From contig ML992516.1 of assembly GCA_010093995.1 (NCBI GenBank), forward strand, positions 478,422 to 538,846: a DNA stretch of 60,425 nt. The letters run 5' to 3'. This stretch comes from Elsinoe ampelina. Its lineage: Eukaryota. The translations under genes and the position numbers were made by a program. Below the pieces are notes generated by a model. The model had not been told where the DNA came from. It did not search any database and saw only the letters and a list, made by a program, of their open reading frames with translations. Each line of letters starts with the position of its first letter. Within the stretch, counting starts at the first letter, position 1. This document shows positions 1 through 60,425 of the stretch, one piece after another.

Positions 1-3000
1 TTATATTTTTTAAGTAATCTAGCTAGCGGCTAAGAGCGTCTACTCCGCTATTCTCTAATCCCTTAATATAGTAGATCTAGAAGTTATAGCTTATAAGTGT
101 TTCTAACTATCGAACCTATTATCTATTAAGAACCTTAGTTATTATCTAATATAGAAGGTTCTTATAGTTAGTATAGACTTATATAGGTAAAGTTGTCTCT
201 TCTAGATATACTCTCTATTCGTAGAATACTTCTATAATTGTAAGTAATTCCTTATCGTATATATCGTAGTTAAGTTTAGGTCTAGTTATTTTTCGTAAGT
301 AGTATATAATTAGGTAGCGTCGTTCTTCTACGCCCTTCTACGCTAGATACGCTTCTATCGTAAAGTCCGAGGCATTTGTTTCTAGTAGTGCTTATTAGTC
401 TAGGTCGAAGAGTACTAGGACAGGTACTATTATAAGCCTAAGCTTTAGCTCCTTAAAGGCCTACCTATACCTCTTATTAAAGACAAAGCTAGTTTCCTTT
501 TTCGTAAGGTTAGATATTAGTATAGCTACCTTAGAGAATCCTTTAATAAACTTATAGTAGTAGTTAAAGAACTCTAGTAGCGCTTAAACCTTCTTAACTG
601 TTGTAGGTTCTAGCTAGTTATTTACTAACTCGATCTTCTTCGGATCGGGTTTAATGCTATTAGTAGATATAATATAGCTTAGAAATTGTATCTTATATTT
701 ATAGAACTTACACTTAGAGAGTTTTACTAGTAGGTCTTTTTCTTTTAGTTTCTATAGCACTTTATAAACATGTCCTACGTGTTTATTATATATCTTTAAG
801 AAGATAATAATATTATCTAAATATACTAAGACAAAATTGTTAAGGTATTCTTATAGAGTGTTATTAATTAACTCTTAGAAGGTTATAGAAGCGTTAGTTA
901 ACCTAAAGGGCATAACGAGGTACTTATATAGACTCTATTACGTCCTAAAAGCCGTCTTCTACTCCTTACTCTCCTTTATTTATACTTAATAATAGGCATC
1001 CCTAATGTTAATTACGGTAAACTATTTAGCTCTAAGTAGTTAGTCTTAAAGTTTGTCGATCCTTAGTAGGGGATAGCGATTCTTCCTAGTAAGTGTATTA
1101 AGTTTCTAGTAATTAATGTATATTTATAACGTTCTATCCTTTTTTAGTGTAAAAAGCACTCTATGCGTAATAGGTAATTTTAATAGTCGTATAAATCCTT
1201 TAAGTAAGTACTTGTCGATATAGTTCTTAAGAATATTCTCCTCTTGTTTTAATAGTAGTATAAGACCTTAATAGTATATTAGGGATTTACCTTCTTCGAA
1301 AGGTATTTTGTAATTCTATAGTTTATATTAGGGCAAGGCTATAATACCTTTTCTTTCTTTAAACAAGTCCTTAAAGTCTTTATATTTTGGTAGAAGTGCT
1401 TAATTACTTACGCTAGCAATAGCTCTAACTATTAGTCGTACCTATACTGTCCTTATAGTTAGTATCTATAGAGCTAATTATGCTCTCTATATTCTATAAT
1501 TACACTTAGAGAATTTAAGTGTTTCTTTAATCTAGTCTATGTCTAGATTATATTATTAAAGCTAGTCTATACTAAGTACTATATTGTACTATATGTTAAC
1601 TATATCGATTAATTGTTTTTCTATATGTATTTCGATTTAAATTATAACGTTTTATAGTTCCTAAGTAACTTTCCTATTCTTCTCTATAGAGGTTCTATCC
1701 GCTATAGTAAGTAGGTAAGGTAACTCCTTCTAGTGTTAATAAAGTTTAAGCTAATTAGTAACTATTATAGAGACGTAGCTATAGTTAGCTCCTAAATCTA
1801 TTATTGCTCTTACCTTACTCTCTTATATTTTAACTTCTAGTATAAAGTAGTTTAACGTGTAGATCTTTATTATATTAAGGCTTTAGCTAGTGTTATTGTC
1901 TTACCTTATTAGGCGACAACTAGCTAGTTTTTTGTCATTATAGCTCCTTAGATAAGTAGCTAATTCCTTTCTATATATATCTACTATTAGTACTATATTT
2001 ATTAGGCAAGTTATGTTTTGTCGCTATTTAATATAGTAAGGTAAACTTCTAGTACCTAAGTCCCTTAGTAACTATAAAGTTTAATAATTCCCTACTAGTT
2101 ATACTAAGTAGTATTATATACTCGTATAGGTATAACTATTTCTTCTAGGTATAGCTAGGCGTTAGTATTAAAGATAAAAACAAGTTATATAGATTTATCT
2201 TATCGCGTCCTATTCTAGTAGTAGGTGTATATTATTATATAATTCCTTTATATCCCTATAAGGTATACTTTAAGTCGTCCGCTCGATAGTAGTACGTCGT
2301 TGTCGTCGTTGTCGAATAAGTCCTTATCTATGTTATTATATTGTAGTTATTTAGTATATTCTTTATTATATTTCTCTTCGTCGCTACTGCCCCTAGTATA
2401 GTTATAGTTAGTAAGGCTATACTAAGTATATTCTTTTACTTAGCTATAGGGAATAGTACTATCTATCTTAATTACCGAGAAGTCTATAGTGTATTTAAGA
2501 CTAATAGTGTCTTCTCTAAGTATATTATATAAGTAGATAGTATAGTACTATTTACAATTTAGATTTATACATTTCTAGAGCGATATATAATACGCCTTTC
2601 CTTATAGTTCGCTATAAGGGCTAAAGGTAAGGCTACTATATTATCGTATAGCACTTGTGTCCTAATACTTTATCTCGATAATTGTATATTAGTAATTGTC
2701 GCTAACTACCTTCTAAGGTTAGTTAATGTTACTACTAATTATAGAGAGCCTTTCTAGGTTAAGCCTCTAGTCTAGCTGTTTTGTTAGTTACCTACGCTTA
2801 TATAGCTTATATAGGAACTAACTAGATCCTTACTTGTCTAATAAGTAAATATAATAAGAGTTATTATAATATACTATCTATAATAGCGTTACATTTTAGC
2901 TTTGTCATTTGCTATTAGTTATAGAGATGTTAAGCGTAACATCCGGAGAGAATTCTATTATCTCTTAAGTCGTCGTAGATCTCTTCTATATTTCCTTACC

Positions 3001-4488
3001 TACGCTAAAGGTCGTTAGGTCTTCTATAGTAGTGTTAGCCTTTTTTTCTACTAGCCCGGCAACTATTATATATAATTTATTAGCTAGCGCCCCTTGTTAA
3101 TAGTCCCTAGCCTAATACCTAAGTCTTTTATACTTAAAACATAAGTTATCTTATCTGTACTTCTTTCTCTCTTTTCTACTAAGGAACTTTCCTCTACGAC
3201 TATAGCCTTGTACCTATAAGGAGTAGCCTTTGTATATAGTATTAAGTTCTATAGAGTCTCTATAGTTTCGGGAGGAACGTATATATCTAGTATTTACTTT
3301 ATATCCTCTACGACGTTCTATGCGTTGTTTGTAAAGTCTATTATTAATAGTAATTATAGTGTCTACTAGTTCCTAAAGGCTATTGGGCAGCTTAGGTATT
3401 ATTTAGTCTTTAACTAAGTCGCTTAGTCCTTAATAGAATACTAAGTGTTTAGTACTATCGTCCTAGTCTAGGTACATTACGAGTTATTAGAACTAGGAAT
3501 AGTACTAGGCTATAGACCTATATTGTTATAATTGTTAAATCTTCGTCGCGGCGATATATTTCTTGTTAGATACGTTAAAGACTTACTTAATCTTTGCCTA
3601 GAAGATGCTAAAGCTCTTAAAGATAGCCTTTATATCTAGGCCTAGTTATCTATCTAGGTAGCTACTTATATAAGGCTTAAACTACCCGAAGGCGGCGCTC
3701 TTAAGGTATATCCCGGCATAGAGGACCTTTGCCGCGTCGTTGCTATACTTATCTCTCTCTAGAGCGAAGAAGGCTTTAAGTTAAACAAGGAAGCGCCTTA
3801 AGTAAGCATAGTCCTTATAGAAGAGTTCTACCTCTAACTTAGGCCTACTCTGTCCTTCTATACTAAAAGACCTTCTATGTTCGCTCGAGGTTAAACTAGT
3901 AGTAGACATGTTATTAATAGTAAGCTTTCCTAGCTTACTAGCGATTAAAGATGCTAATAGTAACTTAGAGCGAGAGTTACTTATTAACCTTATAGCGTGC
4001 TATACTATAGTAAGGGTAGTTAAAATGTTATAAACTGTCTAAATATAGCTTACGCTAGTAGTCTAAGCTAAGCTAAGAACGAGGTAGTTCTACTTCTATA
4101 GTAGTATAGCACTAAGGTAAGAGTTAGAGAAGGTATGTCTTATAGATAATAAAGTATAATTAGATAGTATTATAAAGGCTAGCCTTAGTAATACTAGTGT
4201 TTACTATCTAGACGAGGTTAACTATAGTACTTATATAAGGTAAGAACTATTCCTATATATATATATTCTCTATTATGTTCTCTATATACTTTATATACTC
4301 CGTAGTAAGAGTCAGGAGCAATATAGAGTATACGTCCGCTAGTAACCTACGTGCTCTATAGTTTTAGAGGTAGAGCCGCTAGAGAAGATAGAGAACCGAG
4401 TAAACGTTAGGCTAGGTTACGTAATAATCTCGGTAGCTTAATTAGTCCTAACGTCTCTACATTCTAGCTGTCCTACTAGTTCGTAACA
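1..4488 (-). mobile_element. RIP-inactivated Ty3/gypsy LTR retrotransposon (5' LTR, gag, protease, RT, RNase H); runs off the left edge before integrase
   Basis: Minus-strand relic motifs in gypsy order: gag zinc knuckle CFK(C)KR(PGH)xARD(C) ~3098-3145, protease A(M)ID(S)GA ~1785-1810, RT Y(E)YLV(M)PF(G)LTNA ~890-930 and VYLD(D)III ~805-832, RNase H ET(D)ASD ~365-385 and NYDI(H)DKELL ~240-272. Residues in brackets are restored by reversing C>T/G>A changes. Very TpA-rich and CpA/TpG-poor with many stops. Confidence 0.93.
4026..4488 (-). repeat. Probable 5' LTR (463 bp) of the gypsy element
   Basis: Starts TGTTATAA and ends TCGTAACA (TG...CA; the ends are inverted repeats apart from RIP-type changes). 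Lies just upstream of a candidate gag ATG at ~3909. The second LTR is outside the window. Confidence 0.7.
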
Positions 4489-5850
4489 ATAAGACCTATA
4501 GGAGAACGATTAATAGTAGCTTTACTATTATAAATAGTAGTAGCCTAGGTATACTTATTCTCTATTATAATCTAGTAGTACTTACTAGTTAATATACACT
4601 AGTATAACCTCTTATAGTTATAGTAATTACAATTAGTACAAGTCTATACTAACTCTAATAGAGGCTTCTTATTACTATTTACGCCCTCGAGCGCACTATA
4701 CAATTAGCTCGTTACTAAGCCTTAACCTTATAATAGTAGCGCTAGCTATACTACCTACGAAGATAGTAGTATTATACTAGCTACTAGAGTCTATACTATC
4801 CTTACTAGCGTCGATCTAAGGGAGAATTACTATAAAGGCAGCAGTAGTAGACCTATTAAAGAGCTTAGAACTAGTATAGTTAAAGGTAGTTATATAACTC
4901 TTAAATTTGCTATAGAGTTTATAGCTATTAGTACCTTCTTTATCTCGGTAGTAAGACTAAGCCTAAGCTACTAGTAATCCTTAGTAAGCTAATCTTTAAG
5001 CTTATTAACTAGCCTCTATATCTTAGCTAGCTCTAATATTACTACTCTAAATAGCTACTATATACTAAGACACTTATAGGTAGTAGTATAATTAAGTAAA
5101 AGTAGCTTAAGTATAGCTTAAGTAATAAGACTACTCTTCTCTACTACCTAATTAGCTAGTACTAACTACGATAGATTACTTAGCTAGCTAAACATATGCT
5201 TATTATAGTATAGAGTCTTACTTCTAAGCTTTACTACTAGCTTTACCTCTACTATCTAACTAAGATAGAGTATATCTAAGTCGCTAGAATTAGTCTTTAG
5301 TAACTCTAGTACTTATAACAACTATAGCACCTCTATTACCTATATATCTAGCTCTTCCTCTAGTACTATATCTAACTTAATTAACTACCTTAGCTAGTCT
5401 AGTATAAGTATTAGAAACCTTAATTAAAGAGATAGCTACTAAGATCTAGCTTATAAAGGTAGTATAACTTAGTTTATAGCTTACTCTATAAGCCTCTAAA
5501 GAGCTAGGTTAGTAGATATAACCTTTAGATAAGGTACTACCTATGCTAGCGCTAGTATATAGCTCTTTAGCTAAATAGTTAAACTATAACAAAGGTTATC
5601 TAGTACCTCCTCTAATAAGCTTAAGAAGTGCCTTAAAGAAGAAGAGACTAGTAGTAATAATAGAGAAGTAGAGGATATTATAATTGCCTCCTATGCTGCC
5701 CTTAAAGGTTTCTTCGTATAGCTAGAGTAATAGTTAGTTATAGAAGAAGGACACTTACGAGCTATGATTTAGTAACGTTAGTATATACTAACTAGTCTAT
5801 TATACCTTTTTTTAGCTTTAATTTCATTTAAATAGACAGCGTTGTTAAGC
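4489..5850. other. RIP-mutated AT-rich sequence of unidentified origin, possibly an eroded + strand coding region
   Basis: Same TpA enrichment as the retroelement, fading toward ~5850. The + frame at ~5500-5772 reads like protein once TAG/TAA are read as CAG/CAA/TGG (...KCLKEEET...ASYAALKGFF...EEGHLRAMI*). Confidence 0.45.
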
Positions 5851-6189
5851 TATTCGACTCTATATTCTCTCTGGACCTCCAGCCAGCCAATTTTGGTGAG
5901 CAGAAGTCGGTGAAGAGTACCGCCAAGCCCGGGGTGGCTCGGTTGAACTCAAAACGACTGTATTCTTCGAGTCATTGTCCGCGGAGAATCGAGTCATTCA
6001 CCTCCACCGCCGCTTTCTGAGCTTTCCGAGCTTTGCTTCACTTTTTCTGCATCCCCGCTCACTTTGCGAATTGCTCGACATACGACACTGCACGACACTG
6101 TTCCTCTGCTGCAACCGCAGCGCTACCATCAATTCGAGTGAAAGAGATCAATCTGACAATCACTGCAGCAAGGCGCATCTCTCATCGCC

Positions 6190-7720
6190 ATGTCCGAGGT
6201 CGAAAAGGCCCCTGCGGCTGCTGCAGAGCAGGTCGAGTCCAATGAGACTGAGGTCAAGCCTGCTGAGGCCAACGGCGTGAAGACTGCTGAAGAAAAGACC
6301 ACTGATACTGCTGGTATGAAGGTCTGATCTCAATCTGCGACTCCTGCTAATCTACCTTCTCTCAGACCCTAAGGTCAAGCAGGCTGTCGAGACTGCCGAG
6401 CCAGAGAAGAATGGCAGTGCCGAGATTGAGGACAAGGAGAATGCACAGAATGGAGAAGCCAAGTCGGAGGGCAAGACCGGTGGCAGAGAACGGGACGAAA
6501 TTGACGAGAAGATCGACCGCTATGCCCGCGAGACCAAGCGCCCATTCCAGAGGAAGCCCAAGCAGATCAGGTCCAACTTTGAGAACCTCCCAGAGACCGA
6601 CGATGCCGATGAGATCAGACGCCAGGTCGAGTTCTACTTTTCCGACGCCAATCTCCATCAGGATGCATTCCTCCTAAGAGAGACTGGTGGTAGCCAGAAC
6701 AGACCTTTCCCTCTCAAGCAACTCCACACCTTTAAGCGCATGAGACGTTTCCAGCCATTCAGCGCCGTACTCGCAGCAGTCAAGGACAGCAAGGTTCTCG
6801 ATGTCAACGACCAGGATGAGATCACCCGTAAGACTCCCATGAGCGAGGACTACGACGAGGAGGATACCCGTCAGAACAAGCGCATCTATGAGGAAAAGTC
6901 CATGGCCCGCACTGTCTACGCCAAGGGCTTCGGTGAAGAGATTGAGACCACTCAGACCGACATTGAAGAATTCTTCGCTCCCTATGGAGATGTCAGTGCT
7001 GTCCGTCTTCGTCGCTGGTCTGCCCAAGGCGAATTCAAGGGCAGCGTTCTTGTTGAGTTTGCAGACGAGGAGACTGCCAAATCCTTCCTCGACCTCGACC
7101 CGAAGCCAAAGTGGCAAGGCAAGCACGAACTCGAATTCCGCACCAAGAAAGAATGGTCAGAAGAGAAGAAGAAGTGGGAGGCTGATCATCCTCGCCGCGA
7201 CAACGACAGATATCAGAACAAGGGCAAGAAGTTTGATCGCAGGGATAATCGCCGAGATGATCGTGGTGGCAGGTACGAGAATCGTGGGTACAAGGGACGG
7301 GGTGGAGGTCGTCGTGATAGGAGCCGGGATAGGAGCAGGGACAGGAGCAGGGATAGGAGCAGGAGCCGCAGCCGCAGCCCTCGCCGCAGAGGTGACGATG
7401 AGGATTGGCGTGACCGCCGCGACAGGGAGCGAAGTGATCGTCGGGATCGTGGAGGTCGTCGTGACAACAACAAGGGCAGGCGTGGGGATGACCGTCGTTC
7501 GAAGCGCGACAGGGATGATGATCGCGAGGATCGTGAAGAGAAGCAGGATAAGCGCGAGAGGACTCCAGAGTCTGGCGATGAAGTCAGCAAGCTTGCGTCC
7601 AAGAAAAGGTCGAGAGATGATGCAGAAGGAGGCGCTGAGCCAGAAGCGAAGAAGGTCAAGGGGGATGAGAGTGAGGTCAAGACGGACAAGGCTGCTGAGG
7701 AGGTTTCTGCTGCTGCATGA
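6190..7720 (+). CDS. LHP1: La RNA-binding protein (La motif + RRM, Arg/Asp/Ser-rich C-terminus)
   Basis: ATG 6190, intron 6314-6365 (GTATGA..CTAAT..CAG). La motif IRRQVEFYFSDANL..D.FL...PL...TFKRMRR; RRM RTVYAKGF...FKGSVLVEF. Confidence 0.9.
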
Positions 7721-7931
7721 TGAGTCGTCTGCGGACATTCATCTCGTGGATCATCGTCATTTTTACGACTGCTGCACGTCGACGGCGCTCAAAACGAGGA
7801 TCTCGGATCTGTGTTTACGGCGCAGGGCGTTTATAGAGGACACGGTGGTGTCGACACAGCTCAATGGCATATTGATTTCGAACAATCTTCTGGATCTACC
7901 ACAGTATTCAATCGATGTATACGAAATACTA

Positions 7932-10898
7932 TCAAAGCCCTCTCATCAACTCCTTCAAGGTAATCGGCTTCCTCACCGCATTAGAGTATCCTTCATGGAA
8001 ACTCACCCAGATTCTCCCCTCACCTTTTCCTTCTTTCTTTCTTTCCCTAATCGGCTCCCCATTCCCCCTCGGTTCCTCCACCACCACTCTCCCAAAGAAA
8101 TCCCTCTTCAACCCCTTCCCCTTCTTCACTACCTCCTCCGTCTTCTCATCCTCCACCTCCTCACCATCATCCTTCTTCCCCCTCCTCCCCCTCTTCTCCC
8201 CTTCCAACTTCCGCTCCTCATTCCCGCACTCCTGCACCAGAACCTGCCTCACTCCGTACCGTCCTCCCGCCGCAGAGATACCAGCGACGTCATTCCCCCA
8301 ACCCTTCCCTGCCGTCTCGTACACGCCGTATTCATCCACCCCAGGAGCAAGACGGTACACCCACCCGCCTACATTCTTCCCTCCCTGCCCTCCCGTTTGA
8401 CCAGGGAGCAGCTCGACCCTGTGCCTCTCGAAGCGACAGCCGGTGGCGAGCATGGCCCTCACTGCCCTCTCGATGAGGAGTCGTTCAGACGCTTTCCGGA
8501 CAGATGCAGTGGTGCGATTGTCCCCTTTGCTTTGGCCGTGAGAGGAGGTGATGAGCACGGGGTTGACCGAGGGAGAGAGCATGCGGAGGAGGTAAGGGAT
8601 GAATTCGATGGCTAGGCCTTCGATGCGGGGGTAGAGACGGGTGAGAGGGAGGGAGAGGGATTCGTGTAGGGTTTGAAGCAGAGCGGTGTGGGATTTCTGT
8701 CGTTCGTGGGCGGCGAAGGAGGCGGTTGGGAGGGTGAATGGGTGGGGCTCGTCGGCTTGTTGGACTGTGTCATTACTGGATTGGAAGGCGGGTTTGGTGT
8801 AGCTGGTGTAGCGGGCTCGGGTGGCTGCTGAGGTAGCGAAGAGGTGGTGAAAGCCGAGAGCTGGGGTGGAGAGATACGGTGCGAGTTCCCATTCTGACGA
8901 AGAGAACACGGCGGAGCTAAGGACGTCGTGGAAATGGAGCCATTCGTACGCTTGAGCTGGTTTAGTGAGGAAATTGTCGTCTTGGAATGGTTGAGAGGGA
9001 TATGAGGAGAAGAGATCGGTCATGATGCGGTCTGATTCGCCATGGCCGTCGATGAGGGTTCGGAGGTGGGAGGATGATGCCGATTTGAGAGCTTCGTTGA
9101 CGGACTTGACGCTGGTGGTCAGTAGGGCGGAATTCGACGAAGATGTGGTGATTGTCGCTGAACGAGAAACACCTGCACCTTCCATGAATACACGGTCGAC
9201 AATTTCTCTGGTACCGCCTCGACCAAGACCTCGAATAGCACCGTTGGCTGTTGGGTCTGACATATGGGTCTCTAGCCACTTTTTTGTCAGGCGAGGGCAG
9301 TTGTCGATAGCCATGGACATGATCCGACCTGCTATCCATTCACTCATGACCAGCACGGATCGAATGTCGCCTTCACCTGCACCTGCACCTGCACCGCCTT
9401 CTTTTTTGCTGACAGTGCCCCAGCAGCCTTCACAGAGACGTCGGACAGCGTCACCATCGGCTGGGATACCTTCACGCTCGAAAATGCTCTTGACTCTGCT
9501 TGCAACTGTGTTGAGAGCTGGCCGACCACAGTGAATGATCTCGACAAGATTGCTGGACCGTAGAGGACGGAGAGAGGCATGATAGGCGTCGTTGCAGATC
9601 ATGATTAATGGTCTCATCATGCGGAAATTGTCTCCCTTCCGCTTGGACTTGTTTGTTGAGTTTATCGCGGGTCCAGCTGCGTTTCTGGCATTCTTCTGAT
9701 CAAGTAGTACCAGATCAATCAATGCCTTCATGAATCCGCCTTCACCACCCGAAGAACCAGATACTACGCCATCGACCTCGTCTACAATCACACAGATAGG
9801 CTTTGCAATTTTCATCGCTCCCGATGCAGTCGTCGTTGATCCAGATTTGACATTCTCGGTACCAAGCATGTCTCTAATTCGACCTTTGACCACATCTTTG
9901 GATCTATCATCGCTCGCGTTGATCTCTGTGACTTCATAGCCTGCTTGTTTCGCACAGACATGGGCAAGAGTTGTCTTTCCGAGTCCAGGTGGTCCAGTCA
10001 GTAAGAGGATCTTCCGATGTTGCTTCTGCTCTTGGTCTGGTTGCTGTTGTCTGTTCTTGGACATGTGAGTCCGCTTTGCTGATCCAGGGAAGACTACTGG
10101 GTCCCATGCCTTGAGCCAGTGCATGACCGTTCGATGGGTGCGGTCGTCGCCCACCAGATCTGTGAATTTACGAGCTCTGTACTTTTCGGTCCACATCAAG
10201 GTACGACCTTTTGTTGACTTTATCGTCGCAGTCTCTACTGTCTGTACGGCAGGCGTCACAGTCTTCTCGCTTTCAGAGATGATCGATTCAGCTTCAGCTC
10301 TCTCCATGAGGCTATTAATGTCGATGCCATAATAGCTTCGCCGTGCTTTGCCAGCAACAGCTTCTGATCGGGAAGCGATGATCTGCTCGTATGTTGCAGA
10401 CTTGGTCGCCACCCGTTTTCGAAGGTGAAAGGACTTTCCAGATGTGGTTCGGATTGCCAGTCCTTCGCCTTGTGAGGACGGAGGTGTTAAGAGTGCTGGG
10501 CTGTCAATATCTACAAAACCTTCAGGTGATTCATCCTGGACAAGCCTTCGCGGCTGGGTGAGGATGCTGCTGCCGAGAAGCGGTCGTAGATTCGTCTTGG
10601 TCACTTCAACAGTCTTGATTTGCTCATGAGTGACATTCTCCTTGCCATGGACTGCAACCTGCTCGGTCGTCTTCTGATGCACGATTTCGTGGTTCACACC
10701 TTCATCGTCCGAGTCCTCTTGGAAAAGTCCATGCCTCTGTGTGTTATTCGAGGTCTTTGGTCGTAGGGGAGATCTACCTTCGTGATCTGATCGTAAGGGA
10801 GATCTACCTTCGTGATCTGATCGTTTTCTCTTCCGTGGTGACGTGACCTGTGGTGAAGAGCTGTGTGGATATGCTACCGGGGAAGATATGAACGGCAT
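7932..10898 (-). CDS. CTF18: Chromosome transmission fidelity protein 18 (alternative RFC clamp-loader AAA+ subunit)
   Basis: 988-aa ORF with WTEKYRARKFTDL, Walker A GPPGLGKTT, EINASDDR, DEVDG, RPLIMICND and C-terminal WVSFHEGYSNAVRKPIT. Confidence 0.96.
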   Translation of the reverse strand: MPFISSPVAYPHSSSPQVTSPRKRKRSDHEGRSPLRSDHEGRSPLRPKTSNNTQRHGLFQEDSDDEGVNHEIVHQKTTEQVAVHGKENVTHEQIKTVEVTKTNLRPLLGSSILTQPRRLVQDESPEGFVDIDSPALLTPPSSQGEGLAIRTTSGKSFHLRKRVATKSATYEQIIASRSEAVAGKARRSYYGIDINSLMERAEAESIISESEKTVTPAVQTVETATIKSTKGRTLMWTEKYRARKFTDLVGDDRTHRTVMHWLKAWDPVVFPGSAKRTHMSKNRQQQPDQEQKQHRKILLLTGPPGLGKTTLAHVCAKQAGYEVTEINASDDRSKDVVKGRIRDMLGTENVKSGSTTTASGAMKIAKPICVIVDEVDGVVSGSSGGEGGFMKALIDLVLLDQKNARNAAGPAINSTNKSKRKGDNFRMMRPLIMICNDAYHASLRPLRSSNLVEIIHCGRPALNTVASRVKSIFEREGIPADGDAVRRLCEGCWGTVSKKEGGAGAGAGEGDIRSVLVMSEWIAGRIMSMAIDNCPRLTKKWLETHMSDPTANGAIRGLGRGGTREIVDRVFMEGAGVSRSATITTSSSNSALLTTSVKSVNEALKSASSSHLRTLIDGHGESDRIMTDLFSSYPSQPFQDDNFLTKPAQAYEWLHFHDVLSSAVFSSSEWELAPYLSTPALGFHHLFATSAATRARYTSYTKPAFQSSNDTVQQADEPHPFTLPTASFAAHERQKSHTALLQTLHESLSLPLTRLYPRIEGLAIEFIPYLLRMLSPSVNPVLITSSHGQSKGDNRTTASVRKASERLLIERAVRAMLATGCRFERHRVELLPGQTGGQGGKNVGGWVYRLAPGVDEYGVYETAGKGWGNDVAGISAAGGRYGVRQVLVQECGNEERKLEGEKRGRRGKKDDGEEVEDEKTEEVVKKGKGLKRDFFGRVVVEEPRGNGEPIRERKKEGKGEGRIWVSFHEGYSNAVRKPITLKELMRGL
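10761..10824. repeat. 30-bp in-frame tandem duplication in the CTF18 N-terminus (RSDHEGRSPL x2)
   Basis: TCGTA(G/A)GGGAGATCTACCTTCGTGATCTGA twice, one mismatch. Confidence 0.9.
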
Positions 10899-11357
10899 GG
10901 TGCCAGTCTGCAGCTTGTGTATAGTCCAGCAGACGTCTACTAGTCCAGTGTCTGTGAATTACTGAAAGGTGGTATACAGCAGAAGCGCGAAAAGTGACCT
11001 CGACGCGTTCTGGGACGACGCGACTAAATTTAGGGCTGAAATTCTGCGGCTTCCTCGTTTGGTGGGGCAGTTTCCCACCTCCGCACCCAATCTTGAGCCT
11101 CTTGAGCCTCAGCTCTTTGACAGGTTCATCTTCGTCGCCAATAATCAATTCACAGCAACATCTGGATAGACCATCGATCAGTCACGGTATCATGTGAGAG
11201 CGGCAATTGGCATACACATCATTGCGACAATCGTACGACCTACGTCCGAACCAAGCGCATACTTGTCAAATAGATCGACACTCATCTCCTCCTTCAACGG
11301 TCGCAAAGTGTCTATTCGACTCAAATGGTCTAGAAAACATGCTCTGGAGTCTCCTGC

Positions 11358-12963
11358 ATGCCGACTGAACCAGTGGCCACATTCCAGGGCCATGCTCGCT
11401 CTCCTTCCTTGCGTCTACTCGCCAGAATATCTCAATACGAGCTTCTCTCTCGCATGTGGTCTGAAAAGGCCGACTCACTTCCTCCCATCAAGGAACGCGA
11501 TTTTGCCTACATCGATCAAGTTCCCATGATCTTACCCGAGTCTCGAGGAGAGATTAGTATATCAAGCGCAAAGGACTTTTCAGAGTATGTATTTCTCAAT
11601 CAGTCATGTTTCACGTGGACTATGGTTCACTTTTGTTGAATCCATGGTCGCATTTGCCCTCACCCAAGCGGAAACGACTGACATATTCCAGACTGCTCTC
11701 TGGTCCAACGGTAGATATCTTTGTTGGCAAGGATAAGCGTCGGTGGTCGATACATCGTAATCTACTCGTACATCATTCTGGATATTTCGAAACTGCCTTT
11801 ATGGGCGCACATCTACCAAAGTCGAAACAGGCGAACCAGACATTGGAACTGCTCAAAGATGATCCTGCGGGATTTGAGCTGTTTGTCAAATGGCTCTATC
11901 AAGGGCGATTGGACGATCCTGGTACCATGTCAGACGAGCAAAAGTACGAGTATGCTGTAGCTTGTCACAAGCTGTATCTACTCTGCGAACGATTCGAGCT
12001 ACCCGACCTCAAAAACATGTCTGTCGATCAGTATCGACTATGTTTGAATGAAGCTCAGCTGGTCCCGGATGCTGAAGAGATCAATGACATCTACAAGATC
12101 TCTCCAAAAGGCTCACCATTCCGCAAGCTCATGACACAGATTGCTGCCCGACAAATCATGGATCCCGATACCGACAAGGATGCTGAGAGTTACCGATCTT
12201 GCTTTCAGGATAATCCCGACTTTGCTGTCGATATGGTAAATGCTATCAAGACTGGTACTGGTGGTGTCCTATTCGACGACCCTACAGAGGGGAACGACTG
12301 CGAATATCACGACCACGAGAATGGTGCTGCTTGCCGGCATCGACCGAGAACATTGGGTAGGTCTGCTTTTTCATTTCTCCAAACACGACCTGCATTGCGA
12401 CATGAAATGCTGCTAGCAGGCTGGGATCTTCCTCCCGATCTGATCAAGGATGCGGAATCGTCAAGCGCGACATCAGATAGTGCATGGACGCCAAAGACTG
12501 ATTCGATTGATGGTACTCCCGATCATTCTTCCCCAAGCCTAGGTTCGAAATGATGTGCATGTTTAACATTGTACAAGGTCTAAAGAATATCAGCAGCCAA
12601 CGAAAAACGTCTCAGACGTCGCCTGACAGACGAGGATCTATTACAGATGATGAAGGCACCATCAACAACGTCGACAGACAGCGACATGTCAGATTTGATA
12701 TCGGAAGAGTCGATTCCAGGAGGAACTCAACCTCCTCCACCAACACCGGCGAAACCAGCAAACCAGATCAAGGCCAAACAGATGGAATTGGTTCTGTCAT
12801 CAGCAATGGGATCAATGGACAATATACTCAAGGCGGACAGAGTGAGGGAGGGACAGAAGAAGATGGGAGAGGGACAAGAGGGAGTCCGAACAGAAGGAAA
12901 CCCGCTAAATTACGTCGCAGCTCTCCGTCTGCTACAGGAGAAGGGGAGAAGACGGGGGAGTAG
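11358..12963 (+). CDS. BTB/POZ-domain protein
   Basis: Fungal BTB motif V.IFVG..KRRWSIHRNLL..HS.YF...LEL..DDP..FELFVKWLY. Intron 11585-11691 joins in frame to the exon starting at ATG 11358. Probable second intron ~12357-12577; if unspliced the protein stops at 12553. Ends are uncertain. Confidence 0.78.
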
Positions 12964-13438
12964 AGATTTGTTTGATGGATTGGAAGGGTCATGATTTGTG
13001 TATAGCTTGGCTTCTTCTTCGTGTGTGTTATTGGAGGGCGCTTTATGAGATACCCACGAGTTGATTGATTGATCTATCATTACTGTCTGTCCATTAGGAT
13101 ATTGAAGCAATGCATCAGCCGAGGATCTGATGATATCTGCCCCTCTTGTTGTTTTTCATCTGCCGATCAAGTTGAAGATCTTGTACGTCATCAGCCTCAG
13201 GAACATCTCCAAACTGAAGCTTTCTTCTTCTTGGAGAAAGCCCCACTCGCAACGAAATCTTTCCTCCACCCTTAGTCAAAGATGATTAATGGACCGTTAA
13301 GAGGGGCTGTCAATCATGCAGTGATTCGGGTAAGTTCATCTAGAGGGAGGTATAAAGGTCAAGAGCTCCCCTTGACACCGCTAAATGACTGTCGATCACC
13401 CACATCATCACTGAGCTCGAAACAGATTAATAGCAATC

Positions 13439-14208
13439 ATGTCCAAGCCAATTCTCGTCCACGGTCATATCGGTGTGAGTGTCGATGCAACTGACGTATA
13501 ACGAGTCCACCTGACAAGCTCCACAGGGCCCCAACCCATGGAAGGTCGTTATGATGCTCGAGGAGCTGAAGATACCTTATGAGGTCAAGTTCTGGGATTT
13601 TTCCGAGCTTCACAAAGATCCCTACGAGAAGATGAATCCGAATGGCCGAACTCCTACCATTGAAGACCCGAATACCGGCATCACTCTCTGGGAATCTGGT
13701 GCTATCATCGAGTACCTCGTCGAGACTTACGACAAGAACGGAGACTTTACCTTCACTTCGAGTCCAGAAAAGTTTCAATTGAAGCAATGGTTGCATTTCC
13801 AAATGTCTGGACAAGGTTGGTGGAAGTGCTGGGTCAGGAGATCTCTGACTGACTGTTCTAGGTCCATACTTTGGCCAGAAAATGTGGTTCACATACTACC
13901 ACAGCGAGAAGCTTCCCTCTGCCATTGAGCGCTACGAGAAGGAGATCAAGCGAGTCGTCGGCGTTATCGACATGCATCTGAAGAGCACGGGCAGCGAGTA
14001 TCTGGTCGGTAATAAATACACCTACGCAGACCTGTCATTCATCCCATGGTTCAACCTTGTTCCATACGCTCTGCAACAACCGGAGGTCGAGAAAGAGTTT
14101 GAGAAGGACTACCCTACATACTATGCATGGTGGAAGAAGGTCAAGGGCAGGCCAGCAATCACAAAGACGTTGAACGATCAAGCAGAGGCTATGAAGAAGG
14201 GTCACTAG
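13439..14208 (+). CDS. Glutathione S-transferase (Ure2-like/GST-II type)
   Basis: GPNPWKV, MNPNGRTPTIED, LWESGAIIEYL, QWLHFQMSGQGPY, YTYADLSFIPW; introns ~13476-13526 and ~13816-13861. Confidence 0.92.
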
Positions 14209-14375
14209 ACACACGCATATATCTACCATCGGATCACTCAATGACACAATCATCACTACCATCAAGTACAAAGGGTATAGTTGATTCAAATATCCGCTAT
14301 GAAGTAAACCTGTTTTTCAATCCCACCATTTCTCATACCCAGCAGCATTCGCCGGCGAATACTCGATTATTTCGT

Positions 14376-15167
14376 CTAGCAAGACTTGACAGTGAAGCTA
14401 CCACAAGCACCACCTGGGCCGGAGGAAACCTCCTTTGGCTCATCACCCTTGTTGTTACCAGTGAACTGCGAGCAGATCTTCTTGACGCTGGTGGCGCAGG
14501 TACCAGTGATGGTGGCCTTGTCACCGTAGTTGCTGTTGATACCGACGAGGGTCTTGCCGGAAGAAGCCTGGACGTTCTTGACGACGACGGAGCGAGCCTT
14601 GCCGTTGTTGCTGCAGTTGCCGCATGACCTGTAGAGCTTGCCAAAGTTCTGGACCTTGAAGCCGTCGATGGTTACGGTGCCGAAACCGTTGTGCTGGATC
14701 ACCTTGTCGTCGGCGCCCTGGGCACCGCCGCCGGAGATGAGGGCGTTGCCGTCACCCTTGATGGAGAGGGCATCCTCGCAGACGTCGGTCCACCAGACGT
14801 CTAGGGATTGTTAGATGTGTTTGAGATATATTGAGGGTTTATTCTTACTCTTGATGGTGCAAGAACCGAGGCAGTAGACACCTTCCTTCTGGTTGGCGCC
14901 AATGATGGCGTTTTGCAGGGTAGCTCCGTTGGACAGGAGGAAGACAGTGTCTGCCTGACCACCCTCGGATTGACCGGTGCACTTGACACCCTTGCGGCCG
15001 TAGGTCTTGAGACCACCGTCAAAGGTGCCAGAGACCTTCTGCGGGGCAGTGTAGTCGACGGTACCCTTGGAGGCGGGGATGTTGAAGGAGATGGCGCGAG
15101 GGATGTTCTGCGCAGGGGAAGCCATGGCCAATGGGGCGGCCAGGAGGGCGAGAGTAAGGTACTGCAT
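14376..15167 (-). CDS. Secreted pectate lyase, family PL3
   Basis: Signal peptide [58 protein letters not shown]; intron ~14802-14849. Confidence 0.94.
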
Positions 15168-17299
15168 TTTTGATATGTGGGGTTTGGGGTTGGATTGGAA
15201 TTAGGTCTGGAGAAGTGAAGTTGAACGAATGAATGTCTTGCTGGAGCTCTGCTCTTGCTTGAAGAAAAGGACTGATTGAATAGGAGGATTCAAGGAGACT
15301 ATATACTTACCACATGTCCTCCACTCGGACGGTGTAACATGGACCCACGAATACGCGCTCGGGTCATGGTCATTCAAAATTTTCCATCCATTCAGACATT
15401 GCAGGAGTTGAGAGTGGACGCCCTCAGGAGACGATTTGTGATCCAAGAGTGGTGGCGGACGACGCTCCCGGTTAGAAAAGGTTGTTGAAACAGGTCGAGG
15501 CCCCACGATCGACGGTGCTTGGGTGCAATCTACGAGTGCTTGGGAGCCATGCTTACAGCGGACAAGGCAGCACAAGCCAGGGACGAGGTAGCACAAGCCT
15601 GTGACAAGCGTCACAAGCCTTGCAAGCGAGGGACCAAGCGTGGGTCTCTCACAGATCCCAAGAGATCCTGAGACGTGTAGCGGTGGCATGAGGAAATTGG
15701 AACGATACCAAGCATCATAGAAGCCTTGAATGCCAAGACGGAAAGATGTCCCACGACTAATCAGAAGACAGATTCCGCTCCGCTAGTTGGTTTCATAAAG
15801 CTTGGGTGGCTTATGAGGCAAGTCATGTCATGCTTGAAAATGATGGTACGGTGGGGATTATTCTGGTCATTGCTTGTTGTGATCGAGTCTCCATTATTCG
15901 TGATTGTCGAGGCTGATGGTCGTTGACCTTTCCAATTAGGGCTTGATAGAAAATTGGTCTCTGACATGAGAGACAGGTAGGGCATGACAAACCCCTTTTT
16001 CTGTCAGTCCATTAGGTTATCTCGAACGAGGTCATCTGGTCATCGAGGGCTGGTTGAAAAAGGTTCTACGTAAAACCCCTGTCTTTGTTTCTCCGTTGGA
16101 AATCATCTGGTACCTGCAGGACATCTCTCACAAGCCCTGTTTTGTTCCTCTTACATGAACCACTAACCCTGCTCTGTCCGGTCATGAGGAGGCCGAGAGG
16201 GAATGCAACATGCGATTCAAGGTATATGCATGTCCGATGGATGATTATAATTCCGCAGATACAAGAGGTACATGGCTTTATGCACCCCAGATATTTCTCC
16301 GTCCGATGGTCGGCCTCGGTCAAGGATTCCCGGTATAGAATGGGGAGAGTCTTGTTTCCAGGCCTCGGTCTTGTTGATCTGCTGCTCCACCTGTCGATAC
16401 TTGTTAGATCGGGTCAATGAAGATGGGATATACGGGCCGAGCAGCATTGAGGCAGTGCAAAAGAGACTGGAAACATATAACTCTGGTTGACTACTCTGCA
16501 GATTCAGCCCGTGTTTTCAACTTTCTTCTACATTTATTGTGCATCTTCTACTGGACTGCACAGTAGTTCTGGTCAGAATTGACGACGATTTCTGCACACA
16601 CCGTCCCTCTTTTCTGTTCACGATTGCATCACATCCGTATCTCATCAGGATCACAGTCGACCGAAAGGAGAAGAGTTTTCCCTGTCAATCGGCCCACAGT
16701 CGACCGATAACACCCGGTAGGTCATGTTGGGCCTGAAATATGCATACCATCGACTCAACACCACCAATCCGTTGGTCATAATCTTTCCTTTCTACGGCTC
16801 AACCTCAATACGGTATCCCGTAACCGGCTTGAAGCTGACGACTTTTTGTCGAATATGACAACTGCCAAGTTTATTCTATTCTCGCCTGAACCAGGATCTA
16901 CACTTTGGCCTTCAAGATCCGATGCATGCTGACGTATTTTCTGCCTTTCAGGACTAATATTTCCTCTCCCAAGGCTCAAGTCCGGTAGTTTTGTTTATAT
17001 CACCATCTTCATACGCCGACATTTTGGTGTCATCGGTCAAAAGGGGTTATATATACGAATCCATTTCGGATCGTCTGTTCCTGGCAATCCTCCCGATTGA
17101 CCGATTTGTGATTCTATTGGTTTTCGTGATGAGAGAAACGTCGTGGTTGGGTCAGTGTCCACGTGAAGAGATTTTACAAACTGCATCAGAATAGATATGA
17201 GATGCAAACACGGCTCGGTTGATAAACTGACTGCCTACCCTGCCGGTGTTCCTTGAAGGGCTGCAGCTCATCTTGTTCTCCAAGGTCCGGACTTCACAC

Positions 17300-19762
17300 A
17301 TGTTGATGTATCCTACCCAAACTCCTTTTGCTGTGTCGACGACGACGGCGGTCGGGTCCGACGCGTTTTTCCCTGACCCGGCAATGGACCAAGACAACGC
17401 TAAGGCCTGGGAATCTTTATTTCCGCCTTCAACTTTTTCTAATTCCCAGAGATCAGGTCTGGTCTCGTCTTGTGTTCATTCGCCAGATCAGTATTGGCCC
17501 GCCTGTTGTTGCCCTTCTTGCCGGCAACAAGGTTTGGTCATGTCGAATTTGAATCTGACTTCGACCCCAATTGCCAGTCCGGTAGATGGTCAGAATGGGC
17601 ATATCACACCTGCTTTGCAGTCTCCGGCACGGGACAGTTCTGCGAGCACTCCCGAGGCAGGTGGTAAACCTAAACAGAAGAGAAATAAACCTACCTTGTC
17701 ATGTCAGGAATGTGTAGAGCGGAAAACAAAGGTTGGTTTTGTATCTGAAATGAAAATGCGACAACCATCTAATATCCGGTATGCAGTGCGACAGAGGGAG
17801 ACCAAATTGTTTGTCTTGTATCAAACGGCAGACGGATTGTCATTATACCCAAATTGCGAATCTAATAGCATCGGCAAAGTATGGTTAGTGATGAATATTG
17901 ATGGACTGCACTGATGATGGTAGAACCACTGGTGGCGCAAAGGCTCGTTATGTCACAAAGCCATCCATCAAGGCGAGAAAGACCAACAGTGTTTCATCAA
18001 CTGCGACAACGACATCGAGAGCGGGAGTAGGTTAGCTTGTGATTATGACATTACACGGCTGACATTATGCAGTCTGAAGGTCCTTCTCAGCCGTCTGCCA
18101 CGCTGAAGCGGAAGATTAGGCCCAGTAGTACGCCATACTTGGGGACTGCTCTGCCGTATTCGAGATCGACTCCTTCGAATGTGTTTGGCGTTGGAGCCCA
18201 ACATCCTTTCTCAAATTACTGGACATGTTCGGTAAGTGACAGTCCTCAGTCTTAATGGCTATGCTAAAAGTACAGGGTGGTGTTGCCGAAGTGGTGGGCG
18301 TCCTGCCCAGCAAGGAACAGGCCGACATGTATGTAATCATTCAAAGTGGTATGGTCACTACTGACTATTGCAGCCTTGTGGCAAAGTACTTTGAAGTGAT
18401 GGATCCAGTCTATCCCTTCATTCACCGGAGGACTTTCTTCACAAACTATGAACGCTTCTGGGCACAACCATTGTCGATCAAGAATGATACCGATGCCGAT
18501 CTGCTTGCACTCCACTACACCATCTATGCTCTCGGCACACAGTTCATGCAATTTCCATCATATGAGGAGAGAGCTTCATCAGCAGAATTCTATGCCTCGG
18601 CTGCGAATCAAGCACTTCGGATCTACTCCTACCTCAACCGAGCATCCATGCGATCAATGGCTGCCATGACACTCCTGACCTACTTCTTGATGAATGATAA
18701 TCACGCCAGTGATGCTTATGCATGGTCTGGGATACTCTTGCGACAAGCATATGCACTTAGACTACACCGAGATCCAGAATTCATCGACCTGAACATCTCC
18801 GAGATTGAGAAGCAAACTCGGCGGCGGTTATGGCAGGCTGTGTTCTTCCAGGATACCTTCCTGACAGTACTACTCAAGCTGCCACCTACCGCAACACACA
18901 GCGATGTACAACTGGACAATCTCATGGACGAAGCGAGCCTCAAGGCTGATGGATTCGAGGTTGATATACCCTTTCAATCACGAGTGGAGAATCTCATGTC
19001 AATCAATGTTATCGCTCCGCCAGTGGAAGTCTCTCTACCACCACCACCGGTTGATATAACTCCTTATCTGGTGGATCATACCGTCGACAAGGCTGATGTT
19101 GAATACATCCGGTCAATGTGGAAGCTTGGCAACCTGGTACAAGAGAATCTTTCATCACCAATGTCTCTCAACCTGCCTCTTGTATCAAGCCCCCGACAAA
19201 AGACTAGTCTAGTATCTAGCTTCCGAGCGCTTTATCGGTCTTTCCCGAATGTTCTCACCATTTTGGATTTCAGCACTCTTCAAGCCGAGGCAACAGTTAA
19301 TCCCCGCGGAGTACGACAGAACTTGTTTCTCACCAGTAACTTCTACCATTGCTTAATGATCCTACAAGCGAGTGAGAATGATGAAGCGGGTGTTGAGTGT
19401 AACATCCGAGGGAGTCTGGAAGCTGCACATGAAGCATTGTGGAGTTTCTTCAAGTTGGTGAAGCTGTTTGAGCTCGAGGCGACAGTATGGTGGGTGTTCC
19501 AGCACAGAGCATTTGAGGAGGCTGTAAGTACTCGCCCTCCCATCATTGTTCAACAAGCTGATATTGTTAGGTCACTATAGCCAAATTGCTATCGATCGAA
19601 CCGACACAGGATGTTAATGTCAACGACGCACTCTACACAAAGTGCAAGAATGATGTTATGACCATGATTGACTTTCTCAAGAACGGTAGTAGGGGAAATT
19701 TGGAAATGCAAAGGACAAGATTGCTGGCGTTGGAGGAAGCCTTTGACAAGATTGTCGTTTGA
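17300..19762 (+). CDS. Zn(II)2Cys6 transcription factor with fungal TF middle-homology domain
   Basis: CQECVERKTK / intron / CDRGRPNCLSCIKRQTDC; downstream YFEVMDPVYPFIH and AYALRLHRDP...RRRLWQAV; several ~50-nt introns. Start codon approximate. Confidence 0.88.
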
Positions 19763-20574
19763 GATGATTTCGGTCTCCGGTTCTTTTCGGTATGATACCA
19801 TATTATGACCACAGGTAGCTGATCAGCGGCCCTTATGAATGAATTCGTTTTAATGCGCCTCCATGTCCATGGACGAATACGGCGACTGACGCACTACTTA
19901 CCAGTGTCTTTCGAGTCTCGAACATCTCTGTACGAGCATTTCACATCTTGTAGCGTACAAAAGTAGGAAATAGCATCAACTGAGTAGGGTCCTGTGATCT
20001 GCGGCCATCGTAATTTGTCTCATACTGGGATTGGCAGGTACCATGCAGGTTCAAGCTTCTAGCCATGTGCGTGCCTGGAAATACTAGCATCATGATAGGT
20101 TCGCAAGAAATTCTCCGTCTTTCCTGAATACTAGTACTTGTGAGGCAGTAACAGAGTCTCAGGTATTGGCCAAGAGAACGAGATTTAGTGAGCCTCGTAG
20201 ATGAAGCCAATCAGAATCATCTCTATACCGGTATACGCCACCCTCAATTTCTAGATCCGCGCTCCCATTCTGACTCTCCTTCCTCCGCGTTTGTTCTTTC
20301 ATCATACTCGCCGCAGCTACTCCAGCAACCGAGGGACGAGCACTTTTGATGAATCTAGGAGCCTAGTTATGTAACAGGCCGTGATGAGATAGTTGCAAAA
20401 GTGATCATCATGGGTGATGGACAGGTTTGTATAAGTATTCAACATGTCCGATTCCTACAGCCACCAACTACAACCATCTCTGCCCTATTCTGATCGCGAT
20501 TGATTAATTCTGCCCCCTCTTATCACGTCAAAGTTACCGGGATACAGTAGATCGAAGCTTGAACTCTTGGCCAA

Positions 20575-22212
20575 ATGAGGACCACTCTTTACCTCGCTGC
20601 CCTACTGCAACCACTCTGGGCTTCTGCTCAGAACAGCACTTCGCCTGCCAGAGGGCCATTGTGTGCTTGCAGTCAACTCTCTGCCCTCAATGCTAGCAAC
20701 TATGTTGCAAAAGACAGCACCGACTACCAGACTGAGAATTTGAAGGTCTGGGATAAGAGATCGAACCAATCTCCGGCATGCATCTACCTGCCAACAACAG
20801 CGGACGATGCAGCCGAGGCAGTTAGCATTCTCAACTCTTGTAATGCTGTCTTTGCCCTGCGTGGTGGCGGACACATGAATGTACGTCAAGGCAAAATTTG
20901 TGGCTATTTTGTACTGACCTATCTAGTACCCGGGTTCCAACAACATCGATGGTGGTGTCCTCCTCTCCCTCAACCGCATGGATGAGCTGCAGCTTTCCAA
21001 CGATACCGAGACAGTCGCCATTGGCCCCGGTAATAGGTGGATTGACGTATACTCTTACCTAGAGCCTTTCGGCAAGTATGTCATCGGTGGTCGTTTAAAG
21101 GTCATTGGCGTACCCGGCTTGACCCTCATCGGTGGTGTCAACTACTTCATCAACAAGTACGGCTTCTCAATGGACAATGTGGTTAATTATGATGTGATCC
21201 TCGGCAATGGCACTCAAGTCAAGGCCAACCGGCAGGAGAATCCAGATCTCTTTTGGGCACTGAAGGGTAGGGTCATCGTCCTGTCTGTACTATCTGCTTG
21301 CTGACTTCTCTTAGGTGGCGGCAGCAACTTTGGACTCGTCAGTCGCTTTACTTTCAAGACTCTCCCCATCGCCAATGCTTCCACAACAATTTCCGTCTGG
21401 GGTCCCCAAGCCATTGAACCCTTCATCCGTGCAGTCTGCAAGTTTGTTGATAACATTGGCAACAAGCCCTCCGTAGCTGCTGGTGGGGTTCTAAACATCA
21501 ACTATAATGCCACGACCGGTGTTAGCACCGCCAACTTTTTCGGCTCACAAGAAGGCACCGAGTCTCCCGCTAGTAGCTTTGCTCCCTTTGCCAAATTACC
21601 AGGAATCCTCCAGAAGAGAGATGCAGTCACTACTCCCGCCAAATTTTCGGCCAACTTTGATTCACCTGCCCAGATGTTCAGGATCCAATTCGGACATCAC
21701 ACCATCCGCACAGATCCTGATAGGTTGATCAGCATTTACAACCAGTGGGTCGAGGCACTGCAGGATATTCGAGATGTGCCCGGTCTTCAACCTACATTTG
21801 TTCTCAACCCTGCTCCAAAGAGTGCTGCGAGGGTAGCAAAGAAGAACGGTGTTGGCAATGTCTGGGGTCTGGATGATAAGGAGAACTACATCTGTGAGTT
21901 GTTCAGCACTCATTCTCGATTATGGCACTAATTCTGTCAGGGTGGCAATTATCTACAGCTTGGGCTAATCCCGAGGACGATATTAGAGTGACCTCGTGGT
22001 CAAAGTCACTTCTTGAGAGGCTTCACAGGGAGAACATCGACATGGGCATAGGAACAGAGTTCTTGTACTCTGGTGATGCTTCGGAGAGTCAGGATGTTTA
22101 CGCAACATTACCAGAGAAGAACAGGGATAGGCTGTTTGATGTCAGGGATCGGTACGATGTGGATGGTGTGTTCCAGCGTTTGAACTATGGTGGGTTCAAG
22201 CTGGGATACTAG
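20575..22212 (+). CDS. Secreted FAD-linked oxidoreductase (BBE/AA7-like, VAO/PCMH fold)
   Basis: Signal peptide; PACIYLP, FALRGGGH (covalent FAD His), GLTLIGG, NPDLFWALKGGGSNFG, C-terminal RYDVDGVFQRL..GGFKL; three introns. Confidence 0.88.
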
Positions 22213-22340
22213 AAGAAGGTGGTCTTGTACATGCGGAATACGCTTTGGATCTTGGTAGTACATATGTTGTATTCGATAGGATGGTTAGCAGATAAATTAG
22301 CGCATTGCATGGACCCTAATCGGTTATGGCGTCCCCGCCT

Positions 22341-23891
22341 TTATACATTGGCTAGAGCTTGCTTCATCTCCCAGACAGCATCATACCCGTACGCCCACTT
22401 TTGTGTCACAGGATCACTCCACTGATTTGGGCTCTCCTCGAACACTTCACCCTTGACCTCCGGCTCCATCAGTTGGTCTCTCGTCTTCTGCTCCTCACCA
22501 TCCTCAAGATGCCAGATCACTCCATTCACAGCACTCGCCCTCTGCATCTGCCCAGCTCTCAACGATCTCACCCTCTCAAACACCGCCAACCTCTCCGGCA
22601 GATCTCCGATTCCTGCTCCCTTCAAAGCTGCGCCTAGCGCCGCCGCATCTTCAATTGCCATACCCGCCCCCTCGGACATGTAAGGCAACATAGCATGAGC
22701 TGCATCTCCCAGCACCACCAGCTTGCCAGATTCGGACGTCCACTTGCTCAAATTCGGCACAGTAAGGAGTGGCCACTTCATCGTGACCTCAATCTTGTCA
22801 ATCAGCGCCACCAGTCTCGGATCCCAGTGCTGGAAATAGGTCTTCATATCTGCCAGAGTCTTTTCTTGGGACGCAGAAGACCAATTGGCTGGGTCAGAGG
22901 CGTCGTGGTGGGAGAGGACGAGATTGAATTGTGAGCCCGAGGAGATGGAGTAGGTCATGACATGCTGTGATGGACCGATCCAGATGTTGATGTTGGGGGT
23001 TGTGAGCAGCCAGGATGTCGCCGGGTCAGAAAGCATTTTCGAGACTGGGACCGTGGCTCGATAGGCCGCAAAGCCAGTGGCTATGGGTAGGGTAGGAGCT
23101 GATGGGTCGACGAGGGGACGGGCTAGGGAGCGGATCCCTGATCGTGGTCAGCTGGACTGGATTGGAAGTGGAAAGGGTGGGTCTCACCATCTGCTGCTAC
23201 GACAAGATCTGCCCGTCGTCTGTCTCCGGTGGATAAGACGACTTCTCCGGCTTCTTCAATGTATTCCACCACTTTCGAATCGGTCGTCAAAGTCACTCCA
23301 TGCTCCAATGCAAGACGATGGAGGGCTTCATGAAAGTCTGCTCGATGTACGACGTAATAGGGTGCAGAGAACTTTTGCTTAAAGTCGGGCTTGAGAGCGG
23401 TGTAGCCGATAGCATTACCGTTTTCCCATCTGCGGAAGGTGATACTTTCTGGTTCGACTACTCGATCTTGTAGGTATGCTCCCAGACCCCACTCAAGTAA
23501 GATTCTAGCAGAGTTTGGGGGAATCTGGATGCCGGCTCCGACCTTGGATACATGTAAGAGTCCACTCGATTAGTACTACACTGGGACGTACCTCTCCGAG
23601 TCTCTTGGCTTGCTCGAGTACCTCCACATGATGCCCTTGTTTAGCCAGGGCAATGCCAGTGGCTAGACCTCCCAGTCCTGCTCCTACAACGAGCACATTG
23701 AGGGGAGACGATGATGAATTGATCTTGTCCAGGAACTTGAGGCTGTTCGTCGGATATGCAGGCCCCTGCTCAAGTCAACACGTGTGAGACCAGCCAAATG
23801 AGTGACCAACCTGGACTAGTACTTTGGCACCGCCACCCAAGCACGTGACTTTCGAGGCGTCGACAAGATCTGGCTCCACTTTCGAGATCAT
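22341..23891 (-). CDS. Group A FAD-dependent aromatic monooxygenase (salicylate hydroxylase / 3-hydroxybenzoate 6-hydroxylase-like)
   Basis: VLVVGAGLGG, GAGIQIPPNS, DLVVAADG, VVLGDAAHAMLPYMSEGAGMAIED; ATG 23891; about three introns. Confidence 0.9.
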
Positions 23892-23982
23892 GATTGATTA
23901 CATCTAGCTTTCATCGAATGCATCGCTTACTTGTGCACATATTCTTGTCTTTGTTGTTCTGCCCTGACACCCTGTCTCATCG

Positions 23983-24019
23983 CGGGGCATCTTCGGGTAT
24001 CGTTGCCGGTCTTTCCCCG
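23983..24019. promoter_or_regulatory. Two CCG-N8-CCG sites in the monooxygenase/TF divergent promoter
   Basis: 23983-23996 (- strand CCGAAGATGCCCCG) and 24006-24019 (CCGGTCTTTCCCCG). Confidence 0.55.
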
Positions 24020-24108
24020 CCACCGCCGCCGCCTGAGGTGTCGCTCTTCTTCCCCGTCCTTTCCATCATTTCCGTTCATTCCCCATCCCTTCTCATCACC
24101 GTTCCGTC

Positions 24109-26649
24109 ATGATGAATCGAGAGACCAACAATGGTTCATCGGATCGTGGGGCGGAAGATGTCCCGCCGCCGAAGCGTAGGAGGATCGCGCTCGCCTGCAA
24201 TGCCTGTCGAATCAGGAAGTCGAGAGTGAGTTGGTCCATACCGAGCGGGCAGCTTTCTGTCGGCCGAGCTGTCTAGCGGTATGATGCAGAGACGAACTAC
24301 ATGCTGATGGACTCTAGTGTAATGGTGGCCATCCCAAGTGTTCCAATTGTATCGGCCTTGGTTTCGAGTGTAGTTATGAAGCCTCCGAAGGAACCTCGAA
24401 CTTGATAGTTCGCAAAGAGTGAGTGGTCCTTTACCATTAGGGTTGGGGAGACAGGTGAGCGGAGCTTGCTGCTGATTTGATCAGACAAATGGCAGTATTG
24501 GACAATCGACTACAGGAAATTGAAAAGCAGTTGGCCCTGCATGCAGAATTCCTTCGCTCTCACTGGAATGCTTGTAGCAATGGGGAACCTATAAGACCAT
24601 TTTCTGGTAACACTGTTGTGGCTGCGATGTCCGAGTCTGCTACAATTGCACAAGCAGATGCTTCTGAAGATGGGGACGATCAGCCTACAACTGATGGCAT
24701 GGGAATATCCTTTGTGGATGAGAACGACTTTGCTTTCTATGGTAATGCCGATGTTGTATTCGAGAAAGTTGAGCTGATTCGTAATAGGACCTTCATCCAA
24801 TATCCATTTCATGCGTGCCATCATCAATGCTGTGGCACCTGGAAACCCAAACACCCCTTCAGCCATGACTCTCACAGTCGACAGCATACTCAAGGCTTCG
24901 AGGACCCATGCCAACGAAGCACGAGCTGATCATGAGGGCGTTCAATCATATATCCTCCCGCCAGAGGATGACATGGTGCAGATGTTGAAAGCATACTTTG
25001 GGAACACTGGTCTGATCTTTCCATTCATTCATGAGGCTACTTTTATGCATGAATACAATACAGCAAAGGATATGGGATTCAAGAAGGTTCGCAAGTCATG
25101 GCTAGGACTGCTAAACATGATCTTTGCCATGGCTATCAATATCGATCTGTCTCAAACGCCAGCTGGAGGAAAGTATCCCAAGTCGAACATCTTTTACGAG
25201 CGGGCTAGTAAGCTTGGTCATGAAGAGATGTTGAGGGGTACTACAATTGAGACAGGTATGAATACCAATGCTGTCAACGCTCAGACTGACCGTACTAGTC
25301 CAATTCCTCCTCCTCATGAGTTTGTACCTTCAAGGTGCACACAAGAGTGTTCAGACCTTCACCATCCATGGCCTGGCCGTCAAAGCATGTTTCTCTCTAG
25401 GCCTTCATTCAAGTCAGTCTTCGCATCGTTTCTCACCAGTAGAGAATGAGATTCGTAAGAGGACTTTCTACACTTGTGTCATACTCGATCGGTCAGTGTA
25501 CATTTCGTTTCATGAACCTCTGCTGACCTTTACAGTACATTGAGCTTTAGCTTTGGGAGACCACCGATGATACCACAAGACTACGTCCGCCTTCCATTGC
25601 CGGCTCTTTGGCCTGATGCCGGTCCTCAAGATCGGTCACACTATAGTTCGGTATTCTTCGGCTGTTCTGCGTAAGTCTTATTTCTCCCATGCTTCTGATC
25701 GATGCTAATTAAGTAGAAACCTGCATCAGATCTCCTACCAGACCATACACCACATGTACGGCCTCAATATCGATTTTGTCAACGATGAGAGTCTTCTTAT
25801 CACTCAAGTTCTCAATGTCGGCGTAGAGCTGGATCGATGGCGGGCTCGATTACCTTCTGAGATGACTTTGCTGACCACCGAGGCTTTGAAGATTGGGCAG
25901 GTGACTGCAATGAAGCTGCCATTCATCATGACTTTGAGATACCATAACGTCAAGCTCATGGCGTATCGACCATTCGTGTCAAGAATGCTCCAGGATGTTG
26001 CAGCGGTTGACCATATAGGGTCTCACACCTCAGTACAACCCATGATTGGTCATGTCAAGCAGCCTTGTACAGATGCTGCCAAAGAGACCATAGATCTTAT
26101 TGAGACTGCACTTGCGACTCCTGGTGTTGGCAGTGCTGTCATGGGTGCCTGGTGGTTCACTTTGCATTATGGTATGTTTCCTATCGATATCACAAGCCCT
26201 CGCTGATCGTTCTAGTCTTCAGCGCTGCTCTTGTCTTTGCAGCCAATACAGTCATCACTCTAAATCTCACCGTACACGATGGTGCTCAACAGGTCCAGAT
26301 GTTTCAGAATTACCTCAATAAGGCTATCAAGTGTCTGGATGGAATACCTGGAGAAGATGTCATCCTGGCTAGATGCCGGCAGTACATTGAGCGGATATCA
26401 CAAGTCTTGGTTGACTATGGTAACACTCCGTCTGATCAGCTTCGGAACTTTGGACTATCCACATCTCATATTGTGGAGAAGGATTCAAGAACGCAGCTTG
26501 CTACACCTGGCAGTCTCGACATCAGCAGAACGATTGATCCATTTGCAACGGATGCCAATTTCTTCAACTACTTTCCGGGATTGGACATGCCTGATATCAA
26601 CTCGCTGGTGAATGCCGATATGGAGATTGCAAACTTTTTTACATCATAA
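24109..26649 (+). CDS. Zn(II)2Cys6 pathway-specific transcription factor embedded in the cluster
   Basis: KRRRIALACNACRIRKSR / intron / CNGGHPKCSNCIGLGFEC; YFGNTGLIFPFIH, LGLHS, RKRTFYTCVILDR, MGAWWFTLHY. Confidence 0.9.
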
Positions 26650-26650
26650 G

Positions 26651-28294
26651 CTACCTATCCATCAATTCCAATTCCTGAGCTGGCACCCAATTACCATGCA
26701 GACCATGTCTCAGTCGTACAGGGAGTAGGACCACCGCTTGAGCCTTTGAAAAGTCCTTTGTGTCGATGATGTGGAGCTCGCTGGACATGGTGGCATAGTT
26801 GTTCACCAAGAACATGACCCAGCCATCTCCTTCTTCTGCTGTGCTGGACCTTTCGAGGAATACTGGCTCTTGAACGAGATGGGTTGGTCCCGGGCAGTAT
26901 TGTCTCAGCGTCTTTGTGACAATATCAAGATGACCAATCCCGTTGTACACGGGATGTCCTCCACCCATGACTGGGACAATTTTGGACATATCTGTGCCAA
27001 GAGACATGTCCATCAGATTGAAGAACATGTGACGGTACTCTTGCATCGAATATCTGTCATCAATTCGCGGAAACTCGCTATCCATTTTGATGAGTTGCAC
27101 TGGTTTGACATCGAGGTCGTCCGTGTGCGGGTCAATGGTGAAGCGAGACATGTGAGCTGTGATGGTGTGAGGGTCTGGAGAGTTCCCTTGTGAGTCTGGC
27201 CACCAGAAGAATACGTTCTTGTCGCTGATTGGGAGATCAAAGATGATCTTGCCCTCTGCATTCTCGTACGCATTTGCTGTATGGCCGGGGAAACAATTTG
27301 GAGCTCGGAACCACTGGATAGATCAGTCTTTGGTCACTTCGCTTGCGAATTGGATCTACCTTGACATCTTCTCCCTTTGCTCCCCGTCGAGGAAGGACAC
27401 CGATGTAGAAGGGAACGTCTGGATTCCACTGCCAGTGTTCGCCTCCCGCTTTCATCCGTTCGAGGTCACATGTCTGAGGTATACATGGAAAGATGATCCA
27501 GTTGTCGGTCACTGCAAAGTCATGGATCATGGCGACAACTGGGCAGATAGTCCAGACTGTTTCTGTGAATTTTCCATCTGGGCTGATGTTGAAGTAGCAG
27601 ATGTCAGGTGTGCCATCACCTTTGGCTTCGTAACCAAATCCAATCAGCTCACCCGTCTTTGGATCAACCTTTGGATGAGCAGTAAAGGTCGTGCTGGGAA
27701 GCTGTCCATCAAAGTCCTCCAGTCGGATGGTTTCGAGCGTTCTCGGGTCGAGGCTGTACGGCGGCGCATCTTCCTTGATGGCTAACAGCTTTTTGTTGAA
27801 GTAGAAGACATTGGTGTTTGCGGTTGTCCTTACTTTGAACTCGACGGCATCAGTGTATTTGTTGCGATACTTGCCTGCTTATGTCAGCTTCGAGGTAGAA
27901 TTTATAGGCGTCATACTGACCAACTAGGGCACGCTTTGCCTTTCGCTCTCTGACGAACTTTTCGGTTCGGACATATCTTTGCTTGAAATGAATTTTGCCG
28001 GCATGAATTTGGAAAGCACTGATATTGCCATCGCCATTGAACCACTTGGATACTCAGTCTTGGAGCTTTATCATTGTCGGATGTACATACCGGATCATCT
28101 TCTATGAAAGGAGCATGCTGTGGGTCTGGCATAACCCGATAGAAGGTCCCGTCAATCTCGTGGGGTATTTCGCCATGAACTTCGAGATCTTGGATTTCTC
28201 CTTCGAATCTGCATGGCTTCATAAAGCCCGAGAATTGTGGTCGGTCAGGGAAATGATTCGCCACGGGTGGCAAACGCCGTAGATGACCCGCCAT
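26651..28294 (-). CDS. Lignostilbene/resveratrol-cleaving dioxygenase (carotenoid oxygenase/RPE65 family)
   Basis: PQFSGFMKPCRFEG, GTFYRVMPDP, GKYRNKY and LLAIKED (Tyr/Lys positions that bind the stilbene 4-OH), and four Fe-ligand His motifs FTAHPK, MIHDF, PGHTAN, HGLHGNW; three introns. Confidence 0.92.
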
Positions 28295-28422
28295 GGTCTG
28301 AGAATGCTGGATACCTGCATCGATTCGAGTTTCCAGCTCGAGCTATTTGTTGAGTTCCAAGACGTGTTTACTCCGCTTACACAGCGGAGTTTGAAACACC
28401 TCAACGGCACCCGAGAGCTCAT

Positions 28423-28499
28423 CCGACAGTTCCCCGGTCCACTTTGCAAATACCGAGAACCTTTCCCCACGGGGTCACCACACTTCCGGAGGTTCCCCG
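28423..28499. promoter_or_regulatory. Two CCG-N8-CCG sites in the stilbene dioxygenase/gentisate dioxygenase divergent promoter
   Basis: 28423-28436 CCGACAGTTCCCCG and 28486-28499 CCGGAGGTTCCCCG. Confidence 0.6.
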
Positions 28500-28597
28500 A
28501 GGTCTTCCATGCTGAGCACATCACTGGTACATCATACTGACACATATTGGGATGTTATTGCAGGTAGGATGAGAAACGAATACAACGACGGAACAAC

Positions 28598-29703
28598 ATG
28601 TCGACCACAGCTATCACAAAGACAGAAACAATGGCTTTGGAGATCGACTCCGCAGAGAAATTGATCTCCGAACTGCCCGCCACTCACACCCTACCGCTAT
28701 GGGCTCAGATGGCGAAGCTGAACCCGGCGGCGCCAAATCCAAAATGTGTGCCTCATGTGTGGAAGTTCTCAGAGGTGGAGCCGTACTTGCTTCGAGCGGG
28801 CAATCTTGTGACCGAGAAGCAAGCTGAGAGGCGAGTCTTGATGCTGGTCAACCCTGCGAGAGGTGAGTATCAAGAATTCAATATCATACATTGCTAACAA
28901 GCTATCAGAGGCTCCCTATACTACCGACACTGTCTATGCTGGTCTTCAATTGGTCATGCCGAATGAGACAGCTCCAGCACATCGCCATGTCGCCTTTGCT
29001 ATGCGTTTCATCATCTCTGGGAAAGGTGGTTTCACTGCTGTACATGGCTCTAGGATTCCGATGGAGAGAGGTGATGTTATCCTCACTCCAACCTGGAACT
29101 GGCATGATCATGGGAAAGATGGAGATGGGCCAATGATCTGGCTTGACGGTCTGGACCTGCCTTTGTTCCGACACTTTCCTGTCCACTTTGTACAACACTT
29201 TGAGAAGGATAGGTATCCTGCTACAAACATTGACAAGGAGGACAGTCCGATTGTGTACCCTTGGAAGCAGATGCAAGCGGAATTGGATGCAGCAGCTGAT
29301 GGCGGAGTGTCCTGGGTGACAAAGCCATACCTGAAACCTGATGGTCGACAAGGTTTGTAATTGTGCTCTGTTGAGGTTCACCACTGATATCTTTCCAGTC
29401 AGTCTTACTCTTGGTGGATCAGCTGCACGACTTGAAGCTGGATCAAAATCACCAGCTATTCGAGAGACTGCTTCATCAGTGTACCATGTCGTCACTGGTT
29501 CTGGTCATAGTATGATTGACGGGAAGCAATTCTCGTGGAAGCAAGGGGATACCTTTTGCATTCCGACATGGAACAGCTATCAGCACTTTGCGAATGACTC
29601 GGGTACAGTCTACCTCTATCGCTTTGACGACAAGCCAATGCTTCAAGCGCTGGGCTTCTATCGAGTCGAAGGCACCGATGTGGAAGAGTATGTCTCAACC
29701 TAG
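28598..29703 (+). CDS. Gentisate 1,2-dioxygenase family (bicupin)
   Basis: [48 protein letters not shown]; introns ~28863-28909 and ~29352-29397. Confidence 0.93.
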
Positions 29704-31262
29704 AGCCTTGCCTGCCGCTCCGACTCAAGGACTCTTCTTGCAGCTGCAGTACCTGCTCTTCTCCCGAACACTGACCCAGAAGTCAAGCCACTCCCTCCTG
29801 GATAGTTGTTGTAGAATAATCCACCAAGCATTTCTCCAACACAGAATAGTCCTGGTATCTCGCAACCTGTTTGTTCCGAAATCACCGCGGTCGATTGGGG
29901 GGCAACTTTGAGCCCGCCGAATGTGAAAGTGATGCCACCTGTGACCTTGACAGCAAGGAATGGCGGTTTGTCTATTGGCAGTGCCCAATTTGTCTTTGGC
30001 AATGTCAAATCTTGAGTCGCCATGCCGTCCTTGACAGCCGGATCCCATTTCTTTTCTGGATGAGCCTTCACATGCTTGTTCACAGCAGAATTGTACTCCT
30101 TTAGCGTCTGCACGAATTTGTTCCTGTTCTTCAATCCAGCCTGGCTACATTTCTCTGCCAGCTCCTCGATTGTACTGGCAGTGATCTTCTTTACAACTTC
30201 ATCTCGGTATTCTTCTTCTCTCAACCACGGTATCGTTCTAGAATCCCATACCTGAAATGCTGCTCCATCTGGCTGAGCAAGTATCTGCCTTCCAAAGATG
30301 GCATATGTGTAATTGCGATAGTCGACCCCTTCGTCCACAAATCTCTCACCATTGACATTGATCATGACTCCGAGAGGATATCCTGATTTCGTGAACTCGT
30401 TGCTTACACCCCTGTCACCACTATTCCGCGGTGCATTCGCATCCCAGCATGTTGCATGACAGCCAGACCAGTCTCCTGCTGTCTTCGCCCCTGCGTCTCT
30501 GACTGCGATATCTAGGAGATCGCCAGTATTGTGAGGGGTGCCGCGGACATACGCTAAGTCCCAGCCGTGGCCTAGATGTTTCGCACGTAGCTCAGGGTTG
30601 GCCTCGAAACCACCTGCTGCAAGGATTACTGCCTGGGTGGCGATGTTTACGGATTTTCCGTGCGAGCTGACCGAGACAGAGGCTATTGCGCCAGTGGAAG
30701 ATGTATGAAGGGCCGTAGCAGCGGTAGAATAGTAGACCTTGATACCGTGATGTTCTGCGGCTGCTTTGTGGTCTTCAATCAGCCCTTTGCCACCATCCTC
30801 TGTCTTTAGGGCGAGACCACCCCAGAACTTGTATCGGTCGTCGACGAGGAATGATTGACGGTTGAAGGAGAGCTGGAAGCGTACGCCTAGTGTAGAGAGC
30901 CATTTGATAGTCTGATTGGATTCGTTGATAAGGATACCGCAGAGTGTCGGGTCTGATTTGCCTTGACATATGCGGTCCATGTCTGCTTGAAAATCTGCTG
31001 TCGTGTATGGGACCAGATCCACTCTATCCGCCAGCTCGTCATCAACGTTGTTGACTAGTGGTAGGAGATCTGGGAGGCCTTCATGAACTGTCCGCATCGC
31101 ACCAGCTGTGAAATATGAATTCCCGCCTGACCATTCCTCTGGGCATTTGTCAATGATCATGACATCTTTGGCGCCATTCTGGACAGCGGATATGGCAGCG
31201 CAGAAGCCGGCGTTGCCTCCTCCGATGACCAGGACATCACATCGTTCGGGTGGCGAATTCAT
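29700..31262 (-). CDS. TcuA/CobZ-like FAD-dependent oxidoreductase (fumarate reductase flavoprotein family), intronless
   Basis: 520-aa ORF: DVLVIGGGNAG, GGNSYFTAGAMR, VILAAGGFEAN, VRGTPHNTGD, GITFTFGGL, NYPGGSGLTSGSVFGR. Confidence 0.88.
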   Translation of the reverse strand: MNSPPERCDVLVIGGGNAGFCAAISAVQNGAKDVMIIDKCPEEWSGGNSYFTAGAMRTVHEGLPDLLPLVNNVDDELADRVDLVPYTTADFQADMDRICQGKSDPTLCGILINESNQTIKWLSTLGVRFQLSFNRQSFLVDDRYKFWGGLALKTEDGGKGLIEDHKAAAEHHGIKVYYSTAATALHTSSTGAIASVSVSSHGKSVNIATQAVILAAGGFEANPELRAKHLGHGWDLAYVRGTPHNTGDLLDIAVRDAGAKTAGDWSGCHATCWDANAPRNSGDRGVSNEFTKSGYPLGVMINVNGERFVDEGVDYRNYTYAIFGRQILAQPDGAAFQVWDSRTIPWLREEEYRDEVVKKITASTIEELAEKCSQAGLKNRNKFVQTLKEYNSAVNKHVKAHPEKKWDPAVKDGMATQDLTLPKTNWALPIDKPPFLAVKVTGGITFTFGGLKVAPQSTAVISEQTGCEIPGLFCVGEMLGGLFYNNYPGGSGLTSGSVFGRRAGTAAARRVLESERQARL

Positions 31263-31843
31263 GATAGCAAGTGGGAGGCTTCAGGTTTGTGCGAGGCAAG
31301 AAGCTGAAGGTACGGATGAAAATGTCAGAGATTTAGCTCCACAATAGCCTACATTTTGATGATATATACTGAGGTAGAAAGGTCAGAGAGTCTCGATCGG
31401 AATTCGGCATCTTCGTGGTGGAGAAATCCTGCAGATCATCAGTCCGCCACTTCTCCTCCCCCAGCGACATCATTCGACGGACAGTTGCCCCACGCTTCAT
31501 TGAAAGGAGGAATAGCTTGAGCCGGGAGATCTGGTCATCACGCCCATGCGGTACATCGAGCCGCGGTCATTGCGACTACATTGGGACTGCTAGAATTCAC
31601 GGCCAGCGCTACATACTCGAGTCATTGAGAGACGTCCGCCATCAACGATAGCATCTCCCAATTCTTTACGGAACGACGAGGGAGCCATCACGATGCGGTG
31701 ACCGTCGTCCGGTAGGTGTCCATTGCTTCATCGCCTAATCACATGCGCTCGTTTCAAGGACTGTTCTCGATGCACTCCACAAGTACTACATCCATTCTGC
31801 TTCTCTGTAAACTACCTCCACAGCTACCACGATTCTCCAAGCC

Positions 31844-33706
31844 TCATTCAGCTCTCTTAGGGCTATATAGTCGCTCCGACCAGCCTCTCAACTTTTCACC
31901 ATACAGATACAGGGGGATCGCCAACAGCACTGCAATGGCAACCACCATGAACATGATCATGTAAACCTGGATCCAACCAGATGCTTGCACCCAGTCTACC
32001 GCCACATACAAGAAGACGAAGGCCACCAAATTTTTGAAGACATTGATGATGACGAGGCAGTCGGAGGCAAAAGCAGGGTGACTTTCGACAACGTAGGTGA
32101 TGGCGATGTTGGGTGAAAACACGGTACCAAAGGATACTGTTACTGGTCAGCTTGGATTAAGCTTCCTACGCCGCAGACTTACCCATGCCAAATCCGAAAG
32201 CGATTCCGACCCAAGAGAGTTGGTAAGCACAGGTGAAGGCAACCACAATGCAGCCAGCACATCCAACCCAAGCTCCTGGTATCAATGAGACCAGGCGTTG
32301 CTCCGGGAAATATGATCCTTTGGCCTTGACGATTTGACGAGTAGTGATGAGATCAGACAGATAGCCACCTCCGAAGCAAGCAAGGACAAAACCGATGATT
32401 GCTGCGACCTGGATCAAGCCGACACTTGTCTCGGCGAAGAAGTAAGGTGGTGCCAGTAGAAGAGATGGAAAGGCAAAGCTATCGTCGTGTCAGCTTTGAT
32501 ATCTCAGATTTCTTTTCACTTACATCAAGATCACTTGGGAGGCTAGTGCCGTGCCATACACTAGTACCGCCCACAGTACACTCGGATATAGAATAAAGGC
32601 CAGCTGTCGAGAGAATGCCTGGAAGAATCCGATGCTGCGGTCGTATCGTATGAAAGATGTCCAGACCTTTGGCCAAGACACTTGCACATGGCTGACATGC
32701 TGAACTCCAAGACCCTCGGTCTCTACAGCCTCTACGCGGGTATCATTTTCCTTCTCAGTTTGCTCAGAATCGGCCACTTCGTATATCATGGGTCTTCTAA
32801 ATGTCGATTCCGGGTAGAAGAGGTAGATGACGACTAGATTGAATCCGGCCAAAGCAGCACATACCCAAGAAAAGTCTCGCCATGTTCCGGGAGTGCCTGC
32901 AATGACAAAGCCGGCTATTAATGGACCAATAGCTGTGGCGCCTGATGTCAAGATGACATATAGGGACATCATTCCAGCTCTTTCGTGCAGGAAGAAAATG
33001 TCGGCAACAATTTCTGGTACCAAGGACTCCCCAGCAGAGGAAGCGAAGCCGGAAAGACATCTAGCTGCGAGTAATTCGTTGTATGTCTTTGCTTTGGCGG
33101 TCCAGATCAAGATGGCGAATAGCATCGTCATTGAGACGAGGAGGGAGAAGCGTTTACCGAACTTGGTGGCGATAGGGACCCAGAACATGTTGCCGACACC
33201 AAGAAGGAGGAAGTTGAACTGAAAACTGTTAGCCAACTTCAACTACTGGACGGTCGTATGTTCTGGCCAATCCTGTGTTGACTGAGGCCAACAACCCCGA
33301 TGGGAGCCGGCCCACCTTGGCCAAAAGTACCACAGTCGAGTACTACATGAGCAGTAGGGGCGCTTGCACCGTGTCTGCTCTTGTGTAGATCTCTATTTTG
33401 GTACTTCTGGTGGGCCGGAAGAGATTTCACGACAGGAGTATCTGGACGAGGATGGCTTACTGTCAAAAGAGCGTTGATCTGGCTGGCCGTCTTCTGGAAC
33501 TGCATCTCCAATACTGGTGTCGCTACCGAGAACCCTGCTCCTGCAAAGTTGGCCGTAAAGTTGAACAATGCCACCGATAGGATAGCCACAATCTTGACCC
33601 ATTTTGGCCATCTCAATGGGTCTTTCTCGTCTGTGGATGGCGGTGGCCAGAGTGCTATGCCATGGTGCTTGCTCGAGGAGCCGACGGTGATTCGATCGAC
33701 AGTCAT
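31844..33706 (-). CDS. MFS transporter (DHA1-like)
   Basis: P.PSTDEKDPLRW, multiple TM segments, LLAARCLSGF, ADIFFLHERA, PEQRL; introns 33219-33460, ~32471-32521, ~32140-32183. Confidence 0.88.
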
Positions 33707-33824
33707 GTTGCTTTGTCGTTGTGTTCTGGTCTGGTCTTGCGGGGTCCCCACACTGTTGTTATGGTTCTTGAGGACATCAATATCTGGAGATGATATTTGG
33801 TCGTTGAGCCCTAAGCCCGGACTC

Positions 33825-33875
33825 CCGACACACCCCCGTAATTGTTATGTGAGACATGATCCCGTGACATACCCG
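33825..33875. promoter_or_regulatory. Two CCG-N8-CCG sites in the MFS/DUF3237 divergent promoter
   Basis: 33825-33838 CCGACACACCCCCG and 33862-33875 CCGTGACATACCCG. Confidence 0.5.
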
Positions 33876-33964
33876 CCCCTCCGAGGAAGCCCTGAAACCC
33901 CGTCAAATAAAACATGCTATGTCGGGAGGACTACTGGACAGTCTCGGCAGCACTTGCAAACACC

Positions 33965-34438
33965 ATGGCACCCAAGCTGGAATACGTCTTCACACTCAAT
34001 GTCGACTTGGCACCTCCTGTCGACTACGGCAGCACTTCGACTGGGGATCGTCGATTCATACCTATCACCGGTGGTACTTTCAGTGGCCCGAAGCTTTCTG
34101 GCCGGATTTTGCCCGGGGGAGGAGACTGGAACAATGTTCGCTCTGATGGAGTGGTGCACGTTTACGCCAAATACAGCATTCAAGCCGACGATGGGACTAT
34201 TATCAGCATCACTAATGAAGGCTATGGTCGATCGAGTCAGGACGAAATGAAAGGAGTGTTTGCAAGCGACTACAACGGCGCTCCGGATGCATCCTCGGAA
34301 TGGTATACCAAGACCTGGCCCCGATTTGATGTGGAGGCGGGGAAGCACGAATGGCTGGGGAAGAGCTGTTTCCTCGGGGAACTACTGAGACCGGATCGAC
34401 CGGGGCATGTCAAGATTGAAGTGTATGAGATTCTTTGA
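33965..34438 (+). CDS. DUF3237 (UPF0311) beta-barrel protein, intronless
   Basis: G.RRFIPITGGTFSGPKLSGRILPGGGDW, YSIQADDG..I.ITNEG, WYTKTWPRF...KHEWL. Confidence 0.85.
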   Translation: MAPKLEYVFTLNVDLAPPVDYGSTSTGDRRFIPITGGTFSGPKLSGRILPGGGDWNNVRSDGVVHVYAKYSIQADDGTIISITNEGYGRSSQDEMKGVFASDYNGAPDASSEWYTKTWPRFDVEAGKHEWLGKSCFLGELLRPDRPGHVKIEVYEIL

Positions 34439-34453
34439 GCGTTTCAATTCTTG

Positions 34454-34487
34454 CCGGCAGTTCCCCGGTCGTCCCGGTAGCTCCCCG
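34454..34487. promoter_or_regulatory. Two CCG-N8-CCG sites in the FAH promoter
   Basis: 34454-34467 CCGGCAGTTCCCCG and 34474-34487 CCGGTAGCTCCCCG within a 115-bp intergenic gap. Confidence 0.6.
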
Positions 34488-34553
34488 GCTTCAATCAACC
34501 ACTTTTACCCTCGAGTAAGCGCAAGGTTACGTCTGAACAGTGCATCTATCATC

Positions 34554-35569
34554 ATGAAAACTTCTTGGAATCGTTTGATCAGGTGTGAAACCACGGACGG
34601 TCGTGTCGTCAACGCCGAGCCAGTACTCCCGGACCCTGACTTTGATCTTGGCCTCGTCAAGGAGGAGCATCAGTTGCAGGCCAAAATTATCATTGGAGAT
34701 GATCTATACGAAAAATCTACTGTGACGGATGAGGTTGTCACTGTCAAGAAGATACTTGGACCCCTGTCGCCGCAAGACATACCAATTCTCCGATGTGTTG
34801 GACTCAATTATGCAAAGCACAGTCGGTCAACCTTCCCTACAGCCGGACCAGCATTGACATTCGATAGTCAAGGAAGCCGGTCGGTCTCCACCTCCGTATC
34901 CTTTCATCTTCTTCAAGCCGAATACGACGGTCTGCGGTCATGGAGATGATGTAATCATTCCAAAGATAGCCCAGGATGAGCAAGCCGACTATGAAGGCGA
35001 ATTGGTGGGTATCTCAGCCTCAGACTCCTTCCGCTAACGTCGTCAGTGTATGGTCATTGGTAGGGATGCCAAAGATGTTTCAGTCGAGAACGCCTTGGAC
35101 TATGTTGCAGCCTATACTGTCGGGAACGACATTTCGTCCAGGAAACTGCAGCGGGATCCAGCACTTGCAGGCAAGGTACCGCAATGGGGCTTCTCCAAAG
35201 GGTTCGACACCTTTGCGCCGTTGGGTCCCTGCTTGGTCTCGGCATCACTGGTTGCGGATCCTGCAAAGCTACATCTACAGACCATTGTGAATGGACAGGT
35301 GAGGCAGGATGAAATGGTGTCGGATCTGCTCTTCGATTGTGCATATCTTGTGTCGTATCTTTCGCAAGGTACCACTCTGCAGAAGGGTAGTGTCATTATG
35401 ACTGGAACTCCTGGTGGTAAGTCGATATTTGAACGACAGGGATACTGGACTGACTGGTGTAGGTGTCGGAGCTGGAATGAATCCTGCGCAGTATCTCAAG
35501 CCTGGCGATGAGATGCGTGTGGTTATTTCTGGAATCGGTACTCTCGTCAATGGTGTCAAGTTCACCTGA
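34554..35569 (+). CDS. Fumarylacetoacetate hydrolase-family protein (acylpyruvate hydrolase-like)
   Basis: LRCVGLNYAKH, IFFKP, DYEGEL, GNDISSR, QWGFSKGFDTFAPLGP, IMTGTPGGVG; three introns. Confidence 0.92.
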
Positions 35570-35578
35570 ATACATCCT

Positions 35579-37281
35579 TCATCCAACTGTTCCAAAACCC
35601 AATTTTCGGAATGGTATTGTCTGCGTCTTCACCGGTTTCAGCGGCATTGGATCGCCACCTCCAGCGTATGTGTTGATCTCAACAGCGGTATGGCCTGGCC
35701 TACGTATGACGCTGGTGGTAACAAGCTTGAGGCAGCCGATTTCGTGCACGATTACCACTTCATGGGATCTGACCTCGTCTGGTACGATCTTGCATGGTAG
35801 GCCTAGTTTCTCTGCTCGATGTTCCTCGATATCGGCGAGCCAGCGACATCCGTCGGCTAGGGCGACCGAGTAATTCGTTCCTTCTCGCCGCTTCATTTTG
35901 TACATGAGTTGGATTATTCTTCGGCGGAGAGCTTGATCCCGGCATCTGTACGCCATCATATTCAAGGCGGGTAGGACCTCTGGATCGAGACTGAATGAAA
36001 TTTGGGCTTCACGTCCTGTGTGTCTAAAAGTTGGCGGGTCCATCATGATACATTCTGGCCATCTTTTGAGGTACAGCGACATGAGGTCCAGGGTTCTCTC
36101 GAAATGTGGAATACAGTGCTCTGTTCTCTCGTCCTCCGAATCACACATCGAGAGCAAGAGATCTGACAGCAGCAATTGAATTGCCAAGAGCAGATCTGCT
36201 GGAGTCTCCGGGGTTGATTTGGCTTCCAGTAGCGGTCCACACCAGTAAGCATGGAGGTTGCGGACTTTCTTCAAGCGGTCCACTTGATGATCCTTTAGGA
36301 TATGATTGGCCATTCTGGAGATCGAGCGAATCAGACAGAAATGGGGACCATGGTTCAGACCTAGCGAAAGGTCATTGATGTGCCTTTCGGCCCAGTCGAG
36401 TCTTTCCTGCATGAGTTTGTCTGCATCCGCGATCAACGCCTTGACAGTCTGGTAAGCATCCCGCTTGGACGACAGCGAATGAGGCCAGCTGGATCCTGTA
36501 TGACCTTGCGGTGTAATGATCTGCACATGATCGAGAGACCATCTATCCATTGACATAATCATGCTGTGGCAGGATTGGAGGGATACCTTGAGTGGTGCTT
36601 CACTGTATTCTTTGAGGATTGCCTTGCCGTAATCGATATGCTGGATCGCCAGGGAACTTTTGCTTTCAAGGTATACCTCGAAGGTGGCAAACAGCATTGA
36701 TGCGATCAGGATTGGTTCTGGATCCGCTGAATGACCGGACTCGATCATGAGTCGTCTAGTGTTTGCCATGGCCTTTGAATATTGCTTCATGGCAACTCTG
36801 TCTGCTTCCACATTGCGAATTCGACGGAGAATACCATCGTGGACGTTGATCATAGCTCCTGCCGCTCCAGATGCTGCAGCAATGGCCTGGAATGTGATAT
36901 GCGAAGTTGAGCTTAGTTGGAGAGCAAGATAGACCCATTCTGGGTCAGGTGATACCAGCGTCATTGGCCAGACCATGTATTTTCGGAACATTTCGAATGC
37001 ATGGCGTTCAAAGTCAGTCACATGGAAGGAGAAGGTTGGCAAGTTTCGTTCGTCGGTCAAGGGGTCGATGGGTTTCACCGCCAGGCGTTTGATAAGTTGC
37101 TGATCCGGCAGGATCTGTCGCTGTTTACCGTCGCATGTTCTTCCTGTTGTAACACACTTGTTGCATGATGGGATAGCTCGATCGCATTTGACTCGGCGGA
37201 TTCTGGATGATTAGCTGCGTTCTCAATTTGGGTGTAAACATACTTGCACGTCTGGCAACCCTGCCCAGTCTTTCCTCTCAT
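35579..37281 (-). CDS. Zn(II)2Cys6 transcription factor
   Basis: GCQTCK / intron / IRRVKCDRAIPSCNKCVTTGRTC, in frame with the 499-aa ORF (AMKQYSKAM, MLFATFE, YRCRD..LRRRII..M...RREG). Confidence 0.87.
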
Positions 37282-37953
37282 GGTGGATCATGCACGACTG
37301 ATGTCGCTTGAAGGGAGAAGAAGAGAAACATTGTCAAGGTCCCAGGAGGCTATGTTGTCGGTGTATTGATGGTCCTTGCTTTGATACGATGAGGGAGAGG
37401 ATGCTGATTGGCTGTATCGCGAAGCAACCAATCAGAGGCAAGCTGACATTTCAGGCCTCTCTTCCGTGGCCTCAACGACTTTCCGTCTTTTCCTTGTTGT
37501 CGACACGGACATGTTTCGGTATATTTTCGAAGCCGACGAGCTATTTGCTTCTTTGTGGCCTGCCATTGGACTCGTCGCGTTGTGGCCAATCATAGATGTG
37601 GTATAAATGCGGCACGATCGTGCTCTGCAATATATGTACGCCTTACCGTGCATCACCTTCCAGGACACGATTGAGGCAATGCCTGGCATTCATAATGCAC
37701 GAAAGGTACAGTTTTCCTGTCTGGGCTGTTACTTCATCTTGATTCCTCGCGGCTATCACACTCATTTCGAAACGCATCACCACAGTCGTTTCGTGTATGC
37801 TGCAGCACTCCTCCCACGCCGGCACCACCTTCTGTGTACTCAATTCATCACTACCTCGCACGATCGTTTGGAGTCACCACTGGTTCAGACAACGATCAAA
37901 GCCCCTGACTGAACAACGACACTCCATTCATTCGTCCCACGAGCATCATCAAC

Positions 37954-38154
37954 ATGGCAGATCTCAGCTACAGCGCGATGATCGTCATCATCATCGTGGC
38001 CGTCGGAGTAACTTTCATGTTGATCTACGGAGCTTGGAGGATGTCACACTCTACTGATAGAGCCTTCCCAACCTTGAAGCCCGAACAGGAGCAGTATATG
38101 AGGGAGGTTCGACAACGGAATTTGGACAACATGCACCCGGGGCACAGGGTATGA
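37954..38154 (+). CDS. Small single-pass membrane protein (66 aa)
   Basis: ATG in good context (CAACATGG), one hydrophobic helix, then EQEQYMREVRQRN, which resembles a recurrent fungal microprotein motif. Confidence 0.6.
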   Translation: MADLSYSAMIVIIIVAVGVTFMLIYGAWRMSHSTDRAFPTLKPEQEQYMREVRQRNLDNMHPGHRV

Positions 38155-38444
38155 GTCTCCGCAATATCAGTCGGACGACCCGAGATGCCCGATTCACCCT
38201 CAATTCGCACACTGTCGATGAATCGGGGTCCATAGGAGGTCACATTGGTCTTCCCATGCCATTACATGCCCCACGGCTACCATACTGCATCCCACTCTGT
38301 CATCGACCGCGGAGGTCTCCAGGCTCGCACTGGAAAGCTTCCATATACACCTCGGCGCATACCGCAGCGTCAGAAACGAACTTTACTTCATGAATCTATT
38401 TCTCATAACCTCATACCAGCCAGTCTGAGTCTCAATCGCTAATG

Positions 38445-39618
38445 CTACAATGCTGAACCTTCTCTGATCCGCTCCGGGTCTTCCACCCACTGCTTATATC
38501 TAGGATGCAGATGCTTTCGAATCCCGTCCTCGATGTGGTCTGGCCAGTCGTTCATCATCCATCTCGGATGATAGTCTCGTAGCAACGTGGCATAGAACGA
38601 GAAGATGACAAGAGATGCCGGTCGTTTTTGTGCGAGAGTTGTCAGGAAATCGTCTGAGATCCGATATAGCCACGAGAAGAGGACATGGGAGTACTTGTGG
38701 TCACCTTCGTTCCATGCCACTGGTAGACCGTATCTTGCCACCATGGTTGTCTTTAAAAGGTTGAGAGCGTCGAGCGGGATCTGGAATGCTTCTTCGCCCA
38801 CCGCTGCATTGCTGAGGAACTCGTGGAATCTTTGAAATCGATCGATGAAGTCGGGGAGAAGTTGGCGCTCGTATCCAGTCGAGTCTGGTGTTCCTGAAGA
38901 ATCTGGCTTCCTTTCTCGTCGTATCTGGGCCATTAATGTGTTCTTGATGATGGTTCTGGCTCCTCGGAACAATGTAAACCATTGAGCTTCGCCACTGTCG
39001 CTGAAAGCCAGATATTCTCCTGGTTGAGGACCTTTGGCCAGGTATGCAAAGCAGATGATGATTGCAGACATTTGGATTGCAGGGTGGAGAGGTGCATCTG
39101 GTCTCGACAACCGTGAGATGATCGTTGGTAGAGCCATATTGTAATGCTCGTCGGCCCTGGCGTGGAGGGCTTTGTGTCGGGACGGTTCTACAAAGGACAT
39201 GTGAAGGTCCTGCTAGCGATAGACATAGATGAAGGAGTGAGTGGTCCTTGAATGCTTGCTGTGGGAGTTCACTCTGCCAGAATTCCAGAGTCAAGGCCTC
39301 GTCGACAAGACTTGGGCCGGTATGCTGGGTCAGAAAGTGGAAGAGCTCAAAATCGTCATATGTGATGCCGCCGATTACGGCAGAGACTGGTGGAAGCGAT
39401 GGCGGTGGGGGTAGTCGTGGAGCAATCGGCACATTCGTCAATGTCCTCGGCCTGCCTGCGAATTGGCATTGTTCTTGTCGGCGGGTGCAATTCAGGCATG
39501 TCGGCAGGCCTTCGTCGCATTTTACACGTCGTCTTTTACACGGTATGCATCCACCGCGGGATTTGTTGTGTGCTTTCCGCACTCTTGGCCGTTCTGGAGT
39601 GGATGGAGTTTCCGACAT
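38445..39618 (-). pseudogene. Zn(II)2Cys6 TF (Upc2-like), split by a +1 frameshift (pseudogene or assembly error)
   Basis: RKAHNKSRGGCIPCKRRRVKCDEGLPTCLNCTRRQEQC. Removing one G at 39206-39207 gives LSLAGLHMSF and fuses ORFs 38701-39618 and 38445-39200. Confidence 0.8.
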
Positions 39619-39985
39619 GAGCGGATTGTGCGAGAGGAGGGAGAGTACGAGATACGAGATGTTTGATTCTGGGCTTTATTATGAGAGCTCTGATTGGCCG
39701 AGCGTCTCGTACTCATTCGGCCCTATACGAGCCTCGACTGGTTCTCCCCCGACACCTCTACCTTCTGCATACTGTATACTTGCTTCCCGCTGTTCGACAG
39801 CACGGTACAAAGCACATGATGGTCTGTGCAAGACCAATGAGGCAGATGCATCCTGGACACCATCTAAAGCGGGTATATCAAGTCGGCTACTCGCTCTCTC
39901 GCTCAATTGTTGTTCCTCTTCTGTCTCCACAATGCACGCTTCAACAGCTTCCCGACTCGCAGCAACAGGAACAAAGATGAGTTGA

Positions 39986-40529
39986 ATGTTCAATCACGAG
40001 AGGAAATTTCATACAGCTATTGGAATCCTCGCTCTCTTTGTCTTCGTCCTCTCCATCGCCAGGATAGCCGTCTCGAGGTTCGGCCGGACCGTCATCTGGG
40101 TTATGGTGACCAGTTGTAACATCCTGCTGGGAACTCGTCTGAGTGTGGACAAGTCTTTTAAATCTGTGCTGGTAATCGCCTACGAAATATGGGTCGAGCG
40201 AAATGGGGCCACGATGAGATTTGCCAGTATGAAGGCAGGCATGGCACTGAATGTCCTGGAGCCTGTATTCTGGTTGACCGCTGTCATTCTTTCAATCCTC
40301 AGCAACCGTGGACCTCTGTCTTCCGCTGGACGAGCCATTGGAGGTATTATTATTGCGGCTTGCTTGATCGTTCTGTGGGTATACCTCAGCTTATCCGGAT
40401 GTCCCTCTGACTCTTCAAAGTCCTCTATCTCTGGTCCTCGCCATCATCTTTTTCCGAGAGTACAAGCAGACGAAACAGATCATTCTCTCGGTTTACATTG
40501 GATCCGTACTGTCTCTGTTCGGCCCCTAG
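39986..40529 (+). CDS. Small fungal multi-pass membrane protein, divergent from the TF
   Basis: About four hydrophobic helices with KSVLVIAYE...ASMKA...LNVLE.VFW; probable introns near 40110-40153 and 40375-40420. Confidence 0.6.
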
Positions 40530-40700
40530 TAGACGCTGGCCCATACCAACAGGCTTGATCTCGCTAGAATTTGGACATCCCTGCCAGACTCCGCCGCAAT
40601 GACACTGTAAATCCAAACCTCTACCTCTCATTATCTCGATTCCGTCCACTATACCTATGCTGCTGCCGGAAACAAACGAGGCCCTTCAATAGAGTGTCGT

Positions 40701-43341
40701 TTATGCATTCTTCAGCAGGTCAAATTTCCTCACCACAGTTTCAACCATATCGTGGTCCGCCGTCTGCTGGAGTAGCCAGACACCTTCTTCATGTTTTCGT
40801 TTGGCAATCAGCTTTCTTGTAGTTCCGGCAACGCTCCGGTGGATACTCTTGCAAATCCCATCTGCCGTGTACGCCACAAGACCGAGGGATGCTAGATTCG
40901 GTTAATACGTCTCGAGGACTGAGGAATCGATACATACCTGCAGCAGTCTTGGTGGTGAAACCCAGCATACCTTTCCCAAGGCCTTTTGCCAGTCCTACGG
41001 CACCCTCTCGAGATCCTTGCATTGGTTGCTTGACCAAGTCGGTGATCCCGTCAACCATTCCATGAGCGAATGACTGGACATGTCAGCTTAACTTGTGCTA
41101 GACCGGGCCTTACAAACCTTGCCAGCAACGACACCACCACTCATCCATCCGCCTACTGCACCATGCTTTTGCGGCGCTTCTCCATACAGCTTGGGAACTG
41201 CTTTCAGACCTTCTGTCAGCGCTAATGGCAGATCTACCATGGTTCCCTTGAACAAAGAGACGTTCATCATGCCGAAACTCCTGGTCGATGATCCTGCTAC
41301 TCTCAAAGCTGTTTCCCCGCCGCTTTTGTCGACTTCAGCTCGAGATTTGGAGGCCATGATCTCGTCGTATGGATTTTTGAAGATTCCAAATGTGTGATTG
41401 GCCATGTCAGTTGTCATTCCAATCATGGATGAAGAGCTTGCTGTTATTGGATCCCAGCGGCGGTTCTCTATGTGGAGGGGTTCTGTCTCGAGACTGGTAT
41501 GGTCAGTGTGTGTCGAGAGGCAGTATGCGGAACTCACGAGGTCAAATCCTTCTCGCGGATGTAGCCCTTTTCGATCAGAATCTCCGTGGCGGTTCTTGAC
41601 AAACGTATACCTCGTCTCTTGTACCGCCAAGTTGCAGGCTGGTCGGTGAATATGGAACATGGCATCGTGTCGAATGGGAGAAAGCTGTGGAAAGTCTTCG
41701 CTGCTGTCTTTACTCCGTTCTCGGCCTTCATTGGGCGGCGATACTTTCGGCTGCGTTTTTCGTGTCCGGAGCCAGGCATTTCTGAATAGCATCGACCAAG
41801 ACTGTTACATTGAGCTTCCGCCATGGTATCGGTGAAGGTCCGGCTCCCGCTTTTGAGACCATCTCGCCCCAGAATGGTTGGCTAATCTCTTAGCTTGACT
41901 CGGGAGAATGTGGCAAGTACTCACTCGCCAAAGAATGGTATGATCGTGGTGGGACACCCGTTTGCGAGACCGCATGCGGTTGTTCCGGCGCCTCCATGAT
42001 GGACGACAGCAGAGACATGCTTGAACAGCCATTCATGAGGGCAGTCGTCGATGAAGAGGATATCATCACCACAGTCGCCGTCCAATTTGCTCCAGCCTCG
42101 AGAGATGATGGCTCGCACGCCACATGTTCGGACTGCTTCGAGGATGATCTTTGTCATTCCCGCTGGATCTTCGAGCACGATGCTGCCAAAACCGATGTAT
42201 ATTGGCATTGAACCCTTGCTTAAGAAGTCTGCAATCCCGACTGGTGGCTTGTAGTCTGGAGGATTGCAGAAAAAGAAGCCGGAGATGTCTATTCCGGTCA
42301 GTCGATTCAACAACATCATGGAGCACTTACTGAGATGTGATGCCCAATCTTCCGGCTTTGGGATGAGAGCCGGTGACCAGCAATATGTAGTGGGAATATT
42401 CAACGTCTCTGTCAGACCAGATCCTTCCCATGCTGGTACCGGTTCAAGGTCGAGATTCTTTCTAAACTTGTTGATGACATCGCCCAGTCTACATGGTCAG
42501 CGAGATTCAGCAGAGTGAGACTCAACATACCCTTGCCATGTCAGAAACTCGACGATTCCGTACGAGGCATATTTGGCCAGTCCAGGATCGATTCCGTGCG
42601 CTTGAATGTTCGCGAGCGGATGAGGGAATGCCTTTGTGCTTGTCCACGGCATTGTGAACATGATATGAAGAGGAATACCGAGCGCTTGAGCACGGTGCAC
42701 GAGGGCGAAGCTGGGTGGGCTTGCGATTATTGCGTCCGCCACAAATGGTTTATCGTCGACTGGTTCAATACAGGATCGCCAACAGCCTTCAAGCATCTCC
42801 GCTACCATGATTCGCTTGCGCTGAATGTCGCCGTTGCGAAGGCTGATCATGCTGGGGATTAGTGAAGGATTCTTGACCATGTAGGCCATCAATTCTTCGG
42901 GATTGCCGCCGATCGAGAAGAACTCGAGGCCAGAGTCTTTGACGAACTGCTCGAATTTGGCATGGGTCGCTATTCGGACTCTGTGCTTGAACTTGCGGAG
43001 CTCACATCCGAGCGCGATAAAGGGTTGAACGTCTCCTCGACTACCAACTATCTGGATGACTATGTTCATGGGGATTGTCCATGATGTTTGAGCGTGTGGA
43101 TCTCGGACTTGTTTGGTGTGTCTTTGTCTGAGAGATCGAGAGAAGCGCTGAGCGACTCGCCTGTTCAGCGAGATCGGGATACGTCCGTCATCTGCTGTTG
43201 TCAACTACTGTTGATCTATGGAACAATCGATGTCGGACCTTGTATGTCAGCAACGACATCTTGAATCTCTTCATACGGCGGTGGCACCTCGTCGTCGTCT
43301 GACGTAGGTTCGAGAGGCATCTGGATCTTGTTATGTGGCAT
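40701..43341 (-). pseudogene. GT1 sterol/UDP-glucosyltransferase-like gene with a -1 frameshift (pseudogene or assembly error)
   Basis: [59 protein letters not shown]. The frame ends ...SIAAQ* at ~41729; adding one T at 41731-41732 gives SIAAQMKAENGV. Confidence 0.82.
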
Positions 43342-44053
43342 TGTGATGGTGAAGCGAAGAAAGAGAGATGACTACTTAAGTTCTTTCACCTACAGGCAGC
43401 AGCGAATGACGGTCTCGTCTGATACGCCATCCGCTCGGTATTGTGGTCAATCCTGCACAGGACTGAGGCATTGCAATACCGTTGAGAAGCTTTTCTCGCG
43501 GGATCTGGCTGATATCATTGGTCAAATGTACGAAGCTTGTTCGTATCGGACTTCTCCGCCACTTCAATCGGGCCGACAGGATCTTTGACACTTCTACGTT
43601 ATCATCGTGTCGCTTCTTGGTCTCTGTTGTTCCTCGACTCGACCATTATGGATGGTACGTCAGGATATCTAAAGGAGATGGCGTAGCAACCGTTCAACGA
43701 GCTGTGATCACCACAGCAGTGTGCGCGACACCATCTGCATGCAAGACTTCATCGTGCAGGCCACCAGCCACCAGTTCGCACGGTCCAGTTTGCATTATTC
43801 AGGTCATACTGTGATCATGAAAGCCGCCGGTCTGGATGTCGACGGCGTGCGGTAACATATCCTGTTCACCTTTGGTCTCATGCTGGTCAGCAAACATCAG
43901 GTCAGGCTGCACACATTCGCCCTGAATCAGAACTGGCTTTGACATGGTCCCTGTTGCCTTATAACGGTCTCCTTTGATATCTGTGGATTGGAGCAACTTC
44001 CGAGTGGCCAATTTCTCGTCCGAGATGGATGCAACAGCGTTCAATCCACTCAT

Positions 44054-44333
44054 CTAGGCGAGCGAAGCGAGGGTTAGGGTATTAGGTCGAGCGCAGCGAG
44101 GGTTAGGGTGGTTAAGGGTTTAGGGGATGTATCCTGGTCGCTTCCAAGAACCTACGAGTAGGCTGCTAGGCGAGTGAAGCGAGGGTTAGGGTGGTTAGGG
44201 GGTTAGGGGATATATCCTGGCCGCTTCTAAGAACCCACGAGTAGGCTGCTAGGCGAGCGAAGCGAGGGTTAGGGTATTAGGTCGAGCGTAGCGAGGGTTA
44301 GGGTGGTTAGGGGGTTAGGGGATGTATCCTGGT
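44054..44333. repeat. Interstitial tandem repeat containing telomeric GGGTTAGGG motifs (units of 112, 83 and a partial ~85 bp)
   Basis: Units start at 44054, 44166 and 44249 with CTAGGCGAGYGAAGCGAGGGTTAGGGT; an internal 29-bp sub-duplication is present in units 1 and 3. Confidence 0.92.
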
Positions 44334-45869
44334 AAGTCTAGCGTTTTGTGATCGATGGTGGTGTCTTTCACCGCTACCTCTGGATGTACGACCGAGAACA
44401 GGCATTAGTCTCGAAACCATACGTGGGGTGAGGATGGTACATCGGAGACTAATGAGTATTAGACATGTCGGCTGCAAAGAGATCTGTCGCAACAGGATCG
44501 TTGTCGGAGCAAGGTCTTGGCTGGATATGACAAACAGCCGATTCCGACCGCCACTAAGCATCATTGTCGTTCGGTCTGTCAAAACTCGGGGATCAGAATG
44601 ACTCCAAGTCTTTGCGGCAGACATTCAGTCTACCTAATTACGAGTGAGACTGAAGTGGCAGTCTGCACGCTGAGATTGATTCACTTGACTATCAGTGGAT
44701 CTGAGAAGATTGAACTGCGGATAATCCGAGACGTCGAGATACTATGCCACCTGGTATTTACCACAAGTTCTATTGAGCCCAACCGAAAGGCCACGCTTCC
44801 GCCCAAAGACCAGGCTCTTGCCCAGCACTCGCGCTACGAGCCTTGCGCCTGCCTAGCGGCGAGCGATCAAGCCCTCTTTGTTACCCGGGCGCCCCAAAGC
44901 AAGGATGGAGGGGCCCGGGCCAGGAGGAACCTCCCGAAGGAATCGTGGCAGGATCCTTCAGCGTGGGTGCGAGCTGTCCACATTCTTGATTGGGAGCCAC
45001 ATCCTGGTTTGGGTGCACGAGAATGAGACCTCCGACTTGTCAAAGGCGTGCGCAAGCCTCGCCAGGGTGCCGAATTGTCACTGCAATCGAGGTGACACGC
45101 ATGGAGTCCCGTCGGTCAGTACAATAGTGTTTCGTATTCCGATTTTACCCTCTTCTGTCATAACACTTTTCACATGCGCATGCACTGTACGACCTGCTTG
45201 AGCATTGCAGAGGACAGTCAGTCCTGGTGGGAAGGTTTCGGAGCTGTCTGGAATCGCAAGTGAACCAATGCTGAACCTGCATCACATGCTCGTCCGCGAA
45301 TCGAGATCAGCGCATAGAGAGGCCTTTGGAAGATCCTCGTTCTGCAGCTCGAAGAGGTATCGGCTCGATCATGATTGAGCATTGTGGCTCAGGGGCTGAT
45401 TCACCCTTATGGCACTGTTGAAACACTGTAATGCAGCCTGTCTTTCTCTCTGTACGCCAGGGAAAGCCTCATGTAAGTATCGTGAGGTCAGTAAACTAAG
45501 GCCATCCTCTATCACCGCACATATGACGACAAATGCATGGTCCATGATTCATATTGACCTGCCTGTAGGAAAAGAGGGAAACTTATGAAAGTGAATGGTC
45601 GAGCGCCATTTTCACTCAATGCGTTGATGATGAAATATACTACACTGAATCATCAACCGATCTGCATGAAAACAATATCACCAACAAAGCATTTGACTCT
45701 TATATGATGTGTGACAATTCAGGTCGGAGCATCTTTGCCACAGTCAAATCAAGGTGCGGCTCTGCGGCGTCGACCCCGCGAAATCTTGGCGGCTTCCCAA
45801 ATTTTTGGACGATCATTCTTTCCTCGACTTTGCTCAAACTTTCAACTTCGACTTCCCACCGTCGACAAC

Positions 45870-48800
45870 ATGGCCGAATCACAGAGTCATCGTACTCATC
45901 GGCCAACGAAGGAGAAGAAGAAGTCACATTCTGGAGGACCTAATCCGAAAGCATTCGCCTTCTCGACGCCGGGACGATATGCGAAGCAAGCCGCTCGAGC
46001 TCATGATGTATGTGTTTTGCATTGTATGAGGACGTTGCTAATATGTTTAGATCAAAGAGAAGCGTCTCCATGTACCTCTTGTCGATCGCTTGCCTGAAGA
46101 GGCTCCTCCTGTCATCGTCGGCGTCATCGGCCCCCCAGGCGTCGGCAAGACCACCCTCGTCAAGTCCCTCATCCGCCGGTATACCAAGCAGACCATTTCT
46201 GATCCTCGAGGACCGCTGACGGTGGTGACTGCGAAGAGGAGGAGGCTCACAATCATGGAGTGCCCTTCAGACTCGCTCTCCGCTATGATTGACATGGCCA
46301 AGGTGGTGGATATCGTGCTGCTCATGGTTGATGGGAACTATGGCTTTGAAATGGAGACGATGGAGTTTCTGAATGTCCTGTCCGCCACCGGAATGCCTGG
46401 AAACGTCTTCACGATTCTTACACATCTGGACCTGTTCAAAAAGCCGGAGACACTGAAGGCGCAGAAGAAGAGGTTGAGGCACAGATTGTGGAGTGAGTTG
46501 TATCAGGGTGCAAAGCTGTTCTATCTGTCTGGTGTGGTGAATGGGCGGTATCCTGATCGGGAGATACATAATCTGTCGCGGTTTCTCGGAGTGATGAAGA
46601 ATCCTCGACCGCTGGTTTGGAGGAATAGCCATCCGTACTGTCTGGCTGATCGGTTTCTGGATATCACGCCGCCGACTTCGATCGAGGCTGACCCGAAATG
46701 CGACCGGACGATTGCCCTGTATGGGTATCTGCGAGGGACAAATCTGCCGACCGATGCGAAGGTGCATGTGCCTGGGCTGGGGGATCTGCGGGTGGCTGAG
46801 GTTGAGGCGCTGCCGGATCCATGTCCGACTCCATTTTATGAGGACGCGCTGTCCAAGGCGACTGGGAAGAAGAAGAGACGGAGACTTGGGGAGAAGCAGA
46901 AATTGATATTCGCACCCATGTCGGATGTCGGGGGTGTGCTTGTGGATAAGGACGCTGTGTATGTGGATGTGAAGAGCTCGACATTTGAGGAGGGGCAGGA
47001 GTTGGGGTTGGGAGAGCAGATGGTGGTGGATCTTCATGCTGGGAAGGTATTGGGGAGGACTGAGGGCGGGCTGCAGCTGTTTGGGAAGGGTGGGATGGTG
47101 GAGACGACGGGGAGGAAGAGTGCGAGGGTGGTAGATAGAGAGGTGGAGGAGGGGACGCCCGAGGATGAGGGGTTTGTCAGTGGGAGTGACGAGGATGATG
47201 ACGAGCTGGTGGAGCCGCCGGAGAAGGTGGAGAGTGAGGATGAGGAGGGGGAGGTTGCCTTTGCGGACAGTGATTCTGATCTGGGGTCGCTGTCGGATGG
47301 GGAGGTGGATGTGGAGACTGGAGATGAAGAGGATGATGGGGATGGGGCCGCGGAATGGAAGAGCAATCTGTCAGGACGAGCCGCACAACTACATCGCCGA
47401 TCGAGACCTTACCGAGTTGTCGACTTTGCGAAGATGCTCTATGACAACATGCTGTCGACTGCTGAGGTGTTGCGGAGGTGGAAGGGGGAGGAAGAGGTGA
47501 TTGAGGAAGATGATGGGCTGTTCAGGAAGAAGCGGGAGGTAAAGCTGGGCATGACGGATGAGAGGAAGGCGGCGCTGGAGGAGAAGTGGACGGACCCGGA
47601 TAATCTCGACGTCCTGCGGGAACGATTCGCTGCCGCCAAGATACAGGATGAAGAGAGTGAGGGTGATGGGGAGTTTGAGGATTTGGAGACCGGGGAGGTG
47701 CATGGTGGGGAGGAAGAGGATGAGGACCTGGACAAGGAGCGTGAGCGCAATGCGAAGAGGAAAGAGGAGCTGAAACAACGATTCGAGGAGGAGGATCGCG
47801 ATGGGTTCCTGAACGATAAGGAGAAGGAGGATGAGTTTGGCGAGGATGACTGGTATGATGCGCAAAAATCGAAATTGCAGAAACAGCAGGACATCAACAG
47901 GGCGGAGTTTGAGCAGCTGGATCCCACCTCGCGGGCAAGGGTGGAGGGGTATAAGGCTGGAACGTATGCGAAATTGGTGCTGGAGAATGTTCCGTTTGAG
48001 TTCTCGACTGGGTTCAATCCACGGGTGCCGGTCTTGATTGGTGGATTGACGCCGACGGAGGAGAGGTTCGGGTATGTTCAGGTCAGGATTAAGCGGCACC
48101 GCTGGCATAAGAAGATCTTGAAGACCAACGACCCGCTGATCTTCTCGCTGGGCTGGAGAAGGTTCCAGACCATGCCGATGTATGCCATTTCGGATTCTCG
48201 GACCAGGAATAGGATGTTGAAGTATACGCCCGAGCATATGCACTGCTTTGGGACATTCTACGGGCCGCTCATCGCGCCGAATACTGGGTTCTGCTGTGTT
48301 CAGTCCTTCTCGAATAGTCCTGGATTCAGGATTGCCGCCACTGGAGTTGTTGAGAAGGTCGACGAGAGTGTGGAGATTGTCAAGAAGCTGAAGCTGACTG
48401 GTCATGCCTACAAGATCTTCAAGAATACTGCGTTTATCAAGGATATGTTTACCTCGGCGCTGGAGATTGCCAAATTCGAGGGGGCTAGTATCAAGACGGT
48501 TTCTGGGATCCGCGGACAGATCAAGAAGGCGCTGGCCAAGCCGGAAGGGTGCTTCAGGGCGACCTTTGAGGATAAGATATTGATGAGCGATATTGTTTTC
48601 TTGAGGGCCTGGTATGGGGTGAGGCCGCACAGGTATTATAACCCGGTGACTGAGCTGGTTGGCTGGGAGGGTATGCGGACGACTGGGGAGCTGCGAGTGG
48701 TGCATAACGTGGCGACGCCCAAGGAGAGGAACTCGGCGTACAGGCCGGTGGAGAGGGAGGAGAGGCACTTTAACCCGCTGAGAGTGCCGCGGGCGGTGCG

Positions 48801-49101
48801 GGCGGAGCTGCCGTTCAAGAGCCAGATCGCGCAGATGAAGCCGCAGAGGAAGGAGACGTATATGCAGAAGCGGGCGGTCGTTGCCGGTGGGGAGGAGAAG
48901 AGGCAGCGGGCGCTGCTGGAGCAGCTGCGGGCGGTCAGGAACGAGAAGGAGGGGAAGAGGGCCGCCAAGAAGGAGGAGAAGCGGCAGGCGTACAGGGAGA
49001 AGAAGACCGAGGCCGAGGGGCGGAAGAGGCAGAGGGAGAAGGATGAGAGGGATCGGTATTGGGAGAAGGAGGGGAAGAAGAGGAAGGGGTGGAGCAAGTA
49101 G
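45870..49101 (+). CDS. BMS1: Ribosome biogenesis GTPase Bms1
   Basis: GPNPKAFAF, intron 46008-46050, GPPGVGKTTL, DGNYGFEMETMEFL, KRHRWHKKILKTNDPL, RNRMLKYTPEHMHC, ATFEDKILMSDIVFLRAW. Confidence 0.97.
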
Positions 49102-49317
49102 GGTCGACCGTCGGACTGGGCTGGTTGCAGGTAGTGGTTGAATGCGATGTGGTTGCTGTAAGTGGATGGTTCTCCTATCTCGCTGCGACCTCACTGGCGA
49201 CGAGTCACGTGCATGCCAAGTCTGGTAGTATCTGGCTCCGCTGCAAAATCTGCTCTGCACCACAACTCACACGCATTCCACCACCTCCATTTTCATCTGG
49301 TCCTTCAAAGATTCAAC

Positions 49318-50778
49318 ATGGCCTCATACCATCGATATGTGCCACATAGCACCTCCGCCTCGCCTGTGCCAATCATCACAAGAAGACGTCCGATCGGAAT
49401 GGATCCTCTGACCCGCCTGGGCCGGGACGTCTCCGCCATGCTCTTGAAGTACCTTTCGAAACCCGACCTCCTCTCTCTTTGTCGAGTCAGCCGCGCTGCC
49501 CACGCCCAGGCGACCAGGTTGCTGTACTCCAAGTTCGAATGGCACTGGTCAAAGGATGTGCAGCGTACCATGATCCTGTTCATCCGAGCTCTCCTCAGGC
49601 GACCGCAGCTCGCATCACATGTCAAATCAGTGAAGCTAATAGGATCATCTCGAATGAACGGCTTGAATGAAGGCATATCTCGCACGAACCTTCTTGACTT
49701 GCGACAAGCCCACGAGGCTCTCACGTCTGCCCTTGCGAATCCACCTCAGAAGTTCTGGTGGGACATTCGTCGTGCTGACTTTGGTACCATCGCCACGCTC
49801 CTCTTGTCGCAGTGTCGCAATCTTGAAGATCTGGAGATCGTGGAGCTCCTCCCCGAATTCAACAATGCTTTGGTCCAAGCTCTCCGCGATTCTATAGTCC
49901 AGCGCCAGGCCACAGACCCTTGGTTTCCTCATCTCAAAAGCGTCAAATATGTCACAGCCTTCAGATATCATCACCAACCGACCGAGTGGAAAGAGAATTG
50001 TCTTGTCGCATGGCTCACCAGCACACCCAGCATCGAGACGGTATCCCTTGTGGCGGGATGGCAACAAACTTTCGAGCTGCCGAAAGGGTGCTCTATCGTG
50101 CAACTGGATCTTGCGCACGTAGACACCGCCAAGCTTGGGAAACTCCTCTCCCATACGCCAGCTCTGAAAAGGCTTGTCTGGGAGGTTCCGATGGACGCTG
50201 GACGATTCTCGTCTTCTACTCAAACACAGCAGGATCTTGATGCACTGGTACTTGGGTTGCACCAAGTCAAAGATACTCTGGAGAGTCTCTGCGTCGAACG
50301 TATCGCGAGGCCATACGGCGACAAACCGTACCGCTTCCCAGTCAAGGGTACGATGCGTGGTCTCCGCGAGTTCCACGCCCTCCAGCAACTCGAGCTTCCT
50401 CTGGCTTTTCTTGTTGCCGGCAACCCCGGAGAGCCATTACACATCGAGGAGGTCATGCCTGCGACCATTCAAGCTCTGCGGTTGACTGACTATCCTCGGA
50501 CTTTCGACAACAAACCTTCCAGGCATGGTAGTCCATACCAGGCTCTCAAGCACGCTGATGTGGAACTTTTGGCGATTTCTCATGTGCTAGAACATTTTCT
50601 CCCGACTTCGAGAAAGACTCACCCGTCTCTGCACACCCTGGAAGTCACCTTCAAGGCGGAAGACCAATGGGGGCCGCAGTGGGACAAGTTGAAAGAGCTG
50701 GCTTCAGGGGTTGGATTGCCGATCAAGACAAGTACAAAAGCAAGTTTCTGGTTCGAGTGTGATGGGAAGATGAGGTGA
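49318..50778 (+). CDS. F-box-like / LRR-like protein, paralog 1
   Basis: PLTRLGRDVSAMLLKYLSKPDLLSLCRVSR...LLYS F-box-like motif; LFIRALLRRPQLASHVK; LLLSQCRNLEDL; GTMRGLREF..LQQLELPL. Confidence 0.75.
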   Translation: MASYHRYVPHSTSASPVPIITRRRPIGMDPLTRLGRDVSAMLLKYLSKPDLLSLCRVSRAAHAQATRLLYSKFEWHWSKDVQRTMILFIRALLRRPQLASHVKSVKLIGSSRMNGLNEGISRTNLLDLRQAHEALTSALANPPQKFWWDIRRADFGTIATLLLSQCRNLEDLEIVELLPEFNNALVQALRDSIVQRQATDPWFPHLKSVKYVTAFRYHHQPTEWKENCLVAWLTSTPSIETVSLVAGWQQTFELPKGCSIVQLDLAHVDTAKLGKLLSHTPALKRLVWEVPMDAGRFSSSTQTQQDLDALVLGLHQVKDTLESLCVERIARPYGDKPYRFPVKGTMRGLREFHALQQLELPLAFLVAGNPGEPLHIEEVMPATIQALRLTDYPRTFDNKPSRHGSPYQALKHADVELLAISHVLEHFLPTSRKTHPSLHTLEVTFKAEDQWGPQWDKLKELASGVGLPIKTSTKASFWFECDGKMR

Positions 50779-51666
50779 TGTCCGATGCCGTGCGGCTATA
50801 CGCAGGGTTGGTAGTCAAATAGAATGCATAGACTATGGGGCGTATTTTGAATGATCTCAGCAATCTCCACAACATGACAACAAGATATACTGCTTGATGA
50901 ATTGTCAATTCGCATCCAGTGTTACTTTTGGAGGATGAGCGTGCATGCTGGACTGGGATCCAACTTGGGGATTTGGAAGTTGAATTGTTTGTCAGCGTCT
51001 GTGGGGAACAAGATTGGACTTCGCACCCTCGGACAGAATTTGCTCTCTTCTTCTCACAATCATCAGCATATCATCGTGATCATCTCGCAATCGATCAGCG
51101 ACGGAAGCAGTACCACTCGTCGGTAACTTCTACCGTTGATGAATTGGACGCACCACTTTGTGGCGATCATTATGCGGCCTCGTCACCAAGCCTGTCGTTG
51201 TCCATCAAATCCATGCTGTGCACAGATTCGACTCTTTGGACCACTCCCGGTCTGTCCCCGAGACGCTCCTGAGGGCTGGCGATCAGAAGAATCTGCCAGG
51301 GTACAGTATGATACAGCGCTGCCTGATTCGAGGAGCTTGCAGATTGTGAGGTGGGCAAGCTGATCTGGGAGCTTCCATCATGGTCTTCGAGGACGGCTCG
51401 CTAATCGATGGCAAGATCGCCTGTCGTGGTCATCTCGACATGATACTTCTGTGACAAGGTGAGTTGCTGGTAGGATTTGACCCAGCGTGTGCATACTCTT
51501 CCCGAACTTGTCCTTCTTGTCGAGCCGTGTTGGACGGCTGCCGAATGATCACGTGACTGGAATCTTCTGCCAAGCTTTCACGAAAGACGACCACTCTGCA
51601 GGATCTTCCTCGTGAATCACATCAATCACTACCACATCCACATTGATCGCACCTCTACTTTGTCCG

Positions 51667-53198
51667 ATGGATCCACCCGACGATGTCCTCAAAAGGGTTG
51701 AGCGAGAACAGGAGGAAGAGCAGCGCAGGAGGCGTGGCCCAGAATGGGATGGCGCATCTCCTCAAATCGCGGAACAGGGTCGAAAAATCAAGCGAGCCAG
51801 GAAGGCTCCGTTCAGCCATCTGGGCATGATATATCGATGATGGTTCTCACTCATCTCTCTACCCAGGATATCGCGAACCTCTACCTCGTCAACTCATACA
51901 CCAGGAACTTCGTGGAACCTGTCCTGTACTCAAAATTCAGCTGGACATGGTCGACAGAGCAAGAGCAGGAATTTCGCAGTCAGAAATGCGAGGATAACTC
52001 TTTAGACGGCAAGAATTCTGCTCTCGTGCTCTTTATCCGAACCCTCATGGACCGACCCGATCTCGCCACACACGTCAAGGCCATTACACTTATCGATCCA
52101 CGTCCTTTCCCTCGTCCTCTTCGTACGACCTCTCTCGACGTGGCCAAAGCTAGCAGGCTCATGGAGCCTTGCCTGCCACGTCCATACGAGATCGCATCAT
52201 ACCGACTGCGCTGGGGCGAGCTTGGGAAGCTGGTAGCACTGCTCTTGTCCCAGGTGCGCAATCTGAGGTCTCTGGAGCTTGACCGGATTTTCAATCATGA
52301 TCTTGCCTATATGGGGATCTTCTGTGATGACTTTCGAGTTTTGCGCGAGAATCGAAAGCCATTCTTCCCTCACCTCAAAAAGATCATGTATCAGTCCCCG
52401 GAATCTCGTGGCGCGGGTAGTAACGAGCCCAGTCGGACGCGACATGTCATTCAGCTTCCCGGCATTGAGACTGCGTCGCTCACACTGTATTTCCCACACT
52501 GGCCACTGGACCCATTGAGACGGGATGCTTCTTACTTCTACCCCTGTCGATCGTCCATAGTCGAGCTGTGCGTCGAGAACATCAGAGAAAAGTCTCTTCC
52601 AAGTCTTCTGCAAAACATGGGCCTCAAAAAATTGACGTATGGATGGACCTATGATCCGTCGGACCTTTACATGGATGGACCTGGAGTTCAACGAATTTAT
52701 CTCGATAATATCGTTCAAGCCTTGTCTTCATCCTGGAACACATTGACTCACCTCACCATCGAGAATCGAAGTGGCCCCTACACACTTCATCATCCAAAGT
52801 TCATGACTTTGGGTTCGCTGAGAGGTCTTCGTGAGCAGACTAAGCTGCAGCATCTTGAGCTCCCTCTGCATTTCATCGCGGGATATCAGCCGGCTGAAAG
52901 GATCCGGATCCAGGAAGTCATTCCTAAGCAGGTGGAGTCTCTGGTTATCACTGACAGCTTCTGGCCACATCCAATATGGGACAGGGGAAACCGGAACCGT
53001 GGGTGGGGCCGTCAGGAAATTCTGGATCTCGTGGGAAGCTTTCTCAAGACCTGGATGACAACAAATCCTTGGTTGAAGACATTGACACTCTCTCTGGATT
53101 CAATGCAGACATGGGCGAATGTGGACTGGGGACAGTTGGACGCTTGGAGCAGGATGTACGACTTGAAGGTCATTACGCCGATCAGGGAGACTTCCTGA
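51667..53198 (+). CDS. F-box-like / LRR-like protein, paralog 2 (apparent 1-nt deletion at ~51822-51825)
   Basis: APFSHLG (frame of ATG 51667) followed by HDISMMVLTHLS...LYLVNS...EPVLYS (other frame) matches the paralogs; LFIRTLMDRPDLATHVK; GSLRGLRE..KLQHLELPL. Confidence 0.7.
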
Positions 53199-53543
53199 GA
53201 CAGCCCCGAGTGCTGTCTTTTGGCGACGCGCTGCGGAAGCAAACATTGGCTGCGGGATAGGATGGTGGGATGAGTCGGTGACATTCGGGGCCATGACAGC
53301 TTCTCTGAAGTATGTATAGATTGAGCGTAATACAGTAATTCAGAAAATTCGAATCAACCATCTGTTCCACTCTCAAAAGCCGCAACAACAGTATGCTTAG
53401 GACGCGCCAAAGTCGTCACGTGATTGTTGCCAAGCATCCACAAAGAAGACCTTGTGAGGATTTTGTCTGCAGGATCTCTTCCACCACTCCTGGCACTTTG
53501 TCAAATCCATCATTTTAGTCTCTACCACCCGCAGCAAGACAAG

Positions 53544-54908
53544 ATGGAGTCTCCCGGCCGATACAGAAGTCAGTTCCCCCCCTTGGCCCGCCTGGGCTAT
53601 GACATTACCAGCATGATCCTGGGCCATGTCTCGAACAGCGACCTCGGTAAACTCTGTCTTGTCAACTCGGCTACTCGAGCCCTCGTCGAGCCAGTTCTGT
53701 ACTCCGAATTTACCTGGACCTGGTCGCAACAGAATCCACCTGCTCTTATCCTCTTCATGCGGACCATACTGGGTCGAACCGACCTCGCCGCTCACACCAA
53801 GTCTGTGAAGCTATTGGACTCCCACCCGCCTCCTCCAACGGACCGCCGAGTCCCCCGCCTGTACCTGCCGACCGCGCTATTGAATGTCTCGAAAGCGACA
53901 TATGCTCTGAACATCAAACTCGCTCGTCATCTCCAGCTAAGGACAGCTCGCATCGCCGAAGGAGATCTTAGTCTGCTGGTAGTAATTCTACTGTCGCAGC
54001 TTCGCAGCCTTCGTTCTATCCAACTAGGTCGAGGTTTCACTTACCGTACCACCCTCATCACCAAGTTGGGCACTGGTATCTTACCCTTGGAATCCAACGA
54101 GCCCTACTTTCCTCATCTCCGATCTATCAAGTATGAATCTCTCGGACATCCCAATGTCAGCGCTCCCAACCGAGATGAGATCAATCGTCTGTGGCAGGTC
54201 GTACAATTACCGGGTATTGAGACAGCCTCACTTGGACTCGACCTTCCCGATATCTCCGATAGCATGTTCCAAAGTCAAGAAGTCTGCCAAATCACGACAC
54301 TGGAGGTGGCGTACCTTGACGAGAGTTTCTTACACCATCTCTTGTCTCGGATGCCGAAGTTGAAGAAGTTGACATGGACTTCATCGAAGAAGGTGTCATC
54401 GAGTCATACGCATACCATCGACCTTGGCCAGCTGCAGTCAGCCTTGCAATATGTGAAGGACACATTGACACACCTTACGATCAAAGGTCGCTGCGACCAT
54501 GTCTCTTCCGATTCACTCCGACTGACTACCACGGGCTCACTATGTCGTTTGCGAGAATTCATGGTCCTCAAGTATCTGGAGCTCCCCTGGCAATTCCTCG
54601 TTGGCTTTCGCCCGGCCCAAGCTGTTCGCATCCAAGATGTCATACCCGAGCAGCTTGAGTCTTTGGTGGTTACAGACAAGGAATTCCTCCCCCATTCTGC
54701 CTGGTATACGAATAATGTGAACCCCGAATGGAATGCATTGGCGGTTCTGAAGATACTCGATCCCTTCCTGCAGGTTTGGAGGACGACGCACCCCTGGCTG
54801 ACGATCTTTTCCTTTAACCTGGAAACGATGGACAGGTGGAGGTCTAACAGAAGGGATGCCCTGAATGAGATGAGAAGGAAGTATGGATTGCCCAATGAGG
54901 TTGGCTGA
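53544..54908 (+). CDS. F-box-like / LRR-like protein, paralog 3
   Basis: PPLARLGYDITSMILGHVSNSDLGKLCLVNS...EPVLYSEFTWTW; LFMRTILGRTDLAAHTK; GSLCRLREF..LKYLELPW. Confidence 0.75.
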   Translation: MESPGRYRSQFPPLARLGYDITSMILGHVSNSDLGKLCLVNSATRALVEPVLYSEFTWTWSQQNPPALILFMRTILGRTDLAAHTKSVKLLDSHPPPPTDRRVPRLYLPTALLNVSKATYALNIKLARHLQLRTARIAEGDLSLLVVILLSQLRSLRSIQLGRGFTYRTTLITKLGTGILPLESNEPYFPHLRSIKYESLGHPNVSAPNRDEINRLWQVVQLPGIETASLGLDLPDISDSMFQSQEVCQITTLEVAYLDESFLHHLLSRMPKLKKLTWTSSKKVSSSHTHTIDLGQLQSALQYVKDTLTHLTIKGRCDHVSSDSLRLTTTGSLCRLREFMVLKYLELPWQFLVGFRPAQAVRIQDVIPEQLESLVVTDKEFLPHSAWYTNNVNPEWNALAVLKILDPFLQVWRTTHPWLTIFSFNLETMDRWRSNRRDALNEMRRKYGLPNEVG

Positions 54909-55590
54909 ATGAAAGCAATTTGATACTGTGCAGGCTGGGTTGTGTTGATGTGGTCAGCTGGATAGGCTAATCACTTTCATTGAACAGCTCTGTAGGATGA
55001 ATTATGGCTTCTCGTAATCAACGCTGGAAGACCAACCCAATTTGTCCATCCACGATTGTCGAAGTGAAAGTGTGAAGGTGTGAAGTTGCCGAATTGGCCG
55101 TGCCCTCGGGTTTTTCTTTTGTTTGTCAGCGTCCCCAGACCGACATTTCCGCTTCTCAATTCAATTTTGCTCTTTTGCTTCTACAAAGGAATCACCGGCA
55201 AGCCTACAAGTTCATCACGAGCACGACGGGATGGATTGTTCGTCATGGAGCAAAGCTTACTGTGTTTTACACTGACGAGTCCGACCGTCAGGCTTTGAGC
55301 ACCCGGACAGGAGCACTGCAAGAGGAATTCTTGTCTGCTACCACGATGGCTACCTGAATGACCTCTACTCCAGCCGACACCAAGTCAGCTTATCAACTCA
55401 TGATCCCCTCCCCGAGCTCGCTATGAAAGTGCTTCTTGAAGAGGTCACAGAAGCTGTTGGAAGTACGGCGGCAGATGATTATCTCCATATGCGGACCGAA
55501 CTCGTACTTCACCTTCGACTCCTCCCCCTCCTGGTGGACTATCCTGGTGAACTTGTCCAGTCCAGCCAGTACAGCTACGATAAGGCCACC

Positions 55591-56457
55591 TTACTTCTTC
55601 TGAATCAACACGGTGTATGCAGCCTCCGGTTCGGCGACTCGAAAGTCGTCGTCAAAGGTATATGGTATGTCGTGGATCAGGTATGTTTTTTCCTCGTCAC
55701 CTAGCAGTCCAACCACAATCTGCTTCCCAACAGCCCAGTCCCTCGCAGCAGCTAGAGCTTCGATAAAGAATTCCTTGGAGACAATCTCTTGTTGCAGATC
55801 GGCAGGAATTGACGCGACCGGCTTGACCTGCTGACCTGTCGCTACAATCGTTCCAATCAGACGTCCCAACGAAACCCTTCCCAGCAGGCTCATGTTGTCC
55901 AGCTCTTTTGCAGTACCTTGGATGTCGTTGAGGTACCCAGACCAACCTTTGCCCTCGCAGCTGAAATTGACCACAAGGTAATCCATCATGCAGATGACCA
56001 TGGCGAGCGGAAGGGAGTTCAACCTGGAGCTGAGATCATGCAGAAAAGCCAGAATAACGACAATGATTGGGTGGGCCGTGTCGCCGGGCTCGTGGTTCTC
56101 GACTTCTCCCTGAAGGCTACTCTGCAGGATTGACAGATGGCTAAGCAGCGCTGACCCTTTCTCGTCAAACCATCCATCGCGATACCAGTCTGCAAGAAAC
56201 AAGAGGGTGAGTGGTGGATCGCTGTCCTCGGGATCGCCTTTCGACTCGCGGGATCCGCAGTATAGCGAGGTGGCGATAAGGCGGCCGTCGCCAGTGGCAT
56301 GCGTCTTTGTTAAGCGGTCATTCTTGCCGAACCAGCTTGCGCCAGTGCTGTTGATGTACGGCCAGACGAGATCTTCTGTAAACCCTCCCGATCCGATTGA
56401 GGTGTACATAGTGTCGAGCATGTCTGCCACCATCCGCTGATGTATCCTGTCAGACAT
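55591..56457 (-). CDS. Hypothetical protein (288 aa); frame reopens for 65 codons after the TAA, so possibly prematurely truncated
   Basis: Long ORF with protein-like composition; the same frame continues GGLIVAVLAGLDKF...EGIMS* to 55393. Confidence 0.55.
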   Translation of the reverse strand: MSDRIHQRMVADMLDTMYTSIGSGGFTEDLVWPYINSTGASWFGKNDRLTKTHATGDGRLIATSLYCGSRESKGDPEDSDPPLTLLFLADWYRDGWFDEKGSALLSHLSILQSSLQGEVENHEPGDTAHPIIVVILAFLHDLSSRLNSLPLAMVICMMDYLVVNFSCEGKGWSGYLNDIQGTAKELDNMSLLGRVSLGRLIGTIVATGQQVKPVASIPADLQQEIVSKEFFIEALAAARDWAVGKQIVVGLLGDEEKTYLIHDIPYTFDDDFRVAEPEAAYTVLIQKK

Positions 56458-56806
56458 GCTGTGAGTGGCTGGCGAATGGCGGGGTGTGGTGGTCTAGGGC
56501 GATCGGAACAAGGGAGTAGATTCACGAAATGGTCCATACTGAGTTTGATGCCAAGACCTTAGTCACCCGCGGCGAGAGGCAACCGGCGGCGACATTTATT
56601 TACCCGATACTTTTACGCATCACTTCTTCGCCTTTATTCATCATAATTCCACCTCTGCATCGGGCGCACGCTTACACCTTCAATTGTTGCCCATTCGACC
56701 AAGATCCGCACAGGCGGTCACATTCTGTCTTGAGAATCGAGGTAAGACGGTCCTCAACACCTATCAGATATAACGACTCACACTGCAGATATCGCCACCC
56801 GCTACA

Positions 56807-58621
56807 ATGGATCAGACTTCGCATGAGCACCCCACTGGGTCATCCGACAGAGACGACTTCTCCGAACTCACCATGGCCGAGCGGGAACAGTTTCACGACC
56901 TCATCTCCGCCGACGAGGCAACAGTCGCTCGCGAATTGGAGGATCTTTTCGACGACCCCGACCACGTCGATCGCAATCGTGCGGCCATCAACCAGGCGTA
57001 CAAGGAGAAGGCTGCTGAGACTACTGATGAAGTGAAGCGTCAGGCCTACCTCGCAAAGATCAAGGGCACTCTCGAGGATGACGACCCAGAGGATGAGTCG
57101 GTGACAATCTTCAACGAGTCGACCCTGGAGCAGCGTTCACAGTTCAGCGAGGACGAGAAGAAGGCTTACGAGGACAAGAGGAGCTTGTACCTGGACCATG
57201 TCGGCAAGAAGATGCGCAGCCTTCCTCCACCAGAGCAGCTCCCGCCTTCCATTAGGGCCAGAATCCAGCTGCCGTTTTTTAGCGAGCGCATGCAACGTCT
57301 CTTCCATTTCTGGACTGTCGGAGGGGAGCGGCCCCTGTTGAAGCATCTGCTGGCCGAAGGTATCAGGTCCGCCATCCTAGGAAGGTCTTGGTGCTGACGT
57401 TTGAAAGATCACCGCTACAGCACCGCCAGCGGATCCACTAGTATCTGGAACTCTAATCAGAAGGACGTGAGCCCCAAGCTCATTGAGCTCTTCGCCATGT
57501 ACGAAGGGGACTTTATCACCACCGCTTTGAAGGGCCAGATCAGCGAGTACTTCCGCGATCCCTCCAAAGCTGCCTTTCTCTTCCAGAGTCCAGATGGAGA
57601 GGAGATTGACTGCATCATTGGTCAGCGTTTTGAGAATTATATCCTCCTCCTCCAGGACCAGGACGGCGACCGTTTCACCATCAGCCAATTCCATCAGCTG
57701 CTCGACTTCCTCAAGGCGTACATTGAGGATGGCGAGCCAGCCCACACGACCAAGGAAGGCACTGCGAAGGGCGACAAAGATATCTTTGCTGCCCCCGGCG
57801 ATGGCGAAAGCCACGGAGCAGCCATCGTCCGCAAAATCGACGAAGCCGTCAATGCCGACACCACAGCCAAGGCTCACAAGCACCACAGGCGCTATCTGAC
57901 CAGTGCAGAAGATGTCCGTGTCTTACGCAGTTGGTTGGGATGGTGGGAGGAATACCTTTCGGATATCCAGAGTGTCTACGGCATGCAGGACGACCAGGAG
58001 CTGCCAAAGGATATCACTTATGTCGGCTGGACTCACACCCCGCACATCAGCAAGCAGAGTCACAGCCTGCACTGCAACAGTCTTTCACTTGTGAATCTTG
58101 TCGACGCCGCCGCGATTGCCTTGAGCAAGGAGATCCATCAAAGCGGTAAGGTGGTCAAGATGCGCTATCACACACTCCGACTCGTATATGATGAGGAAGT
58201 CTCCGAAGACGGGGAACACTTTGACTCTCTCCTGACTGGCTCTTACTACTGGATGGGCGGTCTCAAGACTGTTTTCGGTGGAGGTTTTCACGACGCTGCT
58301 CACGATCCCGAGTATAAACATCTCTACGAACACAACCACGGCCAGCTCGAGATCATGGGGCATCTCCTGGACAACATGCAGCGTGTGAACGAGAACATGA
58401 AGAAGGATATCGAGCGTGTGGAGATGCATCAGCAGCTTGTCAACGAGTTGAAGCAGGCGATTGAGAAGCTGCCGACTCTGGGTGCGGAGATCCGTAAAGG
58501 GAAAGCGGAGCTCAGAAAACTCAACCATCTGCGCAAGCTGCGCAAGCAGCAGAAGCAGGAAGTCAAGGAGGCTTTGCTGGCTCTGTTGAGGGCGGCCATG
58601 GCCAAGTCGGCAGACGAGTAG
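56807..58621 (+). CDS. Orphan protein (~588 aa) with a degenerate GIY-YIG-like domain and C-terminal coiled coil (paralog A)
   Basis: A 48-nt intron 57360-57407 (GTATCA..GCTGAC..AAG) joins ORFs 56807-57397 and 57401-58621 in frame; clear homology to the convergent gene. Confidence 0.7.
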
Positions 58622-58800
58622 AGTGATGCTCGGTCAGGGAGGTGAGATCACCGGTGGACCAACAGGCCGTAGAAGGATGGCAGAGTCTACAAGCAGTGAA
58701 TGAAGCGGGGACAGGGTGATGAGTACAGGAACCACTGTCTTCGGTACTCATTGAAATTTACACAAGTACTCTATAGGAGTGGCTGGAATATGACCGAATG

Positions 58801-60095
58801 TTAAAGTCCGAAGTCTCTCCGAGGTACAGTAGATATATAGAATGCTCCCGCCTTCTCCTCCGCGAAAATCCTTTTCCCCATCTCCATCATTCGTTCATTG
58901 CGCAGGTCACGAAGCACTGGCCCGGCCAAGTTTTCATCGATGAGATCAAGCTTCACGAGGTGCTCAATGACCTCTATCCAGTACCTGGACGTCTTCTCCG
59001 CTCCGACCGCAGGCTTCAAGACCTCGCACCATTGCTTTGCCACATACTCGGCTATCCTCTGCGCCTCCTCGGACGCCTTGTCCGCCTCGTGAAGCTGCAT
59101 TTTGGCATCCAGGTTACCCTTCTTGACGTCCTTGACTGTCGACTTGTAGTCCTTGATCATCTGGACAATGTTGCGATGGATGTTGACTCGCTCGACGTCC
59201 CGACTTACACTGTCGGTGATGCGCTGAAAGTTATCGAGGAACCGACCTGTTGCTTTCAGCTGCCGGTAGTTCTTGGGATACAAGCGTCTTTCTCTCTCTG
59301 CACTGACGTTGCTGCCTCCTCCGAAGGTGGTGTTGGTACCGCCAAGCCAGACGTACGAGTTGGCAAGCAAGGAGTCAAAGTGCTCGCTCATTTTTGCCAG
59401 GCCTTCTTCGTGGATCAGCCGGAGGGTGTGGTAGCGCATCCTGAATTCGTGGGTGAGGTTGGTCTCCCTGCTCATCACGAGGGCCGCTGCGTCAACAAGA
59501 TCCATGAGTCGACCCGATGAGGAATGGGTGGTGTGAGCATTCAAGCGGACATATGGCTGGTATGTGTATCCAACATGACAGACATCTTTGGGTACAGTGT
59601 CGAGGTCGTGCATGTTGAATGGAGGGCGGCGGCACTTCTCGAGATATAGATTCCACGAGGCGGCCCACTCCCGGGCTGATTGCTTGTCCGTATCACTGTT
59701 GAAGTAACGCCTCTCTAGATCGCTCATCGTCTTCCTGGCGGCTGGATTAACGACGTTGTCGATGGCGCGAACAACTGCTGTGACGGCCCATGGCTGTTCT
59801 TCTACTCGCAAGATCTCTGGTGGTGGGCTTCGGCGAGTACCCGACGTGGTAGCAGGTGCTTGTTGTCCTCCTTGGGCGGCTTGTTGTCCTCCTCTGACGG
59901 CTTGTTGTCCTCCTTGTGCAGCTGCCGTGGCAGTTGTCGATGCTTGTTCCGGAGCAGTCGGGGCAGCGACCGCAGGCTGTTGGGCTTGCCATGTCGGTTT
60001 TCTGGACGCACATCAGCAAACTATGCCAAGAGCATGATGCCTAACTTGTTGTAATGGAAGGCTGGTACAGCTTCTCTGGTACTGAAGAACTGGTA
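58801..60095 (-). CDS. Orphan protein with an intact GIY-YIG-like signature and coiled coil (paralog B); 5' exon runs into the RIP zone
   Basis: Frame open from 60001 to 58801, preceded by intron 60002-60045 and a small exon ~60046-60095; HVGYT-x5-R-x3-H ... SEHFDSLL ... GGTN. Confidence 0.65.
59857..59922. repeat. 21-bp in-frame tandem repeat x3 (GGQQA-containing heptapeptide) in paralog B
   Basis: GCTTGTTGTCCTCC core repeated three times at 21-bp spacing. Confidence 0.85.
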
Positions 60096-60169
60096 CTGAT
60101 GAGTCAGCGCACGCACAGTAGATAAATCGGTTATTGTAACTCTCTGAATGAAACACACGTCTCTCGATC

Positions 60170-60425
60170 CGATTTGCTAGTTATAATAGGTTATAAGCCC
60201 GGCGCTTCTACAAAAGCACTTAAAGCTATAGCAAATTAAGCATGTCATTATTAAAAGGATTACTAAGCCGCCCACACTAAATTCTAGACTAGCTATATTA
60301 AGATAAACACTTATAGTAGCCCGTATTAACCCTTTAATTAAACGGTTTAAACGGCTTAAATAAGCTAATTACATTAATTAAATTAATAGGCCTTTAGCTA
60401 ATTACTATTATTATGTCTAGATTAG
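60170..60425. other. Start of a second AT-rich RIP-mutated block
   Basis: Abrupt GC drop and TpA enrichment as at the left edge. Confidence 0.8.

What the first reader, a model, noticed from the sequence alone, without database searches (positions are those of the whole stretch)
22341..35569. Compact stilbene-to-gentisate catabolic cluster that includes two uncharacterised members
Seen: eight contiguous genes (flavin monooxygenase, Zn2Cys6 TF, stilbene dioxygenase, gentisate dioxygenase, TcuA-like flavoprotein, MFS, DUF3237, FAH hydrolase), with three divergent pairs. Established: LSD/RCO enzymes cleave resveratrol-type stilbenes to benzaldehydes, and hydroxylase + gentisate dioxygenase + FAH form the gentisate route; stilbene dioxygenases are already known to cluster with such modules in fungi. 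Inference: this is a plant-phytoalexin degradation unit, possibly routing the 3,5-dihydroxy ring through a hydroxylated gentisate analogue. The TcuA-like and DUF3237 genes have no assigned step in that route.
Basis: partly seen in the sequence, partly recalled or inferred. Interest (0 to 1): 0.78.

Follow-up and report, generated by a model that had tools for sequence, protein, structure and literature searches.

The report
Fungal stilbene-cleavage cluster with extra partners
A grapevine-pathogen fungus carries a known kind of gene cluster for breaking down plant stilbenes, and one small unexplained gene in it turns out to travel with the stilbene-cutting enzyme in many fungi and resembles bacterial enzymes that make stilbenes from lignin-type dimers.

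Summary
Eight genes with the stated identities lie at 22341-35569, forming three divergent pairs. Spliced RNA contigs from three studies confirm the introns. The stilbene oxygenase model is letter-identical to an NCBI protein of Elsinoe ampelina.

The core is already in print. It comprises the flavin hydroxylase, Zn2Cys6 factor, stilbene cleavage oxygenase, gentisate-type dioxygenase and FAH hydrolase. This is the 'GC cluster' (Greene 2014) or 'sco model 2' (Gluck-Thaler 2018).

The two 'uncharacterised' members differ:
- **DUF3237:** It lies within 1-6 genes of a stilbene oxygenase in seven other taxa that I could check. Its Pfam family holds the bacterial decarboxylases PhcF/PhcG and PinX, which make the stilbene-type olefins that such oxygenases cut. 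I read it as an upstream, stilbene-forming step. This is inferred, not shown, and none of the 10 papers that name DUF3237 (2 name PF11578) links it to a fungal stilbene oxygenase.
- **TcuA-like flavoprotein:** It sits beside the oxygenase only within Elsinoe. None of 80 other loci holding its relatives carries a cluster gene. It is probably a local addition.

A candidate control site, CGGN5CCCCG, marks only the promoters of the five core genes. The scan's notes hold no earlier case on fungal DNA.

The parts
22341..23891 (-). Group A flavin hydroxylase (FMO, 'salicylate hydroxylase-like'), 468 aa. Exons 23811-23891, 23592-23765, 23188-23542 and 22341-23137.
   Evidence: Pfam pieces. The best NCBIfam match of two exons is 3-hydroxybenzoate 6-monooxygenase. 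The nearest solved chains are 8gsm and 8x38, decarboxylating 1-hydroxylases. All three introns are seen as RNA joints.
24109..26649 (+). Zn2Cys6 / Fungal_trans transcription factor (TF1), 719 aa, 8 exons.
   Evidence: Fungal_trans match. The Zn-cluster motif is split by intron 24226-24317. Six introns are seen as RNA joints.
26651..28294 (-). Stilbene cleavage oxygenase (SCO, RPE65/CCO family), 501 aa. Introns 28045-28090, 27875-27920 and 27314-27359.
   Evidence: RPE65 in four pieces. The last exon matches N. crassa CAO1 5u8x at E 3.7e-62, against 1e-11 or weaker for carotenoid enzymes. All seven published 4-His/3-Glu/Lys motifs are present. The model equals NCBI KAF2219597.1. The introns are seen in RNA.
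28598..29703 (+). Gentisate 1,2-dioxygenase-type bicupin (GDO), 337 aa. Introns 28863-28908 and 29353-29398.
   Evidence: Two Cupin_2 pieces. Exon 2 matches TIGR02272 gentisate_1_2 at E 1.5e-41 and solved gentisate dioxygenases 2d40 and 3bu7. Both introns are seen in RNA.
29700..31262 (-). TcuA-like FAD_binding_2 flavoprotein, 520 aa, no intron. Its stop overlaps the GDO stop by 4 bases, so the two genes converge.
   Evidence: NCBIfam NF006130 TcuA scores 518 bits against a cut-off of 369, but TIGR02485 scores 249 against 372. The nearest solved chains are soluble fumarate reductases and urocanate reductase. It is covered by RNA contigs of runs X1 and X2.
31844..33706 (-). MFS transporter, 509 aa. 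Introns 33219-33460, 32479-32523 and 32137-32182.
   Evidence: MFS_1 and Sugar_tr matches. Exon 2 scores best with Bcr/CflA-type efflux models at E 1e-12, against 1e-4 for aromatic-acid symporters. RNA contigs end exactly at the bounds of exon 2.
33965..34438 (+). DUF3237 beta-barrel protein, 157 aa, no intron.
   Evidence: PF11578 at 124 bits. The AlphaFold model has pLDDT 89, and its top Foldseek hits are DUF3237 structures and PhnH. RNA contigs of runs X6 and X7 cover it. It neighbours an SCO gene in seven other taxa.
34554..35569 (+). FAH-family hydrolase (fumarylpyruvate hydrolase type), 293 aa. Introns 34822-34867, 35005-35046 and 35417-35462.
   Evidence: FAA_hydrolase match. Relatives are of HpaG, FAHD1 and fumaryl- or maleylpyruvate hydrolase type. 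RNA contigs start at 35462/3.
35579..37281 (-). Second Zn2Cys6 factor (TF2), 553 aa. Intron 37203-37243.
   Evidence: Zn_clus match. The intron is seen as an RNA joint.
24007..24019 (+). Candidate control site CGGTCTTTCCCCG in the FMO|TF1 promoter.
28487..28499 (+). Candidate control site CGGAGGTTCCCCG in the SCO|GDO promoter. A one-mismatch copy lies at 28424.
34455..34487 (+). Two candidate control sites, CGGCAGTTCCCCG and CGGTAGCTCCCCG, upstream of FAH. A one-mismatch copy lies at 34375 on the other strand.

Best explanation
This is the Elsinoe ampelina version of a known fungal catabolic cluster, the GC cluster or 'sco model 2'.

**Core, inferred from families.**
- The oxygenase cuts the central double bond of 4-hydroxystilbenes into two benzaldehydes.
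- After oxidation by an aldehyde dehydrogenase encoded elsewhere, one benzoate is hydroxylated by the flavin enzyme.
- The ring is then opened by the gentisate-type dioxygenase.
- The product is hydrolysed by the FAH enzyme to central metabolites.
- The whole is under a cluster-specific Zn2Cys6 factor.

**DUF3237, inferred from family and neighbourhood.** It is a true partner of the oxygenase and acts before it. Like the bacterial family members PhcF/PhcG and PinX, it would take a dimeric phenolic acid with a furan ring, open the ring and lose CO2. That creates the styryl double bond the oxygenase needs.

**TcuA-like flavoprotein.** It is an addition seen only in Elsinoe, with no shown role in the route.

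**MFS.** It looks more like an efflux pump than an acid importer.
For: **Core.**
- All five model-2 genes are present and adjacent.
- The SCO carries all seven published active-site motifs and is far closer to the resveratrol-cleaving CAO1 than to carotenoid enzymes.
- The GDO exon matches gentisate dioxygenases.
- All genes are covered by RNA contigs, and introns of FMO, TF1, SCO, GDO and TF2 are seen spliced out.
- CGGN5CCCCG occurs 5 times in 60 kb against 1.0 expected. Four of the five lie in the promoters of FMO/TF1, SCO/GDO and FAH.

**DUF3237 and SCO as neighbours, by locus tag or accession number.**

| Taxon | SCO and DUF3237 identifiers | Distance |
|---|---|---|
| Aureobasidium subglaciale | E4T42_07888 / E4T42_07887 | adjacent in four assemblies, 3 apart in a fifth |
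| Exophiala bonariae | LTR84_012333 / LTR84_012330 | 3 |
| Setomelanomma holmii | KAF2032577 / KAF2032572 | 5 |
| Pyrenochaeta sp. | KAH7357394 / KAH7357400 | 6 |
| Aspergillus niger | An09g01370 / An09g01420; IFM63326_009983 / _009980; RDH18984 / RDH18980 | 3-5 |
| A. brasiliensis | AbraIFM66950_011516 / _011511 | 5 |
| A. awamori | GCB19960 / GCB19957 | 3 |

One metagenome contig of 20,948 bases also appears to hold both genes (equal contig length).

**DUF3237 family chemistry.** PhcF/PhcG turn DCA-CC into the stilbene DCA-S, which a lignostilbene dioxygenase then cuts. PinX does the like on lariciresinoate (passages read).

**Bacterial relatives of DUF3237 (80 loci, mostly sphingomonads).** They sit in ferulate-type operons: aldehyde dehydrogenase in 37, enoyl-CoA hydratase in 32, MarR in 28 and ADP-forming acyl-CoA synthetase in 21.

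**TcuA-like.**
- 0 of 80 metagenome loci holding a relative carry any other cluster gene.
- The only recurrent fungal neighbour is a transcription factor, in 6 of 22 loci.
- Adjacency to SCO is seen only in E. fawcettii, KAF4550087/088.
Against: - No enzyme was assayed and no induction data were seen.
- The window's DUF3237 is only 33-34% identical to the paralogs of strain LY that I take to be PinX and the PhcG homolog. I identified those by position alone.
- In a quick tree, the fungal clade (57 rows, support 98) is separate from that pair.
- Another DUF3237 enzyme, PhnH, catalyses ring closure rather than decarboxylation.
- The MFS|DUF3237 promoter and the TcuA upstream region lack the CGGN5CCCCG site. 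This argues weakly against common control.
- DUF3237 and SCO are not close in Exophiala xenobiotica. In E. batatas the tags are 565 apart.
- Only 2 of 80 bacterial DUF3237 loci have a stilbene oxygenase within 8 kb.
- The FMO's nearest solved relatives remove the carboxyl group. If this enzyme does so too, it would not feed a gentisate-type dioxygenase.
- No aldehyde dehydrogenase and no maleylpyruvate isomerase were found among the ORF pieces scanned, which were those of at least 62 aa in 21.8-37.3 kb and a selection of longer ones elsewhere.
Confidence: 0.6

Rival explanations
1. The unit serves only to detoxify host phytoalexins of the resveratrol type. DUF3237 and the TcuA-like enzyme both work downstream on the unusual 3,5-dihydroxy ring products, for example on a hydroxylated maleylpyruvate.
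For: The host of E. ampelina is recalled to be grapevine, whose main phytoalexins are stilbenes; this is recalled knowledge, not a tool result. Fungal SCOs from model-2 clusters cleave resveratrol, pterostilbene and piceatannol. Within the window, TcuA-like and DUF3237 lie between core genes. FAD_binding_2 enzymes act on C=C bonds next to carboxylates.
Against: DUF3237 travels with SCO in fungi recalled to be from rock, glacier, conifer and soil habitats (habitats recalled, not from a call), not only in grape pathogens. TcuA-like relatives are never near cluster genes elsewhere, 0 of 80 loci. No family member of either protein is known to act on ring-fission products.
Confidence: 0.2
2. DUF3237 is a phenolic-acid decarboxylase for monomers. 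It turns hydroxycinnamic acids into vinylphenols, and the oxygenase then cuts these to benzaldehydes. This would be a cofactor-free ferulate-to-vanillin route.
For: Bacterial relatives sit in ferulate-type operons. PinX was compared by its authors with the phenolic acid decarboxylase PadC, at 13% identity. Some fungal SCOs cleave the monophenol isoeugenol.
Against: The model-2 enzyme MoSCO did not cleave isoeugenol. All characterised DUF3237 decarboxylases act on dimers. Foldseek's E <= 0.001 hits for the model were DUF3237 structures, PhnH and the cyclase PloI4, none named as a phenolic acid decarboxylase.
Confidence: 0.12
3. DUF3237 is a PhnH-like cyclase or ring-opening enzyme that loses no CO2. 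For example, it could open the dihydrobenzofuran ring of stilbene dimers (viniferins) so that the oxygenase can act.
For: PhnH is a fungal DUF3237 enzyme that adds a phenol OH across an alkene. It is a structural match of the model, with Foldseek E 8e-8.
Against: The sequence match to PhnH is weak, E 5.8e-7 over half the protein. The linkage is not limited to grape-associated fungi.
Confidence: 0.06
4. The extra genes are chance neighbours and only the five core genes work together.
For: The CGGN5CCCCG site is confined to the core promoters. TcuA-like has no link elsewhere.
Against: For DUF3237, a spacing of 1-6 genes from SCO in seven further taxa of four orders is far from chance in genomes of about ten thousand genes.
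Confidence: 0.05

Closest known systems
Fungal 'gentisate catabolism (GC) cluster' of Aspergillus fumigatus (Greene et al. 2014, PMC3914699), also called 'sco cluster model 2' (Gluck-Thaler et al. 2018, bioRxiv 10.1101/343673)
   Same: It has the same five core genes: stilbene oxygenase, gentisate dioxygenase, salicylate-hydroxylase-like FMO, fumarylpyruvate hydrolase and Zn2Cys6 factor. An MFS and a second C6 factor sit at the edge, as in A. fumigatus.
   Different: There is no aldehyde dehydrogenase. The window adds a DUF3237 gene and a TcuA-like flavoprotein, and neither is named in the main text of either paper. DUF3237 occurs 0 times in the 2018 main text, and its supplements are closed. 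I did not search the 2014 text for the word; DUF3237 is not among the GC genes named in the passages I read.
PhcF/PhcG (Sphingobium lignivorans SYK-6) and PinX (Novosphingobium rhizosphaerae LY), DUF3237 decarboxylases of lignin-dimer catabolism
   Same: They share the Pfam family and the predicted beta-barrel fold of that family's solved structures (no PhcF/G or PinX structure was compared). They are also linked to a stilbene or diene cleavage oxygenase that takes their product.
   Different: Identity to the LY paralogs is only 33-34%, and the fungal clade is separate. The protein is fungal and has no signal peptide by eye. No GMC oxidases of the PhcC/PhcD kind stand beside it.
Neurospora crassa CAO1 and other fungal resveratrol cleavage oxygenases (Rco1 type)
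   Same: The last exon matches at E 3.7e-62, and the 4-His/3-Glu centre and the Lys motif are kept.
   Different: The substrate range is untested.
TcuA tricarballylate dehydrogenase (Salmonella tcuABC)
   Same: It passes the NF006130 cut-off, 518 against 369 bits.
   Different: It is under the TIGR02485 cut-off. No TcuB-type partner was found in the window or among recurrent neighbours of 27 bacterial relatives, of which 3 have ETF genes instead.
Candida parapsilosis gentisate cluster (MNX2, GDX1, FPH1, transporter, GTF1)
   Same: It has the same hydroxylase, dioxygenase, hydrolase and Zn2Cys6 logic, as cited in Greene et al..
   Different: The yeast cluster has no stilbene oxygenase. I did not compare the sequences.

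Membership tests
sco cluster model 2 / GC cluster | sco, gdo, salicylate-hydroxylase-like FMO, fumarylpyruvate hydrolase and Zn2Cys6 factor co-located; at most one may be missing. | tested here: met
   All five lie within 22341-35569.
Stilbene cleavage oxygenase (SCO/LSD branch of CCOs) | Four iron-binding His, three second-shell Glu, and the Lys (A.KE) motif for the 4'-OH. | tested here: met
   The motifs are FTAHPK 173, MIHDFA 225, FPGHT 289, GLHGNW 485, AIKE 141, EFPR 361 and QEP 429, checked against the motifs listed.
Stilbene cleavage oxygenase (SCO/LSD branch of CCOs) | Closer to stilbene enzymes than to carotenoid enzymes. | tested here: met
   CAO1 matches at E 3.7e-62 and LSD/NOV at 1e-32 to 1e-38, against 5.6e-12 or weaker for carotenoid and apocarotenoid oxygenases.
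Stilbene cleavage oxygenase (SCO/LSD branch of CCOs) | Cleaves 4-hydroxystilbenes. | not testable with these tools
   Needs an enzyme assay.
DUF3237 decarboxylases (PhcF/PhcG/PinX) | Pfam PF11578 domain over the gathering score. | tested here: met
   124.3 bits against a cut-off of 24.
DUF3237 decarboxylases (PhcF/PhcG/PinX) | Groups with the characterised decarboxylases in a tree. | tested here: not met
   In a quick tree of 106 rows, the fungal clade (57 rows, SH-aLRT 98) is apart from the pair taken as PinX and the PhcG homolog of strain LY. The careful search did not finish, and the identity of those two rows rests on locus-tag position.
DUF3237 decarboxylases (PhcF/PhcG/PinX) | Works with a stilbene or diene cleavage oxygenase that takes its product. 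| tested here: met
   It lies four genes from SCO in the window and within 1-6 genes in seven other taxa. This shows co-location only.
DUF3237 decarboxylases (PhcF/PhcG/PinX) | Decarboxylation with ring opening. | not testable with these tools
   Needs an assay.
TcuA tricarballylate dehydrogenase | Passes the curated equivalog models. | tested here: inconclusive
   NF006130 scores 518 against 369 and passes. TIGR02485 scores 249 against 372 and fails.
TcuA tricarballylate dehydrogenase | Encoded with TcuB (electron outlet) and TcuC (transporter). | tested here: not met
   No CCG or Fe-S protein was found in the window's ORF pieces. The adjacent MFS has no relative beside the 80 TcuA-like loci.
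Gentisate 1,2-dioxygenase | Bicupin matching TIGR02272 and the solved GDOs. | tested here: inconclusive
   Exon 2 alone matches at E 1.5e-41 and matches 2d40 at 6e-39. The whole-protein cut-off could not be applied because only single exons may be handed to the tools.
3-hydroxybenzoate 6-hydroxylase | Best match among group A hydroxylases; keeps the carboxyl group. | tested here: inconclusive
   The best NCBIfam match for two exons is 3HB6H. Among solved chains, however, decarboxylating 4-hydroxybenzoate and vanillate 1-hydroxylases (E 3e-51 and 1e-44) far outscore the bacterial chain 4bjy ('probable salicylate monooxygenase'; its identity as 3HB6H is recalled) at 4e-13.

The most novel reading that the evidence does not exclude
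DUF3237 plus the stilbene oxygenase form a widespread two-enzyme fungal module. It would split plant phenolic dimers that carry a 2-aryl-dihydrobenzofuran-3-carboxylate, through a stilbene intermediate.

The bacterial substrate DCA-CC is, as I recall and not from any call, the same compound as the 8-5' benzofuran form of diferulic acid. That compound is a common cell-wall cross-link, and feruloyl esterases would release it ready-made.

If so, this would be the first intracellular fungal pathway for a lignin-type or diferulate dimer. It would also explain why the bacterial relatives sit in ferulate operons.
Probability: 0.3. Interest if true: 0.8.

Novelty: new variant of a known kind. Interest (0 to 1): 0.58.

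Why it matters

A small, intron-free, easily expressed protein keeps company with the stilbene oxygenase from black Aspergilli to Elsinoe. That gives a direct, cheap test of whether fungi run the bacterial 'make a stilbene, then cut it' logic.

DUF3237 is worth an assay. The TcuA-like gene is probably a bystander.

For the grapevine pathogen itself, the locus is a candidate for coping with host stilbenes.

Tried and rejected
- **Own genome:** none is held for this window, so no genome-wide look was possible.
- **Earlier scan notes:** look-ups by sequence for both unknowns found nothing. Look-ups by words found no fungal case.
- **RNA holders:** the run search listed no holder on record as RNA. 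The four runs I laid did show spliced contigs. Depths from contigs cannot rank genes, so I draw no co-expression claim from them. The thin cover of the TcuA-like gene in runs X6 and X7 is not used as evidence.
- **Vanillate idea:** I considered that the 'gentisate' core is really the A. niger vanillate/methoxyhydroquinone route. I dropped it because MhdA is a homogentisate-dioxygenase relative and its partner is an esterase (passages read).
- **GST at 13.5 kb:** I tested it as the missing maleylpyruvate isomerase. It is not zeta-class; maiA scores 26 bits against a cut-off of 171.
- **BBE-like gene at 20.6-22.2 kb:** I tested it as the vanillyl-alcohol oxidase of 'model 3'. Its nearest solved chains are BBE, oligosaccharide oxidase and EncM types, and one piece found nothing.
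- **Shared words in promoters:** exact shared words of 7-10 bases across the six upstream regions gave none.
- **Neighbours of bacterial TcuA-like genes:** no family recurs in more than 5 of 27 loci.
- **First DUF3237 alignment:** it was too diverse for the genome scan, so I used a smaller one.

Full report
**What is there.**

The window is fungal. It has short GT..AG introns of 41-92 bases, plus one modelled intron of 242 bases in the MFS gene. It also has a 6-kb AT-rich left end.

Pfam on 109 ORF pieces of 21.8-37.3 kb, with hand splicing, gives nine genes in a row:

| Gene | Coordinates | Strand |
|---|---|---|
| Flavin hydroxylase (FMO) | 22341-23891 | - |
| Zn2Cys6 factor TF1 | 24109-26649 | + |
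| Stilbene cleavage oxygenase (SCO) | 26651-28294 | - |
| Gentisate-type bicupin (GDO) | 28598-29703 | + |
| TcuA-like flavoprotein, no intron | 29700-31262 | - |
| MFS transporter | 31844-33706 | - |
| DUF3237, no intron | 33965-34438 | + |
| FAH hydrolase | 34554-35569 | + |
| Second Zn2Cys6 factor TF2 | 35579-37281 | - |

My SCO model equals, residue for residue, the NCBI protein 'carotenoid oxygenase [Elsinoe ampelina]'. That names the organism. As I recall, it is the grapevine anthracnose fungus.

**Transcription.**

Contigs of four public runs from three studies were laid on 21800-37600. Two runs are labelled organism A and two organism B. The contigs lack exactly my introns:
- three in FMO, which corrected my first guess for intron 1 to 23766-23810
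- six in TF1
- three in SCO
- two in GDO
- one in TF2

So these runs hold RNA. The genes are transcribed and the models are sound. Contigs also cover the TcuA-like gene (runs X1, X2), the DUF3237 gene (runs X6, X7), MFS exon 2, and the last FAH exon from its splice site. Contig depths cannot rank genes, so I claim no co-expression.

**The core is a known cluster.**

Gluck-Thaler et al. 2018 (passages read) define 'sco model 2' as five genes: sco, gentisate dioxygenase, salicylate hydroxylase, fumarylpyruvate hydrolase and a Zn2Cys6 factor. They found 35 such clusters. Greene et al. 2014 (passages read) described the same set in A. fumigatus as the GC cluster, with an MFS and a second C6 protein at its edge.

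The window meets this definition:
- The SCO carries all seven published motifs of the 4-His/3-Glu centre and the Lys motif.
- Its last exon matches N. crassa CAO1 at E 3.7e-62, against 5.6e-12 or weaker for carotenoid enzymes.
- The GDO exon matches TIGR02272 and the solved gentisate dioxygenases.
- The FAH exon matches the HpaG, FAHD1 and acylpyruvate hydrolase group.

The FMO is less clear. NCBIfam ranks 3-hydroxybenzoate 6-monooxygenase first for two exons. The nearest solved chains, however, are decarboxylating 4-hydroxybenzoate and vanillate 1-hydroxylases, at E 3e-51 and 1e-44. The bacterial chain 4bjy, which I recall to be the 3-hydroxybenzoate 6-hydroxylase, scores only 4e-13. Whether this enzyme makes a gentisate or a hydroquinone is therefore open, and the logic of the lower pathway depends on it.

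**A candidate control site.**

Looking for CGG..CCG pairs in six upstream regions, I saw four sites of one build, CGG-N5-CCCCG. In the whole window this pattern occurs 5 times against 1.0 expected; 0 of 100 shuffles reached 5. Four of the five lie in the FMO|TF1 promoter, the SCO|GDO promoter and, twice, upstream of FAH. One-mismatch copies add a second site in SCO|GDO and a third before FAH.

The pattern was chosen after seeing the sites, so the statistics are only a guide. Still, it marks exactly the five core genes. It is absent from the 581 bases upstream of the TcuA-like gene and from the MFS|DUF3237 promoter.

**DUF3237.**

The protein matches PF11578 at 124 bits. It folds with confidence (pLDDT 89) into the beta-barrel of the solved DUF3237 proteins. 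PhnH, an Aspergillus DUF3237 protein and, far weaker, allene-oxide-cyclase and dirigent-like barrels follow in the hit list.

Ten papers name DUF3237 and two name PF11578. Two of them place it in bacterial lignin-dimer catabolism:
- PhcF and PhcG of Sphingobium SYK-6 decarboxylate the dihydrobenzofuran acid DCA-CC to the stilbene DCA-S. A lignostilbene dioxygenase then cuts DCA-S.
- PinX of Novosphingobium rhizosphaerae LY decarboxylates lariciresinoate with ring opening. A lignostilbene-dioxygenase homolog acts downstream.

PhnH of Penicillium herquei instead closes such a ring. I read the passages naming DUF3237 in three of the four fungal papers; none concerns a stilbene oxygenase. The fourth, on Fusarium sacchari effectors, and two bacterial genome papers I saw only in the search listings. 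The main text of the 2018 sco paper does not contain the word, and its supplements are closed.

**DUF3237 travels with SCO in other fungi.**

I compared the names and accession numbers that the protein collection gives for the best relatives of both proteins.

| Taxon | Distance between SCO and DUF3237 |
|---|---|
| Aureobasidium subglaciale | adjacent in four assemblies, 3 apart in a fifth |
| Exophiala bonariae | 3 locus tags |
| Setomelanomma holmii | 5 accession numbers |
| Pyrenochaeta sp. | 6 accession numbers |
| A. niger, three strains | 3-5 |
| A. brasiliensis | 5 |
| A. awamori | 3 |

The two are not close in Exophiala xenobiotica. In E. batatas the tags are 565 apart on one contig; this is either a rearrangement or tags that are not positional, and I cannot tell which.

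For the other named species with a DUF3237 relative, no SCO appeared among the 120 listed hits. They could not be scored.

Seven taxa from four orders besides the window is far more than chance allows in genomes of about ten thousand genes. Accession order is only a proxy for position, though, and a proper synteny count is still needed.

**How close is it to the characterised enzymes?**

The 80 best bacterial loci are almost all sphingomonads, Steroidobacteraceae and Halomonadaceae, at 36-46% identity. Their recurrent neighbours are:
- an aldehyde dehydrogenase, 37 of 80
- an enoyl-CoA hydratase/lyase, 32
- a MarR regulator, 28
- an MFS, 26
- an ADP-forming acyl-CoA synthetase, 21

This is the make-up of ferulate operons. 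Naming it as ferA/ferB/ferC-like is my reading, helped by the gene table. Only 2 of 80 loci have a stilbene oxygenase within 8 kb, and 3 have an FMO-like gene next door.

Strain LY has eight DUF3237 paralogs. By locus-tag arithmetic, the one at 78 kb should be PinX and one at 3.47 Mb the PhcG homolog. The window's protein is 33% and 34% identical to these, and 42% to the plasmid copy in the ferulate-type setting.

I built a quick tree of 106 rows; the careful search did not finish. The fungal proteins form one clade of 57 rows with support 98. That clade joins the sphingomonad ferulate-context clade and three smaller groups at an unresolved fork of weak support (83), apart from the PinX/PhcG-like pair.

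So the family and its chemistry fit, but membership in the characterised subgroup is not shown. Asp54 of the GGGDW motif is invariant in my alignment of 29 sequences. It appears kept, as GGDY and GGDF, in the two LY paralogs when read from the printed sequences. It is a candidate catalytic residue, and this is inference only.

**The TcuA-like flavoprotein.**

It passes one NCBIfam TcuA model (518 against 369 bits) and fails the other (249 against 372). Its nearest solved relatives are soluble fumarate reductases and urocanate reductase.

The family is widespread and well kept in Pezizomycotina, at 63-80% identity among the 120 best of at least 8000 hits.

Of 80 metagenome loci holding a relative, none has a tblastn match at E < 1e-6 to DUF3237, FAH, GDO, SCO, FMO or the MFS. 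These 80 were the best of 556 found. Many are short; only 22 fungal-like loci have 6 kb or more. The only neighbour that recurs across lineages among those 22 is a Fungal_trans factor, in 6 loci. Among 27 bacterial loci no partner recurs in more than 5. ETF genes occur in 3, and no TcuB-like protein was seen.

Beside SCO it is found only in E. fawcettii, with consecutive accessions. In seven other species that appear in both hit lists, the contig lengths differ. This is a weak test, since the lengths belong to 90% clusters.

I conclude that it is a self-contained, separately regulated enzyme that has come to lie inside the cluster in Elsinoe. Its family chemistry is making or reducing a C=C bond next to a carboxylate, which would allow a role on a propenoate side chain. 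Nothing here shows such a role.

**Other points.**
- By its best-scoring exon, the MFS resembles Bcr/CflA-type efflux pumps more than aromatic-acid importers.
- No aldehyde dehydrogenase and no zeta-class GST were found among the window's ORF pieces scanned. At least two steps of the textbook route must therefore be encoded elsewhere or be skipped.

**Verdict.**

The finding is real. Its core is a published cluster type. The split verdict on the two extra genes is the new part.

DUF3237 as a recurrent partner of fungal stilbene oxygenases, read through PhcF/PhcG/PinX, points to a 'make a stilbene, then cut it' module in fungi. A 2026 review says no such fungal dimer pathway has been reported. 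The step is inferred, not shown.

Noticed in passing
window 34700-37202: In run X1, one RNA contig of 2579 bases at depth 1312 runs unspliced from inside TF2 through the 3' half of the FAH gene on the opposite strand; neighbouring contigs are at about 77. TF2's transcript seems to extend antisense over FAH, and the FAH contigs in turn reach 35924-36059. The two are convergent, overlapping transcripts.
   Followed up: no
window 29700-29703: The stop codons of the GDO (plus strand) and the TcuA-like gene (minus strand) overlap by 4 bases, so their 3' ends must overlap. One RNA contig spans both genes.
   Followed up: no
window 20563-22209: A BBE-like FAD_binding_4 oxidase gene lies tail to tail with the FMO. 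Its nearest solved chains are oligosaccharide oxidase, 6-hydroxy-D-nicotine oxidase and EncM types, not vanillyl-alcohol oxidase. Whether it belongs to the cluster is open.
   Followed up: partly
window 1-6000: About 6 kb at 30-33% G+C precedes genes at 48-55% G+C. This resembles a RIP-degraded repeat block.
   Followed up: no
L081-L160 (bacterial loci): The closest bacterial DUF3237 proteins, many with an N-terminal signal-like stretch, sit between an aldehyde dehydrogenase and an enoyl-CoA hydratase/lyase, with an ADP-forming acyl-CoA synthetase and MarR nearby. This is a ferulate-type operon with an unassigned DUF3237 member.
   Followed up: partly
window 51248-51260: The fifth copy of CGGN5CCCCG (CGGTCTGTCCCCG) lies far outside the cluster, near ORF pieces with no Pfam match.
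   Followed up: no
window 13515-14810 and 41924-49098: Other genes in the window are a Ure2/YfcG-like GST, a pectate lyase, further Zn2Cys6/Fungal_trans factors (18240-19577 and 38704-39675), a family-28 glycosyltransferase and a BMS1/Tsr1-type ribosome biogenesis GTPase.
   Followed up: no
Elsinoe batatas proteins P0347, P0349, P0143: In E. batatas the near-identical SCO, TcuA-like and DUF3237 proteins carry locus tags 001637, 001688 and 002202 on one 3.17-Mb contig. Either the cluster is broken up there or the tags are not in map order.
   Followed up: no

Follow-up and report, generated by a model that had tools for sequence, protein, structure and literature searches.

Two convergent genes at a contig end in the 28-Mb genome of Elsinoe ampelina appear to be victims of rapid turnover in their gene family, not a functioning poison-and-antidote pair. 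The window, by which we mean the whole 60,425-nt stretch analysed, comprises the terminal 60 kb of contig C16. Within it, gene A (forward strand) and gene B (reverse strand) are separated by 179 bp between their stop codons, and an earlier note had correctly recognised this convergent arrangement. The same note proposed that B is an intact GIY-YIG nuclease and A its catalytically dead antidote. This toxin/antidote proposal is unsupported, as a Copia element interrupts the supposedly active B, parting its GIY tyrosine from the other active-site residues. The features of the locus, in window coordinates, are:

56742..56788, forward: 5′ UTR intron of gene A, 47 nt, GT-AG, seen as a spliced joint in contigs of RNA runs X3, X4 and X8
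56807 (ATG) to 58621 (stop), forward: gene A, spliced product of 588 aa
56807..57359, forward: coding exon 1 of A, with an acidic low-complexity N-terminus and the start of the family N-terminal region
57360..57407, forward: intron of A, 48 nt, phase-1, spliced in contigs of X3, X4 and X8
57408..58621, forward: coding exon 2 of A, with the split GIY-YIG domain and then a long helical (coiled-coil-like) tail
57632..57661, forward: GIY-equivalent beta strand of A (ENY..), strand E55-62 of the predicted model
58019..58063, forward: YIG strand (YVG) and arginine helix of A, placed by residue alignment
58214..58267, forward: stretch of A from the Glu to the Lys at the Asn position, placed by residue alignment and structural match
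58801-60012, reverse: open frame of gene B in the ORF listing
58801..60001, reverse: last coding exon of B, 399 codons, matching residues 358-670 of homolog P0002
60002..60046, reverse: 3′ part of a B intron, with a branch-like CTGAT and a CAG acceptor
60042..60046, forward: target-site duplication of 5 bp (TAACT), whose second copy follows the 3′ LTR immediately, at C52 4038-4042
60047..60188, forward: 5′ LTR, 142 bp, of a RIP-mutated Ty1/Copia retrotransposon, placed by DNA search and alignment
60189..60425 (contig end), forward: a motif that we take to be a primer-binding site, and the start of the element interior, placed by element alignment

Comparison of the two proteins confirms the shared motifs noticed earlier (PKD..(Y/H)VG(W/Y)T, LVDAAA, MRYHTLRL, EHFDSLL and GGG), and the 83 identities over 212 positions (39%, E 6e-45) are far above chance. 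In the alignment, the intron of A at 57360..57407 also coincides in column and in phase with intron 1 of the half of B that resides on a second contig, C52. As described in the note, residue alignment places G-x7-R-x3-H and E-x16-N in B, whereas A carries Ser399 (58049-58051) in place of the catalytic arginine and Lys471 (58265-58267) in place of the asparagine. The histidine (58061-58063) and the glutamate (58214-58216) are retained. Thus, A is missing the invariant arginine and asparagine of the GIY-YIG superfamily, while its fold is predicted to be retained.

Specifically, the predicted model contains the core GIY-YIG elements, namely a hairpin, an arginine helix, a linker strand and a glutamate helix, and its structural match to I-TevI (PDB 1LN0) begins at model residue 53, equivalent to I-TevI residue 2. 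These results lend support to the fold that had been assigned tentatively to the shared domain, and to the degenerate site of A. The aligned range would place the GIY tyrosine in register with I-TevI residue 6. The GIY triplet had been called unrecognisable, but the strand reads ENY in A (57632-57640), with its tyrosine at 57638-57640 and the glycine of the YIG strand 129 residues later. The frame of A is open and its mRNA is spliced in the RNA contigs of X3, X4 and X8. Judging from its residues and predicted model, A is probably a pseudo-nuclease that has kept the fold and lost catalysis.

Gene B proves not to be intact, since its 5′ half lies on C52, past the retrotransposon. The first ~95 codons of its open frame have no in-frame start, and the first in-frame ATG of this 3′ half, at 59727, is preceded by four out-of-frame ATGs. 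Its last exon encodes a Gln/Ala-rich linker, the YIG strand (HVG) and the helical tail, but not the GIY strand; the catalytic residues are Arg 59547, His 59535, Glu 59385 and Asn 59334. The insert region of B also encodes, at 59800-60000 (reverse strand), three copies of a short GGQQA-type repeat of Gln, Gly and Ala, which is absent from A and P0002. A database protein identical to part of B is an E. ampelina hypothetical protein. Another protein of this species, P0015, was found by a search with A and matches the N-terminal part of the family only; it maps to C52 5096-4045 on the minus strand, and the GIY tyrosine is present in this C52 half of B.

It is a well-supported inference from sequence that the two halves form one gene of ~719 codons whose third intron, once 48 nt long, now spans at least 4.4 kb, on two contigs that are unjoined in the assembly. 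This conclusion draws on the following observations. The target duplication flanks the element on both contigs; the donor GTGAGT of the interrupted intron lies at C52 4045-4040, giving a 48-nt intron before insertion; the reading phases are concordant across the interruption; the halves cover residues 86-317 (C52) and 358-670 (window) of P0002, a 682-aa protein from Sphaceloma murrayae, with zero overlap; both lie on the minus strand at contig ends that face each other, and a complete 6.9-kb copy of the element is collinear with them; and an intron position is shared with A. The Copia element sits 8 nt into the third intron of B, and the insertion thereby separates the GIY tyrosine from the remaining active site. 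RNA from the 3′ half would be unable to encode the whole nuclease domain. With this element inside its nuclease-coding region, B does not look like an intact, expressible toxin gene.

The insert is a RIP-mutated Ty1/Copia LTR retrotransposon, an assignment made because TG..CA LTRs, a 5-bp target duplication, a polypurine tract and an RVT_2 domain are all found. Positions 1-4037 of C52 hold the 3′ part of the same element, with the polypurine tract and a 142-bp LTR at its end. This LTR and the 5′ LTR in the window show 4 differences in 142 bp, all transitions. The complete copy on contig C2 likewise shows a 5-bp duplication; both pieces align with it collinearly, and its RVT_2 domain (E 4.6e-21) contains 10 stops. 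The window end is 98% identical to positions 1-379 of this copy. RIP indices of the element interior at the window end are 1.54/0.78. The repeat that starts at 60047 is high-copy, with 39 other copies at 95-99% identity among the 40 scored of 191 candidates (query window 59700-60425). The right boundary of the pair, put at 60095 by the note, therefore falls 49 bp inside the LTR. Nor does the pair sit at the edge of an AT-rich RIP block as suggested; the RIP-mutated DNA is within gene B, and past the element GC-rich genic sequence continues on C52 for about 19 kb.

Several further observations concern the surroundings. Before the terminal LTR on C52, beside a short N gap (L034:3414-3488), there is a further LTR piece together with a repeat of the element's 3′ end; these may be nested or tandem copies, or may have arisen in assembly. 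An AT-rich RIP-mutated block at window positions 1-6000 has no match to the Copia element of gene B. Directly upstream of the pair lie three tandem, similar-looking F-box/LRR-like genes (49162-50778, 51702-53198 and 53424-54908, forward), the first of which alone has a weak F-box Pfam match; a look-alike is found at C52 22217-23551 (reverse). An orphan gene at 55591-56460 (reverse) is divergent from A, shares a short upstream region with it, and yielded no paralog or homolog; its 66-nt intron (55978-56043) has been removed in run X4 and is retained in X3. Upstream of B, among other lineage-specific genes, C52 9999-13010 (forward; L035) holds a 1004-codon frame in which long, heptad-like repeats are rich in Thr/Asn/Ala and for which Pfam gave no confident match.

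Four sequencing runs were compared, of which X1 is a DNA run, possibly the source, and X3, X4 and X8 supply RNA contigs. The X3 and X4 contigs have the introns of A spliced, then run through B and past the 60002 acceptor into the LTR without a joint, ending at 60074 and 60076. The X8 contig spans 58746-60027, such that its start lies within the B intron remnant. Together, these contigs indicate that the 3′ half of B is transcribed in unspliced form. B may be spliced rarely, as minor transcript forms are lost from assembled contigs and the comparison leaves 19 loose ends aside. No sequence difference between the runs and the window is listed over 55500-60046, so the runs may be of the same strain and uninformative on polymorphism.

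A phmmer search against 1.84 billion representatives gave 23 matches, to which word searches added a few. Named homologs come from five genera (Elsinoe, Sphaceloma, Elasticomyces, Microthyrium and Zymoseptoria), and the ESM Atlas contains at least three clusters (176, 85 and 89 members), mostly from Ascomycota, that carry no Pfam or family label. Residues were counted in 17 outside homologs, a set that excludes near-duplicates (P0005, P0022, P0028 and P0030-P0032), this genome's own proteins, and the repetitive or very long weak matches P0019 and P0021. The arginine is present in 16/17, the histidine in 16/17, the glutamate in 16/16 and the asparagine in 16/16, and B has all four. The GIY tyrosine occurs in 12 of the 13 homologs that have the column (4/17 are gapped). 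The YIG motif retains its glycine in 17/17 but its tyrosine in 0/17, the latter being found in A only. Hpy188I is active without this tyrosine, according to the portion of PMC3045582 available, and its loss is thus a variant rather than grounds for exclusion from the superfamily. Given this precedent and the residue conservation, catalysis is probable for the family and improbable for A. The same portion of that paper describes the GIY tyrosine as the proposed general base. In ANKLE1 the asparagine is important, N565D lowering activity by >50,000-fold, as given in the accessible part of PMC10287932.

Accessory-domain Pfam matches (NUMOD, UvrB-binding, RING, ankyrin/LEM and RVT) were absent at E<=0.1 from 24 members and from A, B and P0015. 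Among the families tabulated in the accessible part of PMC1564403 (homing, UvrC/Cho, Slx1, COG3680/ANKLE1, COG1833, Penelope and restriction enzymes), none fits. An earlier description of the family was not found in the literature searched, which leaves subscription papers and supplements outside its coverage. Pfam and Foldseek miss the family owing to the long insert that breaks up its signature motif.

Protein searches of the E. ampelina genome revealed at least nine family loci. Catalytic residues are present at three: B (split), a C15 copy (an open, 1009-codon frame) and a C14 copy. The latter (L007:280-1109) retains the Arg, His, Glu and Asn but has a frameshift between Arg and His plus several stops. 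The six degenerate loci are A, C16:36 kb, C5:1739 kb, C8 and C3, all with open frames, and C5:1723 kb, which is broken. Three loci are broken in all, comprising 2/3 of the intact-site copies versus 1/6 of the degenerate ones (p 0.23). A/B is the single adjacent pair, and seven of the at least nine loci are without an adjacent copy, so that homologs within this one genome are usually unpaired. A profile run found no second neighbouring family copy in the window, in C52 or in five stretches of 6-10 kb; C3 and C5:1723 kb were covered for ~1.5 kb per side, and C14 lies at a contig start. Both C5 copies, 16 kb apart, are degenerate. Five degenerate copies other than A are all without an active neighbour, which indicates that catalytic loss is frequent and independent of an active partner. 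Two copies (L009:4686-6761 and L008:3698-6724) are single long open frames of 692 and 1009 codons, unlike the intron-bearing A and B, and are possible retrocopies or cases of intron loss; one of the two adjoins what is presumably a serine hydroxymethyltransferase-like gene.

We favor, with fair though far from complete confidence, a fast birth-and-death family of one-metal DNA endonucleases in which an inverted duplication was followed by catalytic decay of A and a later knock-out of B. A and B would be sister copies produced by local inverted duplication of a nuclear, spliceosomal-intron-bearing fungal GIY-YIG gene; in this family a helical insert of some 100-170 residues probably keeps the GIY strand apart from the YIG strand. 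Fold and conserved residues point to DNA nicking or cutting as the most likely activity of intact members, by the one-metal route usual for GIY-YIG enzymes, with the GIY tyrosine expected to serve as general base, the arginine to act on the phosphate, and the glutamate and asparagine to act on the metal. After duplication, A would have lost its arginine and asparagine while retaining its fold, frame and spliced mRNA, and B would have kept all catalytic residues until the Copia interruption in this genome. We infer this order of events, the loss of B function and the inactivity of A. In the tree, A, B, P0002 and an E. australis group form one unresolved clade; the branch of A is the longest among the close A/B/P0002 rows (0.82 versus 0.53 and 0.49). 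The locus probably makes no active nuclease, and A would then have no poison to neutralise.

The spore killers Spok (Podospora), Sk-2/Sk-3 (Neurospora) and wtf are multi-copy, fast-evolving families with broken copies. Could A and B be the relic of such a system, or of an allorecognition system? On this reading an uninterrupted B would have been toxic, dead A would have protected its carrier by binding B via the helical tail or by competing for its DNA site, and the Copia insertion would later have suppressed the killer. The tight tail-to-tail linkage with 179 bp between stops, the predicted fold and expression retained by A, the fast divergence and many paralogs, and the disruption of 2/3 catalytically intact genome copies all suit this idea. 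It is nonetheless unlikely in view of the five degenerate copies without an active neighbour, the intact C15 copy without a dead neighbour within the 10 kb examined, and the single A/B-clade protein found for S. murrayae (P0002), in which all catalytic residues are present. Likewise, vegetative or in-planta-type RNA is found for both genes with no hint of meiotic specificity (library types are off record). We give equally little credence to a broader version, in which the unannotated ascomycete split-motif family comprises selfish killers or allorecognition effectors, dead paralogs are dominant-negative antidotes, B is a silenced killer and A a still-expressed antidote. No sequence or fold link between known spore killers and the A/B family was found. 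In favour of a killer reading, available text of PMC9972908 relates that Spok kills through DNA, with SPOK1 carrying a putative nuclease domain, and Sk-2/Sk-3 consist of two separate genes. In Spok, nuclease and resistance domains are joined in one protein, and the literature searched, so far as its texts were accessible, describes no killer with a GIY-YIG domain or a dead-paralog antidote.

A housekeeping or meiotic structure-selective nuclease family (SLX1/ANKLE1-like), with A as a non-catalytic DNA-binding or scaffold subunit and paralogs that are subfunctionalised rather than decaying, is comparably improbable. It would accord with the strong conservation of catalytic residues over the five genera and with several family copies lying among housekeeping genes, and the described animal nuclear GIY-YIG enzymes are structure-selective (accessible parts of PMC10287932 and bioRxiv 10.64898/2026.03.19.713005). 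Very improbable is that the spliceosome still removes the multi-kilobase, element-containing intron to yield full-length active B alongside dead A: the donor, branch-like site and acceptor outlast the insertion and both halves are open with no RIP signature seen, but a recent insertion would equally leave the frames open (the LTRs differ at 4/142 sites, all RIP-type), the other introns seen at these loci measure 46-66 nt against at least 4.4 kb, and RNA contigs of two studies cross the acceptor into the LTR without a joint.

The family is set apart from described GIY-YIG enzymes. Relative to I-TevI and homing endonucleases, it has ~115 more residues between the GIY and YIG strands, its YIG tyrosine is replaced by H/E/D/Q, its genes are nuclear with spliceosomal introns and lie outside any group I intron, and a helical tail occupies the place where NUMOD-type DNA-binding modules would be. 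ANKLE1/LEM-3 and Drosophila Hotaru resemble it, as the sources available in part describe them, in being eukaryotic, nuclear-encoded enzymes with lengthened GIY-to-YIG spacing and an essential asparagine. Their spacing is 33 residues (ANKLE1 Y453/Y486, PMC10287932; Hotaru Y88/Y121, bioRxiv 10.64898/2026.03.19.713005; both in the accessible parts), whereas that in A is 127 (Y262 to Y389). The fungal family is also multi-copy with frequent catalytic loss, has no ankyrin or LEM domain and no LEM-3-type Pfam match. In contrast to the restriction enzymes R.Eco29kI and Hpy188I and to T4 endonuclease II, it is eukaryotic, has no methyltransferase partner that we could see, and bears a far longer insert within the GIY-YIG hairpin.

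The locus shows clearly how a transposon that breaks an assembly can leave one gene wrongly annotated as unrelated pieces on separate contigs, here two. The family itself is real and open to testing, although support for the specific toxin/antidote claim is lacking. With it, fungi gain a nuclear GIY-YIG lineage whose GIY-to-YIG spacing exceeds that of every other enzyme compared, and named, naturally intact members are now identified as candidates for nuclease and toxicity tests. If intact members were toxic and dead ones protective, the family would represent a new class of fungal selfish element.
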